A stretch of DNA of 64,000 bases from Rhodosorus marinus CCMP1338 (Eukaryota; Plantae; Rhodophyta), in assembly GCA_029953675.1 (NCBI GenBank), contig JAMWBK010000007.1, forward strand, positions 620,001 through 684,000. The letters are read 5' to 3'. A model generated the notes under the pieces. It did not search any database. It was given only the letters and a program-made list of their open reading frames with translations, and was not told the origin of the DNA. Both the position numbers and the translations under genes were made by a program. Shown one piece after another: positions 1-64,000 of the stretch. How positions within the stretch are numbered: the stretch's first letter is position 1; every line of letters begins with the position of its first letter.

Positions 1-394
1 TTCACTTTCTACCCTGCGTAGCGCTTAAGATTAGAAAACAAGCCAACCACCAACTAACCAAACTCAACGCGTAAACAGAGAAGAGAGCCGGTCTGAGCGC
101 ACACGGAACACTTCGCGGAGCCAAAGGGAACCAACTGAATCCAGGACGCGAGACTGTAAAGGCGAACACTGGCAAGCGCTCAACTATACCACAACTACAA
201 CATGTACCCTGGCGGTGAAGCGCTAATTCCCTGGGCAGACAAAGCAACCCAGTATTTCACTGTTTTATGACGGCGCAGCAGTTCCACGCGCTCCCCAGCT
301 GCACGGGAAAAAGACTATTGAATGCATAAGCCGCGCGCATCCAATATCAATGCAGCAACATGCGCCACGACGGAGAACCAAGGCGAGTAAAGAG

Positions 395-590
395 GGCTGC
401 GTAAGTGTTTTACCGAACATCCTGAAGAATATCTTGTGCTTCTCCGCCGTTTAAGTATCGCACTCTGGAGGTATTCTAGCAACACGCTCGCCGAGGCGCG
501 CCACCGTCGCCTGGGCTTACATGCTCTTCTTTCTAGCCCCTAGTTTCCCGTTACGTTTTGCGTAGCGCATCGGGCTATGTTAGCAAAGGA
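395..590 (+). mobile_element. 3' fragment of CRE-clade RLE non-LTR retrotransposon, family B
   Basis: Matches the end of 31363-32235 (WLRKCFTEHPEEYLVLLRRLS..LWRYSS..LAEARHRRLGLHA) and the 3' UTR GCGTAGCGC..GGCTATGTTAG. Confidence 0.8.
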
Positions 591-921
591 AGGAAAGCCG
601 ACTAGATGCGAAAATTTCATTCAGCCAAGGTCAGGCTACAGAGTCCATCAAACCGAAACACTCAACGATCAACAGTACCAAACTACTCGTTTGATTGCTT
701 TTGCATGGTGCTTGCTCAGATACTTCGCATAGGATCAAAACTGTTTATTCAGCCTCTGAATCAGAGCCGACCTACCTTCCTATGCTGGTGAAACTGTAAT
801 CAGAACAAAGCCACAGTGAATTTGTGGTCAGCTACCCAGCGCGTAGAGGCCAGAACGTAGAGGATATGAAAAATAAATCCCTGGACGGGGAGCGCCACTA
901 CCATAACATCAGCAGATTTAG

Positions 922-945
922 CCGATTCCGATTCCGATTCCGATT
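922..945. repeat. (CCGATT)4 microsatellite
   Basis: ccgattccgattccgattccgatt seen directly. Confidence 0.9.
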
Positions 946-1627
946 TCAGAAGGCTAGAACTTGTAAAGCAGCAAATCACGGGCTTCAAAGCGCCGCGATT
1001 AAGCTGTGACTCGCACATCCAGTTACGATAGCTACATGAAGTTTACTGCTCTTCAGCGCTTCCAAACATGATGGAATCCCAGGGAATCGAAAGCGCTAGA
1101 GGAATGAATCCCATCCGCTCTCAACTCTTTTGCCCATCCGACGTGCGCAACCCTATCTCGGGTCGGCCTCTGCCGTTCTCCATCTGCCTCAGCGTCCCAG
1201 AGGATTTTGCAGAAAAGACTATCAGAATGCAAAACGGTTATCTCGCCGGGTCCCGCTCCTTCGCCAAGCAACGAGTAGAACAGCGCTCTTCATATCCCGT
1301 CTCTGTCCTCGCTGCCTAGCGAGAATAAAGTTGTTTCGCTCCCCCACGCGCCTGCCACAGCGCTTCGACAGAGTCCCGGATCCGCGCTGCCGTACGCTCA
1401 AGCCCATTGGCAACGTAAGAATCGAGAACTAATTCGCGACGGTGATGAAGGTCCAGTCTTGCTCTGACGATGACATCAGTGATCAACGAGCCACGGTTCT
1501 CTCGGTCACAGCTGCGGCGACCGCTTCAGCTTTATTTCTGAACGCACAGATGTGAGAAAACTCTAATGCGAGTAGTAAACGATTGTTGCAGGTCATCGTA
1601 TCTTCCGTAAAGCATTCCTACAAGCTC

Positions 1628-2941
1628 CTAGTTCTCGTAGCAGCCTACGTCTGGCACTTCTCCGTTGGGACGTGTTTTTCTTCTCAGATCAAAGGCGGGG
1701 GGGGACTTTTCCCTCCATGCCCCGTTAATAGCTGGGGAAGAATCCTTGAGCTGATAATTGTGAGAAAGTTCGTCTTCAAACTCAAAATTCGACACCATGG
1801 TGATGCCCGATTTGATCTTCGCGATGCTACCACGCCGGCACATGTTACCCTCGTATTTGTCCCGGCTGATGTCTCCGTAGCGTGGGAAGGCCAAGTCGGA
1901 GTCATCTCGTGTTTGTACAATGTTATTGAACACCTTGACGTCGTTGCAAGAATTGATGGCCAATCCTGCTGCCGCTTGTCGCCCTTCCGCCTTGGAAGTC
2001 AGTCCGTTGTCCACCAAAGTATTGTGGGTAACGCGTATTCGATCCGTGTGATGCACTGATATTCCGTTGATCCCGTTGTTATAGCAGAGATTGTTCGCTA
2101 TTAAGAATCTACCGTGTTTGTAGCTATCGTGGTTTCTCGTCAAGTAGATGCCCTGACCGTCGATGATCTTCCTCGCCTCGCGGGTGCCATACCACGGAAA
2201 GGGAGGGTGTGCCCCCGGGGGCATACCACGAGGTGCGTAGAATGGTAGGCGGTTCTTGTTATGATGTACACAGTTGCCTTCGATGTGCATCTTAAGTCCA
2301 TCATTGTCGTCTATATTCGTTGCTTCAGCAATCACAAGAGCACTTGGGGCACTGCGTGAAGCCCACGTGCAATGGCTGACAGTATTGTACAAGATCTCAA
2401 CATAGTCCCCTTTGTTGACGCGGATACCTGAATCGCATGTCCAAGTGATCTCATTGTCACGTATGCGGATGTGGTGATGCGGACCCCACGAAACAATACC
2501 GTTACCCTTATATCTCCCGGGAGTCTCGTGCTCGAGCCTGTGCTCCTCGACTTCCTCCTGGGTCATTGATTCGCCTGGCCCGCGGATGACGAAGTTTTCA
2601 ACTGCGACGTAGTCCGCGGAGATGGACACCCCAGCCGCTCCGTCAAACTCAATTACAGCACCAGGCTCACCTTCAAGAGTCGTATAACTCGAGCTTGTTC
2701 CTCCCTGGCGAATATTAGCTACCCAACCAGCGCTCTTCTCGGTGCCATAATTGCGGTTGCGGTAGATACCCGCACGAACCACAACTCTCGCTCCCGAGAT
2801 GGCGGCATCAAGGCCCGCCTGAATAGTACGAAACGGATCCGTCGATGTACCACTACCAGATGACCGAGCCCCGGCATCCACATAGATGGTCATCGGAGCC
2901 TCGCTGACACCTCTGCTGGTCATTTCTGGCGGATTTACCAC
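1628..2941 (-). CDS. Right-handed parallel beta-helix (pectate-lyase-like) protein; 5' end apparently disrupted
   Basis: 437-aa ORF with the N-terminal motif IYVDAG..GSGT.TDPFRTIQAGLDAA..G..VVVRAGIY typical of DUF1565/PL9-like beta-helix proteins, plus Asn-ladder repeats (NEITWT, NTVSHC, NCVHHN, NNLCYNNG, NTLVDNG, NNIVQ) and a C-terminal PDVGCYE. ORF opens at GTG; first ATG at 2923. An in-frame hydrophobic stretch upstream is cut by TGA at 2972-2974. Confidence 0.8.
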   Translation of the reverse strand: MVNPPEMTSRGVSEAPMTIYVDAGARSSGSGTSTDPFRTIQAGLDAAISGARVVVRAGIYRNRNYGTEKSAGWVANIRQGGTSSSYTTLEGEPGAVIEFDGAAGVSISADYVAVENFVIRGPGESMTQEEVEEHRLEHETPGRYKGNGIVSWGPHHHIRIRDNEITWTCDSGIRVNKGDYVEILYNTVSHCTWASRSAPSALVIAEATNIDDNDGLKMHIEGNCVHHNKNRLPFYAPRGMPPGAHPPFPWYGTREARKIIDGQGIYLTRNHDSYKHGRFLIANNLCYNNGINGISVHHTDRIRVTHNTLVDNGLTSKAEGRQAAAGLAINSCNDVKVFNNIVQTRDDSDLAFPRYGDISRDKYEGNMCRRGSIAKIKSGITMVSNFEFEDELSHNYQLKDSSPAINGAWREKSPPAFDLRRKTRPNGEVPDVGCYEN

Positions 2942-3809
2942 CGTAGCCTGAAGCGCAACAAGGGCCGCAATTCAAACTAGGTACGGGGGATTAAAGCAGG
3001 AAGCCAACGCGCATCTAACAGTATCTTGCCGTTCCCCTAACCTCCTTTGTTCCCGCTGTAAAACCCTTCACACAACCTTCCCAGCGCTAACCTCTCCAAG
3101 CCCCAGCCCTTAAACTCGTCCGGAATACGATAGACCAGTTCCACACTAAGTGTTCTATCTTGGTTTCTCAATCATACAAGAAGGTCCACCTACCCAACCT
3201 CCCCCCTATATCCCGCATTCCTCCTCTTCCCCCACCCCCGGGTAAAAACAAAAGCATGTAGGGTAACTTCACCAGACTTCTGTAATGCCATTATTTGGTC
3301 ACTCGCGTTCCGTTAGTGATCATTTCCTAGTCGTGACGAATTGTTTTGTTTGTATAGATACTATTCTACGTCCTTTGTTCGTATACTTAGAATTCTCCAT
3401 AGACCCGTCCGTCCGATATTTTTTTCGTCGACGGACTATTGAATAAATTTAGATATTTAGTAGGTATCGGGTTGAATTTCTTGCGAAAATGCCGTCCCCA
3501 TTGTTCGTCCGATTAGCGCTCATATAAAATGTCCGATATTCAATCCACGCTAGTACAAAGTATCAATGATCTCGGGCAATCAGACTGAACCATGATAATG
3601 TTAGGACTCTAGGGGAGCCAAACAGACTACTTCTCGGTATGACAAGCTGTCACTCTCATATATTGAATTAGGAATATTTCTGAGTTCGACAGACTGTCAT
3701 ATACAATCTATCGGTTCTTCAAAATGTTCAAGTGTTGTAAAACGCGGCGATTTGATCCGAAGTTTACTTCAAACCAATATGAGTCGTCGCAAAGAGTTGG
3801 AATATGCGG

Positions 3810-4105
3810 GAGGGGGCCTGTCTTCCCCGAGCACTCGTGCTTCGGGTCTTCCTCATCGCCTGGTACTTCTGGTCATTGAGTGCTTTGGGTTTATGGATTC
3901 CGTTGGGTTCTCGTTGGCTTCGGGAATTGCTCCGCGAACACCCTGTGACCGTCTCTGTCCTCCTTGTTTACCCGTTTAGGTTTCTTGCTGTGGCGTATGA
4001 AGGCTGCTTTGATGTTGGAGGCGCGCGATCTTCGCCGTGCATTGCTTTTTTTCCCTAACGGGGTTTTTTTCTTTCAGCCTCCGATTAAACAAATTCATTC
4101 ATATT
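3810..4105 (+). mobile_element. 5'-truncated CRE-clade element, family A (RLE C-terminus, 3' UTR, ATTC tail)
   Basis: VIECFGFMDSVG.. motif and the 3' end CTTTCAGCCTCCGATTAAACAAATTCATTC, nearly identical to 18050-18277. Confidence 0.8.
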
Positions 4106-5239
4106 TCAAACCTAAGTTATAAGGTTGTATATCCCTAAGTGTACAAGCCCATTGGAATCCTTCTGACAATATCCGATGCAACTGCGCGTTCCTTAATCGC
4201 CGGAAAAAGAGGGTTCGACTCGAACAATTCCGCTTTCCTGAAACTCCTTCCGGCTTAACCGTTCTATGTGATACGATGGTGAAGCTCGCACCAATAAAAT
4301 AGATACAATCCAACTTACGAGCTCACCCGTTTCGAGAATTTCAACTTTTGCCTTTACTGTAAATCTCTCTTCTTCCTCCGATCCCTCCCTATTCCCTCTA
4401 ACACTACTCAGGCTTAGGATATTATATGGTGTCCATATATCGCTAATCCACAGTTGATATGATGCATCATGCGCATAGAAAAACTATTAAATCGAGAGTG
4501 ACAGTCTGTCACACCCGGAAATGATCACTATTCAATGTCAGAAACAGAATTTCCAACAGGGAAGGGAACGAATATGAGGTAAATGGCCAACTAAGCTTGG
4601 TCCCAAAGCCGATTCTGGGAGGTTTCTTGGAGTCCATGTGCTGGAGAAGAAGATTGAAACACAATCAATATTTGTCGTTGATTGAGGAATATCAAGATTA
4701 TCACACCTGAATAAAAACAAAACAGTCTATTGTTTTGTTTTTATTCAGGTGCGATAATCTTGAATCGGACTTGGAGAAAGACGTCAAAGGCTCGAAACAG
4801 TACCGTACGTTCATGTATGATAAACGTTTATCGACCCACATAATAATCTGAAGATATCTGGACGGAAATGACAAAACTAGCATATTGAATTCTGTTTTAG
4901 TGGAATGCGCTTATTCGGGCGACTCGGGGGGGGAGTGGACGTGTGCTGTTGGCAACGCGTTTGTGGGTGGTATCAACCGAGCAAGGAAATCTTCGAACTC
5001 CGTAACAAGTCAGAAAGAGGTCAAACCTCCTCTATTATCCTCTTAAACATAAATATTTCAAGCATAACGTTGAGATATGATCCTTGAAAACATCTCGGAG
5101 GGGAACTATTTTCTTCGGTAAACGTGGGAAGGCGGAGTATCACTGGCGGGATAGGATATCTTGTGAGTAGCATACTAAATGGCTCGATTCGTGCCCGAAT
5201 TGTGGGTATGCTCCGGCCGGGCCCAAATCTAGCAAATTC

Positions 5240-7620
5240 ATTCAATCTAGAAAGAATTGTAAGGATTGGCAAGTTCAGTCAATATCAAGCGGCTTGACCA
5301 AGTCGTCACTATTCCGTATTTTCTGTAGGAAATGGTGTGTTTTCTTGGTCGAGTTGGACATCAACAACGGTCCGACGACCAGGATACTTGGACTGCGCAC
5401 CGCAACCAAGACTTGTTCAGTGAAGTTGTGAGGGGAGCGGGGACGGTCGCGAGACGTACAAGAGCCAAGCTTGTTGGCATACCAGTGAGGGATACTCCAA
5501 GACAAGTAATAAACGTGGGAGTCCTGAAGGCTGGAGCGCAGACTAAGCGTAAAACCCACCCGGTAAAACCAACACCATCATAACGTGAATCCAAACGATA
5601 AATGATTGAATTTCACGAGTTTTTTTTTATTGAACCGGAATCAATCAGGATGATCTCCGGATTGGGGCTGCGATGACGCCGTCACTAATTTTACAAGGTC
5701 ACGAAGAGGATGTTAGAGGGGACGTGGGTGTTCGAAGACTCGGTTTCGGAGCTGACGTTGGATCTGAATTAATTAGTTGGGTATTCCCTTCCCCTTCGGA
5801 GACGGATTCCGCGTGTACTTCTGCTGTGTGCGGAGCAGCTCCAGCTGGGAGTATTTTGGACTTTATTTTTTTAGGTCTCAACAGCAATCAACGGGATATC
5901 ATGATGGTGGAACTCTGGGCGTGATACTACGTCTGGCCCCGGCTTACGCTCTCACATCGTATCTCAGCTGGCTTGTGGGGGACCGCCTGAATCTCTTATT
6001 TTCGGGGAATTTTGAGGTCCTTCAGATAGTGTACATGGTTTCGATAGAGGGCCCGGCACGGAATGCTCGGTTTTCGGCTTCGTCTCACGCGATTGGTTGG
6101 GTGCAGAAATTGGTGGCGGTTAGAGATCTGAGTCACACTGCGTGGGATTTGGATGGTCAGGCCCCTGTGCTTTCGTATGATGAGTGGATAGAGGAGTCCG
6201 TAAGCAGCCTCGTTCCCTCCGTCCGATGTAGAAATCCAGCCAGAGTTCGATGGTTTTCTCAACCGACCGGCTGGCTCGGCTTCGTATCGATTTGGATCTA
6301 AGTGGGATTGATTTGGAGGAATTTCCCAGAGCTCTCGTCCCGACAACGTTCTCCGGGGCCCCTACCGACCTCTGCACGGAATTAATGCAGTCTTTGAGCG
6401 AGGTGGGCCGGCGTGCTTAACCGTGGATTCTGATCGCATTTCTACGCGGATGAATGGGTGCGAGTGAACCGTGGGTTCAATCAATCCGGTGTGCACAGCT
6501 TTGCCTCCTGGCTAGAGCTCACCACACGCTTGAACTATTCCGCCTGCCCTCAATTAAAATAACAGAGAGTTTGAGAAAATTACTTGGGCGTTGGCTCTGC
6601 CAACGGCTTCGGCCTTTGCCAACCACCGTCATGGCGCCTTACCACGTTGAGGTGGGAACCATCAGGTGGGCGCGAATTAATCACTCACGCCATCGAGCTC
6701 GAGCGCGCGCCCGACTGGGGAACGCTGGTGATCAATTTTCGCATCGCTTTTAACAGCGTCTCGCGGACGCTGCATTGGAGGTGGTCCGGAGGGTATCCCC
6801 TGAGGCTTTGCCGTTTCTGTTGGGAATCCATGGCAACACGAGTCCGCCATACTGGTATTTTGCAGGCGATGTCTTTCAGGTGAACACGGTAGTCCAACAA
6901 AGCGAGCCTTGTGGACCTGTCTTCTATGTTTGTGCGCTAGAGTCGGCGCTGATGAGGTTCGCTACCGAGGTGAAGGATCTACGTCTCTATACCTACCGCG
7001 ATGATGTCAAGTTGTTCGGCACCCCTGAAGACCGTAACCGCGGGTTTACAGCATCACTGCTATCGCCAGCCGGGTGGGCTTGACGGTCGAGTCTGCGAAG
7101 TTCTGCTTCCTCCCTGCAACTTCGCCGGGTAGCCTGCCAGATGTGCTCAGACCCAGATTTCAACCGAAGGGCTTGGTACACCACAATGCCGGCCTGGGAA
7201 CTGGCATTTTGGTTCAAGTGTCGCGTGAAACATTTTAGATCCATACAGGTACCTAGTGCCCTCCCGACGGTGATTTGCAACCTACGTGCCTGATTTCCAG
7301 ATTCTGTGTTGGTCCCAGGTTCACTATTGGCTGCGCACTCTTCTACCAAGAAGGGGCGAGTGGGTCGCTGCTAAGGCTGACGAGGCGTCGCTTGTCCATT
7401 GGAGCACTTTTTTCGATGATCCAATTGATTTGGAATCTGCACCTGATGGGGATCGGCATTGCCATACATTTATCATCGAGTTCTTTGGCTTAGTTGATAG
7501 TGTAGGTTCTCGTTGGCTTCGTGCTCTCTTTCGTAGCGACTCAGGGTGTCTTGATAGCCTCCTCACAGAGCTGTGATTCTCTGGCGTTCAAAATCTGCTT
7601 TATTGTTGGACGCATCATGA
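5240..7620 (+). mobile_element. Degenerate near-full-length CRE-clade element, family A (RT and RLE remnants)
   Basis: Frameshifted RT motifs (LVINFRIAFNSVSR, VQQSEPCGP, YTYRDDVKLFG) followed by the RLE end FIIEFFGLVDSVGSRWLR. The 5' part is homologous to 15330-16200. Confidence 0.7.
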
Positions 7621-7989
7621 GCGTCTTGTTTTTCCCTTCTCATCAGTTAGGCTCTGAATAAGCCGATGACTGGATCTTGTTGGGGCGATTTCGCAGATGG
7701 CCTTGCCCTTGCACTTGGGGGCCTTTGCTGTAGGGGATAGGAGAAGCGTCTCTTCGAGAGCGGTGGTGGCTTCCTGGGCCACAGCACTTCGTACTCTGGT
7801 TGGATTTCAGGACGACATCTGGACCTCTTGCAGTTCCGGAGTCCCGCACGGATCTACATAGGTTTGCCACGGGCAGTTTGGCAATCTATTCGATCTTCCC
7901 GGACAGTTGCACGTGATAAGCTGATGATGATGATGATGATACCTGGATTTGCGAGGCCCCTTGGCAAAACAAAGTCTAATCGACGTTCC

Positions 7990-8580
7990 TCTTGCCAAGG
8001 CTGCTAGACTCGTATCGACGGTTAAGGTTACCCCCTTCTGGGCTCGTGTGGACTATTGTGAGGTCATCGTACGAAACGTCGAACCGTCGAACCCGTCTGA
8101 AGTACATCCTTATCGAACATTTGCCCGGAGCTGGCCAAAGAGGCGAGGTCGTTTCGGAACTACCGGGATCAGTCTCTGCCACCACGCCCCTTAGTCGCAT
8201 TGCAGATCTCCGGGTATCGGACGCACCCGCCAGATGCTCAGCGTATGTGGACATCGCTTTCACTTGCCATGTGTCACGTATTTCTCTCTCCTCCGCCGCC
8301 CGACGCTCCAAAGTTCCAGCCGTTCATTGTGGTAGCTTTGGTCATCTTGAAAAATCAGCTTGGTTTGGCTGCAGGGATGTTTAGCTACCCATCCTGCTGA
8401 GCTAGCTTACCTGGTACTTCTACGCCGATTGAGCATCCCTCTTTTGGCAATGTTCTAGCAAGAATGCTCGCCGAGGCGCGCCACCGCCGCCTGGGCATTG
8501 CATGCTTGCGTCCCTAGTCCTTAGTTCCCTTTCCGGCTGCATAGCGCTTAAGGCTATGTTAGAAAACCACCGCCACCAGT
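7990..8580 (+). mobile_element. Internally deleted CRE family B fragment (RLE domain and 3' UTR)
   Basis: RRTRLKYIL..IADLRVSDAPARCSAYVDIAFTC aligns to 31363-32235; ends in GCCGAGGCGCGCCACCGCCGCCTGGG...GGCTATGTTAG. Confidence 0.75.
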
Positions 8581-9064
8581 CAAAAGCCTTCACTTTGTAC
8601 GGTGACCGCCCCCCCGAAATACTTTGCTTATCAGTAACTAGAGAATCTCAAGTCGCCCTCACCCCCAAAGCACGAAAATAGAAAACTGAAATAGACTTAC
8701 TCAACCAATAGCTCGTTGTCTAAAAAAGTACCGAGTTCAACTATATTTAGTATAGAAAAAAAAAATGAGATGGATGAATGTCTCGAACAGCAGTCGCATC
8801 ACGGTAATGTCTAAATTTGGTGTGTGCACATCAATTTCATTAAACTTGTGCATTCGGACCCAAAAAATAAGGTTAAAAAGAAAGACAGCTGCTTTACCCG
8901 TTTTCGAATTGATTACCATATTAATAATATTAATATTCATAGTATTGTACTATTGTACTACTAGTACTATTAACATTGTTAGTATTAGCAGTATTATTTG
9001 TGTGGCTAGTATTTATTTGTTTTATAAATATTATTTGTATCATCAGGATCATAAGTTTTTTAAT

Positions 9065-9290
9065 AAATGAAAGAATTTGTTCAGTCGGAGGATGAAAGAA
9101 AAAAAACCCTGAGCGGAAAAAAGGACTATGTGCCGCGAAGATCGCGCGCCTCCACCATCAAAGCAGCGTTCATACGCTCCAGCAAGAAACTGGCTCTATT
9201 AGCAAAGCGAGAGCAAGAAACTTTAAACGGGTAACAACGAGGAACAGAGGGTCAGGACGTTCGCGGAACAATTCCCGGTATAATTGCGGG
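9065..9290 (-). mobile_element. CRE family A 3' fragment
   Basis: Reverse complement of the family A end (GCGCGCGATCTTCGCGGC...CTTTCATCCTCCGACTGAACAAATTC). Confidence 0.75.
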
Positions 9291-9399
9291 AAACATTGAG
9301 CAGTACTGTTATTTTAAGTCAAGACTAATCAAAGGAAATGAACATTTCTAAGACATATGTTTATTATTAGAAGACATCACAACTGAAATGGTGGTGTTT

Positions 9400-9665
9400 A
9401 CTAGCACAGCCTGAAGCGCTACGCAAGGCGTGGACTGTAACTAAGTACTCGGGGGAGAAGCATGCAAACCCAAGCGCCGATGGCATGCTGCTAGAATATC
9501 GCCACAGGGCGACACTGAAACGGCGTAAGAGTTCCAAGTATTCGATAGGTTGCTCAGCAAAAACATTTGCGCAACCACTCCAAACCCGACTTATCCACGT
9601 GGCCAAAGGTTTCCACAACGAAATTCTGAAACCTGTGAGAACGACCCTCAGCGCAAGGTAAAAAT
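9400..9665 (-). mobile_element. CRE family B 3' fragment
   Basis: EGRSHRFQNFVVETFGHVDKSGLEWLRKCF..LLRRFSVALWRYSSSM on the minus strand. Confidence 0.8.
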
Positions 9666-10502
9666 AGCATTCTAAAAAAGGTGTTTAGATCAGTAAGCAC
9701 TGGTGGTAATAGGGTTGTGCCAAGTGGGTCGGGTTTTTCGCTGTTTACGACCCAGAAGTGGTTAAACCCGCGAAAACAGGGTGTTTTAGAGGGGTGTATA
9801 GCAAAAAACCAGACCTGCTTGACAAAAACACGACCCACTTGGCACAATCCTACTGGTAAATTGAAAAACTGAATGTGTTTACAGTGAGGAAAGAGGATTG
9901 GTGAGTTGACTAGAATCTGTTTACTGTCGTGGCCATATTGATTTGTTGTGTCCGCTTGGGTTTGACACGGACAGAGCAGAGATCTCGGGGTTGATGAAGC
10001 ATGTAGTAGATGCCCAAAAGCAGAAAAAACAAGCCTGTTGGGCAAAAAAAACGAAGTATCGCATAAACGAGGAACCTGTTTTCCACGTCCTCGCCTACGA
10101 ACGTTTACATCAACCCAGGGATCGACCTATTCTGTTCCGACAGGAATCAAAAGCTCGAAGGTTCCAGTCTATATTCGGAAGGCGTGGACCATGCCTATGA
10201 ATGCCGACCTTGACCATTGGGATAAACGAACAGCCAATTTTGCTCCATGTAGTTCGTTGGCCCAGTTCTCAGCCGTGGCATGAATCACGCTACTTCAAAC
10301 AATGCGAAAGCTAAGTAACCAGCGTTAATCGAGCCCTGGGCCTCCAAAGTATGAGCGGGCATTGGGTATTCAACGCGTGGAACGCGAACTTGACTGATTC
10401 TTCCTTGCTTTTTCTCAGCAAAAGCTATACTATGACAAGTACTCCATCTTGTATTGCAAACTCGTGCTAAATTCTATTTTCGTCTGACTGGCTTTCACAC
10501 CT

Positions 10503-10548
10503 CAGGAACCCCTCACCGTGTCAACTGTGACACGGTGAGGGGTTCCTG
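10503..10548. repeat. Perfect hairpin, 21-bp arms, 4-nt loop
   Basis: CAGGAACCCCTCACCGTGTCA-ACTG-TGACACGGTGAGGGGTTCCTG. Confidence 0.95.
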
Positions 10549-11559
10549 CCGTCGTCGATATTCCATAACTTGGATGCAGAGAAAACAGATTAAATAACAA
10601 TGCTGGCACGACGGCTAACTAGACCCTGCTGAAATCCTTAGATCCGTTCTTATTATGAGTGTGGCTTCCTATCACTACAACCGAAGATCGCTCGAGAAAA
10701 ATTTTCCTGAGCATTCTCCCGAATATCTGGGGCTATTATGACATCAAGCTCGAAGCTCCTTATGAGCCGTCGCACCGGACAGGGGCTGGAGACAAACAGG
10801 ACATGGGTTTTCAATGGTTTAGTGGGATTAGTTGCCCCGCCGGCGCGACAGGTCCTGGCCTACAAAAATAGACAGCGCGAGGAGATCCTGTCTGCTTCCC
10901 GGCCTTGGGTCTGCATCGTTCAGCTGGATATCACTTCATGTTGTTAGTGATCAAATTTGAAATGAACTTCAGGCGTAGGTTCATTCCGCCAGCTAATTCT
11001 GGCTTGACGTCAAGAGCCTAGCATAGCTTTGTAAACATCAAGGGAGTCTGACACGTGGTGCTCGGTGTATCAAGCTGGAAGTTGGTTCAGACGCAGCGTA
11101 CTTGATTTGGTGTTAGATTTTCATGTTTCAATGCGGTTTAACACGGCTACTAAGTAGGGCTACTGAGCTCTGGGAAGGTGCAGTCTTGATAGTCCTTCCA
11201 ACTGTCTAGCGGACAATTAAACTAGGGCTTAGCGACCGGGAGGAAGGGACAGGCCCAGCTGTACTGCTGATTTGACTATCTGCCGGCGGTTATTGGAATG
11301 GGATTGATGAATCACAATCCGGCTACGAACGTAGCAGTTTTGTTTTTCTGATTTTCAGTATATTAGGAAACTTGTGCAAGCGCAAGCACGCTCGTTTTTC
11401 TATGCCTGAAAATAGACATTGACAAAGGCGCACTTGAACAGACTTGAGGACGAGGACGCGCCTGACACCAGACCGAAATTACTCTGAAACACTATCACCG
11501 CCTAGCTCGCTTAGGTCATCATATCATCATATCACGGGAGGATTGTAGGTCGTTGAAGA

Positions 11560-11566
11560 TATAAAA
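11560..11566 (+). promoter_or_regulatory. Candidate TATA box of the 11716 gene
   Basis: GATATAAAAG about 150 nt upstream of the ATG; the same motif at similar spacing precedes the 40186 gene. Confidence 0.45.
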
Positions 11567-11715
11567 GGCGCGTGACCTGGACCTTGCTCGCTCTCAGCTC
11601 TGAAGAAACGTGGAAAAGCAAGAACAGATTTTTAAGCTCTTACTGCAAAAGGATAAATATCATTCACTCAAGAGAAGTATAGAACTGAAAACGAAAGCTG
11701 CACTGGCGAGCAACG

Positions 11716-13770
11716 ATGAAGCGATTTGTTGCCTTGATTGTCACCTTGGTAGGCGTCATTGGCGTTTCATCTGGAGTGCCAGTGGATGAGCAGCGTACAA
11801 ATTTTGTATCGAGACAGGCATGTGCTCAGAAAGGAATATTTCCAGATGGCGCGGAGAAGGTTCTGGGATGTACATCGATCAAGGAACTTGAGGACGAACT
11901 CATGGACGCCGTTTCCAAGATCGAGGTGAACAGTGGAAATGGAACTGTAGATGATGTAGTGAAGACCATAACTGAGAAAGCTTTGGGTCAGTTGATTGAC
12001 TTTGTCAACACGAATTCGACTCTTGTTTCAACCTACCTGGAGAGCCCGATGTGCCTGGGTGATTTTGATTCCAACGATGTCGCCGATACGCCCGACCTGG
12101 TCAAGAGTGGATGCCAAGCTCTTCCGCTCGGAGCAGATGAGAACTGGACTATGGTGGCTTTCAATCTTCCTCCGATTTCAGCTATCTGCCCGGAGATTCC
12201 TGCGACAAACAAGATGTCGATGTGCTTGGCATTCAGTCTGGACTGTGACAACCTCCCGAGCGTATCTATCTCGGTGAACAAGGGTCTCATTGCGTGCCTG
12301 TTAGGTTCCACTGAAGCAGTTGCTTCTACTGGAGGTATCAGCGGTTTGCTCGCGGCTGGAGCGGAAGCCGTTTTGGACGATGTAGCGGCTGGAATCTCCC
12401 TGAGTAACGCCTTCTCTGCTGATGGCAAGATTTTCACGGGAGAGAAAGGCGTCGAGACTACTACAGTGAAGGGAACGTATCATGATCATGTCCAAGTCTC
12501 GATCTCGCCAGAAACCTTTAAACTCCCAGACTGGGTCTCTCTCAGCGGCTTTATGGATCGGGTTGTCTCAACGAACAACGCTGCACAGGAGTTCTCCGAC
12601 CTCGTCGCTGCGTTCAAACCGGATGGTGACCTCGGAGATGACATCCTCGCTGTAGTCAAAGATCTCGACATCTCCGTGCTAATCAGCGGGCAGATCCAGT
12701 ACGCACTAAAGCTCAAATCTGTCACCAAGGGGATTCTACCCGATATTCCGACACAGGAGTTGGCAGAATTCTCCGCATTCGCGACGACCTTTGAGCAGAC
12801 CAGCAACGGAGGAACCAAACTGCTTCCGGGATTCTACCTTTCTGCCAGTGCGAGCAACCCGGCCATCCAGGTCATCAAAGCCATCGGCTCCAAAATCCTT
12901 CAGGCACTGGACGGTCCTCTCTCTTTTGTCGATTGGTTCACTGGGCTGGATTTGGATACTGAGGTCGCAAAACTGCTGGACGAAATCGACGATACCGACA
13001 CCGACGCACTGGACTTTGGACTCCTCGTGAACACGAAACAGGTCGTGATCATGTTCGGCGCTGGACTCACTTCGAAGCTCTCCATCAAGGTGAGCTGCGT
13101 GTATGACTACAGCAATGACACATTCAGCTGCCATGTGCAGGTCGGAGGCGTAGACAAGTTCATGACGGCGACGCTACAGACCATCGAGGGCGAAGTGGCT
13201 TGGGTAATGAGCGAGGCCTCGGACTTCTTCGAGTCTACTGGCAAAGTCATCGCGGCCTCAGTGGTCGATGCAGCGGGTACAGTCGAGGCTTTCAGCAAGA
13301 AGGCTGTGCAAAAGACTGCCGATCTCATTGAAGACGCTGCCGATGGTGTTTCATCCGAGCTCGACTCGTGGGCTCACTCCGCAGTGGCTATTTGTGGAAC
13401 CAGTGTGATCACGGACGCCGCCAAGTGTGGCTCTGACCTGGTCGTCGACGGGGCCAAGTGCGGCTTCAGCACCGTTACCAGTGCTGCTCAGTGCGGCACT
13501 TCGGTCATCTCAAGTGCTGCGGATTGTGGTACCCAAGTGGTTTCCGATGGAGCTGTTTGTGGATTTGATACGGTCACCGACGGTGCAAAGTGTGGGTTCG
13601 ACACGGTCACAAGCTGTCTCACGAGCTTCTTCACGAACTGCAAGAAGGCTAAGAGCTGCCAAGTCCCCAAATCATGTAGCATCGCACTCTCATGTGATGT
13701 ACCAAACACTTGCCAGATCGAGAACAGCTGCTCTCTTCCGAAGAGCTGCTCGATTCCAATAGCTTGTTAG
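11716..13770 (+). CDS. Secreted hypothetical protein with C-terminal Cys-rich 11-aa repeats
   Basis: 684-aa intronless ORF; signal peptide MKRFVALIVTLVGVIGVSSG; seven CGxxxVxxxAx units at 13393-13620, then a C-x5 periodic tail. Confidence 0.85.
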   Translation: MKRFVALIVTLVGVIGVSSGVPVDEQRTNFVSRQACAQKGIFPDGAEKVLGCTSIKELEDELMDAVSKIEVNSGNGTVDDVVKTITEKALGQLIDFVNTNSTLVSTYLESPMCLGDFDSNDVADTPDLVKSGCQALPLGADENWTMVAFNLPPISAICPEIPATNKMSMCLAFSLDCDNLPSVSISVNKGLIACLLGSTEAVASTGGISGLLAAGAEAVLDDVAAGISLSNAFSADGKIFTGEKGVETTTVKGTYHDHVQVSISPETFKLPDWVSLSGFMDRVVSTNNAAQEFSDLVAAFKPDGDLGDDILAVVKDLDISVLISGQIQYALKLKSVTKGILPDIPTQELAEFSAFATTFEQTSNGGTKLLPGFYLSASASNPAIQVIKAIGSKILQALDGPLSFVDWFTGLDLDTEVAKLLDEIDDTDTDALDFGLLVNTKQVVIMFGAGLTSKLSIKVSCVYDYSNDTFSCHVQVGGVDKFMTATLQTIEGEVAWVMSEASDFFESTGKVIAASVVDAAGTVEAFSKKAVQKTADLIEDAADGVSSELDSWAHSAVAICGTSVITDAAKCGSDLVVDGAKCGFSTVTSAAQCGTSVISSAADCGTQVVSDGAVCGFDTVTDGAKCGFDTVTSCLTSFFTNCKKAKSCQVPKSCSIALSCDVPNTCQIENSCSLPKSCSIPIAC

Positions 13771-13949
13771 TTTCACTTCAGTGTTTCTCGTCGCGAGAAC
13801 CGTTGATCTGCTGCTATTTGCACGTTACTAAAGAAGTAAAACCAATTTCATTCTGAAAGTTCTTCGTACTGCCGCGATTCCAGACATGTTCCGTCTCAGC
13901 AGCTCACCTCATCTGCATTACCAGATACAAATGTGCGGGGGCTTTCTCT

Positions 13950-16400
13950 CTTCTTCGTGGGGGTTCGTTGTGAGGTATTTGTCCTATTGGGTTTGGTCGG
14001 GTTGGTTTTTGGCCGGGGTTCTGTGGTGAAAAGTTTCCTCACCAAACTTTATCGTGATGGTTGGGGTCTTCCCGAGCCCCGCTCCCTTTGGGGCGGAGCC
14101 ACACAGCAAGGAGGTATTGACAGCAGCGGACCTCGAGTTTGTCTGAGCTCTGGCACTTTCTCGCCGGTGGTGGATCCGCAGAGTGTGTCTGGCACGCAAC
14201 TGGGTGCCTTTCTTGTCCGCAGTGACCAGCTTGGTCACCGCCGCCGGGGATAAGGGCGTCCTGCCGCAGCTCACCCAGCGTCTCTGTGTGCTGGAATCTG
14301 GGCTGGCGGAGGATGCAATTTTGACGGCAGACAGAGTGGCCACGGTGCCGCCAGGCCCCGAGGCAGTCATAATCGGAGGATCAGTCAATTTGAACTTGTC
14401 CCGGGACAGGCGAGCTGATCCCTTCGGGACAGTGCGGATTTTGCGCGTGGAAAGGGGGTTCCCAACGAGCACCCATGTTCGGGGACTGGTGGTGACCGAG
14501 GTGGTCCACCCGCGGGCGTCGTTTTGCACATATGTGAAGATGTCTACCTTACCTTAGCAGGACATTCAGCAGGTAGGTCCCCTCCCACCCAGGTTAGGCG
14601 AAGTGGCCCGAGGGGACCTCGTATTGCTCGGCCTTGAGGCGCGGAACTACGGCAGCGCGAACAGCTACAGTGGTCCAGTTTTTACCACCGCATGAGGAAC
14701 CTTGGGGAGGCTCGGCAACAGTTTCGCAATTTCTTTATGTGCGCAATGTGCGTCTGAAGCTCATACGGGGACACATCCTGTCAATGCTAGATCTTAGGTA
14801 CACCTGTGCGGAATCATTGGGCTGTAAGCGCGAGGATTTCCTTTCGCAAACTACGAGGGGCCAATGTTCTGTTGGTTGTGACATCGACTGCAACCGCTTA
14901 TCCTCAGGCGCTGCTCCCTAAGCCAACAGACCAGTGACCCGTAAGCGCCCGGTGGCTACGCGGGAACCCCCAGGTGGTTCTTTATTTTGCCTTTGACCGC
15001 TTCTCGATGCATTTCCACGCGACGGGACAGATTGCAGGACTTTCTGTGAAGGAGTGCAGTGTGAAGGCGGCGGACATCCATTAGTTCCGCATTCATCGCA
15101 TTGAGAAGCTCCTGTTGGCGCGATTTCGGTCCAGTCCGCGCCATCTTTGCGAGTCAGTGTCGACTTTCTTTGATCGAGAGCGGCGGTTGGTTTGCAGTCG
15201 CTGGCTATGAGGGGGAATTACAGCGCATAGACGTGCTGGAGGGTTCAAGAGCCAGCACTACCTCCGTGGATGGGGGCAATGAAAGGGAGCTGGATGGAAT
15301 GTTGGTGTAGGGTACTCCAACGACTCTCCGAGACGCCTCGGGCACCCTCACGCGCGCCTCACGCAGCGGACGAGCCAATCCCATAGTGCGATTACCAGGC
15401 AAGCGAGTAAGGACGGACTCCCTAGGGTCTTAAGTGGGAGAAAGATCATTGGTTTTGCTAAAGAAGGACCATTAGCTCCGCTGGTACGGCTGCGATGTCG
15501 GAGCCCCTGGACCCAAAGGCTCACGTCGAGCAGGGGGGGCCGGGACTGGGGTGTTTGGAGGACGCAGTTTCGGAGTTGGCTTCGGAGGTGGGTTTCTTCG
15601 GTAGGGGCTCACTTCCCCTACCGATGAGGGGCCGGGTTGCACAGGTAGTACTGCCCCGCAGGGAGCTCTTACAGGTTGGGTGTATTTTGGACTTCATATT
15701 TGCGAGTTTGGCCCGCAATCTGCGGGTTGTGGTTATGTGGATTACGCCGCGTTTGATCCTGGCCCCCGCCGGTACATCAGCGCGTAGCTGCCCTGTCCGG
15801 GACCGGCTCGCAATGTTTGCAAAGTGTGTACATGACGTCGCTCGAGGCCTCGGTACGCACGGTCCAGCCCGCTCGTGCTCGCAAGTGATGGCTTGGGCGC
15901 AGAAGCCGGTGGAGGTTGGTGTTTTGAGTCGAGCGGCACGGGTTTTGGAGGGACAGGCACCTGTCCTCCCCTATAATGACCGACTGGCGGAACCGGTATT
16001 CGCATTATTTCCGTCGTCCGATGTGGTTCTAGTCCAACTTTGCGCCGCTTCTCCACCAGAGTTGGCCCGCCTTCGCATAGATATGACGCTCCGCGAGTGT
16101 GATTTGGAGGACCTCTCCGCAGCTCCCGCCGCGGACGTTCCCCTGGACCTTCAGGCCTCCGCACGGAATTATTGCAGGTACTGAGCGACGGACCGACGCG
16201 CATTCACCTGATGAGCTAGGCATGCTCTGAAAATTATACCTGGGCACAGGCAGCCACACAACAACAGGATACGTGTGAGATAGAGCTGAAAAAACACTTC
16301 GTACAAGCAGCAAATTGGGGATCTTACGCTTATGTTCTGGTTTCTCACTTAGCAGACCTCTCGCCTTTGTCACGTCCCAGCGTTGTCTGTTATCACCGCG
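13950..16400 (+). mobile_element. Degenerate 5' portion(s) of CRE family A-like element
   Basis: 15330-16200 is colinear with 5320-6400 (e.g. GTATTTTGGACTT, GGxCAGGCxCCTGT, GCACGGAATTAxTGCAG). No intact ORF; the boundary and the 13950-15300 assignment are uncertain. Confidence 0.5.
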
Positions 16401-17449
16401 CACGTTTGATCTACATTGAAATGCGCGCTTATCTCTTCTGCTACTTCATCACCGCTCATACGGGTGAGTTGTTCACGATGTCAACGATGATGCTCGCATC
16501 TCGCTCGTTGATGGGAGGTAGTTCGTTAGGTGCTTCCACCCTTTGGTTTGTGTAGCCGTCCCTAATAGCGCAGTTGATAAACATTGACGCGATTTAACAA
16601 GGTGTTCGATCCTCTTCAGACTTCAGTTGGGATGATGCAACGTACGTGATGAGGGTTAGAACTTTTGAAGCCTTGATAAACTTTTCCTCCTCTCTCTTCT
16701 CTCTTTTGAAGGCACTACCGATCAGTTCCGGGAAATCTCTCCTTTCTTAATCGTCGGCGGATAAAAGGTAGTTATGTCCGCTCCCTCGCGCTTTACGCTT
16801 TTCGAAGTGACGCTTGAACGGCCGAACTCTGGAGTTGTACCGGATCTCCTGCTGCCCGTGGGAGCGTCATCTGCGGTCATGTACCGATCGCACTTCTGCA
16901 GTGCTTCTTGAGGCGTTCAATATTGTTGCTTACCGGTAAGACGAGTTCTAGGGCAAGTTGATCTGCAAGCAGATCAACTTACCCTTGAACTCGTGTTATT
17001 GCGGGTGTCGTCGCGCTGGCATCCTGAAGTTGCATCGCAGCGCATATTCCTTTCTCCTCGCCATCTGTACCTTAGTAGCTCTGATAGACTGTTTGCATTT
17101 TTCTTTCAGCCTCCGACTGAAAGGAAAAACCCCGAGGTGGAAAGAAGGGGATGAGGTTGTCCTGGGGAAAGAATTACCTCCCCCGCGATAACAATTACCG
17201 CGTAAGAAACGTGAACATAAACTCTGCGAATACGAGCTGGAATCGAGGATATTATTAACCATTCGTTCGTTCGTTTGTTCGATTTAGGAAAAACGATTGT
17301 TTTTTATAAATAAAAAAAGCGGTATTAATGCCGCTGATAAACGGTACTTGAATTCTGATCTATTGTAAGCGGAATCGAGGGTCTTCCCCCCCCCCCCTCC
17401 CTTTGAACCCTTTCTTGGGGCTTGCACCGTGCTGCCTACGGAGCAGATG

Positions 17450-18277
17450 CTCTAATCTCCCCGAGATCGCCCCCGCCTGCGTGGTCTTGGAGGGTGTGTT
17501 AGCTCTCAGTGGCTCATGACCGTCCCCGCTTTTCCGCCGCTCACACTGACCGACTTCGAAGTGCGCACTACTCTGCGCTTATAGCTCGGCTTGCATCAGC
17601 CGCCCTGGTCTTCCGATATGGGTTCGCCGTGCCCTCTATGCTCTCAGAACAAAGATACCGCGGATTTTGGCGCCCACCTGCTCGCCAGCTGCCCGCTGTG
17701 AAAGCCGCCCGAACCCGACGACATACGCAGATCTTGAACCTGTTATACCGTGAACTTCGACCTATTGTACGGAAAGTCGGTCTTGAAGTTGAACGTGAGA
17801 AGCTCCTGCCTATCGCAGAGGTACCAGAATGATGATCGCCGCGTGCCTGACCTCGTGGTCACCTGTGACGATAGCCGCCGTACGACGTACGTTGATCTTG
17901 CTGTTCCTAATCCTCAGACTGGTCGCTATTTTCCGGCTGCAGTGGATTTTTCCCTGCCAATACGAGACATCGCAAAGAGTTGAAATATGCTGGGGCCTTG
18001 TCTTCCGTAGGCATTCGTGCTTCGGCTCTAGCTCATCCCCTGGTCCTCTGGTCATTGAGTGCTTTGGGTTTATGGATTCAGTTGGTTCTCGTTGGCTTCG
18101 GGAATTGTTCCGCGAACGCTCGGACCTCTTGTCGTCGTTGTTTACCCTTTTAAGTTTCTTGCTGTGGCGTATGAACGCTGGTTTGATGTTGGAGGCGCGC
18201 GATCTTCGCGGCGCTTAGTCTTTTTTCTTCCCCTCGGGGTTTTTTCTTTCAGCCTCCGATTAAACAAATTCATTCAG
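17450..18277 (+). mobile_element. 5'-truncated CRE family A element (CCHC knuckle, RLE, ATTC tail)
   Basis: CPLC...AHLLASC knuckle, RVPDLVV..YVDLAV and VIECFG RLE motifs; tail CTCCGATTAAACAAATTCATTCA. Confidence 0.85.
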
Positions 18278-18544
18278 TTGACGAGACAAGTCGAATTTAG
18301 TAAGCGCAAATTCCTCCAACCCTCTCGCTTGTCATTGCTTTCTGCTTGACTTTTCATGATTTATTTCTATAAAATGATTTTTTTTTGTTTGACTGGATTT
18401 CGGGTAAATGCCTGTTTTTCTTCGAATTCTTTTTGCTCGTTGTACAACGGTAAGCTGAGAGTGTGGGCAGTCTTCCCGGGAAGAGGGCCGGTCTCACAGG
18501 TTCCATTTTTTCGTTTGGAAGGCTTTGGGCATCTGTAAGAGTCA

Positions 18545-18740
18545 AGCTTGGTGTGGCTGCGTAAATGTTTTACCGAACATCCTGAAGAGTATCTGGTGCT
18601 CCTCCGCCGTTTAAGTTCGCCTGGCGGTATTCTAGCAACACGCTCGCAGAGGTGCGCCACCGCCGCCAGGGCTTACATGCTCTCCTCCCTAGTCTCTAGT
18701 TTCCTTTTACGTCTTGTGCAGCGCATCAGGCTATGTTAGT
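18545..18740 (+). mobile_element. CRE family B 3' fragment
   Basis: WLRKCFTEHPEEYLVLLRRLSS.. and the GCGCATCAGGCTATGTTAG end, matching 395-590. Confidence 0.75.
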
Positions 18741-18779
18741 GGTGCTACTAAGTAAAACCATCATTATTCAGGACTGAAA

Positions 18780-21200
18780 CAGGTTACAAAGAGATTGAGA
18801 TACCCTATGCCCAGAATAGACGACCTGTTGGATCAGCTACGAGGGGCCGATATTCTCAAAACTCGACCTACGAAGTGGATATCAACAGATGAGAATTGCT
18901 CAGAAAGATGCCCCGAAGCAGGCATTTGTTTCGGAGTGCAGACACTGCGAGTGGAGAGTGGCTCCGTCCGGACTGACATCTCTGCCCGTCTCTTTCGGTA
19001 AGTTGATGACCGATATACTCCGAAGATCCATCAGCAAGTGTATCGTCTTCTATTTAGACGAAATACTGTTCGCCAGGTGAGGAAAGTCATCGACATGACG
19101 TTCGTAACGGGATGAACGAACTACAGAGGGCAAAGCCCATCGTGCACCCGAAATCTTCATTTGGGACGACAGAGGTGGAACATCTAGGCTTCAAGATATC
19201 AGAAGGCACCATCTGCATAGACGACGCCAAGGTAGCTGCCTTGAGATAACTCAAATTTCCGTACAAGGGATAGAGTCCATTATGGGGCTGCTCGCATACT
19301 CTCGTCGCTTTATCCGCGATTTCTCGAGTATAGCAGCACAGTTGACGGACCTCCTAAAGCAAGGACACCCCTTCGTGATCACTCCGCCCGCCATTTCGGC
19401 CTTCTATAGATGCTGGTGACATCGGGACTAGTGCGGCGTTACCATAACCTAGAAGGCCTGAGTTTTGAAGTTACTACCGACGCGCCAGGCATTGAATCGG
19501 TGGAATGCTAACGCAACGACCCAGGGCGATAGCGTTCGAGTCGAGAAACACTCACGGACGCCGAGCGGAGATACACTACCCACGAACGAGAAATGTCCGC
19601 GGTAGTATATTGTGTTGAAAGGTGGCGACACTACGTCGAGGGGACTAAATTAACCATCTTCGTAGACAAACAACGTGGTCACCTATCTCCAGACGATGGG
19701 TAACCCGCCGAGAAGGATGACTAGATGCCTGGAGAAAATGGCTAGTTTTGACTACGAAATCAAACACTTCCGGGTCGAATGAACGCCGTAGCAGAAGCCC
19801 TATCGAGACAAGATATGAAAGAAGACCTAGACGTTGCAGTAGTCACGACGGAAGTATTGAAGGAATATGTCATTCAAAGGCAAGTATCCAACAAGCTAAC
19901 GGAAGCAGAGAAAAAGTTAGTCCAACAGTAAATTGACCGGAATCCTGTAAAAAAAACTGAGGGAAGACGGACTCACTGGGCATCGCCGGAGGACCGCAAC
20001 GATCGACTGGCAGACGTTCATAAAGCGCTAGGACATCTGGCCCCCCGAGCGCTGTACGAACAGTTGAGGCCCCGATATTAGCGGTGAACTCTGAGGAGAG
20101 AAGCTCATGAAGCAGTCAGGAGGTGTCCGGGTTGTCAATTGCACCAGGTACCGGCTCCCGGACGGAGACTGGCGTCACAACATCCGCTACCCACGGAGGC
20201 CTTGTTTTTCAGATGGCATGTGGACTTCATCCGGCGATTACCAACGACGCCAAGAGGGAATAGATGGATTCTCATGGCTGTGCAGAGTCTTAGCCGCTGG
20301 AGCCTAGTGAGGGTATTGCCTGAGAAAACAAAAGAGAACGTCGCGAACTTCATTTACGAGGAAATAGTCTCTACGTATGAGACTCCGGTCCAGATACCGT
20401 CAGAGCGCGGAGCTCAGTTCCGATCGGCGGTACTGGCGGAATACCTGAAGTTATTGCCAACCAAGCAATTATTCACGTCCGCTTATAACCCACGCACAAA
20501 CGCGACAGCCGAACGCTGGAATCGTAACTTCCAGTAGATCCTGGTGCGATGCACAGGAGGCATTGATCATCGGATCAAACTGGAGGTATGGTTCGTAGAT
20601 GGGATCAGTTCGTCCACAAAGCAAACACTGCAATGCGATTGAGAGTCAATCCTAGCACTGGGAAGACCCCTTACGAACTACTCTATGGGATTTGTGGATC
20701 ATGCACCTCGTCTATTCGATGCGAGCGTAGAAATTACGTCGGTTCAAGCTCGAGTGGAGGAGTTGGCGGGCTTAGGGCGTATACGCGAGGCGGCAAACCT
20801 AAGCGTAGGGATTTCCAAACACAAACCGCGCCGCATTGCAACGCTCCGATTAAACAAATTCATTCATTATTAGGCGCTGGTCACCCCGGAACCGCTCGAA
20901 GTTGGCACCTGGGTGCTGGTTAGAAACGAAACGAAAACGAAGCGTTAGTTTCGTTTCTTCGAACCCCTCTCTAAGGTGACAGAGGTGATGAACTTCGATA
21001 CTTACATGTTAGAAGATCCAAAGGGCAAACGAGTGCGCTATTCTTGTCCACCGAGACCGGCAACGCAGAGCGAATACAGAGGGCGAGGCTACGAAGAGGT
21101 GGGCACCGCCCACACGCCGAGAGTTGGCAGAATTGGCCGGCGATGTTCTTGATGATTCACCCATTCCGGAGACCAGTGAGTGGGAGAACAGCCAGGTATG
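18780..21200 (+). mobile_element. Ty3/Gypsy LTR-retrotransposon pol remnant (RT, RNase H, integrase), pseudogenised
   Basis: RYPMPRIDDLLDQLRGA, AFV..EWRVAP.GL (RT); DAGDIG (RNase H); WHVDFIRRLPTTPRGNRWILMAV...SERGAQF...SAYNPRTNATAERWN (rve integrase); many stops and frameshifts; LTRs not identified. Confidence 0.85.
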
Positions 21201-21928
21201 TGTGACGCCCTGAAGAAACAACATTTTGGCACGACCGAGGGCTAAACTTAGGATATTAGATGTCTAAATGTAGCACAACACACCCGGGGGTCTACATTTG
21301 GCACAACCGGAGAAAGATAGCCTATAAATACGGAAGTTGAGACGTCCCAGTTCTGGGCTATAGTGTGAGGGAGGTATCAGAGATAAGAAAAACATATAAA
21401 ACAACGAGGAGTTGGAGAAGTATTTTGGATCAAAGACACACCTTAAGGACGAACGTGTCAGTATGACGGAACCAAGTGACAGGCTGTCTCTACTACTGAG
21501 AACTTTCGAGAAGCTAAACGGATTAGATTTGGGATATGCTTTGGTATTTACTCTTGCCCAGAAAAGGGAGGTAAGTACCGTAGACACGACTCCCATATTT
21601 TGGGGGCCTTTGGGGAGAGAAAAGAAGAGTTTCCAAGAAGGTTGAATGGGGAATAGATTTATATGTTGTCGTCTAGACGAGTCTAAAGCTACACTAAAAT
21701 AAAAAGGAGCGAGCCTTTTTGTTCCTTTGAGAAAAGAACTTTTGTTGATATTGGACATGGACTTCAACAATATGATATAATATATTGCAAAATTTTGATT
21801 TGGAACGCTCCGTCGCCGTGGGCATAAGTGTTCTATCCTATTTTTTAGTATTATCGAGTGTATAATTTAGGTACCATTACTATTCGTTTAGTTATGATTC
21901 TATGCATACCACTGAGCCGACACGCGCC

Positions 21929-21996
21929 CTGACAGTTGATGAACGTGTTTACTGGATTTAGGCTAGCCTGGGGTACCCCGCTGACAGTTGATGAAC
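21929..21996. repeat. 16-bp direct repeat bracketing a GGGGTACCCC palindrome
   Basis: CTGACAGTTGATGAAC at 21929 and 21981; GGGGTACCCC at 21970-21979. Confidence 0.8.
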
Positions 21997-23029
21997 AGTT
22001 TTACCTGTGAAGGCTGAAAAAATAGCCGGAGGGGAACCATCTACTGGAAGGCGAAGATGAAACGCCCCTAGCATCGAATCAGCGTTCATACGCCATAGCA
22101 GGAAACTCAGACGGGTATCCAATCAAGCTGACAGTGGTAGTTTTACCTATCCATCGCCCGCCGTATAAGTCGCCCAGCCCGCTTGACCCCGTCGAGTCCG
22201 GTTGGCGGCGATGTGTCGCCGCGGAAAATCTGGTCGTTTCTCCTAGCGAGAGTATGCGGGGCTCGATATGGATATGCTCCTTGCTAACTTTATGTGTTAT
22301 CCGTAATGCACCGATTCATGGATGAAGTCGTCTTCTACGTAGACCCGCTGTGGGATTAGCCTGCGCAGGTCTTCCATCGCGGCGTGGTTCATGACATTGC
22401 CGAACCTAGTGTGTGAAAGTACTGAGGTTTGAAGGTCTAAGGAGGCGGGGTTAAGTTTAGATCCAGCGAGCCACCCGGTAGAGCAAAAGGTTTCCGGCCT
22501 GCGCTGAATACATCGGATCAGGAGACATGCTAGTCAATCCACCCTGTTCTCAATTGAGTCCCTGTGTTAATTTTTTTTTCATAGTTTTGCTCCAAAACAT
22601 CTGTTGCCCATACAACTTGGTGCCCCATAGTATTGAGCATACTTTTGCGGCTAGATTCATGTAAAAAATGAAATGCATATTATTGCTGATGATGGTAATA
22701 AGCTAACTGAGCGAGCGATGACCTACGTGGGAACGGGTTCAACGGCCAATTGGAAAACATTGTTCCGCGCAGATTACTCAGTTTCGCGCTAAAACAGGTA
22801 AAGTCGAAAGGGTGGCCCAAAAAAAAAAGGCGGCGTTGAAGCAACACGAAAACTAATGATTTGTTTTTGATTTTTTTAGGCTACAGTTACAACGGCAGCG
22901 GCCAATGAACCTGAGTTTTCTAAAGTTAGTTTTTTTTGGCAAGTGCCAAAGGAAGATTGAAATTCGGGTAGATCTTAGTTAATGAATTGGTTTAATGGCG
23001 CGGGTGCTTCAGCTCTATCCTGAACAATC

Positions 23030-23110
23030 GCGATCTTCGCCGCGCTTAGTATTTTTTTTCCCGTCGGTGTTTTTTTCTTTCAACCTCCGATTAAGCAAAT
23101 TCATTCAATT
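23030..23110 (+). mobile_element. Short CRE family A 3' end upstream of the GH86 gene
   Basis: GCGATCTTCGCCGCGCTTAG...CTTTCAACCTCCGATTAAGCAAATTCATTCA. Confidence 0.75.
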
Positions 23111-23440
23111 CCCCCCTGAGCAATCAGCTTGCGAACTTCCCTGCCGCGCTTAGTTCTGACGTTAAGTTTCCCTTCGGTTCATGTCTAATGGGCAAGGTGG
23201 TGCGCCTCCTGACTTGGTCCTGCTGGCCAGCTCCTTCAGTCACCAAAAGACTAGGGTATTCAGCGCCGTTCGTCTTGTGCAGCGGGAGAAGAGCTGCTCC
23301 TCGAGTTGGGATAAATAGGCAGCCGGACGCTGGCTCATTGGTATTGATGCGCGAAGATCATAGGTAGTACATGGTGTGTTTAGTTGACAAGTTCGAATAG
23401 CTCCAGTTTATGACATAGCTCGTACCTGATCGGAGGAGAA

Positions 23441-25504
23441 ATGACAATTTCAGGTTTTACTGTACTCGCGTGGATCGCGCTGATTGGAAGCGTGCTAGCG
23501 AGCGCTAGGTTCGATGTTAATCTGAGGGTCGATTTCGGGACTACGCTGAAGACCGGAGGTGTAGAGACGTTTTCGAGAAGACAGTTCATCAATGGGCACG
23601 GAACGTTCAAAGTAGATACGAAGGTCGTTTCTCAGGATATGCTGGATTACATAGTGGATGATCTCCATGTGAGCTTCAGTCGTTCTGCGAAAGGTCCATT
23701 CAGGCACGACGATTACCCGAGCAGGACGGCAAAAGACCAGGTGCAGGAGGATGGCGGAAAGTCTCTTAAAGATAAAGAATGCTCTAAGTGTGCTTATCAA
23801 GAGGAGCTCAGCCATATGAGTGAGCTGAGGGTGCTCACAGATGATCCTTTCGAGCTCCCGGAGATCACTAAGAGCAAAAGCACGCAGTCGACAGCTGTTT
23901 CGTATGCTGGATACTATTTCAGATACTACTTCGACAACAAGTATGTGCCACCGCGTTACTATGAATGCTTCAACGAGCCCATGGTGAAGTACAATAGGCT
24001 CAAGGACAAAGGCGAGAGTCTTCAGCATTATGTCGCGCGCGTCTCCGATCTTTGCACCGACATCTGCAAGAAGTTGAAAGAGCACAGCCCCGAGGTGCTG
24101 GCTGGAGGCCCCGCGAACGCGTACGTTCGGCCTTCATTCAAGAACTTCTCGAATTTTAAGGACAGAATGAAGGTCTATATGGATGCCGCTGCGAAGGGAA
24201 ATTGCCAGAAATTCGTCTCCGAGCACGTCTACAACATTGGTGGCAGTTACGCTGAGGCCAACCTCGACCTCGTCCAGACCTACTCCTCCTGGCTTACAAA
24301 GGACGGTAGGCCACAGCCTTACTTGGTTAGCGAGATGGGACAGTATGTTGCCAGCTGGTACAATCGTGGCGAAGGCTACGCTGCTCCGCCGCTTTCTTCA
24401 AGGGACTTCTCGGTCATGACCGAGGCTATGAAAGTGCTCCAGATGTTGATGAGGGTGCCTGACGGCGTTCCTCAGGTCATCACCTTCCTAAACATGGAGA
24501 CTCAGGACCAGAGGGACATCACGAACGGTAACCCGTACCCGTGGAGCTTGATTGCGGAGAAAAAAAACGGCGATGTGAAGTTCTCAAACCTCATCAAGTA
24601 TTTTGAGCTCCTAAAGGGACTTGATGGTGATTTCGTTTACTCCAGCTCCGACGATATTCAGCTTAGCGTCAACGCCCTCGCAACGAGGAGCAAAGGGTAC
24701 ATCCTTATTCAGAACTTATCATCCAAGGCTGCAAACGTGACTCTGAATTCTCCTTACGGACACGAGCAACTTGAGAAGTATGAGAGAAGGCGTCTTCGGA
24801 TCGAACAAAAGCCCAGAACCTCAGAGGAGAAGGATCAGGGCATCCAGGTCGGCGGGGACCTGTCGTGGAAAACGCTTTCGAAAACAGCTAGCGCTGGAAA
24901 AACGATTTTGTTCCCGGAGAATTTCCAGGTTGAAGCGTACGAGATGACAGTCATCGTGATGCACCTCAAGACTCAATCCCGCAATCTCAGGACCGTTAAG
25001 CGATCCCGGTACTACGCCACGAGCGTCCTTGACCATAAGAACGTGGCAACCAAATTCCCAGCGCCGATCACGAAGCAGGAGAAAGTTCAGTACCTTTTTA
25101 GCGAGCTTCCAAGCTCGCCAGGTGGAGTAGTGGCTATTCGCATAGCCCATTCTCGTCCGGATGGAAAATCGGTCAAGCCCAACGTGTACGTAAACGACGT
25201 TATCGTGAAATCGAGCTCGTTTAGTTATGACGCCGCTGGAGGCTATAGAGAGTTTAGCGACGGTTCCTACTTTGGCGAGTTCATCGTTTACTATGACCTT
25301 GAAGATCTCACCGCCAAGAAAAATCCGAAGGTCTCTGTGATGTACCCCGACAGTGGGGGCTACTCTACCACTGTCGTACTTGAGATAGATGAATGCAGCG
25401 ACTCGTCTTGTTGCGTTCTAGCAAAGCGGTCGACGCAGACGAAATGTGACGGACAATCGGATTCCGGAAAGCTGAGGCCTCAGCCAACGCCAATGCCCAA
25501 GTGA
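23441..25504 (+). CDS. Secreted GH86 beta-porphyranase/beta-agarase homologue
   Basis: 687 aa with signal peptide. From memory of Bacteroides plebeius BpGH86A it aligns end to end: YYECFNEP (acid/base), GGPANAY..F..RMKVYMDAA, SEHVY..GSYAEANLDLVQTYS, PYLVSEMG (nucleophile), KYFELLKGLDG, RSRYYATS.L, RIAHSRP..S.KP.VYVN, MYPDSGGY..TVVLEI. Confidence 0.85.
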   Translation: MTISGFTVLAWIALIGSVLASARFDVNLRVDFGTTLKTGGVETFSRRQFINGHGTFKVDTKVVSQDMLDYIVDDLHVSFSRSAKGPFRHDDYPSRTAKDQVQEDGGKSLKDKECSKCAYQEELSHMSELRVLTDDPFELPEITKSKSTQSTAVSYAGYYFRYYFDNKYVPPRYYECFNEPMVKYNRLKDKGESLQHYVARVSDLCTDICKKLKEHSPEVLAGGPANAYVRPSFKNFSNFKDRMKVYMDAAAKGNCQKFVSEHVYNIGGSYAEANLDLVQTYSSWLTKDGRPQPYLVSEMGQYVASWYNRGEGYAAPPLSSRDFSVMTEAMKVLQMLMRVPDGVPQVITFLNMETQDQRDITNGNPYPWSLIAEKKNGDVKFSNLIKYFELLKGLDGDFVYSSSDDIQLSVNALATRSKGYILIQNLSSKAANVTLNSPYGHEQLEKYERRRLRIEQKPRTSEEKDQGIQVGGDLSWKTLSKTASAGKTILFPENFQVEAYEMTVIVMHLKTQSRNLRTVKRSRYYATSVLDHKNVATKFPAPITKQEKVQYLFSELPSSPGGVVAIRIAHSRPDGKSVKPNVYVNDVIVKSSSFSYDAAGGYREFSDGSYFGEFIVYYDLEDLTAKKNPKVSVMYPDSGGYSTTVVLEIDECSDSSCCVLAKRSTQTKCDGQSDSGKLRPQPTPMPK

Positions 25505-26043
25505 AGCAGTTTCAGGCGCGCGAGGAGCAGCCCGTCCTGAGTCCATCGGCATATCTGCACTCCCAGGCCAGAGACGTCGGGCACAGCCCACTCTTTTCGC
25601 GCACAGCGACATGTGCAAGCGGGCTGCCTAACATCTTAGTGAAAACCCTAACATTAAATTCATTCATTCAATGCTACAAGCGATAGTTTGCCAACCTTCC
25701 TAATATTGACTTTGCTCGGTTGCCCCTAGACATAGCGGCATACGGGATTGAAGTCGGACTTCAGCCTCGTTCATGGAGTATCCCGACACCAAGCACGCGA
25801 CGGCCTAGTCAACACCGTAAGCTCGTCATACGCCGCTGATGGCTGCCTGAATAGACGCAGATGCCACACACCCCAGTATATAAGGCTTTACCGCCAAAGT
25901 GCTCTGAGTTAACAACTTCACCATGGTCGGCATCGCCGTTGCTCAGATGTCCCATGTTTCCATAGAATTTGGAGTCATTCATAAAAACAAATAAAAATTG
26001 AAAGTTCAGAAAGTCATTACACTGGTTTCCCTTCTCCTCTAGC

Positions 26044-26210
26044 AACCTTCCCCCAGCAAGTAGATCAAGATACGGCTTTTAACCAATAATGGTTTGAGAA
26101 AAATCAAAACACAGGCCCGCTCTCCCACCAGAAACCTTTCCCGTGTAAGAATAGATCAAGATACTGCTTTCGACCAATAATGGTAGAAGAAAACTCAAAA
26201 CACAGGCCGC
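26044..26210. repeat. Diverged ~91-bp tandem duplication upstream of the 26587 gene
   Basis: TAGATCAAGATAC..CCAATAATGGT..CAAAACACAGGCC at 26061 and 26152. Confidence 0.8.
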
Positions 26211-26586
26211 GAGTATAAACAAATTCATTCAGTTTTGAACATACCCCGCTTTCGTATGGTTGTTTTTTTTTCTCAGTCTCCAATAAACAGCAAAATTCGT
26301 TCAGTGTGACGCCGTCAAATGTACTCGAGAACAGCAACTCCAAAGCAAAAGACTACACTGAGCTACATCGAAACGAAGCGTGCTAGGTGAAAATAATGCG
26401 CTCCCGTGCTCTTTCACAGGGTTGAGCTTTTCCATCGATGAGTCGTTTTCAACGAGTTCTCCCTCGAGGCGTGCAGGACATAAGTACTAGGGGGCGGGGG
26501 GCAGGATCTGAGACGCTGGTGGGGAAGCTTGAGCAAAGCAAGCTGGTTTCTCGTAGGACTGGTGGTTAAAATATAGGACCGGCAAT

Positions 26587-27831
26587 ATGAGGAACTGTAT
26601 GTTTATGGTTGTTTTAGGGTTTGCTTGTATCTCAACAGTTATCTGCCAACCGTTTTCTGTTATAAACGTGCCCTGTGGGAGTGATGTTCAGAAGGCTATT
26701 GATGACGCTGATCCTGGAGACCGTTTGGTTTTCCGTGGACACTTGAACAACGCTGACATTGTAAACGAGAGGCTTGAAAGCGCTGGGTTCACTGGGTTGC
26801 CGCAACCCCCCCCCCCGCGACGGCCGAGTAGTCTGGAAGAATGCTGCTTTTTCGAGACGGACGAGACCATCTTTGTGAACAAGATCCTCTATATCCGTGG
26901 TCTTTGCCTCAAACTGAAGGCCGGTGTAAAGAGAACGCCCGTTATGGAGGTCACAGCTAATGGAGTCAGGATGGCTTATGTGAGGGCCGTAGGAAACGTC
27001 GGATCTGCAGGAACCGACGAGGGCGGCGCATTGATCGTAGTTTCGGCGAGTTATTTCTCTATGCGTGACAGTACAGTGGATTTTGCCAACGGTGTCGGAA
27101 TTCGGGTTCGCCCGAGCACTGCAACCGTCAGGAATATAAAAATTACACGCGTTGCAGGAGAATACAATCTTGGCTCTCTTGTGTCCCTTGTAGGAAGGGG
27201 TAAAGGGCAAATACTGACGAAACAGGTTACATTGCTAGCCCTCCTCGCTGAAAACGGTACTGAAGGCGGTGTTCTGGAAATTAGGGACGGTGTTGATAAG
27301 GTTGAAGCCACTGATCTGAAGGCGTTCAACTCATTCTCTTGTGTCCAAATACTTGAGAAAGATGACAAGAGGGCAGTAGGCAAGGGGGATATCAAGGTTA
27401 TTGAAGCTCATGCTGTGAGATCTCAGTGGGTCGTCTACGTTGCCGTTGTGAACGATAAATATACTGGGTACTTTGATGGTGTATATGCCACCGAATGTGA
27501 GCAAACTGTCCATGTCGAGGGGGTGAGAGGAAGCACTTTCCATCACGTCATTACAAAGGATCCTACTGGTGGTCGTAAAGCAAATCAGTTCTACATCTCC
27601 AAGTGTAAAGACGTTGGGCTGGCTGGTATAAGATTCCAGCGTGGAGAAAGCAGAACCGCCTTCTACGTCACGAGCTCGAACGACATCCACATGTTCAACG
27701 CCAGGGTGAACTCGGACGACTACAGGTTCGGGATGATCTTCGACGAGAGTTCGCTTACGTATAGCCCGAGGCTGAACCTGACTGAGGTCGACTTCTCCAG
27801 AGCTTCTGTAAGACCGATTAAGTACATCTGA
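26587..27831 (+). CDS. Secreted right-handed beta-helix (pectin-lyase-like fold) protein
   Basis: 414 aa; signal peptide; VPCGSDVQKAIDDA.PGD.L start typical of beta-helix proteins, followed by alternating beta-strand repeats rich in V/I/G/N. Confidence 0.7.
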   Translation: MRNCMFMVVLGFACISTVICQPFSVINVPCGSDVQKAIDDADPGDRLVFRGHLNNADIVNERLESAGFTGLPQPPPPRRPSSLEECCFFETDETIFVNKILYIRGLCLKLKAGVKRTPVMEVTANGVRMAYVRAVGNVGSAGTDEGGALIVVSASYFSMRDSTVDFANGVGIRVRPSTATVRNIKITRVAGEYNLGSLVSLVGRGKGQILTKQVTLLALLAENGTEGGVLEIRDGVDKVEATDLKAFNSFSCVQILEKDDKRAVGKGDIKVIEAHAVRSQWVVYVAVVNDKYTGYFDGVYATECEQTVHVEGVRGSTFHHVITKDPTGGRKANQFYISKCKDVGLAGIRFQRGESRTAFYVTSSNDIHMFNARVNSDDYRFGMIFDESSLTYSPRLNLTEVDFSRASVRPIKYI

Positions 27832-27974
27832 GCATAGCTGAGCGTAGTGACAGTCAGTTTATATCGACAATCTTTCCGAGAACAGGGAATTTTGAATAAA
27901 CCTGACCAACCAATCTATATATCTGAAATGGGGGCAAAAGCGTATCTGAAGTAGCTCAGCACTGAGACGGAGTG

Positions 27975-30517
27975 AAGCAGCGAGCGACGAGTTCCTTATT
28001 CTGTAATCAACCGACTTCCAGCCAAAACGAGACCCGGGCCCAGCGGACTGCGAGCAGAGCATCTCCACGCCGTTACACCTGCGAATAAGCCCAGATCGGT
28101 TAAATTCCTGCGACTCCTAGCGAGGAACCACTGAGTCGTTCCCGCCAATACTTCGGCAGGCCCTTCGCAGCAACCAGTTGCTTCCGTTTATCAAACCACA
28201 AGCAGAAGTAGTGGCGACTGAGGGACGCCTCCGACTGAGACCGATTGCCGTTCCAGAAGTTCTGCGCAAGGTCTTTGCAGAGACTTTCAGATCTTCAGTT
28301 GGGGTTACAAGGTCGCTGCGCAGTGGGTACTTGGCGGAATCTCCGGTCGACTGAGCGACTTCCTCGCTCCGGAACAGCTGGGGATTGCCGTTCGGAGCGG
28401 ATGCGAACAAGCGTTACATGCAGTACAGGCCCACCTCTATTGCGAACCACAACACGCCTTGCTAAAACTGGACCTGGAGAATGCATTCAATAGGATTGAC
28501 AGACGACTGGCGGCGCAAGTTGCCGCGGCTTCGTTTCCAGAGGTACTACCTATCTTCCAGCTCGCTTACGGCTCATGTGCGAATGAGGCTCCCATGCAGT
28601 TCGGATGGACAGAAATCGACGAAAGCGCTCGGAGAGTCAAAGACAGGCTTTATCTGAGAGCAAGCACTGGCGTTAAACAAGGAGACCCCGTGGGACCCGT
28701 ACTTAACGCGCTCGCCCTGGCCCAGTTCCTTCGGGCCCTGCGCCGCAAGTTCCCAGAACTGCCGCTGGCGGCAGTACACGACGACATTTCTCTGGTGGGT
28801 GATTTAAATGTGCTGAAAAGTGCCCTAAATTGGAGTGAAGATGCACTAATAGGGATAGGAGCGCAGCTACAGCGATCCAAATGCCTCATCTACAAACCGA
28901 GACTGGACACACCACGTAGGATAAATGTGGATATTCCGGACATTCAGGTGACGCGCGAGGGGGCTACCTGTACTCTATTTCCATTGGAAGGCGCGAATAC
29001 GCGACTGTGACCTGCAGGACCATCCAAATACGTCATGCAAAGCTCTTGAACGCTCTTCAAAGTCTCCCAGAGTCCGAATTGCTAAGCTAGCGATTTTCCG
29101 ATACTGTGCGGGAACGCGACTTGACTACCATACAGGGGGCTGGTGTATCCACTGCGCCGGACCACCGCCAGGGAAGCCGACGGCATCACCCTTGCAGAGC
29201 TGGAAGTATTATGTGGAGGACTGAGACACCATCAAGCCATCACCGGATTTGAGGCAAACGTGGTGGAGGAGCAGATTCGACTGCCATGCCGATAGGGAAG
29301 GCTTGGGTTTGCTATGCGGACTAGGATTCAACTGGTCGGTTTTCACGCTGGATGGAAGCAGAGTCTTCAGGAGAATATCAGTCAGTCCTGTTACCTTAGG
29401 CGGCTAGTTTTGGACTGTATTTCGCATGCGGATGGACATCAGCGGCATAAGATCAATATGCAGCGGACCACGGACGATATGGCGGTGTAACTTGTAGCGG
29501 CAAGTCATACCGTACAGAGGAGGCTATCACCAACGACGAGTGCACGGATCAAGAGCCTAGCGGAATGGCAGCCATTAGCAGACTGTGGAAGAGGCACTGA
29601 GACGGATCCGACGAGTTCCCGAGGATATGACGGTCCCATTCAAAAAACGCTCTCTCGAGAGTGCCACCGTCACGCCTTCGAGATACTCACGGAGGATGCC
29701 ACTGTGGAGGACGTAGACAGGGTAAGAATCCGGTCGGCGGCAGGGACGGGTTGTGGCGTATGGCTACGAGACTGCCCTAACGTGGGTCCGCGGAAATTGA
29801 GTCGGGAAGAGATGATCTGGAGCTGAGGATGCTTCTGGGGCTACCACTACCTGGCCTAGGCCGGTCATACACTGGCACAGTCTGCGAGCAACCACACGAT
29901 GTGCGTGGGATCCAGCGACTGCACCACTGCAGGACGTCATCGGGGATGCGAACAAAGAGGTACGATGAGCTGAAAGTCGAACTGAGTCGATGGTTACACC
30001 TATGGAATTTCACAGAGATAGTAGTAGAGCTCAGGGGTTCTTTGCTGGGTCCGGAATTCGACCCGATATTGTAGCACGGCACCCGATGAGTGGTTGCGTG
30101 TACGTGATGGACGTGATGGTAACATCGCCACTTCAAAGGCATGAGTTGAGACATACGAGCTGGAGTTGCGGATATGCTGCGAAACAAGCAGAACAAGCGA
30201 AGGCTTTGCGCTATAAAGAAGTGCTGAGGGTGGAAAACCGAGACCTCGTTTTTGTGCCGTTCATTTTAGAGACTTTTGGTCGAATGGCGAGGCAAGCCTT
30301 GAATTTCTTCGCATAGGGACGGCGCATCTGCATGATCGTGACTCCCATCCGTCGTCGGTGAGGGGTCAATTAAATCAGATCCTGTGGCAGTATAATGCTG
30401 CGCTAGTTGAGCATGCGATCGAGAAAGATCGCGCAGATAGAACAATATTTCCCTTGAGTAGAACTTAGATGAGATCCCTGGACAGAGGGTCTAAGTAGAG
30501 TTACGTTAGTTTGGGGT
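27975..30517 (+). mobile_element. 5'-truncated CRE-clade element, family C (RT, RLE, partial tail), copy X
   Basis: RPIAVPEVLRK, GIAVRSGCE, LKLDLENAFNRIDR, GVKQGDPVGP, AVHDD (CRE-type RT); RPDIV..VMDVMV..FVPFILETFG (RLE); frameshifted. Confidence 0.9.
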
Positions 30518-31216
30518 CACCCCATAGCCTTTATTCGGCAGCTACCTACTGCAGCGCAATACCACTACTATACGTTCGCTCTAAAATTATTTAGACCTCC
30601 TGTCCAGGGGTCTCATCTTCTACTCAAGGGAAATATTGTTCTATATGCGCGATCTTTCTCGATCGCATGCTCAACTAGCGCAGCATTATACTGCCACAGG
30701 ATCCGATTTAATTGACCCCTCACCGACGACGGATGGGAGTCACGATCATACAGATGCGCCGTCCCTCTGCGAAGAAATTCAAGGCTTGCCTCGCCATTCG
30801 ACCAAAAGTCTCTAAAATGAACGGCACAAAAACGAGGTCTCGGTTTTCCACCCTCAGCACTTCTTTATAGCGCAAAGCCTTCGCTTGTTCTGCTTGTTTC
30901 GCAGCATATCCGCAACTCCAGCTCGTATGTCTCAACTCATGCCTTTGAAGTGGCGATGTTACCATCACGTCCATCACGTACACGCAACCACTCATCGGGT
31001 GCCGTGCTACAATATCGGGTCGAATTCCGGACCCAGCAAAGAACCCCTGAGCTCTACTACTATCTCTGTGAAATTCCATAGGTGTAACCATCGACTCAGT
31101 TCGACTTTCAGCTCATCGTACCTCTTTGTTCGCATCCCCGATGACGTCCTGCAGTGGTGCAGTCGCTGGATCCCACGCACATCGTGTGGTTGCTCGCAGA
31201 CTGTACAAGTGTATGA

Positions 31217-32281
31217 ACGGACGAGAGCCGATCCAGATTTCGGAGGGGGCTGTTATGGGGACGAACTGAGGCGCTTGAGGACTCTCCCATCGACAGAGTA
31301 TCGCCGACGAGGGGGAAGCTAGCCCTGGGTCACCGGTTGCCGATTACCAGGGCCTGAGCCGATTGTGGAGCTCGCGCACTGATGTGATACAACATAGCCT
31401 CACCTGGGGCCAACACAGTGCCACTCACGCAATCTGGCTCAACTCTCCACTCACACCGCCTACCACCGCCGCTCGCCTCCGCGGCATGGGAGGCCATCTT
31501 TCACATTTGTGGTTAACGACCCTGCCGTCATCACTGGGTCACCGTCTGGATGCCTTCCAGTTTCGCGGTGCCGCACGGATTTACCTGGGTTTGCCACAAG
31601 CTCCTTGGCACTCTAATCGGCCGTCTTTCTGTCAAGGATGTGAGAGTCGGATCGATGCTTGTGGTTACCATTTCTTAGGTTCATGCGGACTGTTGAGAGG
31701 TATTCGTACGAGGCGTCGCACTCGCTTCAAGTGCATTCTCAGCGAATGTCTGACTCGGGTAGGGCATACGGTTGAGGTGGAATCGGAACTACCCAGATCG
31801 GTCTCGGATAGGGCACCGCCCCGCTGTATCGCAGATCTCCTCGTCTCCGATGCTGCCGCCAGACGCTCAGCTTGTGTTGACCTCGCGATTACATGCCCTG
31901 TGGCAAGCGCCCATCTCACGGCTGCCGTCCGTCGCCGGGGAGCAGCTGCTTCGGCCCTTCGCCGCGTGAAGGAACGACGGTATGCTGAGAGTATGACCAG
32001 CCTGCCTTGCGCTGAGGGTCGCTCCCACCGGTTCCAGCCTTTCATTTTGCAAAGCTTCGGTCACGTGGAGAAGTCGGGTTTGGAGTGGTTGCGGAAATAT
32101 TTCACTGAGCATCCTCTTGAAAACTTGGAGCTTTTACGGCGCTTAAGTGTCTCTCTGTGCCGATATTCGAGCAGCATGCTTGCCGAGGCGCGCCATCGGC
32201 GCCTGGGTTTGCACGCTTCCCTACCTAGTTCTTAGTTCCTTTCAACGGTTTGCGTGGCGCTGTAGGCTATGCTAATAAAGC
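31217..32281 (+). mobile_element. 5'-truncated CRE family B element nested in copy Y, 11-bp TSD
   Basis: 290-aa ORF 31363-32235 with CxxC..H..C knuckle and IADLLV..VDLAI / FILQSFG RLE motifs; flanked by CAAGTGTATGA at 31206-31216 and 32282-32292. Confidence 0.9.
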
Positions 32282-35229
32282 CAAGTGTATGACCGGCCTA
32301 GGCCAGGTAGGGGTAGCCCCAGAAGCATCCTCATGCTCCAGATCATCTCATCCAGACTCAATTTCCGCGGACCCACGTTAGGGCAGTCTCGTAGCCATAC
32401 GCCACAACCCGTCCCTGCTGCCGACCGGATTCTTGCCCTGTCTAAGTCCTCCACCATTGCATCCTCCGTGAGTATCTCGAAGGCATGACGGTGGCACTCT
32501 CGAGAGAGCTTTTTTTGAATGGGACCGTCATATCCTCGGGAACTCGTCGGATCCGTCTCAGTGCCTCTTCCACAGTCTGCTAATGGCTGCCATTCCGCTA
32601 GGCTCTTGATCCGTGCACTCGTCGTTGGTGATAGCCTCCTCTATACGGTATGACTTGCCGCTACAAGTTGCACCGCCATATCGTCCGTGGTCCACTGCAT
32701 ATTGATCTCACACCGCTGATGTCCATCCGCAAGCTAAATACAGTCCAAAAGTAGCCGCCTAAGGTAACAGGACTGAGTGATATTCTCCTGTAGACTCTGC
32801 TTCCACCCAGCGTGAAAACCGACCGGCTCAATCCTCGTCCGCATAGCAAACCCAAGCCTTCCCCATCGGCATGGCAGTCGAATCTGCTCCTCCACCACGT
32901 TTGCCTCAACTCCGGTGATGTCTTGATGGTTTCTCAGTCCTCCACATAAGCCTTCCACTTCTGTAAGGGTGATGCCGTCGGCTTCCCTGGCGGTGGTCCG
33001 GCCCAGTGGATACGCCAGCCCCCTGTATGGTAGTCAAGTCGCGTTCCCGCACAGTATCGGAAAATCGCTAACTTGAAGTGCAATTCGGACTCTGGGAGAC
33101 GTTGAAGTGCGTTAACGAGCTTTGAATGACGTGTTTGGATGGTCCTGCATGTTGCCTCCGCGTATTGGCGCCTTCCAATGGGAATAGAGTACAGGGTAGT
33201 CCCCTCGCGCGTCACCTGAATGTCCGAATATCCACATTTATTCTACGTGGTGTGTCCAGCCTCGGTTCGTAGATGAGGCATTTGGATAGCTGTAGCTTCG
33301 CTCCTATCCCGATTAGTGCCTCTTCACTCCAATTTAAATCACTTTTAAGCACGTTTAAATCACCCACCATAGTAATGTCGTCGTGAACTGCTGCCAGCGT
33401 CAGTTCTGGGAACTCGCGTCGCACGGCCCGAAGGAACGGGGCCAGGGCGAGCGCGTTAAGTACGGGTCCCACGGGGTCTCCTTGTTTAACGCCAGTGCTT
33501 GCTCTCAGATAAAGCCTGTCTTTGACTCTCCGAGCGCTTTCGTCGATTTCTGTCCATCCGAACTGCATGGGAGCCTCATTCGCACATGAGCCGTAAGCGA
33601 GCTGGCACATAGGTAGTACCTCTGGAAACGAAGCCGCGGCAACCTGCGCCGCCAGTCGTCTTTCAATCCTATTGAATGCATTCTCCAGGTCCAGTTTTAG
33701 CAAGGCGTGTTGTGGTTCGCAGTAGAGGTGGGCCTGTACCGCGTGTAACGCTTGTTCGCATCCGCTCCGAACGGCAATCCCCAGCTGTTCCGGAACGAGG
33801 AAGTCGCTCAGTCGACCGGAGATTCCGCGAAGTACCCACTGCGCAGCGACCTTGCGCAGAACTTCTGGAACGGCAATCGGTCTCAGTCGGAGGCGTCCCT
33901 CAGCCACCACTCCTTCTGCTTGTGGTTTGATAAACGGAAGCAACCGGTTGCTGCCAAGGGCCTGCCGAAGTATGGACGGGAACGACTCAGGGTTCCTCGC
34001 TAGGAGTCGCGGGAATTTAACCAATCTGGGCTTATTCGCAGGTGTAACGGCGTGGAGGTGCTCTGCTCGCAGTCCGCTGGGCCCGGGTCTCGTTTTGACT
34101 GGAAATCGGTTGATCACAGAGAGTAGGGACTCGTCGCTCGCTGCTTGGGGGTTCCACACTCGTGGAGGGTGTGTGTTGGCTTGTTCGCGGATACGTCGGA
34201 GGTCCAATTCCACTTCCTCGTGTAGCGGTGTTGTTGGCTCGGCGGGGAAAAGCTCCCGGAGAGCCTGCCAGGTAGATGGTTTCAGAGGGACGAGATCCGT
34301 TGCCTAAAGTCTCTGGGCTGCGGCAGAAAGTCGTCCAACGTTGGCCAACCGAATTACTTGCGCATTGCGACGTTTTTCCCCATGGCGATCTGCCCGTCGC
34401 GCTCGTCCAGAGGGTCGGCACGCTGCCTTCGCGTTGAGTGCCGCCCATAGTTGTGAAAATTCCCCTTCCATAAGATGCTCAACTTGCACTCCTGGCTGGA
34501 GATCGCACTTTCCGAGGGCGAGACCCGGTAATACCATGATGAAAGCGCGAAGAAGAGGATCAGCATCAGGGTCGAGGGCAAATCCCAAAGCTTGGTGCAG
34601 AAGCGTGTTCCATTTCTTAACCCGGGCATTCGGCACATATTCCCGAGTCCCTACTGGACTGTGGGTAACTTTGCACCAACTGTGTCCGCCATCGGTGTGC
34701 GTCTCTAGGAACTGTAGCAGTTTGTGCTACCATGCCCCTGGGTCGGATGTGATCAAAGGTGTGATGCGCAGTCCCTCCCGGGAGTCACCTGCACTCATAT
34801 CTGTTCGCGAGGTGGTGTGGAATGAGTCTCTGGTCGGCCTGTTGGTGCAGTGTTGCCCTATGGAGCCTCTGCGGCTGCCGGAGTCATCTCGGTATCCTGG
34901 CCTGTGCCATCAGTGGATACTCGCGACCGCTCGTGTTGAGGAGGGTCGGGCAGGTTGCAGGGGAGCTCTGCATGAGGGTTATCCTGGGGTGCATCTTCTT
35001 CAGGTACTTGGGAAGTGGCTAGGGGATTACCCGGAGCTTGGACTGTCCCACGGGCTGCCTGTGCGTCCCCTGTAAAGGACGAGGCTTCAGGGTCTGCGTT
35101 CGTGGCGGCTGCAGGCGCTGGGGGTTCCGCGCTCTCTCCGGGTGCTGTGTTAAGATATTCCAGTCGTGCGTCCAGACACGCATGTATCGAGGCAAACTTC
35201 GCGAACGGAAGAGCCCGCATATTCATCGT

Positions 35230-35293
35230 GCGCTTGATTCGTTCCACCTGTTCAATAGCGCGCGCTTGATTCGTTCCACCTGTTCAATAGCGC
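35230..35293. repeat. 32-bp tandem duplication inside CRE ORF1
   Basis: GCGCTTGATTCGTTCCACCTGTTCAATAGCGC occurs twice in tandem. Confidence 0.9.
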
Positions 35294-35703
35294 GGGCGAG
35301 GGTCCGTCATGCGACTGCTTCCGGGAGCAGGCCGAGTCTCTCGTTGTGCCCAAGCAGGTTCCGGGGTTCGGGCTCGAGACTCGTGTGCACCGTCACTTGG
35401 TGGTCGTGACGGCGCTGTGCGAACGATGCGAACACTCCGGTGCGAAAGACTCCCCTCGCTATGGCACTACTGATGAATGGGATGGCATCCGGGTAGCAGA
35501 TGAGCAGCGCGTGTGTGACCACAAATTCAATGTGCGCGATCAAGCGTACCGGGAGTCCCAGATCCGTGCATAGGACCTTCTTGTAGTCTGACAGCGCCAC
35601 CTGCGCGGCCTAACATTCCGCAGGGTTGCCAATACCGGATGGGTTTCCGGGCCCCATCTACTGCCTCCTCCCGTCGCATGCAGTTGGCGCAGCGCAGTTT
35701 GTT

Positions 35704-36850
35704 CTCGGATGCGTAGCAATGATGTCTGGCCGTAGCCCGTAGTTTTCAAAGAACTTCTCTGGCTCCTGCTCGATGTCCAGAAAGTTCCACCTGTTCAGCC
35801 ACCTTGCGATCTCGATGTGCATATCTCGTCATGCCTACGTTACCACAGACCAGTCGACGTGGGGCAATGATGAAAGCATTGTACTCCATTGGCTCCGTGT
35901 TTACCACGGCATCGAGTACATTTTTCCGTAGTCCGCAGCCCTGGAATCGGTAGCCCCTGTAGTTGTCGGATATTCACCTGCATTTCCGTCGAGCTCAGCT
36001 TTTTCGGCTCCAACGTCGGCAGTTCTCGCAACCAGATTCCCGATCCAGAGCTCGAGGCGGACCTGATTCGAGCACGATGTTCGCCGAAGATGCGCGGACT
36101 GTTAACCAGGTGTTGGAATGCTGAATGGTGTGCCCTCCGAGAGAGAGTTTGTTGTGTAGAACCATTATTCCAATCGCCACCGTCTTCTGGGGCGTCTCCT
36201 GGGGGGTTTTCCCTCGTCTGCTGCAGGGTGGCAAGTCTCCTGATCCGGAGCGGAGTTTCGGGGCGCAGCCTGCGTTGTATCGCTCGAGCAGATGATCGCA
36301 TCCGGTCTGCGAGTTGTTCTTTGGACCGTTGTAGTCGCGTCGCGGTGTTAGTAGCTGGAGTTCTGTCTGTATAAACCTGCCTCTGCTTGTCAGTGATGTA
36401 AGGCCAGTCGCCTGGATTGCTTCGAAAGGTATTTGTCCAAGCCGAGTAGTAAGCGATAGGCTGTAGACGCCGTCGAGCAGCGAACCCCAATCCCCCCCCC
36501 GGCAAGGCAGCGCAATCTGTTCCCAGATGTGTCCCAGGCACTCCTCGTCCTCCACGCAGAGGTAGCAAGGCCTGAGCGTACGTTGGCCGTTTGCTGCTGG
36601 TCCCGATGACAGGGAAGGCCGTGGCATAGTCCTGTGAGAACCTCCCCGGACAGACTGTAGTGCTGCTAGTTATTTCACAATGCTTTCACAGTACTTTCAT
36701 TCCCTATTTTTAGATTGACGTTTAGCCTCCAACAATTACTTTTAAGTTACAGCAGGTTATAATTTACAGTAACCACAAGACTATATAAGACCTAGCTTTG
36801 CTAGATCTTGAGACCTAGAATTGAGTAAAGACAAGTTGGTTCGAAGAGTT
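35704..36850 (-). mobile_element. CRE family D 5' part: 5' UTR, ORF1 start, internally deleted body ending inside the RLE domain
   Basis: ATG at 36627 opens MPRPSLSSGPAANGQRTLRPCYLC..CLGH (homologous to 51810-51870). Then RARIRSASSSGSGIWLRELP..CTRC..FHHC and YGLRPDIIATHP, paralogous to family C. Confidence 0.7.
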
Positions 36851-38699
36851 CTAACAGAACTTAGACACACCCGGTGCCCAACCCCCAAGGACACCTCGTT
36901 GCCAGGGAGCTCCGCTCCCGAGGAAGCAGGGCGCGGGGAAACCCCTACCATCACAAGAGAATTTAGTAACGATACTTTAACCACCAATTCCCCCGCCGAA
37001 AACACGCACCACCCAACTCCACAGGAGAAAAAAAAACGTCACGACCCAACAACCAGAAGGGGTGAATAACCCGACTACCAGCCACAAAACCCGAAAAAAC
37101 GGGGGGAAAGGCAGCAGAGAGAAGCGCCTCCCACCGAAGAACCCACTTGCCACGCAAAACCAGCGAGAACTAGCACCGGACACCCTCACGAATACTGGCT
37201 TTACTCGTATACTTGGCCCTGTACTCTTCCAGTTGGGCGTTGATGCCTTTCAAGTCACCCGTAGTCCCCGCTCTCGACTAGAGCTTGTGCACGCCATCAA
37301 AAAATCGAACAATCGCATTGTCGCAGACCCCAACCTCCCCGTAGAACACAGTGTCCTTGGTCAACTTCCGGAGGACCTCTTGTACGGCATCAGTGTCGGG
37401 AGAGATGGGCGTTGGCTCCATCTCTGTATCTACATCTTCGCCTTGGTGAACAGCAGGGGTGGAAGCTCAGCGCTTTTCCTCGATTGGCCCTCCTGGCGGT
37501 GAGCAGCTTGGGAGAGGGGCGTATCTCCCCTAGGTGAAAAAGCCGTCTTCAAGTTTGCCTCCCCAGTCGCAGGGGGATCATCAGTAGATATTATGTTTTA
37601 CCTCGGACAAATCACAGCTCATCAGCTTACGCTCCCCAATTGCTTTCTTAAATAATCCCCCCAGGGCTACCTCAGACTATCAGCATTAAGAACTAACCTT
37701 TGTGCATATATTTTCTATTGGAAAAAGAAAACTTTCCTTACAGCGCCACATTCATTCAACATTTGCTCCAAAATTTTCAAGCGTCTAGCTTTACCTGTTT
37801 GATGGATATAGTTTTGGTCTGGGACAATCATAAAAGGGACGTGCGCTTCATATTTTGAGAAAAATAGAGGTCCCGAAAATTGGAAATTAGCTAAATCGAG
37901 TCTGGACGAATGCGTCAAAAATTGTTAACAAGTCTAGGATGAAAGCACACGTGTTTTCCGACATTCTCACAAAAACCCCTCTTTTAGTGACTACCACGTC
38001 ATTGTTGAGTATCCCTGAGCCCAACATATATACTTCAAATAGAAGTTATTATTTACTTCGATCCGAGATCTTCTTAGGACTCCTGAAAACGTTCATGCCG
38101 CAACACCCGCAAGAAACACTGGCAAGAAAAACCTGCAATGACCCAGGCCTCAGCCATATTGTATCCGTTTGGTCCCACAAACTACAATCCTGTATTGTAT
38201 CTATAATCTACCTGTATTGTGGCAAATGGATAATCTGGTTTTAGAGCCCCTCTGTCAAGGTATACTCACTCCCTCTACCGTGTTGATTGGATTCATCCTA
38301 TGAAATCACAGTTGGATTTGCCCATTTCAGACAAACTCTTGTTGATAACTGAGTATACGTGAACATTCGGGGGAGCATTCGATATCACATCCTTTATCGC
38401 ACATCTGCTAACAGAATTAACTCCAGCAGCGATTCCTTCTATGAGTTCCTCGACGTTGGGATAGCCCTTTCGGGCCGGCACGAAGTGCAGACTGAAACCA
38501 GTTTTGGTTTTGCTAGTGGAACAGTTCCATTTCACGACCTGTGTAGGGCTTCGGGCTATGTAGTAAATCCATTCATCCAGTGAAAAATCACTTCATTTGC
38601 TGGTTTTACAAACATGGCCTTAACGCTATGCTCCGCGTAGTACAACTGATACCGTTTACTACCACTACCGAATAGAGAGCTAGGATTGCCAAGAAAAGC

Positions 38700-38940
38700 A
38701 AGGAACGAGGAACGAAAGCGTGTAAGCCAAGGCGGCGGTAGCGAGCCTGGGCTAGCATGCTGCTAGATATCGCCATAACGCGACTCTGAACCGGCGTAGG
38801 AGGACCAGATACTCCGCGGGACGCTCAGTGAAACATTCGTACTCCAAGCTTCACTTTCCAAGGTGACCAAAGCTTTCCACAACCAAAGTCTGAAACTTTT
38901 GCCCCCAGCCCGCAGCGCACGGTAGAATGGCCATGCTCTC
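38700..38940 (-). mobile_element. Degenerate CRE family B 3' fragment
   Basis: Reverse complement gives ..FGHLGK..LLRRFRVALWRYLAAC..RYRRLGLHA-like sequence and the B-type 3' UTR. Confidence 0.7.
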
Positions 38941-40025
38941 AGCGTATCGGTGTTCCTTCCTTCGGTGAAGAGTGGGCGACTTGTTTATTGGCAATCAAAT
39001 ATTGGTAATCACATACTGTTTCACATATTGTTTCACACATTGCGCGACAAGGCTCCCTAAAAAAAGTAGGAGATGACCACGGAACCCCCTTACGCCGGTA
39101 GGAGGAAAGCGGACTAAATACGGGACGTGCGTTCGTTGGTTTAGGAGAATAAAAAAACCATGTTGCCTGAACCTCCGCGCGATGATTGGCTATTGAATGA
39201 ATTGTTGATTGGCTGTTCAGGGCGTTTGGGACTTTTTCGAGTGTTTGCTCGTAGTTGTTGTGAGCTCCACATCATGAGGATGGCGAGGTTGACCTTACGG
39301 AATCCAAGCTCGCAGCATTTATGGTTTGTTTTATACCCAATCATGGACCATTTCCATGATTGGGTATAAAACAAACCGGCTCAGCAGCAATTGGAAAGGT
39401 TAGCCCACGTTGTATTGTATGTTGTTTGCTTCGACAGAGAACCAAAAATTTTAAACGGCACGAAGTCGAGGTCCAATGCATTCGTCAACAAAGACTTGCG
39501 GTAAGTAGAGACATAGCACTTGCGCCCTCAAAGTTCTAAAAGTTCTGTTTCTTGGCTGAGATAGTCTTTTCATTAACAATAAAATCGCCAAGACGATACT
39601 CTTCCCCTGGAAGTGTCCCTGGTCTACGAATAAACAATGCGAACACGACCGTTGACACACTACGCACTGCTTGACACTAGCAAATGACTGAGTTCCACTA
39701 TCTATTACCCATGTACTTGTAGGCCACCCCCTTAGTCCACAAACTTTCAGTCCTTAGTATGGGCTAAGGTTCAGTCGACCCTTCTGTTCTGTTGAATATG
39801 TTCACGGCGCGAAGGCGTGGTCCAATCCCGAAAATCTCCGTGCTTCCTCGCGCTCGGGCGTTTTGATAATCCTCCTTAACGCCGCAATATTGGAGTTCGC
39901 AAAGACTTAAACGAATCCACCGTCGGGCTCCCATCAACGAGTCCATGCCAGCCAGTAAGGATTCGACGGATTTTGTTTGAGCGCATTTTGCTCCATTGAG
40001 CTTGACGACTAGTGTGGTGTCTGGA

Positions 40026-40032
40026 TATAAAA
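40026..40032 (+). promoter_or_regulatory. Candidate TATA box of the RTX gene
   Basis: GATATAAAAG about 155 nt upstream of the ATG at 40186. Confidence 0.45.
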
Positions 40033-40185
40033 GCTGCTCGGTAACGTAGATTGAGTCTAACTATCACTGGTACGAGACACTGGTACGAGACCCTTAAAAA
40101 GATATATCGCAACTGTGGCCGCGAAAACCTGGGGAAAGACTCGAGTTGATCAGCTGAGAACGACGACGCTCGACTTGAAGGAGAA

Positions 40186-42264
40186 ATGGCTAGCCGCAAG
40201 ACTGGGTACACGTGTTTGACTCTGATGCTCGCCGTATGTGCTTCAGCGGTGAGCGTTAGCTTGGATGATGGTCGCACAATGACTGTACCGGCGTCAACGA
40301 CGTGTCAGGCTGAGCTTTTACCAAGCCAGTTCATCAACTCGTTCGAGGAGACATGCTTTGACCTCGTCAAAGACGGAAACCGAGAAACAATGGGCAGGAT
40401 GTGCTCAAAGACGATGATCAAGGGCGAGGGAAAGTGTGCAAACATCAGGTTCTTCGCTGCTTCGGGATACCTCTCGGAAGTCAGTGTCGGGATCTACCAG
40501 AACTGCACCATCGTACCGCAGACTTCTGCCAAGTTCACTCACACCAGGAAGATCTCTAGAGGTGATATCACCTCAAAAGCCATTACTGTGTGTACGGATG
40601 AGATGTCTTCCCTCAGTAACTGCTGTGACTCTCACTTGTGTGTCGCTGGCCGTGCGGAGCTGAAGATAGACGGTCAAACGATCGAGGTCGAACCGTCGAG
40701 CCACTGCGCGACGGAAATCGAGGGTGCTGCTGTTTCACGCGCCTGTCCGATGATGATGAACTGCATTAACTTGATCCGAGGTACGGCGGGGGATGATGTT
40801 CTGTACGGAACAGAGTTTGTCGATCACATCTTCGGCGGCGATGGAAACGACAGTATTATGAGCTATGAAGGGAATGACTACGTCAACGGAGGCCGAGGGG
40901 ATGATCGGATCGACGGAGGTGAGGGCGACGACTCAATAAACGGCAAGAATGGCAACGACATCCTTCTTGGTCGTGATGGAGATGACGACATTTCCGGTGG
41001 AAACGGTGATGACAAAGCTTACGGATTTGATGGAGATGATCGAGTCAGGGGAGATGCTGGGTCGGACGTGCTGTTTGGGCAGAACGGGGAGGACCATCTC
41101 TCAGGTGGAGAGGGTGACGACAATGTTCAAGGAGGCAACGACAACGATGAAGTCAGGGGTGGCGCTGGAAAGGATAATGTTATTGGTGGGTTTGGAGACG
41201 ACAGCAGCTATGGCGGCTCCGGTGATGATACGTTGATCGACCGGTATGGCAGCAACTACATGACGTCCGGATCTGGCGATGATCTTGTGATTACGGGAGA
41301 TTACAATGACTACATCAAGGCCGGTGTGGGAAATGACGAGGTCCGGAGCGGAGATGGATTTGACGCGATTGATGCTGGGCGGGGTAACGATTTGGTTGAC
41401 CAAGGGCCCGTGACACCCACTACTAGTTGTGCAGCTTCCGTCCTTGAGACTCAGTCCATCACATCCTTTCAGAAGAAGTGCATTGAGCTGCGGGACAAGG
41501 GTGACTCGCTGCTCTCAAAGATGTGCACGAGAACAATCATCAGAAACGGAATGGCGTGTGCGAAAATCAGGTTCTCAGCCCTTGACGGGTCTATGTTAAA
41601 GTTCATCAGGTTCGGAGTTTATCAAGACTGTAGCATGGTACCCGATGACAGTTCCAAGTACACGCACAGGGCAGCGCTCACTTCCGGCACAACGTCGGAC
41701 TCTTTGGTCTTGTGTCCAGACCAGATAGGGTCCATCGGAAACTGCTGCGACGCCGATCTCTGCGTTGTGGGTGATGCCGTTGTTAAACACGCCGGCGTAG
41801 TGAAGAGAGCTAAGCCTGGCTCAGGGTGTTTCGTCGCGGGGAAGGGATTCGGGAATGGGAAAGTCTGTTCTCTGAGACTCGACTGTGTGAACATTATTAT
41901 GGGAACCGAGGAGGATGATCGGATTATTGGGACCAAGTATTCGGACAAGATCTATGCAGGCGACGGCGATGACTCTGTCAGAGGTCTTCAAGGTGACGAT
42001 ATAATCTATCTCGGAAAAGGAAATGATGATGCCGATGGAGGAAGTGGTAATGATACAATTCTGGGCGGGCATGGCCGTGACAGAATCTACGGAGACGACG
42101 GCGACGATATTTTACTAGGTGAAGAAGGATCCGACTACCTGTACGGAGATGATGGTAACGACATTCTGGTCGGGGGTCCAGGGGAAGACCGGCTCGACGG
42201 TGGACGAGGTGATGATGTGATTCAGGGTGGTCACGGAATGACACCATTTCCAATTTTTGAATAA
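40186..42264 (+). CDS. Secreted protein with two [Cys-rich domain + RTX/hemolysin-type Ca-binding GGxGxD repeat] modules
   Basis: 692 aa; signal peptide; many GGxGDD/GxxGND nonapeptides in two blocks, each preceded by a homologous ~150-aa Cys domain (C..MC..CA.IRF..G.YQ.C..VP..S.K.TH..C....NCCD..LCV.G.A). Confidence 0.9.
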   Translation: MASRKTGYTCLTLMLAVCASAVSVSLDDGRTMTVPASTTCQAELLPSQFINSFEETCFDLVKDGNRETMGRMCSKTMIKGEGKCANIRFFAASGYLSEVSVGIYQNCTIVPQTSAKFTHTRKISRGDITSKAITVCTDEMSSLSNCCDSHLCVAGRAELKIDGQTIEVEPSSHCATEIEGAAVSRACPMMMNCINLIRGTAGDDVLYGTEFVDHIFGGDGNDSIMSYEGNDYVNGGRGDDRIDGGEGDDSINGKNGNDILLGRDGDDDISGGNGDDKAYGFDGDDRVRGDAGSDVLFGQNGEDHLSGGEGDDNVQGGNDNDEVRGGAGKDNVIGGFGDDSSYGGSGDDTLIDRYGSNYMTSGSGDDLVITGDYNDYIKAGVGNDEVRSGDGFDAIDAGRGNDLVDQGPVTPTTSCAASVLETQSITSFQKKCIELRDKGDSLLSKMCTRTIIRNGMACAKIRFSALDGSMLKFIRFGVYQDCSMVPDDSSKYTHRAALTSGTTSDSLVLCPDQIGSIGNCCDADLCVVGDAVVKHAGVVKRAKPGSGCFVAGKGFGNGKVCSLRLDCVNIIMGTEEDDRIIGTKYSDKIYAGDGDDSVRGLQGDDIIYLGKGNDDADGGSGNDTILGGHGRDRIYGDDGDDILLGEEGSDYLYGDDGNDILVGGPGEDRLDGGRGDDVIQGGHGMTPFPIFE

Positions 42265-42309
42265 GCAGTAGCGACCACGTACAAGCATATGAAATAAATA
42301 ATAGTATCT

Positions 42310-43260
42310 GGTCCGGTGAATAGTGAAACGGACGAGCCATACCAAGCGCTCGTAGGGTCTCTGCTGTATTTGAGTACCAGGAGCAGACCAGACATCGGAT
42401 ACGCGGTAGGTCAATGTGCTAGGCACATTATGATTGCAAGTCAATTCACTACGATTGGGCGAAGGGAGTGCTCAGGTATCTTGCAAGGACGAGGTATGTA
42501 GGTTTGAAATTGGGAGGAATAACTCGCGATGGGAATACCAGATCACGGGATACTCTGACTCCGATTGGGCCGCGGACACGGACACGGACAGGAAGAGTAC
42601 GACAGGTCTTGTTACAAAACTGAACGATGCGACGATTGTGTCGAGGTCGAAGAAGTAGCGTTCGGTTCCCCAATCCACCACCGATGCAGAGTACCAGGCT
42701 CTTAGAGACATGATGGTGCTTCAACGTTGGTTGGAAGAGTTCACGGAAGAGCTAGGGCGCACGGTGAGGAAACCTGTACAAGCATACTCGGGCAACAGCT
42801 CCTGCGTTAGGTGGGCAACAGGAGACGACAACAAAATGTCTCGGCACATTAGTGTGAAGTATCACTGCGAGAGGGATCGGTGTATAACGCGGGACGTGGA
42901 CTTGCGATACATATCGACTGAGGAAATGCTAGAATTCATTTTACGAAGACCTTGGGTACAATTCAAGAATTGCGTGCACATCTTGGGCTTAGTGATGAAT
43001 AGGTAGTGTGGGGGGTGGCTCCCGAGGGGGAGTGTTGGCCGTTTGGCTGTTTTGCGGGATCAACCCCCCTTCTCTATATAGCGTAGTAGGCAGAGTTTTA
43101 CATCATGCTTAAGGGATAGACGATAAGGAAAGGCCGAACGACGCCGGCGTACAAGGCCGGGTCGGAGAACGGTATAATTGGGCTTACTATGGTGGTTGGA
43201 TAGGTGTGGAGTAATGAAAGGAGTAACTCTGCCCGCACAAGAGATCCATCTGTTGACAGT
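42310..43260 (+). mobile_element. Ty1/Copia 3' remnant (RT end, RNase H, PPT, start of 3' LTR)
   Basis: PYQALVGSLLYLSTRSRPDI.YAVG, GYSDSDWAAD..DRKSTTG, STTDAEY.AL, SRHISVKYH; polypurine tract GAGGGGGAG (43024-43032) followed by TGTTGG. The LTR end is uncertain. Confidence 0.85.
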
Positions 43261-43329
43261 TTTCGCAATTACCGGTAATACCAGTTTTAAATTCCAATTA
43301 CCTAGCGATGGGGCACATCCCTAGGCATA

Positions 43330-43460
43330 TAATCTGGACTTTACTGGACTTTACTAGCATAGCCTGAAGCGCTACGCAAGGCGTGAAGATGAACTAATAA
43401 CTAGGGAGGGAAGTATGCAACCCCAGGGCCGATGGCGCGCCTCGGAAAGCATGTCGCTGG
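43330..43460 (-). mobile_element. CRE family B 3' end with 10-mer tail
   Basis: Reverse complement ...GCGTAGCGCTTCAGGCTATGCTAGTAAAGTCCAGTAAAGTCCAG. Confidence 0.8.
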
Positions 43461-43857
43461 AATTTACTAGCATATAATCTACTACCACTCTGTAATCAGA
43501 AGGGTTGTTAGGTTAAGATGAAACGGTGTATGCGCCTCCCAGGGACTCTGTCTGGAGAAGGTGTAGTTCCACCAGATTGTATCCTAATAAAGACAGCTAT
43601 TCTGCACCGCAATCGGGGGGTACGACCGAATAAATACCACCGTTTTTCTACTATGCGAGGATCTAAGAAAAAAGTGGACTTTTTGCTTGCGGATTGAGCT
43701 GGTCGTAAGGAATGAGTTTGAGCGGACTTTTGCTGCCGTTTGTGTTGGAAGTGGAAGTTCTCGCGGAGCTATGGGTTCGCATATTCCGCGGTTTTTTTTG
43801 CTCAAGGAAGCCACTAATCCCACAGAGCGATATACCCTACGCTACTGTTAAGAGGGG

Positions 43858-44624
43858 CAGCCGCTTCGGCTCTTCGACGAGTGAAGGAACGACGGTATGC
43901 TGAGATCAGCGAGTCTGCCCTACGCCGAGGGTCGCTCCCACCGGTTCCAGCCTTTCATTGTGGAAAGCTTTGGTCATGTGGATAAGTCCGGTTTAGAATG
44001 GTTGCGGAAATGTTTCGCTGAGCACCCTACTGAGTACATGGCGCTTTTACGGCGTTTGAGTGCCGCTCTGTGGCGATATTCCAGCAGCATGCTTGCCGAG
44101 GCGCGCCATCGGCGCCTGGGTTTGCACGCTTCCCTCCCTAATTTTTAGTTCCTTTTCACGCCTTGCGTAGCGCTTCAGGCTATGCTACTAAAGCCCTCAT
44201 CGTGGAAAGCTTTGGTCATGTGGGTAAGTCGGGTTTAGAGTGGTTGCAGAAATGTTTCGCTGAGCATCCTACTGAGTACTTTGCGCTTTTGCGGCGTTTG
44301 AGTGCGGCCCTGTGGCGATATTCTAGCAGCATGCTTACCGAGGCGCGCCATCGGCGCCTGGGTTTGCACACTTCCCTCCCTAGTTCTTAGTTCCTTTTCA
44401 CACATTGCATAGCGCTTCAGGCTATGCTAGTAAAGCTTAGTAAAGTCCAGTAAAGCTAGTAAAGCCCAGTAAAGTCTCTGTGGCGATATTCGAGCAGCAT
44501 GCTTGCCGAGGCGCGCCATCGGCGCCTGGGTTTGCACGCTTCCCTACCTAGTTCTTAGTTCCTTTTCACGGTTGCGTAGCGCTGTAGGCTATGCTAATAA
44601 AGCCAGTAAAGCCCAGTAAAGCCC
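43858..44624 (+). mobile_element. Head-to-tail array of three progressively shorter CRE family B 3' ends
   Basis: Copies ~43858-44196, 44197-44476 and 44477-44624, each ending in GGCTATGCTA + (AGTAAAGCCC)-like units and joined directly to the next copy. Confidence 0.9.
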
Positions 44625-44918
44625 GATGCTCTACTGGGCTTTACTCGAATGGTTTAATGCTTAAGCCAATTCATTCAGTGCTCAAAACAAATTCATTCAA
44701 TGCTAGATATAAATAGTACTCTACAGTTGGAACATCCAGAGTATGGTCCAACTCTGGATCCCCTGTTTCTATATTAAGTGTACGATCGCTCATATACTTA
44801 AACCGCAAATATATGCGTGATTGGCCAACTAGCACCCAGATCTACCATTCAGTTTTTGTATTTTTTTTAATATTTTTATACTTGCTTTGTTGTTTGGGTA
44901 CCTCTCAAGGTTAGTGCA

Positions 44919-45106
44919 GCCCATTTGATGATTAACCTCAGACGTCTTCGTAAACCGCGTTGTAGGCACGATGGAGAGAGTGCCGCCCATGTGATGATTA
45001 CCCTCAGACGTCTTCGTAAACCGTGTTGTAGGTACGATGGAGAGAGTGCCGCCCATTTGATGATAACCCTCAGACGTCTTCGTAAACCGCGTTGTAGGTA
45101 CGAGAG
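44919..45106. repeat. 66-bp tandem triplication covering the stop codon of the GSDH gene
   Basis: GCCCAT(T/G)TGATGA..CCTCAGACGTCTTCGTAAACCG.GTTGTAGG.ACGA starts at 44919, 44985 and 45051. Confidence 0.95.
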
Positions 45107-48100
45107 CCAGCAGTAGTAAACTGCAAAACGCGGTTGGGTCCAATCTGCGTATTGTCATCCCAAAAGGCAAACTTTTTGTTGTTCTCCCTTTCAACAGCGT
45201 TGATGGTGAAACGGGAGCCTACAACCGTGATTGAGCGGAGTGGGGAGGGTCCGGATAGGGAGTCAGAGGATACAGTATATCCAGGAGGCATCGAGGTCAC
45301 AGTCACAGTAGCAGTGAGAGGACGTATCTGCATAGTAGAGACTCCCCTCCTCCCACCACTCTCGGCAAACACTTGAATCTCCAGAAAGAAATAGTCGCCG
45401 TGGTCCTCGACTTCGTATTCAACCTCTGCAACTCCACCAACTGTCAATTCCTCGTGTCTGTGGCATATCGTCTGACAGTGAATCAGAGAAACTATCCAGA
45501 ACAGGTTACGCACGGGGATCGCGGCGCCCTTGTAGTCATAGCACTGTGCGCTTAAACGAACGACATCCGCAACTTGAAACCTTGGTCCCACACCGTTGCC
45601 AAATTCACAGCGCGGAAGCATTGAGCCCACGGCGCAATTCATAGTGGATGCCCGGAGTACCCCCCTGCCACCTCCACTGATCTTCATTGTGATCCGACTG
45701 TGCCTCTGGATGTTACAGGAGAGTGTTCTTCTGGTGAATCGAGCAATGAGCTCTGATCTGCAAATAATGTTCCCCTTAGGATCTTGGATCGTAACTCTGA
45801 CAGAGTTGCCGTGAGTACAGGCAACCGTCACAGAGAGTTGTCCACAGTTGCCAGGCACAATGTAGTCCACTTCAACGGGTGCTCCGAGAAAGATCTCGCG
45901 ACCTGAAACTTCCAGCCGCCATGATGGCCGGATGTCAACTGGCAAAAGGTCCACGAGCTCAAACGCTTCCCCTGAGGGCTCTTCGGCCTCCGTCTGCAGA
46001 CTCCGCGTAAATGCATTGAGAAGCCTGTTACCGGACAGATCTTTCGCCGATGTATCGATTGTCAAGGTGTACTCCGTGTCGGGGGCTAATGGATCAGTCG
46101 GAGTAAGGCGCATAGTCCTCTGGTCCGGGGAGAATCTCGTGGAGAAGCCAATAATATAGCCCCCCAAAGCTACCGGGAGGAGTATTTGAGTCGCGTCCAT
46201 GGTTGATGCAATGTCCATAGCCTCAGAAAACCTAACTACAATTGTATCTTCGATATTGATTCTGCCTGTTGGCCTCACCCAGACCACGCTAGCTTTGTCA
46301 TCGTCATAATCGCCGCATCTGAACTTTGGTAAACCCCAAGTTGAAATCGAGAGGGCTCGGCTCCCTTGAGCTGCCCTCTCCGCGATCAGGACCACGCTCG
46401 CAGCACCCGTCACGTCCACGTCAATGTAACCAGCAGGGTCAGTACGCCTCCTCGGGGCGATATCGCGATACAATTCAGATACAGCACCGCCACTGCTCTT
46501 TGATTCAACTATGAAGTGGACACCTTTCGAGTCGAGAAGCGTAACTACATCATCGACGCCAGTGTACGCCTGCAACCTAGTACACTCGTCCGGTACGTCA
46601 ATCTCCACCTCACCTCTGGCGTACATGGCGATTCCGCTCTTGAAGCTTTGCCCCCGAATCATAAGCGGTGGCACGTCGACGGAGAAAGTGGGAAACTGTA
46701 TGTCTCTGAAAGGGGCGGGATAATCCACGTTTCCATTGCTCGACGAGATCCAATCGAGCTCCGACAACAGCAAAGAGAACCCATCCGCTGTCTTGAAAGA
46801 CGACTCAAAAGTCTTCTTAAGAGATCTACCGGCCGTATCCGTAATTCCGGACACGACAAGGTCATACTCAGTGTTTGGGTCGAGCCTCCTATGTGGGCGC
46901 GCTACCACTGTGTTTGCTGCGGGCTCCCACTCATAGGCTGCGCGGATCTCACTCCCGCTGGACTTGTTCGTGATCCGAACGGATTCTCGGTGGACACTTG
47001 AAAAGTCGATTTTCTTCGAGAACATAACCGAAACATCCGTCGTAAGCTCAGCGCGCTCGTACCGTATCGGTGGGTTCACCCTTACAACCTCAGGCGGACT
47101 TGTATTCACCCTGTGCTCGATTCTAATGACCTGCTGTAGAAGAATTGATACCACGTACAGCCAACCATCTGGGCCCTGCTTCAACTGCACTGGCCCTCCC
47201 ACCTCTGAAGCGAAATCGATGTGTGAACCAATGACGCCGTCACGGTCAACTTCGATGAGTTTTATCCAATTGTTCGTGTAGTCAGCCACAGCTATTCTGT
47301 TCCTCAGTTCCGCAGGCCACTTCGTCGAAGATAGCCGGACTACTCCTGTGGCCGCCGCACCCAGGTCGTGACTGTAGTCCCAGAAGGTGCGATCCGGCTG
47401 TATCTTCCTCTCTCCCCGTTCAACCTCCATGCAGATTGGGTAGAAAGTAGCCTTAAGGTTCGTGCGCTGGGCTTCCGTACATGGCCATCCGAAGTTGAGA
47501 CCCGGAAAACCCGGCCAGATGCTCTCCCAAGCAGCCTGGCCCACGTTCGCAATCAGCGGTATATCATACACCGGATCGTAACCGATTCTGAAGGGATTTC
47601 GCACTCCCAGGTTCCAAACTTTCGCTCTGTTCGTGGTCCGGTCGTTGCTATAGATGAAGGGACTGCCTGGACATGCTAACCCTGTTCTCGTAATGCAATG
47701 GACCTTTCCAGTCTTGTACCAGAGTTTCTGAGCTCGGATCTGGAGCTCACTAAACGTGGCAACACTGGAGGCGTCGCCAACCCCTATGAAAATCTTTCCA
47801 TCCGGGCTCATCGCGAGACCGCCCATGTTGTGACTCCTATTTTCCAAGCAGATGATATCCTTCACTGCCACAGATCCTGGTGTGCAGCCAGAAGCTGGCG
47901 GAGCTTGAGTACCCATTAGAATCACTGGGTCAATGGCCTGAGTCAGGTCATCGCTAAGCTTATACCGCGCAACGATTCCGCCTTTGGTTCCATAGTCGCT
48001 TGTCCCTTTTTGCCGGTTGTCCGTGTATGATATGTAAAAATAGGGGTAGTCCTGAAAGTCCGCGTCCACCATGCACGCGGTAAGCCCCCTCGCACCGAAG

Positions 48101-48357
48101 TTGACGACTTCGTTCGAGATGTCCAGGAAAGGCTTGGACTGACGAACGCCGTCGATCACCAACCACACCAATCCCCGCTTCTCACACACCAGGATACGCG
48201 ACACATCGCCGGGAATCCAGTCCACATCCAGCATGGACTGGTAGTCCCCTTCCACGACAACCGTCGAGGCCAGATCCTCTGCGTCGAAAACCACAGCTCC
48301 GGTGATTCCCAACAAGATACTCAAGATCAACCCAAGCTTTTTTCCTCTCCCCACCAT
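45070..48357 (-). CDS. Secreted glucose/sorbosone dehydrogenase (PQQ-type beta-propeller) + Ig-like (Big_5) + NPCBM/NEW2 + Ig-like multidomain protein
   Basis: GSDH motifs (LVCEKRG, G.RGLT....D.DF....YFYISY, HNMGGLAMSPDGK.FIGVGD, GVRNPFRI, GGPVQLKQGPDGWLYVV); Big_5 (PP.VVRVNP...SVMFSK); NPCBM (IRGQSFKSGIAMYA...LQAYTGVDD...IDVDVTGA..V.LIA); HC..ICH.H motif. Start placed at Met43 of the listed ORF, before the hydrophobic LGLILSILLGITGA. Confidence 0.85.
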   Translation of the reverse strand: MVGRGKKLGLILSILLGITGAVVFDAEDLASTVVVEGDYQSMLDVDWIPGDVSRILVCEKRGLVWLVIDGVRQSKPFLDISNEVVNFGARGLTACMVDADFQDYPYFYISYTDNRQKGTSDYGTKGGIVARYKLSDDLTQAIDPVILMGTQAPPASGCTPGSVAVKDIICLENRSHNMGGLAMSPDGKIFIGVGDASSVATFSELQIRAQKLWYKTGKVHCITRTGLACPGSPFIYSNDRTTNRAKVWNLGVRNPFRIGYDPVYDIPLIANVGQAAWESIWPGFPGLNFGWPCTEAQRTNLKATFYPICMEVERGERKIQPDRTFWDYSHDLGAAATGVVRLSSTKWPAELRNRIAVADYTNNWIKLIEVDRDGVIGSHIDFASEVGGPVQLKQGPDGWLYVVSILLQQVIRIEHRVNTSPPEVVRVNPPIRYERAELTTDVSVMFSKKIDFSSVHRESVRITNKSSGSEIRAAYEWEPAANTVVARPHRRLDPNTEYDLVVSGITDTAGRSLKKTFESSFKTADGFSLLLSELDWISSSNGNVDYPAPFRDIQFPTFSVDVPPLMIRGQSFKSGIAMYARGEVEIDVPDECTRLQAYTGVDDVVTLLDSKGVHFIVESKSSGGAVSELYRDIAPRRRTDPAGYIDVDVTGAASVVLIAERAAQGSRALSISTWGLPKFRCGDYDDDKASVVWVRPTGRINIEDTIVVRFSEAMDIASTMDATQILLPVALGGYIIGFSTRFSPDQRTMRLTPTDPLAPDTEYTLTIDTSAKDLSGNRLLNAFTRSLQTEAEEPSGEAFELVDLLPVDIRPSWRLEVSGREIFLGAPVEVDYIVPGNCGQLSVTVACTHGNSVRVTIQDPKGNIICRSELIARFTRRTLSCNIQRHSRITMKISGGGRGVLRASTMNCAVGSMLPRCEFGNGVGPRFQVADVVRLSAQCYDYKGAAIPVRNLFWIVSLIHCQTICHRHEELTVGGVAEVEYEVEDHGDYFFLEIQVFAESGGRRGVSTMQIRPLTATVTVTSMPPGYTVSSDSLSGPSPLRSITVVGSRFTINAVERENNKKFAFWDDNTQIGPNRVLQFTTAGSRTYNAVYEDV

Positions 48358-50622
48358 CTTGCAAATACACCTTCCCCGACCACCAATCGCCTGAAGCAAA
48401 TCTACTGTGATTCTCCTCCACGCGTCTACTTCACACTGTTCGATCTCTGCCTCATCCAATCTGCACTTCACTGGGTCAAACACGCCTCCTACCTACCACT
48501 AAAACTTAATACTATACGCTCCCAGTCGCAACAGCCTTCCTCACCTGCCTCCAACCTGCCCTGACCCGCTACGAAAACTCCGCGTTCTGTGTTCGGTGCC
48601 TGGCGACTCTCGTCTCCAATGGAATGTACCATTGCTAACCTTGCTCTTGTCTTCAATAAACTTCTATAGATGAGAACAAGATGTTGCGGAGCACCAGGCC
48701 CGGCGACGATCTCCCAAAGCAACACTAACTACGTCACCGCCACTACGAAGACGCCCGCGCTTGAAATCGTTTTGTTCTTTTATCTGCATCTTATCCGCAA
48801 TTGTGTGTGTAGTGTGCGACAAGAGCCTCTGAGGGGTAGGCGTGGACGTTAACGGAAGGCGTAGAGTGTGTTTTTCCTGAACGTCGCCATGTTTTCTCCA
48901 TCTCAGCGAAAAAAAGCAGAGGAAACACACCCCCTTCCCAGGAAAGGCGATCACATTAGAGACCTTAGCTGTCCACTCGCCCGCAAGTGAGAATACTATC
49001 AAGTGCGAGCGAGAGTAAAACAGCAAACACCCCCAAGTGGAGTAGTCAAATGTCGCAGACAAACGTAGCTGTACAGACTCCAAGGACTTCAAGAGAATTG
49101 TATCGACTCACCTCATACCTGCCCTTGCCTTACTCCGTAACCCAAACACGGCCCTCCTTCCGGAGCTTTTTGAACTCGGAATAGGGACGCGGTATCGTTG
49201 GTGGCCCCAAGAAGTGAATCACAAAAAAATACCCCCCACCACCACCCGCCCAACAAGATGGCCTACCAGCGGATCGTTTAGTTTCTCTAAACTCTTCAAT
49301 AAATAACCTTTGGAGTGGTTGTAAATTCGCTGGCCCTCTTCCCCCTTGTTTGTCCTCAAAATCCAAAAAAATCTGCTCCTGTCCGGGTTCATTTTTTAAT
49401 TTTATTTTCGAGGAATCCCACGGGAAACCACCCCCCCCCCCCTCTTGCCCCATCAATCTGTAGCTCGATACTTGCTAGGAGGTTGTAACTAGAGCTAAGA
49501 TCAAGTGATATTCCCACACGATTAATCGACAATAAGCGAAATTTCTGGCACTAATCGAATCCATAGTTGATCCGGAGTTTGATGCATCGGATGATCCAAT
49601 CAATATCGGGTAGGATGAATGCAAGGAGCCAGGGGTTTCAGACAGAATACTAATCACTTTTTGCGAATACTAACACAGGGATATTATTATTATAATAGAT
49701 GATTGGCCTTTGTCAGATCAAATTGGTGCATGTTGCGGAGGCCTGGGTACGTGAACGGGTGTGTCGACATGAAGGGCTTGCCAAGCCCTACGACCTCGAA
49801 ACACATATTACTAATATAAATATTTTTTTAAGCTTTTTGGCGGGCATGAAGTTACGGAACAATTGGATCGGTTAACTTTCAGGCTGAGCAAAGGTCCGGA
49901 CATGAATAGAAAAGAAAAACACTTGGTTCGTCCGAGAACGGTCCGAGCGCGGCCGATTGGCGTTCGATATTCTTCAATCAACGACAAATATTGATTGAGC
50001 ATCAATCTTCTTCCTTCGGGATGTTGCCAAACCGTCGAAATTAGAAGTATCAGCAAACGGCGCAAGAACTTTGTGAAAAGTGTACTCAAAAATGAGTATA
50101 AAGTATAGAAATTCACTGCCAGTACCACAAACGACTGAAGTGGTACGACCCTTCCGCCTTTGTTGGGCTTGCGTCCAAGAGAGTCGGTGCAGATGATAAG
50201 TCGGGGCCAGACAGAGATGCATGGCCTGTGTAGAGCACAATGCTGGATATTTTGATATCCACATCCTTCTACTCTGTCAAGACATTTGACCGGTGCTTCT
50301 TCTCGCTGTCGCGTTTTCCAGGTGTCTGGAATGTAGGGGTGGTTGTTTGGATACCTCTGTAGAAGCTTATCGACTGCTATTCAGCACCCGTCGCCGGGCA
50401 ACTAACTCTCCCAGCGTAACTAAAACTTGTAAAACCAGAATTGTCAATTGGTGGTTAATACTAACGTAGCCTTAACACCTGGTCTTCCCTTCGCACGAGG
50501 AACCTGTTCGCGACTTCGTGTTTTCGTTTTTGATATGATAGGACGGGTACGCTTGGCGTAGTACAAACTAGGAACGAGGAATGAAAGCGTGCAAGCCAAG
50601 CCGGCGGTATCGAGGCTCAGCG

Positions 50623-51235
50623 GTTACGTTAGTCTGGGGTAGTGCGCTACGGTAGGTAGCAGCCGAATAAAGGCTACGGGGTTATCATTGCTACGCATCC
50701 GAGGACATTTCAACGGCATGCGCTGGACGTGACGGTTGTGTCTCCTCTGCAAGGGAAGTATCTGAGGCGTAGTGAGGGGGAGAATGGATATGCAGCAAGA
50801 TGTGCGGAGAGGTGGAACAAAGCGCACTATAAGGAGGCGATGACGATAGAACACCCGGATGACAAGTTCATCCCAATTGCAATAGAAACATTTGGGCGGA
50901 CGGCACAGATGGCACAGGAGTTTCTGCGGGACAGCTGCAAGCATTTGTTGCACCGGAGCCTAGAACTGAGCGATGTAAGATCGCAGATCAACGGCAAATT
51001 ATGGCAGGGGAACGCGGAGGTAGCGATAGGCGCTCTGCGAGTGGACCAGTTGGCGAATCCACTGGTCCCTGTTTTTTCTTTCGAACGTAGCATGAGACCC
51101 CGGTAGCGGGGTTATCGCAACCTTTTCCCTAGATAGTAGTAGCACTAGTGATACGCTGCAGTAGGCAGCTGCCCAATAAAGCTTACGGTTACGCTGCGGT
51201 AGGTAGCTGCCGAACAAAGACTACTGGGTTAGGAA
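50623..51235 (+). mobile_element. CRE family C/D tail followed by the family D RLE 3' part with a doubled tail
   Basis: IIATHPRTFQRHALDVTVVSP..FIPIAIETFGR (RLE). The tail motif GCGCT(G/A)CGGTAGGTAGC.GCCGAATAAAG recurs at 50643, ~51155 and ~51192. Confidence 0.8.
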
Positions 51236-51399
51236 GTGGGGGGGGGGCCAATCGGAAAATATAGCGGTTTGGAAATAAATAATAGAGAAGGAGGTACGCG
51301 GGCCGTACCCGGAGCTTCCTCTGCTCCCGGGAAACCCGCCCTCGGGTACACGCGCACAGGAGAAAGAGCCGCTGCAGCAGCAGCAGCACCAGCACCAGC

Positions 51400-54300
51400 A
51401 CACAGGAGCAGAACAGAGGAACATGGCAACGACAGAACAGGACACAGATATGAATGCAGAAAACAGCGCAGAGAGGCAGGCGGCAGCCGACCCAACTGCC
51501 GCTTTTCTCAACCAGCAACACAGCTACAACCGGTGCTACCAAGCCCTGGGAATTGGCGAGTCTGACATCGTCGACTTTTACGAGGCAGTTTTCAACCTTT
51601 ATTCGAGCATAAATTGTTCGAAAGAACTGCAAGGAGTGACACGTCTCAATGAGCAAGCGCAAAAACCGCATATGTGGCAAGGTGGACCAGCCACTACGAC
51701 CTCGTCTCAACTCCCGCAGCAGCACCCGCGGACGGCGGCAGTCAATCAATAAGCGCCAGAACCCATCAACAATCAACTTCCGGAGGGACAGGTGTCCTAG
51801 CCTGACTGGACTATACCACGGCCTTCCCTGTCATCGGGACCAGCAGCACACGGCCAACGTACACTCAGCGCACTGCCTAAAATACTCCAGCTCGAGAATC
51901 AGAGGCTCAACTCCGACCAGCAGGATGCCCGGGCCCACAGACCCAGCAGGCAGCGCTGCGACAGCTGCACGCCACAGTGGGAGGGTCCTCCTGGGGACCT
52001 TAGACCAAACCGGTACTGGCGACCCTGAGGAATGTAAGACCGCCACGGCTGGACGAGGTAACCCCATCGGCCTTCACAACGGTTCTTTGCAGAGCCTTGG
52101 GGATTCCGAGCTCTTATGCGGCGCACGTGGACTTCATCGCTTCCCACGCGTACTTACTATGCCATCCGCACGCGATTCTGATTCTACAAAGCGCCATCTC
52201 TCGGGGCGTTTTCAGGACAGAGATTTTCGGATCGTTCACCCAGAGACACCCCGATCGGCAAGTGACCCTCTACACGGGCCAGGCACTGGATACAGACAAG
52301 CTGTTGGCTTATAATGAACGTCAGCTCATTGCCCCAGCGAACACCGGGGCCCAGACCCTGAAACGGGCCATTGAACAGACTATCCGGATCCGCGCGAGCC
52401 TTCGCAGAAGGCAACTCTCGTTCAACACTCTCGCAGCAATACACGAGTACCTGGAGAGCAGACTCGGAGCCCTACAAGCCAGACATCGTACTCCAACGGT
52501 ACCCGGGCAGAGCGCGGAACCCCCAGCGCCTGCAGCCGCCACGAACGCAGACTCTGAAGTCTCGTCCCTTACAGGGGACGCACAGGCAGCCCGTGTGACA
52601 GTCAACACTCCGGATAATCCCCTAGCCACTTCCCAAGTACCTGAAGAAGATGCACCCGATGATAACCCTCACGCAGAGCTCCCCTGCAACCTCCCCGAGC
52701 CTCCTCAACACAAGCGGTCGCGAGTATCCACTGATGGCACAGGCCAGGATACCGAGATGACTCCGGAAGCCGTAGAGGCTCCACAGGGCAACACTGCACC
52801 ACAGGCCGACCACACTGCCTCCCATCACGCGATAGACAAACAGGACAGCCAGAAAACACCTACGCAATAATGCCCAGCCGACAAAGGGGAATCAAACAAA
52901 GACGCGACGAGCCTCTGTTCTTCCCGGAGCGTCAAGCCTGGGTCAAACGGTGGACCGACTTCGTTGACGAAGTTACGACATGAGGCAGGCATTGGACGCG
53001 CCTAACACACTGCCCGGTACCCACACGGCACTTTCTGCCCCTGGCCCAGGTCAATACCTGGAGCCGCCTTCTTCGTGCAGCTCTTGAGATTTCCATGGAC
53101 ACCGCTGCACCGGCCAACGCCAGCCTACTTCTTGTCGGACTTCCAGGCCTGGTGCTAGGACGTTGTGCACTTGACATCGGTATTCAGGTCACACGTGTGC
53201 TCCAAGGAGAATTCCAGACGGTCTGGACCGCGCTTGATGACAGGGCGTCCATGCTGCAGCAGAATACTGCCCCAGCGGGAACCGAAGCGACTCGCCGCCA
53301 AGCTTTAGGCCGCTAGAAGCAAGCCCTGAAACTGGCCATCTCGGTCACCTCGCGGACACTGCTCGTCGACTATTGCAACGGAAATGGCTCCCTTCACCAA
53401 GGCTACCTGGTGCCAACTCCAAGGACTCTTATCTTGCAAGAAATTTCGGCAGGTGACTGACCAGACTAGGTGGCGGAGGCCCTGGACTCACTGCACAACA
53501 CTGACAACACGACACTTAAGAGCCGATGAGATCCCACAAAAAAAGCCGCTGATGAGGGCCTCCTGTGGATTTTGGCACGTCTTCCGCAGGGCAAGAACCC
53601 AGGCCCCAGTGGAGTGCGCGCGGAACATCTCCAAGGCGCCAATCAACAGACACAAGTGGCTTTGATCCGCGTACTTTCTTGGCGAGGCGTCGATCAATCC
53701 TGTTGAATGCATTCTCGAGGTCAAGCCTAAGGGCCACCGCGTCTGGTTCACATGACAGACGGGCCTGGATCGCGTGAACTGAGCGTTTCGCATCCGCCAC
53801 TGACTCCGATCCCTAGTTGTAATGGCCCCACGAGCGTGCGCACCCTGCCGATCACGGCGCGAAGGGTCCATTGAGTCGCCACCTTCGCAGAACTTCAGGG
53901 ACGCCGATGGGCCGAACGCCTGGGTTTTCCTCGGGAGCCGATTCCTTCGGTGGCTTCGCGAATGGTAGTAGTCTGCTGCTACGCAGGGCACGCGTCAGCG
54001 GAGAGGAAAACTTCCCCGGGGCTGTCGCTAGTTGTCGCAGTACGCGGATCAAGGCCACTTGTGTCTGTTGATCGGCGCCTTGGAGATGCTCCGCGCGCAT
54101 TCCACTGGGGCCTGGGCTCTTGCCCTGCGGAAGACGTGCCACAATCGACAGGAGGCCCTCATCAGGGGCTTTTGTCGGATCCCATCGGCTCTTAAGGGTG
54201 GTGTTGTCAGTGTTGTGCAGTGAGTCCAGGGCCTCCGCCAACTCGTCTGGTAAGTCACCTGCCGCAGGTTCTGGGAAGAGTCCTTGGAGTTGGCGCCATG

Positions 54301-54470
54301 TAGCCTCGGTTAAGGGAGCCATTTCCGTTGCCTGCCAGTCCGCATATTCGCGCCACGGCCGTGGGTGTTGTAAGCGGAGAGCTCAGCAAGATCGCGTGAG
54401 CAGCACTGTATTGGCCCCAAGTGAGGCTATCGTAAACCCGCTGTACTGATGCTTTAGCACCAGTAAACAC
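51400..54470 (+). mobile_element. Rearranged CRE family B-like element: ORF1, ORF2 (RT) start, then a fold-back inverted segment
   Basis: ORF1 52097-52870 is homologous to 34858-35600. ORF2 starts at an overlapping TAATG. RT motifs (PGPSGMRAEHL, RPIGVPEVLRR, LDLENAFNRIDRR) lie on the minus strand at 53676-54331. Confidence 0.8.
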
Positions 54471-55294
54471 GAACTGCCAAGATTACTGGCGCTCTGAAAA
54501 CTAAGAAGTGCAACCCAATAGCTGCCTCACACTCTCCACAGCGTGCTGTTCATCGTTTCGAGAGCTTTTTCAGAGCGATGGGGCCCGAGCTTAGATGCCT
54601 GGTGAGGTGTCCTACGAGAGGGAAAAGGGAGTCGCAAGTGTGAGTACCCAATCCGGGGACCTTGGCCCAAATTGAACGGATCTGTCTGTGCGGGGCTGCG
54701 GAGTTGTGGATTCTTGATGCCGAAATCGGCAGAAGGTCTGACGCATACCCGTGACTTTGCCGGAGCAATTCAGCCAACGCGAGGGAGGGCGTACGCACAT
54801 ATTTGAAACATATTTGAAACATATTTACCTAAAGCATATTTCTCACTCGCCGCATTCTCCAAAGCTCCAGAGACGCAGCGAGTTCTTGACTGGGATTTGG
54901 GGAGCCGCAGCATAACCAAGCCGTGACTATTCTGCACACCGGCCTCTACATTCTCACGGTTGCGATGACGAGTTCCCATTGGCAATTGCTGATCAACACG
55001 ATTTATTCCTTTCCCGGTATCTTTACCAGCGATATGTTGTCCCAGTAATTTCCACGAAGTCTTGCTTCAAGGACGCGGAGAAGCTCCCAGCATTCCGAAA
55101 AATAAAGTCTAGGAATTTTAGTGTGTAGTCACGTTTGGGTTCTCACGCAAACCAAGGTAGAAAGCAGCAGATACTGTAGCAGAAGCTAAGAAATGGTCTT
55201 GCCAAGGTTAACCCTCGCAATCTATAAAGTCGGTTTGACCATACATCATCCACAAGTATCCCTGCATCGCAGATCGGACTGGTCGGCAACTACT

Positions 55295-56608
55295 CTAGGG
55301 CATTTCCGGGGGGACGTAACCGTCCCCAGCAGTTGCTCCGTTTGCGACGTCTCCGGATAGATTCGCCTCCTTCGCATACGAACTCTTGCTCTTCCTCCTC
55401 TTCATGAACCACAATGCGGCGAGAATCAAGAGCGCAACGCCAGCGATCACTCCGATAACTATTCCAGCGATTGCGCCTCCGCTTAGGCCTGAATCCTCGA
55501 CATCCCCCGCAGCGGTCAGCGTACCAACGTCATCCGCAGAGATGCTCTGAAAGTATTCCTTTCCGTACAAACTTTCAAGGCTTTCCACAACGCTATTGTA
55601 CCCGTCCTTCACGGCCCTGCCAGTTGGCGGGAAATTCTCATCAATCTTGGTACCAACATTGGGATCCGTGCCGTTGATCCATGGCAGAATAGATCTTGCG
55701 AATGCATTTCCTTCTCCACGAGCCTTGGGCAAGTTGCTGGAAGTCCCCCCGCTGTTCTCATCAGCCAGGAAAGCATATCGGATGAGTCCCTGCAAAAGTG
55801 GGACCTTGAGCAAATCGATAATCTCGTTCTTAATCCTTGCCAACTCAGGGCAGTTTCTGGTCGGCGAGTCTACAAGCTTCTTCCCCTCGTTAAGCAAGTC
55901 CATGACCTGTCCGTTGATGTCGGCGGATCCGGTAAACTGCAATTGGCGATTCAGAGCAAGTCCGTACTGCAAGACACCATCATCACCCGTATTAGCTACA
56001 AGACTTCCCACGTAGAAAGCTGCGGTTTCATCCCATGCCTTCGCACCGCCGTCGTTAGCAGTGACGTCCCCGGCTTCACAATCTGCAACTGCGTCCTCCA
56101 TTTCGTGGATAACATACATCGCCAGGCACATATACTGGGCTCCCTTGACAGAAGCTTCAGCCCTGGTCCAATCGTCCGCGCCTCCGAATTCACCTGAAGC
56201 ATCCAGCGCATCAAGAACGTAGTCCCTGGCGTACGCAGGGTTATCATTGTAATATTCCCTGAAGAGCTGGAAGTCAGGCCAATCCGACATTTTATCCTCA
56301 GCTTGCACACTGAAACCTTCCAGAGTTCTAAATCCACCCGAAGAGGTCCGCGAATTCTTTCCCTGTTGGAAAATAGACTTCGCTTGTCCAAACTCAAAAC
56401 TGTCGGCGAAAGCTGCCATATCGTTTACGTCCAGATCAATCTCTCCTCGCTCACGGACATCGGTCGTGCACTGATATGTCGAATACACTGGGCAGGTGTT
56501 TTCATCCCCTAGAGCACAGTCTGGGTCCTCGAAAGGTCCCTCATCCTGGGCCGCAGCAAAAGATGCCACAAGCGCTAAGGCCAATAAGGAAAACCACTTC
56601 ACGGCCAT
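55295..56608 (-). CDS. FEA1/ISIP2a (low-iron-inducible periplasmic, phytotransferrin)-like type I membrane protein
   Basis: Signal peptide MAVKWFSLLALALVASFAAA; RTLEGFS...F..F.EYY, YVIHEMEDAVADC, AKAWDETAAFYVGSL, PLLQGLIRYA motifs recalled from the FEA1/ISIP2a family; C-terminal TM helix IAGIVIGVIAGVALLILAALWF followed by KRRK. Confidence 0.75.
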   Translation of the reverse strand: MAVKWFSLLALALVASFAAAQDEGPFEDPDCALGDENTCPVYSTYQCTTDVRERGEIDLDVNDMAAFADSFEFGQAKSIFQQGKNSRTSSGGFRTLEGFSVQAEDKMSDWPDFQLFREYYNDNPAYARDYVLDALDASGEFGGADDWTRAEASVKGAQYMCLAMYVIHEMEDAVADCEAGDVTANDGGAKAWDETAAFYVGSLVANTGDDGVLQYGLALNRQLQFTGSADINGQVMDLLNEGKKLVDSPTRNCPELARIKNEIIDLLKVPLLQGLIRYAFLADENSGGTSSNLPKARGEGNAFARSILPWINGTDPNVGTKIDENFPPTGRAVKDGYNSVVESLESLYGKEYFQSISADDVGTLTAAGDVEDSGLSGGAIAGIVIGVIAGVALLILAALWFMKRRKSKSSYAKEANLSGDVANGATAGDGYVPPEMP

Positions 56609-56749
56609 ATTCCAATCTCCAGACCTTATACTGAACAACTAAAAACTAGTTTCCAATTTACCCTTCGCGGACGAAACCCTATACCTCGGTACCTCGCTAT
56701 CCGCACAGGTCACCCATGCATCCCGCCAGCGTTCCGAGCGGGTGGGTTC

Positions 56750-56757
56750 TTTATATA
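56750..56757 (-). promoter_or_regulatory. Candidate TATA box of the FEA1-like gene
   Basis: TATATAAA on the minus strand about 140 nt upstream of the ATG at 56608. Confidence 0.45.
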
Positions 56758-58736
56758 CCGAATCCATCTCATCGGTAAAATCTATGCCGGCCGTCGACGG
56801 AAGCAATAGAGTAAGGAGAAGCTTCCGCTCACCACATCCCCAAAGCCAACCAAAAATCTTTCCCTCAACAAAAAAAGTATTAAAAACAAAATAATATAAC
56901 CGCGGAAAAACAAAAAACAAACAAACAATATTAAAGTCCAAACCCAAAACTCCCTTAAGTGGGGAGGAAAAGGGTTGAAGAGTGACTTGAACACAAGCAT
57001 CATCCCCCTATATTCCCCGGTTTCGTTGTCAACCTGAACTTGGATTCCCGGCCGAGGAGACATATCCACCAACATATGGAAAAAAAAATCGCCTAGAAGA
57101 ATTATTTTCTCGTAGTAAAAAAGGCCAAGGCCGATCCCCCACATCCTTTTTGAAGAAGAAAAAATGAACTTACAAATACTCCCAAAATCTCAAACGGTTG
57201 TGTAAAAGAAAGGAGGAGTGTAACAAACTAACGGCTAGCTGCACGACCCTCACTTAAGAGTAAATACTATAAGATTACAAGACTAAACTAGATACTGAAC
57301 ACTTGAGAAAGGGGGGGGCGGGGGGAAGAGGGGGAGTCCGACTTTGGACGTGGGGAAAAAAGGGCCCCAGGCTGCACACATACTCGTACATTTGGAGTCA
57401 GAACTTCCATAAACACCAGAAACAGCAAACTCTTTGAGGGGTAATTAGCAATCGTATGGATCTTCACCAGTCATATTCTCGTCAGAGAAGGGGTACCATG
57501 TCCACGTTCTTTGGTCCAAACGACCGGGTCCGAACTTTGTCCATTAAGGGATTTGGCATAAAATTAGAAGAGATACTCTAGATTTTTTCCGCGCGACTTA
57601 AACCTACTGAGTTGCACGGTCGATCATGCAGATCCTTCATTAAAATCTGTTGGATTACGGAACCGACGAGGATATGATTGGTAGATCCGGGTCAATTGAA
57701 AATCATGGTCGTGTCCAGATTAAATTATATATTTCTTCCATCAAATCCAATACCTAAGTCGATCAATGTATTCATGAAAAAACAAAACGACTATTGTCGA
57801 ATGAAAAGTATCCAAAAGCTAAGTGATCTAAGTTCTGCACGAATGCGTCCGGTTGAGAAACATCCGAAATTTTGGAAGGTGCGGAAGTTTTGGAATCGTT
57901 TCGAGGGACACTTCCTAATTTTTTTCCCTTTTTGACAACTGCTGCGTTGCGGAAGTCCGCACGAATGCTTGATGGGGGCTCTTTAATTGGAGGAAGCCGA
58001 CGAATACGAGTTCACAGATTCCAAGCCGGTCCATTCTTTTCTCAGCTGGAGAGGAGAGGTTGTGTGCTACGAGCGCCACACATGTTAACGCTGGGTTGGA
58101 TATGCTGAGATACAAACATCCGCTCTAGAGAGATACATGTAAGTTCGAAATCGTCTCGCAAATCATGGAAACTACCAGTCATAGTACAGGGTTGAAGAAG
58201 CGGAATCCCCACAGTGCACAACATCCAGCCGCCTGGATTTTTTGGAATGAGCCGATGTTGCTTGATTGGAGCCGTTTTTCTTCCATTCTTTGGTTCTGTT
58301 AACCGACCGTAGTGCGTTGTCAGGAGGAACTGTTCTCGCAAAGTCGCAGCTCACGACGCCACCTCGTGCAATCCGGTCTGCCCATCTGGTGGCAAGCCAA
58401 TTGGGAAGCAGTAGTCCCAAGCCGCGGCCCCCGAGATTTTCTCACACAAAAGTCCAAGCTCCATAGATGCTACGGAAACCCTTGTCTTAGGCCATCAATG
58501 GGCTGTGTGCCTTTTTTGGCTGACGAGACCTGGGACGTGGTCCCCGCTCAACTTTTTCTTTTCCCTTCCATTGAAATTGCCCCCCTGCATATGGCGAGAT
58601 AGAATTTCGTGCGGAGCCCCTGCGGAAGTCCTCATGTCTCCTTCCGGATAGCCTTTATCACGTGCTTCCCATACTAATCTCAATTCTTGAAGATAGCCTG
58701 ACGACGGTATGACCGTGAAAAACCTCCGATCTCACG

Positions 58737-58790
58737 TAACCCCGTTTCCATATCCATGAACTGTAGTTCATGGATATGGAAACGGGGTTA
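58737..58790. repeat. Perfect hairpin, 26-bp arms, 2-nt loop
   Basis: TAACCCCGTTTCCATATCCATGAACT-GT-AGTTCATGGATATGGAAACGGGGTTA. Confidence 0.95.
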
Positions 58791-58834
58791 TGTTAGTCTG
58801 GGGTTGCAATCCACGATCAGGAGCGGAAAGGGAA

Positions 58835-59316
58835 AACCATCCATTGGACTTCACCCCTACTTCTCAGCACACGATAACGGATGATGATTGTGCCATCCTC
58901 CATTTTCGCCTCTATGTGGAACGTATGGAGGCTAAATGGTAGTTTATGGCCCGGGAGTGGTAAACTGTCCGAAATTTGTTCTCGGATGTTCAGATGACTT
59001 GTAGGCAAGGGAGAGGCCCATTTTTGGGGAAAAATGAGCATCCATCACGTTCCATAGAGCCGAAAATGGAGGATGACACAATCATCATCCGTTTATTGTG
59101 TGCTTAGAAGTACGGGTGAAGTCCAATGGACTTTTCCTCGGACGTAAACTGTCCGAAATCAATTCTCGTGTGCAGACACGTCATCTGACTTGTAGTAAAG
59201 CGACAGCCCATTTTCGAGGAAAAATGAGCATTCATCACGTCCATAGAGCGAAAATGGAGGATCATTACCCTTTTATCTTGCGCTGAGAAGCGGGGTGACA
59301 AGTTCAATGGATGGTT
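58835..59316. repeat. MITE-like element: ~90-bp inverted repeats, with the right half duplicated
   Basis: 58837-58930 is the reverse complement of ~59040-59130; ~58962-59130 is repeated at ~59147-59313; outer ends AACCATCCATTG...CAATGGATGGTT. No clear TSD. Confidence 0.55.
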
Positions 59317-60809
59317 GTCGCTTTCACTACTGAGCAAGATGCACAATCAACCAATCGATCAACCTACTAGTTTTCGCTTCAGGTTGTTGTTTTTCTGTCT
59401 CTGAAATAACAAATCTTTTCATATTAAAGCAGTTTGTTGATTGATTGGTGTGTTTTTTCCTTTTCTATTTGGGATCCGGACCAAACCCGTCCAGCTGTCC
59501 ATAGCAGTGTCCTCTCAAGTCCCAGTTCATGCGGCGACCTGGCGCATTTGCGATCTGCACATCCATTGAATAAGCAAAGGGGTACGTAGCTCCTCTGACC
59601 GCGGCCCGAGATTTTCCGGGCGGAAGTCCACACTCAGCTGGCGCGTGGGTTTCCCTGTTTTAGGCAGTCAATGGATTGTGTGCTATTTTTTGCCGACCGA
59701 CGAGACTTGGGACGTGGTCTGGAGTCGGTGTGCTATTTTGACACCGCACGTCTTCACGCCTCATGTTCAGGAGCTGTAGTGCCAGCTTAGTTCCGTAGCC
59801 TGGCTCGTTTTTGCTTTCATAGGTAACATTCGGGGAGCTTGGTCCAAATTGAATCGACCTGTCTTTTGACCCCAGCATCTAAAGCCCGTGATATCTTTTG
59901 CCACCTCCGGTTTTCTGAACAAACACATCCATTCAATATGGTCGCACATGACCAAAATTTCATGTAAAGTCTTCCCCCCGCTAACAAATGGATCTCTTGG
60001 CGGTCAGAGATACCCCTCTGCTTACTCCTATCCGCTACTACGCAAGTCTAATTATACCGTTCTTCGGCCTGACCTGGGACACCGGCATCCATCCTTATCG
60101 TCTATTCCTTAGCTATGTCAGCAAATGGATCCCTTTTTCCCAGTAGAGTTCAGAATCCACCCCTTTCTTTAGTCCACTCCTACCCAACTACCATGGTAAG
60201 CCTAATTATATCGTTCTTTGACCCGGACTGGGATACCGCTATTTATACCGTTCTTTGACCCGGCCTGGTATACCGGCGTCGATCTAGCTTTCCGCTATCC
60301 AGTACCCAAAGTAACAAATCCAGCCTTGTCCGGGCAGAGTTACCGCTTTCTCTAGTCCACTCCTATCCAACTACCATGGCCTAGGACGCCGGCGTCGTTC
60401 TGCTTTCCTTATCGTCTATCCCCTAGGCAGAATGTAACTACTCTACCTACTACATATCGAGGGAACCAATTAATTCCGCATAATAAGCAAACAGTCAACC
60501 CCCGCACCCTCCCCGCGCGGTGGTCCCTCGTGCAACTACTTTGTTCTTCCATTGAAACTGGCGCTCAGCTCCCTTCGGAGCGCCATGCTCGTGCGGAATC
60601 CTTGCGGACGGCCGCATGCATTCCAAGCTCAAACTCCTAAATTCCAGTTTCCATAGCCATCTAAATTATGTAATCCCAGTCGGAGCTGACTTCCAAAAGG
60701 CCGAATCCTGGTTCCAATAGGATTTCCCGTGCATTTCTCAACGATGTAGAATCCTTCCACTTTTTTTTAAACCAAAAGGTAATCTATAATAGGCAGCCGC
60801 TAAACCGTC

Positions 60810-61313
60810 CAATAGACTATTGAACAGGCCAGAAAAAAAATTAGATTATGCCTGACAGTACGCTTTAAAAACCCGGTCGGATTGGTGGTGGTTGGGGTAT
60901 GGTGGTCGGGCAATAGACTATTGAACAGGCTAGAAAAAATTTGAGTATGCTGACTATACCGCTCGAAAAGCCCTGTCCGATTGGTGGTGGTTGGGTAATA
61001 GACTATTGAACAGGTTAGAAAAAAAATTAGAGTATTACTGACAATATTGCTCCAAAAACCCGCTCCGATTGGTGATTTTGGGTTATGGTGGTTGGGTAAT
61101 AGACTATTGAACAGGCTAGAAAAAAAATTTGAGTATGACTGGCAATACCGCTCTAAAAACCCGCTCCAATTGGTGGTGTTGGGTCATGGTGGTTGGGTAA
61201 TAGTTCAATAGTCTATTGACTATTGAACAGGCTAGAAAAAAAAAATTGGAGTATGCCGGACAATACCGCTCGAAAAACCCTGTCCGATTGGTGGTTGGGT
61301 TGTGGTGGTCGGG
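60810..61313 (+). repeat. Tandem array of ~5 diverged ~100-bp units
   Basis: AATAGACTATTGAACAGG(C/T)..GAAAAAAA...GATTGGTGGT..TTGGG starts near 60811, 60912, 60998, 61099 and ~61210. Confidence 0.9.
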
Positions 61314-61500
61314 TTCGAACCAACTTGTCTTTACTCAAACCTCGGTCCCAAGGTCTAGCAGAGCTAGGTCTTAGATAGTCTCTGTACTTTAAACTACCCC
61401 AGACCTGACATTAAAGTAGAACCAAGACTAAAAATAGGAAAACAAAGACAAAGTACCTGACACTAAAAATGGACTGAGTACAATCCAGGGGATTTCTCAC
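61314..61500 (+). mobile_element. Solo 5' UTR of CRE family C/D
   Basis: TTCGAACCAACTTGTCTTTACTCAA...CTAAAAATAGG...GGGGATTTCTCACAG matches the reverse complement of ~36634-36845, which directly precedes the ORF1 ATG at 36627. Confidence 0.65.
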
Positions 61501-62569
61501 AGTTCGATACGTGGTTCGACACGCGTCCATTATTCAATGGTGTTCAGCAGTAGTCAATCATCCACGCCCCGTGTATTTGAATCAGATTACTTCTCCCCGG
61601 GACAAACACCTACTTTCATTAATTGAATCATGATTATGTTTTACTCTATACAGGCTGTCATACTCAATCTTATTGGTTTTCAGCATCTTCGGATCTCAAC
61701 TGTGAAATGAGCGCCGGAACTGAACAAAGTAATTCCAAGATCGACCGAATCTGGCGAAGAAGACGATTGGGGTCCAATCAATATTCTTTGTTGATTGAGA
61801 AACAGCTGATCGCGATCGGTGGTTTTCTGTGGGTCAGATAGTGCTATCAGATGAACGGAATTACTTCTTTTCCAATTCAGACCTAGGAGATTTTCACGTG
61901 ACAGCTGGTTATTTATTGGAAACTATCGGAAACATCTATATCTGAGAACCACTCTATCCATAGTGAAATTTGCTTTGACAACAAAATTACCTTCTGTGAA
62001 CCTTCCAAAAGAAAACGAGGCCTTCTTGATTCTTTGCTTCAAGGGCATGCGGCGTTGAAGGTGAGCGTGTCTCAGCAAAACTCTATCCAACGTAACACTG
62101 TTGGACCAACACGGGGTTGTTTGTCCGCTCACACTCCCCCCTTCCATGGACGTCCCGTACCAAAAGACGATGGGTGGTGTTCAACTCCAAAAAATGAGTC
62201 TGTCCGGAATTTTCTTCCTGCAACAACTGCCGCAAAAGTATTATGAGAGGAGGTCCCCCCCAAGGAGGCGATAGGATTTCTAATTTCGGAAACCAACGGG
62301 TTCTCTTCCTCTTTTCAATACTAACCGAGCGAGGTCAGCGCTTAGCTTTGTTCATTTAGTAGTGTTCCCTTTGTATTTGAAAGGCAGTGGGGAGGGAGAT
62401 GGTTCCGCGGGCGGCGCGGGCGGAAGTCAGCGCTTGGGCTGGGATTACATAAGTTACCAAGTAACGTGATGCCGCTGACGATTTAGTTCTCTGGTGTGCT
62501 TGCTTTAGCCCAAAAAACCTAGTGCTAAGCGGCTCGGGTTGTTGGTGTCCTTGCCAAGGCAGTCAGAGG

Positions 62570-62577
62570 TATATATA
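62570..62577 (+). promoter_or_regulatory. Candidate TATA box of NRAMP
   Basis: TATATATA about 150 nt upstream of the ATG at 62728. Confidence 0.45.
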
Positions 62578-62727
62578 GGTGTTCTATCTAAAGCGAGTGA
62601 CTGACTTGGGTAGCACTTTGGATAGCTTGTGGGAAGAGTGCTTTGGAGTAGGTTGCGGTGGACTTGGAATTGCTTTGTTGTTTATGTCCTTGATTATTCT
62701 AGGAGGGTGCAGATTGTACGAAGGAAG

Positions 62728-64000
62728 ATGGGGGATGGTGAGATTGCTGGGGTGGGCTCGTTAAATATTCAAAGTGATTCTAACGCAGTCGGAGAAAGCA
62801 GTCTGTCGACGGACATCAGTGATGTTGGGAATGCTCCGATGACACCAGGTGACGTCGAAAAGAATGGATCTATCACCATGGATGCGAGCATGAAAGCCAG
62901 CTCCTTGAATGCGGAAAAGCTGGAGGCGTTGGACGCGACCCAAGGAGACAAGGCCAGATTCAACTTCAGGGAGTTTGTCAAGTACACTGGTCCTGGATGG
63001 CTGGCCGTGGTGGCGTACATTGATCCAGGGAACATGTACGCTGATATCACGGCTGGTTCTTCGTACGCGTACAGTCAGCTCTGGGTTGTCTTCTGGGCGA
63101 CTGTGATCAGTTGGCTGGCGTTGACGATCTGCTCCAAGTTTGGCATCTACGCAAGACAGCATCTAGCAAGAGCTTTTCGCGAGTCCTATCCAAAATGGGT
63201 AAACATTTCGATGTGGATTTTCATTGAGATGGTTGTGATCGCCACGGATATACCCGAAGTTATCGGCTTCGCGTACGCGTGCAATATATTCTTCGGATGG
63301 CCGTTCTATGCTGGTGTTTTGGCTTCGTTTGTGACAACGATGCTTTTCCTGATGGTCCTCAATATAAACAGGGGCTTCCGAATCCTGGAGGTCATGGTTC
63401 TCCTTCTCGTCGGGGCTATGTGTATCCTTCTGCTTGTGGAACTGTTCATCAACGGCGCAAACGTCAAACAGCTGTTCTTCGGATGGGCAGTTCCCACCGT
63501 GTGGAGTGGCTCCGTGTTCAACATGATCGGTATCATAGGAGCAGTAGTCATGCCGCACAATCTCTTTCTGCTGACTGGAGCAGTCCAGACGAGGATTCCC
63601 CGCGGAAGGACCGAAACGCGCAAAGTGTTTCTGTACTCAAAACTTGAGCCCATCATTCCCCTGTGCATATCTTGGATTGTGAACCTAAGCATTATCACCC
63701 TGGCTGCGAAGAACGTATTCCCAGAAACTTGTCCCAGTGGGGAGACGTCCGATCCTAAAGGGCAGTGTGCCGCCGGACCGGTCATCAATGACCCCGTACT
63801 GGACCCAAACTCCGTAACGCTGCTCGACTTCTGTCAGTACTTCGACAGCTCGACCTCTGGTGGCTGTACCGTATGGGGCCTGGCCCTCATCGCGGCCGCC
63901 CAGGCTTCGGCAATGACGACAACGTTCACTGGAAGCTTTGTTATGGACGGCTTCATCGAGATGAAGATCCCCGTGTGGACACGTTCAATCGGTACCAGAT
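62728..64000 (+). CDS. NRAMP: NRAMP-family divalent metal (Fe/Mn) transporter, truncated by the window end
   Basis: Absent from the ORF track because it has no stop in the window. Open from ATG 62728 (alternative ATGs at 62839 and 62878); translates to GPGWLAVVAYIDPGN, ATDIPEVIGFA, IIGAVVMPHNLFL and AAAQASAMTTTFTG.FVMDGF, the hallmark NRAMP motifs. Confidence 0.95.
   Translation, partial: MGDGEIAGVGSLNIQSDSNAVGESSLSTDISDVGNAPMTPGDVEKNGSITMDASMKASSLNAEKLEALDATQGDKARFNFREFVKYTGPGWLAVVAYIDPGNMYADITAGSSYAYSQLWVVFWATVISWLALTICSKFGIYARQHLARAFRESYPKWVNISMWIFIEMVVIATDIPEVIGFAYACNIFFGWPFYAGVLASFVTTMLFLMVLNINRGFRILEVMVLLLVGAMCILLLVELFINGANVKQLFFGWAVPTVWSGSVFNMIGIIGAVVMPHNLFLLTGAVQTRIPRGRTETRKVFLYSKLEPIIPLCISWIVNLSIITLAAKNVFPETCPSGETSDPKGQCAAGPVINDPVLDPNSVTLLDFCQYFDSSTSGGCTVWGLALIAAAQASAMTTTFTGSFVMDGFIEMKIPVWTRSIGTR

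Follow-up and report, generated by a model that had tools for sequence, protein, structure and literature searches.

Glycoside hydrolases of family GH86 are textbook tools of marine and gut bacteria for eating red seaweeds. Three of these enzymes have been solved: the β-porphyranase BpGH86A of Bacteroides plebeius (4AW7), which belongs to a human-gut bacterial PUL and was itself acquired from marine bacteria, BuGH86, an endo-β-agarase of Bacteroides uniformis NP1 (5TA0/5TA1/5TA5), and Aga86A_Wa (8H97). The galactanases characterised from red algae themselves belong to GH16 (PMC9771727), as the initial annotation of the locus described here had also stated. In their case, exemplified by the β-porphyranase CcGH16-3 of Chondrus crispus, a bacterial gene entered a red-algal ancestor and was then duplicated, and the endogenous enzymes are believed to have the extracellular matrix of the alga itself as their target (PMC9771727). 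The folds of the two families are unrelated, GH16 being a β-jelly roll (clan GH-B) and GH86 a TIM barrel (clan GH-A).

Here we describe a GH86 gene in the nuclear genome of the unicellular red alga Rhodosorus marinus CCMP1338, located in a 64,000-nucleotide stretch of DNA (the window). The initial annotation, made from the DNA letters, had observed an intact gene of this family and interpreted it as a horizontally acquired enzyme that remodels the host's own wall or attacks that of other algae. The observation was confirmed, and the interpretation was partly supported. Whereas GH16 occurs in Florideophyceae and Bangiales and its activity has been shown biochemically, algal GH86 was found here in Stylonematophyceae only and is known from sequence and model. 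We propose for it the role attributed to red-algal GH16. It would be the second independent case, after GH16, of recruitment of a bacterial galactanase by red algae, presumably for wall dynamics, and it sits in an early-branching and little-studied class.

The gene and its genomic setting

At positions 23441–25504 on the forward strand, which carries all features of this gene given below, the window contains a single unbroken ORF of 687 amino acids plus stop, with an ATG start and an upstream in-frame stop 11 codons away. The chance that 687 random codons (2,061 nt) would be free of stops is about 5e-15. Intronless paralogs and bacterial GH86 both run colinear with the ORF, and we therefore regard it as a complete intronless gene, in agreement with the initial annotation. 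The deposited annotation of the same stretch consists of two short models of 168 residues (23441–24077) and 186 residues (24944–25504), the second of which (P0007) is 100% identical to residues 502–687 of the ORF. Because the gene is split in this way, an exact look-up of the 687-residue product found no match in the databases. This annotation likewise splits or truncates further genes of the family, among them members with transcripts in other strains, and surveys of CAZymes based on the public R. marinus proteome would undercount or miss GH86.

The gene resides on the long-read nuclear contig JAMWBK010000007.1 (2,212,799 bp; assembly GCA_029953675.1), on which the window begins at about position 620001. 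Telomeres have been reported on twelve contigs of this assembly. Its GC and GC3 resemble those of the neighbouring genes, including an algal Fea1 gene, with no break in composition. The flanking eukaryotic retroelements that had been noted earlier are present on both sides. Upstream, degenerate retroelement-related sequence was detected by tblastn and blastn self-comparisons at 15495–18744 (about 15.5–18.7 kb). Downstream, remnants cover 27975–36600 and include two inverted copies of a reverse-transcriptase-bearing element (27975–34146; RVT_1 and self-comparisons) that are 94–98% identical. The remnants were recognised by RVT_1 matches and by a C-terminal Cys/His-rich ORF common to the copies.

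A GH86 gene at such a place could in principle stem from bacterial contamination or a chimeric assembly, and the bacterial affinity of the family, but nothing else, speaks for that explanation. The gene lies inside a 2.2-Mb long-read contig of uninterrupted composition, between retroelements and adjacent to Fea1; paralogs on four more Mb-scale contigs adjoin cyclin, Vps35 and Cpn10 genes; and homologues occur in independent transcriptomes from other strains and from Bangiopsis. These observations, including the physical linkage of GH86 genes to eukaryotic sequence on a chromosome-scale contig, leave contamination or chimerism with a negligible probability.

A gene for a secreted β-helix protein (26587–27831) adjoins the GH86 gene and was considered as a conserved partner. 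This candidate was rejected, as no homologue was found beside the P0001 paralog. The β-helix gene had no match in the PDB or NCBIfam and a sub-threshold match only to Pfam Beta_helix.

Fold and catalytic residues

The protein begins with a signal-peptide-like stretch of 22 residues (MTISGFTVLAWIALIGSVLASA; 23441–23506), in which inspection by eye reveals a hydrophobic core and, after it, an A-S-A site. An AlphaFold (AF2) model of the window protein (pLDDT 88.6, pTM 0.91) places residues 4–20 in a separate helix of lower pLDDT, with the mature fold starting at residue 23, and a corresponding hydrophobic N-terminus is present in every algal paralog. The signal peptide of the initial annotation is borne out to the extent that sequence and model both look signal-peptide-like. 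The remainder of the model comprises a (β/α)8 catalytic barrel of clan GH-A (residues 23–395; 23507–24625), a first β-sandwich domain of Ig-like type (residues 396–530; 24626–25030) and a second β-sandwich domain of the BPA_C type (residues 541–652; 25061–25396). The barrel was delimited from the AlphaFold secondary structure, Foldseek matches to 5TA5, 8H97 and 4AW7 and the PDB phmmer search, the first sandwich from Pfam PF18206 (Porphyrn_cat_1) and the model strands, and the second from Pfam PF18040 and an alignment with 8H97 and 5TA1 over their C-terminal domains. PF18206 exceeded its gathering score (E 1.3e-7), and PF18040 (E 2.2e-5) remained just under its cutoff (24.9 versus 26.2 bits); N585 and G640 of the second sandwich are invariant in an alignment of 47 sequences. 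No NCBIfam model matched the window protein.

In a phmmer search against all PDB sequences, GH86 chains were the only matches at E≤1, led by Aga86A_Wa (8H97, 6.2e-27) and BuGH86 (5TA1, 3.1e-17) and with BpGH86A (4AW7, 4.5e-14) as the weakest of the three. Foldseek aligned the model over all three domains with 5TA5 (6.7e-50, TM 0.85), 8H97 (8.5e-47) and 4AW7 (2e-41), the TM values for the three solved enzymes ranging from 0.80 to 0.85; the next family, GH30, followed at 3.5e-16, about 25 orders of magnitude weaker. BuGH86 and Aga86A_Wa have the same barrel and two Ig-like β-sandwiches (TM ~0.82–0.85, normalised to target length) at a sequence identity to the window protein of about 20%. In contrast to these two bacterial enzymes, the window protein is encoded by a eukaryotic nuclear gene and carries a predicted eukaryote-type signal peptide and an extra Cys-rich tail.

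The predicted catalytic residues are located in an NEP motif (residues 178–180; 23972–23980), in which E179 (23975–23977) would be the acid/base, and in an SEMG motif (residues 297–300; 24329–24340), in which E298 (24332–24334) would be the nucleophile. These motifs align with NEP and SE(Y/F)G of 8H97, 5TA1 and 4AW7, and both glutamates are invariant in 47 algal and bacterial sequences. The nucleophile assignment is consistent with the alignment of E298 to E322 of BuGH86, the Glu that is replaced by Gln in the nucleophile mutant E322Q (5TA0). Also kept in the algal clade are R46, H53, R81, E175, N178, F236, H262, Y264, D276, S297, G300 and F349, each at least 85% conserved in bacteria. Similarity to characterised GH86 members alone, the three-domain fold and the pair of glutamates expected in clan GH-A, in N-E-P after β4 and in S-E-x-G after β7, agree with each other. 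As judged by sequence and model, the ORF product is a genuine member of GH86 whose catalytic machinery is intact. On both the family and the retained glutamates the initial annotation was correct.

Bacterial relatives and the red-algal family

An exhaustive phmmer search with the window protein gave 247 matches. The top full-length matches all came from Rhodosorus, Bangiopsis or the sample SRR22824290 (48–51% GC) and were followed by bacteria, among which agarase and β-agarase names occur. About 230 clusters were non-algal, and all of those whose source was checked (down to rank ~35 of the search) came from marine bacteria, MAGs or metagenome contigs of bacterial type. It was this exhaustive search that brought the bacterial relatives to light; word-indexed searches with the window protein, a 47-sequence profile and a Bangiopsis member returned close matches only, the profile adding just P0160. 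One bacterial relative, P0033, is encoded in an operon with an aldehyde dehydrogenase and an MR/MLE cycloisomerase, which are enzyme types of the anhydro-galactose pathway. Other bacterial relatives belong to marine Bacteroidota and have T9SS tails.

A phylogeny with bacterial GH86, proposed as a check at the outset, was built by neighbour joining only. In this tree of 140 sequences the 16 algal ones all fall into a single clade (bootstrap 96) with a core subclade at 100, and the bacterial sister group of the algal clade has a bootstrap of ~33. According to the tree and the matches checked to rank ~35, a single eukaryotic clade of narrow taxonomic range is nested in an otherwise prokaryotic family. 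Because the source-checked non-algal relatives are all bacterial, a horizontal origin of algal GH86 from bacteria is the parsimonious reading of these sequences.

The genome of R. marinus contains at least nine intronless GH86 paralogs, window copy included, on at least five contigs. They are 25–59% identical to the window copy, the closest at 59%, and include NDN08_002097, _000131, _000651, _000604, _007293 and its neighbour, and _002142/_002144. Three of the checked loci adjoin typical eukaryotic genes, the neighbours including cyclin, Cpn10, Vps35 and GT47. The paralogs have the GH86 core, the lack of introns and the signal-peptide-like N-termini in common with the window copy. Many of them are far longer (838–1744 residues), with CBM4_9/DUF642-like repeats on Pro/Thr linkers, and the window copy represents the minimal form. 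Introns in the paralog models at L008 were found to be annotation artefacts, both genes being single long ORFs, and no sign of intron gain emerged. At 59% amino-acid identity, synonymous sites between the window copy and its closest paralog are saturated.

Complete ORFs of the family are present in the MMETSP transcriptomes of Rhodosorus (MMETSP0011 and MMETSP0315) and Bangiopsis (MMETSP1475), which points to polyA transcripts for the family as a whole. Since Rhodosorus and Bangiopsis have the family in common, it was inherited vertically within Stylonematophyceae. Two deep algal subclades can be distinguished, one of the window type and one containing Bangiopsis. The copies of SRR22824290 (P0010, P0016 and P0017) are found on gene-sparse contigs of 48–51% GC and are at most ~35% identical to the Rhodosorus and Bangiopsis copies. 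P0025 is also a Logan contig. Regarding the horizontally acquired enzyme of the initial annotation, its horizontal origin is supported, as the checked non-algal relatives are bacterial, but a lone acquisition does not agree with at least nine diverged loci held in common with Bangiopsis. Instead, one ancient transfer would have brought a bacterial GH86 gene into the ancestor of stylonematophycean red algae, and repeated nuclear duplication would have produced the R. marinus loci (at least nine), some of them fused to CBM4_9/DUF642-like modules via Pro/Thr linkers. A literature search found no paper describing a red-algal GH86 family, and the algal orthologues present in databases carry automatic domain names; a prior description of such orthologues, which the initial annotation gave as removing novelty, was not encountered. 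With an intact and expanded GH86 family in a red alga the usual roles are turned round, since the lineage that is eaten possesses the enzyme of its consumers.

The databases searched (MMETSP and exact look-up) yielded no transcript of the window copy; the best MMETSP protein is at most 59% identical to it, compared with ~79% for between-strain orthologues. The copy might therefore be a silent or decaying duplicate in a retroelement-rich region, its ORF open yet contributing nothing. Such a fate would fit the databases, which hold neither a matching transcript nor a full-length gene model, the two short models into which an RNA-seq-trained annotation broke the ORF, and the dense retroelement debris around the gene. 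However, a dead duplicate as old as the 59% identity to the nearest paralog implies would carry stops, and the 2,061 nt are fully open (P ~5e-15) with all conserved catalytic positions intact; moreover, the annotation also mis-models members for which other strains have transcripts. We consider a silent copy to be very improbable.

Host matrix, substrate and proposed role

Rhodosorus is not, to our knowledge, known as a producer of agar or porphyran. Its polysaccharide is reported to be a sulfated Glc/Gal/Xyl/GalA heteropolymer (PMC12073197), a composition that is not agar-like. In Stylonematophyceae the exopolysaccharide is bound only, with galactose making up 58–87% in three genera (PMC9031348). 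The suggestion that the enzyme remodels the host's own agar/porphyran-type wall divides accordingly: a self-matrix role is plausible given a galactose-rich bound matrix, but the agar/porphyran type does not match the reported composition.

Taken as a whole, an ancient bacterial GH86 transfer followed by nuclear duplication, which yielded a secreted, competent hydrolase that remodels the alga's own galactose-rich matrix, is in our view the probable history. The window ORF would encode a secreted, catalytically competent retaining GH86 hydrolase with E179 as acid/base and E298 as nucleophile. After export through the ER, the protein may cleave β-galactosidic bonds in the cell-bound, galactose-rich, sulfated matrix of the alga itself, and the sheath could thereby be loosened or turned over in growth, division or daughter-cell release, much as envisaged for the HGT-derived GH16 β-porphyranase of Chondrus. 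Remodelling of the cell-bound galactose-rich matrix would be the most likely role of the window protein.

The secreted enzyme might instead attack exogenous polysaccharides, such as the agar-type galactans that other red algae make or algal glycans in dissolved or particulate form, for nutrition (osmo- or mixotrophy), competition or attachment to substrates. The nearest bacterial relatives are catabolic, as illustrated by the P0033 operon and the T9SS-tailed proteins of marine Bacteroidota, and the CBM4_9-like modules of the long paralogs are typical of scavenging enzymes. On the other hand, none of the partners for downstream catabolism (GH117, GH2, AHG dehydrogenase or cycloisomerase) was seen in the window or at the paralog loci, Rhodosorus lives by photosynthesis and itself has a bound matrix that contains galactose, and the precedent of endogenous red-algal galactanases favours action on that matrix (PMC9771727). 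An exogenous target is for these reasons unlikely, and matrix remodelling is preferred.

The porphyranase/agarase designation of the initial annotation holds as a family label; as a statement of specificity it is called into question by the end of strand β8 and the loop that follows (NMETQDQR, residues 351–358; 24491–24514; residue roles from PMC5849685). In the alignment this segment stands in place of the bacterial x-K-x-x-W motif, M-E-T-Q-D-Q replacing K-S/A-E-W of BuGH86 and Aga86A_Wa. Among the putative sugar-binding residues around subsite −1, the core positions R46, H53, R81, E175, N178, H262, Y264, D276 and F349 are kept, and the K..W loop is replaced throughout the subclade of the window copy and retained in the Bangiopsis-containing subclade. 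The window copy would belong to a derived subclade with an altered β8 loop. With the β8 Trp loop typical of bacterial GH86 replaced, the substrate may be something other than an agar-type galactan, and the alignment suggests that the specificity of this subclade has been retuned away from canonical agarose. By alignment, the basis of all residue-to-subsite assignments here, N351 occupies the position of the residue of the sulfate pocket in the −2 subsite. This residue is Ser in the porphyranase BpGH86A and Met in the agarase BuGH86 (PMC5849685), where we tentatively equated the "M396" of that paper with M369 from its +47 spacing to the nucleophile. The fold and the aligned catalytic motifs of BpGH86A are as in the window protein, and the small polar N351 takes the place of its Ser326, which lines the 6-sulfate pocket at its base, a weak hint that a substituted or sulfated sugar may be tolerated at the −2 subsite. 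The comparison is confined to this part of the site, as the pairwise alignments gave no reliable cover of the N-terminal −2/−3 subsite residues (T82 and Q138 of BuGH86; F77 and H114 of BpGH86A).

Taken further, the loop replacement could mean that the window-type subclade has been neofunctionalised off galactan hydrolysis, to another β-glycan, to transglycosylation or to a carbohydrate-binding matrix protein on a GH86 scaffold. The subclade-wide change of the loop (with K..W kept in the Bangiopsis-containing subclade), the new Cys-rich tail and the identity of only ~20% to characterised GH86 enzymes would all be compatible with such a shift. Against this, both catalytic glutamates and about a dozen core positions are invariant or nearly so despite deep divergence, and it can be argued from their retention that hydrolytic chemistry is preserved at a −1 site like that of bacterial GH86. 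A departure from galactan hydrolysis has in our estimate a small chance, similar to that of an exogenous target, and a matrix-remodelling hydrolase is again the preferred reading.

A more far-reaching version of matrix remodelling is that Stylonematophyceae diversified a bacterial agar/porphyran-degrading enzyme into a toolkit of at least nine genes in two deep subclades, one of them with a rebuilt active-site loop, a Cys-rich hinge and CBM-like arrays, that sculpts a galactan sheath. We put this forward tentatively, as a possibility somewhat short of an even chance. If true, it would establish the first eukaryotic clade of GH86, point to agar-like (D-Gal/L-Gal-type) linkages in the matrix of "primitive" red algae of unicellular and pseudofilamentous form, and supply enzymatic probes for mapping the evolution of red-algal galactans. 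Algal GH86 enzymes could also serve as matrix-specific probes and provide new specificities for oligosaccharide production.

The C-terminus of the window protein is an alga-specific tail rich in Cys and Pro (CSDSSCCVLAKRSTQTKC...RPQPTPMPK; 25394–25501), identified by a regular expression and modelled at pLDDT <50. Matches to the Cys-rich motif were confined to the window-type subclade (11 of the 19 algal sequences compared) and were absent from the 152 non-algal sequences. In the longer paralogs this tail forms the hinge to the CBM-like modules.

The GH86 reading frame and its chromosomal setting

As the initial annotation had proposed for an intronless 687-aa protein, window positions 23441..25504 (+) form a single open reading frame of 687 codons that starts with ATG, with an in-frame stop 11 codons further 5′ and a probability of about 5e-15 that such a frame is open by chance. 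At its N-terminus, the stretch MTISGFTVLAWIALIGSVLASA is built like a signal peptide. An AlphaFold model from a 47-sequence alignment (pLDDT 88.6, pTM 0.91) shows this segment as a detached helix of lower confidence, with the mature fold starting at residue 23. Both motifs described earlier were present, NEP at nt 23972-23980 (+; aa 178-180) and SEMG at nt 24329-24340 (+; aa 297-300). The full 687-aa protein was not found in protein databases because the deposited annotation cuts the frame into two models, one of 168 aa using the same ATG and a C-terminal one of 186 aa. The 186-aa product is in the databases as P0007, which matches residues 502-687 at 100% identity and maps to the Rhodosorus marinus CCMP1338 assembly GCA_029953675.1.

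The GH86 barrel itself is not covered by a Pfam model, but the two accessory domains were both picked up: PF18206 (porphyranase beta-sandwich 1) matched over its cutoff (E 1.3e-7) and PF18040 (BPA_C) slightly below its own (E 2.2e-5). When all PDB sequences were searched at E<=1, the sole matches were three characterised GH86 enzymes: Aga86A_Wa (8H97; E 6.2e-27, covering residues 152-653), BuGH86 (5TA1; E 3.1e-17) and BpGH86A (4AW7; E 4.5e-14). Foldseek fitted the model to the structures of the same three enzymes across all three domains (E 6.7e-50 to 2e-41; TM 0.80-0.85 relative to the target), the next family being GH30 (E 3.5e-16). E179 and E298, the predicted acid/base and nucleophile, are invariant in the 47-sequence alignment, and E298 aligns with the Glu changed to Gln in BuGH86 E322Q, a nucleophile mutant (PMC5849685). 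Twelve more positions, each with at least 85% conservation among the bacterial homologues, are kept across the algal clade (R46, H53, R81, E175, N178, F236, H262, Y264, D276, S297, G300, F349). Since sequence, modelled fold and catalytic residues agree, the window protein can be placed in GH86. Database searches returned no transcript of the exact window copy, an observation that favours a silent gene, which we nevertheless regard as quite improbable; the gene encodes an intact, presumably secreted predicted GH86 hydrolase that, judged from sequence, has stayed open and catalytically complete through deep divergence.

The contig, JAMWBK010000007.1, is 2,212,799 bp long, with the window at about positions 620001-684000, in a long-read assembly of 31.2 Mb that has 13 contigs >1 Mb, telomeres on most of them, 8,392 genes and 24,821 introns (PMC10250338). 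The frame has a GC of 0.51 and a GC3 of 0.63, and its neighbours are similar, including the gene at 55295-56638 (-) for a protein homologous to Fea1, which is induced by low iron in algae (PF07692, 5.5e-16); the N-terminus of the encoded protein is signal-like and its C-terminus carries a transmembrane anchor. Retroelement flanks had also been claimed, and reverse-transcriptase element copies indeed lie upstream (~15.5-18.7 kb) and downstream (27975-36600), sharing a Cys/His-rich C-terminal ORF; the downstream elements include an inverted duplication of ~6 kb at 27975-34146 with 94-98% identity. Bacterial contamination or a chimera was effectively excluded by the 2.2-Mb contig, the neighbour-like GC and GC3 and the retroelement copies on both sides, and we assign contamination of the assembly a negligible probability. 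Besides the upstream copies and the inverted pair, many copies or fragments of the element were seen, at ~0.4, 5.7-9.7, 34.3-36.6, 38.7, 43.3-44.6 and 51.6-54.4 kb, and a tandem array of a ~242-nt unit at 43.9-44.6 kb derives from its 3′ end.

A red-algal GH86 family and its origin

When 1.84 billion representative proteins were searched exhaustively with HMMER, 247 matched at E<=1e-3. The top full-length matches (roughly E<=1e-44) trace back to R. marinus (its genome and the transcriptomes MMETSP0011/0315), to Bangiopsis sp. CCMP1999 (MMETSP1475) and to one sequencing run, SRR22824290. Bacterial matches start at ~1e-37 and include Bacteroidota (Marinoscillum, Saccharicrinis, Sediminitomix, Polaribacter, Flavicella, Cyclobacteriaceae), Verrucomicrobiota (Lentimonas, Haloferula) and Agaribacter. 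A few algal members of greater divergence (P0025, P0034) score amid the first of these and owe their algal status to the tree.

The initial reading of one acquired gene gave way to a family, with at least nine GH86 loci on at least five contigs of R. marinus CCMP1338. Besides the window copy on JAMWBK010000007.1, these include NDN08_002097 (59% identical to it), NDN08_000131 (whose annotated model lacks an internal segment), NDN08_000651, NDN08_000604, NDN08_007293 with a tail-to-tail neighbour, and the fragments NDN08_002142 and NDN08_002144, taken as one locus. Pairwise identity among paralogs is 25-59%, and orthologues across Rhodosorus strains are ~79% identical. Each locus examined is a single uninterrupted ORF, so the family is intronless and systematically mis-modelled by the annotation. 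At locus L008, for example, ORFs at 4660-9894 (+) and 10790-15847 (-) encode 1744 and 1685 aa and are annotated as 1297 aa and as 1266 aa with introns; the public annotation splits or truncates family genes, this pair and the window copy among them. Genes next to the paralogs encode Cpn10, a HAD hydrolase, a C2H2 zinc finger, a cyclin, an intron-bearing GT47 exostosin and Vps35. The GT47 exostosin-type glycosyltransferase gene (L007 9382-11392 (+), with introns) lies 0.8 kb 3′ of NDN08_000604, an arrangement that may link matrix synthesis with matrix hydrolysis.

In an unrooted neighbour-joining tree (140 sequences, 504 trimmed columns, Kimura distances, 100 bootstraps), all 16 algal sequences formed one group (bootstrap 96%). 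Within it, a core subclade supported at 100% holds the window copy, P0001, P0160, MMETSP proteins of 820-1250 aa, P0011 and P0010. A second, more bacterial-like set comprises P0014 (Bangiopsis), P0015 and P0034 (Rhodosorus), P0016, P0017 and P0025. The SRR22824290 sample is represented in both, and the subclade split is therefore older than its divergence from Rhodosorus. The SRR22824290 contigs (L003, L004, L005) are gene-sparse with 48-51% GC, and their members are at most ~35% identical to the Rhodosorus and Bangiopsis copies; they presumably come from a further member of the Stylonematophyceae or from an alga related to them. The bacterial sister group of the algal clade had a bootstrap of only about 33. 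The nearest bacterial neighbour, P0033, is encoded on a metagenome contig of 65% GC, where genes for an aldehyde dehydrogenase and an MR/MLE cycloisomerase precede it in a compact operon. Enzymes of these types serve the anhydro-galactose pathway of bacteria. By neighbour joining, and with the higher-ranked matches identified one by one, the pattern is that of a narrow eukaryotic clade within a broad bacterial family. Because one eukaryotic clade is nested in this way, one ancient transfer from a bacterium to an alga, with duplication afterwards, would be the most parsimonious account.

Departures from bacterial enzymes and likely function

Bacterial GH86 enzymes and the Bangiopsis-type algal set carry a G-K-x-x-W loop past beta8, whereas the window subclade has a replacement, NMETQDQR (aa 351-358) in the window copy. 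At the bottom of the -2 subsite pocket, the porphyranase BpGH86A has Ser326 and the agarase BuGH86 a Met (PMC5849685). N351 aligns with these residues, which hints weakly that this subsite might tolerate a substituted sugar. That paper, in its section 'The molecular basis of Bu NP1 endo-acting agarases', prints the BuGH86 residue as M396, a position at which the chain would have Glu; the chain sequence and a spacing of +47 to the nucleophile, as in BpGH86A S326/E279, indicate M369, so the printed number is probably a digit transposition. The subclade also has a Cys-rich tail, C-x3-S-CC-[VL]-L ... C followed by a Pro-rich stretch, which was found in 0 of 152 non-algal sequences. Longer paralogs continue past this tail, which forms the hinge, into CBM4_9/DUF642-like modules (one to several) on Pro/Thr linkers, and the window copy is the minimal form. 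An enzyme retuned, or given a non-galactan function, seems unlikely.

We lean towards a role in remodelling the alga's own matrix, which the presumably exported hydrolase would cleave. Exopolysaccharide in Stylonematophyceae is cell-bound only, and galactose makes up 78% of the bound polysaccharide in Bangiopsis, 87% in Rhodaphanes and 58% in Chroothece (PMC9031348). The Rhodosorus polysaccharide is reported to be sulfated and to contain Glc, Gal, Xyl and GalA (PMC12073197). Scavenging of foreign galactans is a reading to which we give little credence. The nearest biological precedent for remodelling of the alga's own matrix is red-algal GH16, read as the product of an ancient transfer from bacteria and later duplication, in which CcGH16-3 is a demonstrated beta-porphyranase with the endogenous matrix as its supposed target (PMC9771727).

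GH86 is unmentioned in that GH16 paper, and the full-text literature searched, with CAZy outside its scope, held no link between GH86 and Rhodosorus, Stylonematophyceae or any red-algal genome. Orthologues already described, which the initial annotation had said would remove novelty, were not found there, and some paralogs have only an automatic name in UniProt ('Beta-porphyranase A C-terminal domain-containing protein'). The enzyme family and the type of event are already known; the host domain and the derived subclade are new. Algal GH86 would be of note to marine glycobiologists and red-algal cell-wall researchers, and is readily testable; mechanistically it has precedent.

Other genes in the window

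A right-handed beta-helix protein with a signal-peptide-like N-terminus is encoded at 26587-27831 (+), 1.1 kb 3′ of the GH86 gene; it gave a sub-threshold match only, had no match in PDB or NCBIfam, and its gene has no counterpart beside the P0001 paralog. A second beta-helix protein, at 1628-2941 (-), matched PF13229 (1.5e-12), NosD, DUF1565 and choice-of-anchor Q. The 684-aa secreted protein at 11716-13770 (+) had no Pfam match and ends in short Cys-containing repeats (..AKCG.. / ..SC..P.SC..). At 40186-42264 (+), a 692-aa secreted protein encoded in this red-algal nucleus carries RTX calcium-binding nonapeptide repeats (PF00353, E 2.7e-54, 13 stretches) in two blocks, with a Cys-rich domain ahead of each. 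Another apparent GGxGxD-repeat protein is encoded 3′ of the P0001 paralog, at L001 13765-15033 (-). The 1137-aa ORF at 45070-48483 (-) combines a glucose/sorbosone dehydrogenase beta-propeller (PF07995) with two Big_5 domains and an NPCBM carbohydrate-binding domain, and is a further secreted, multi-domain protein of bacterial style.
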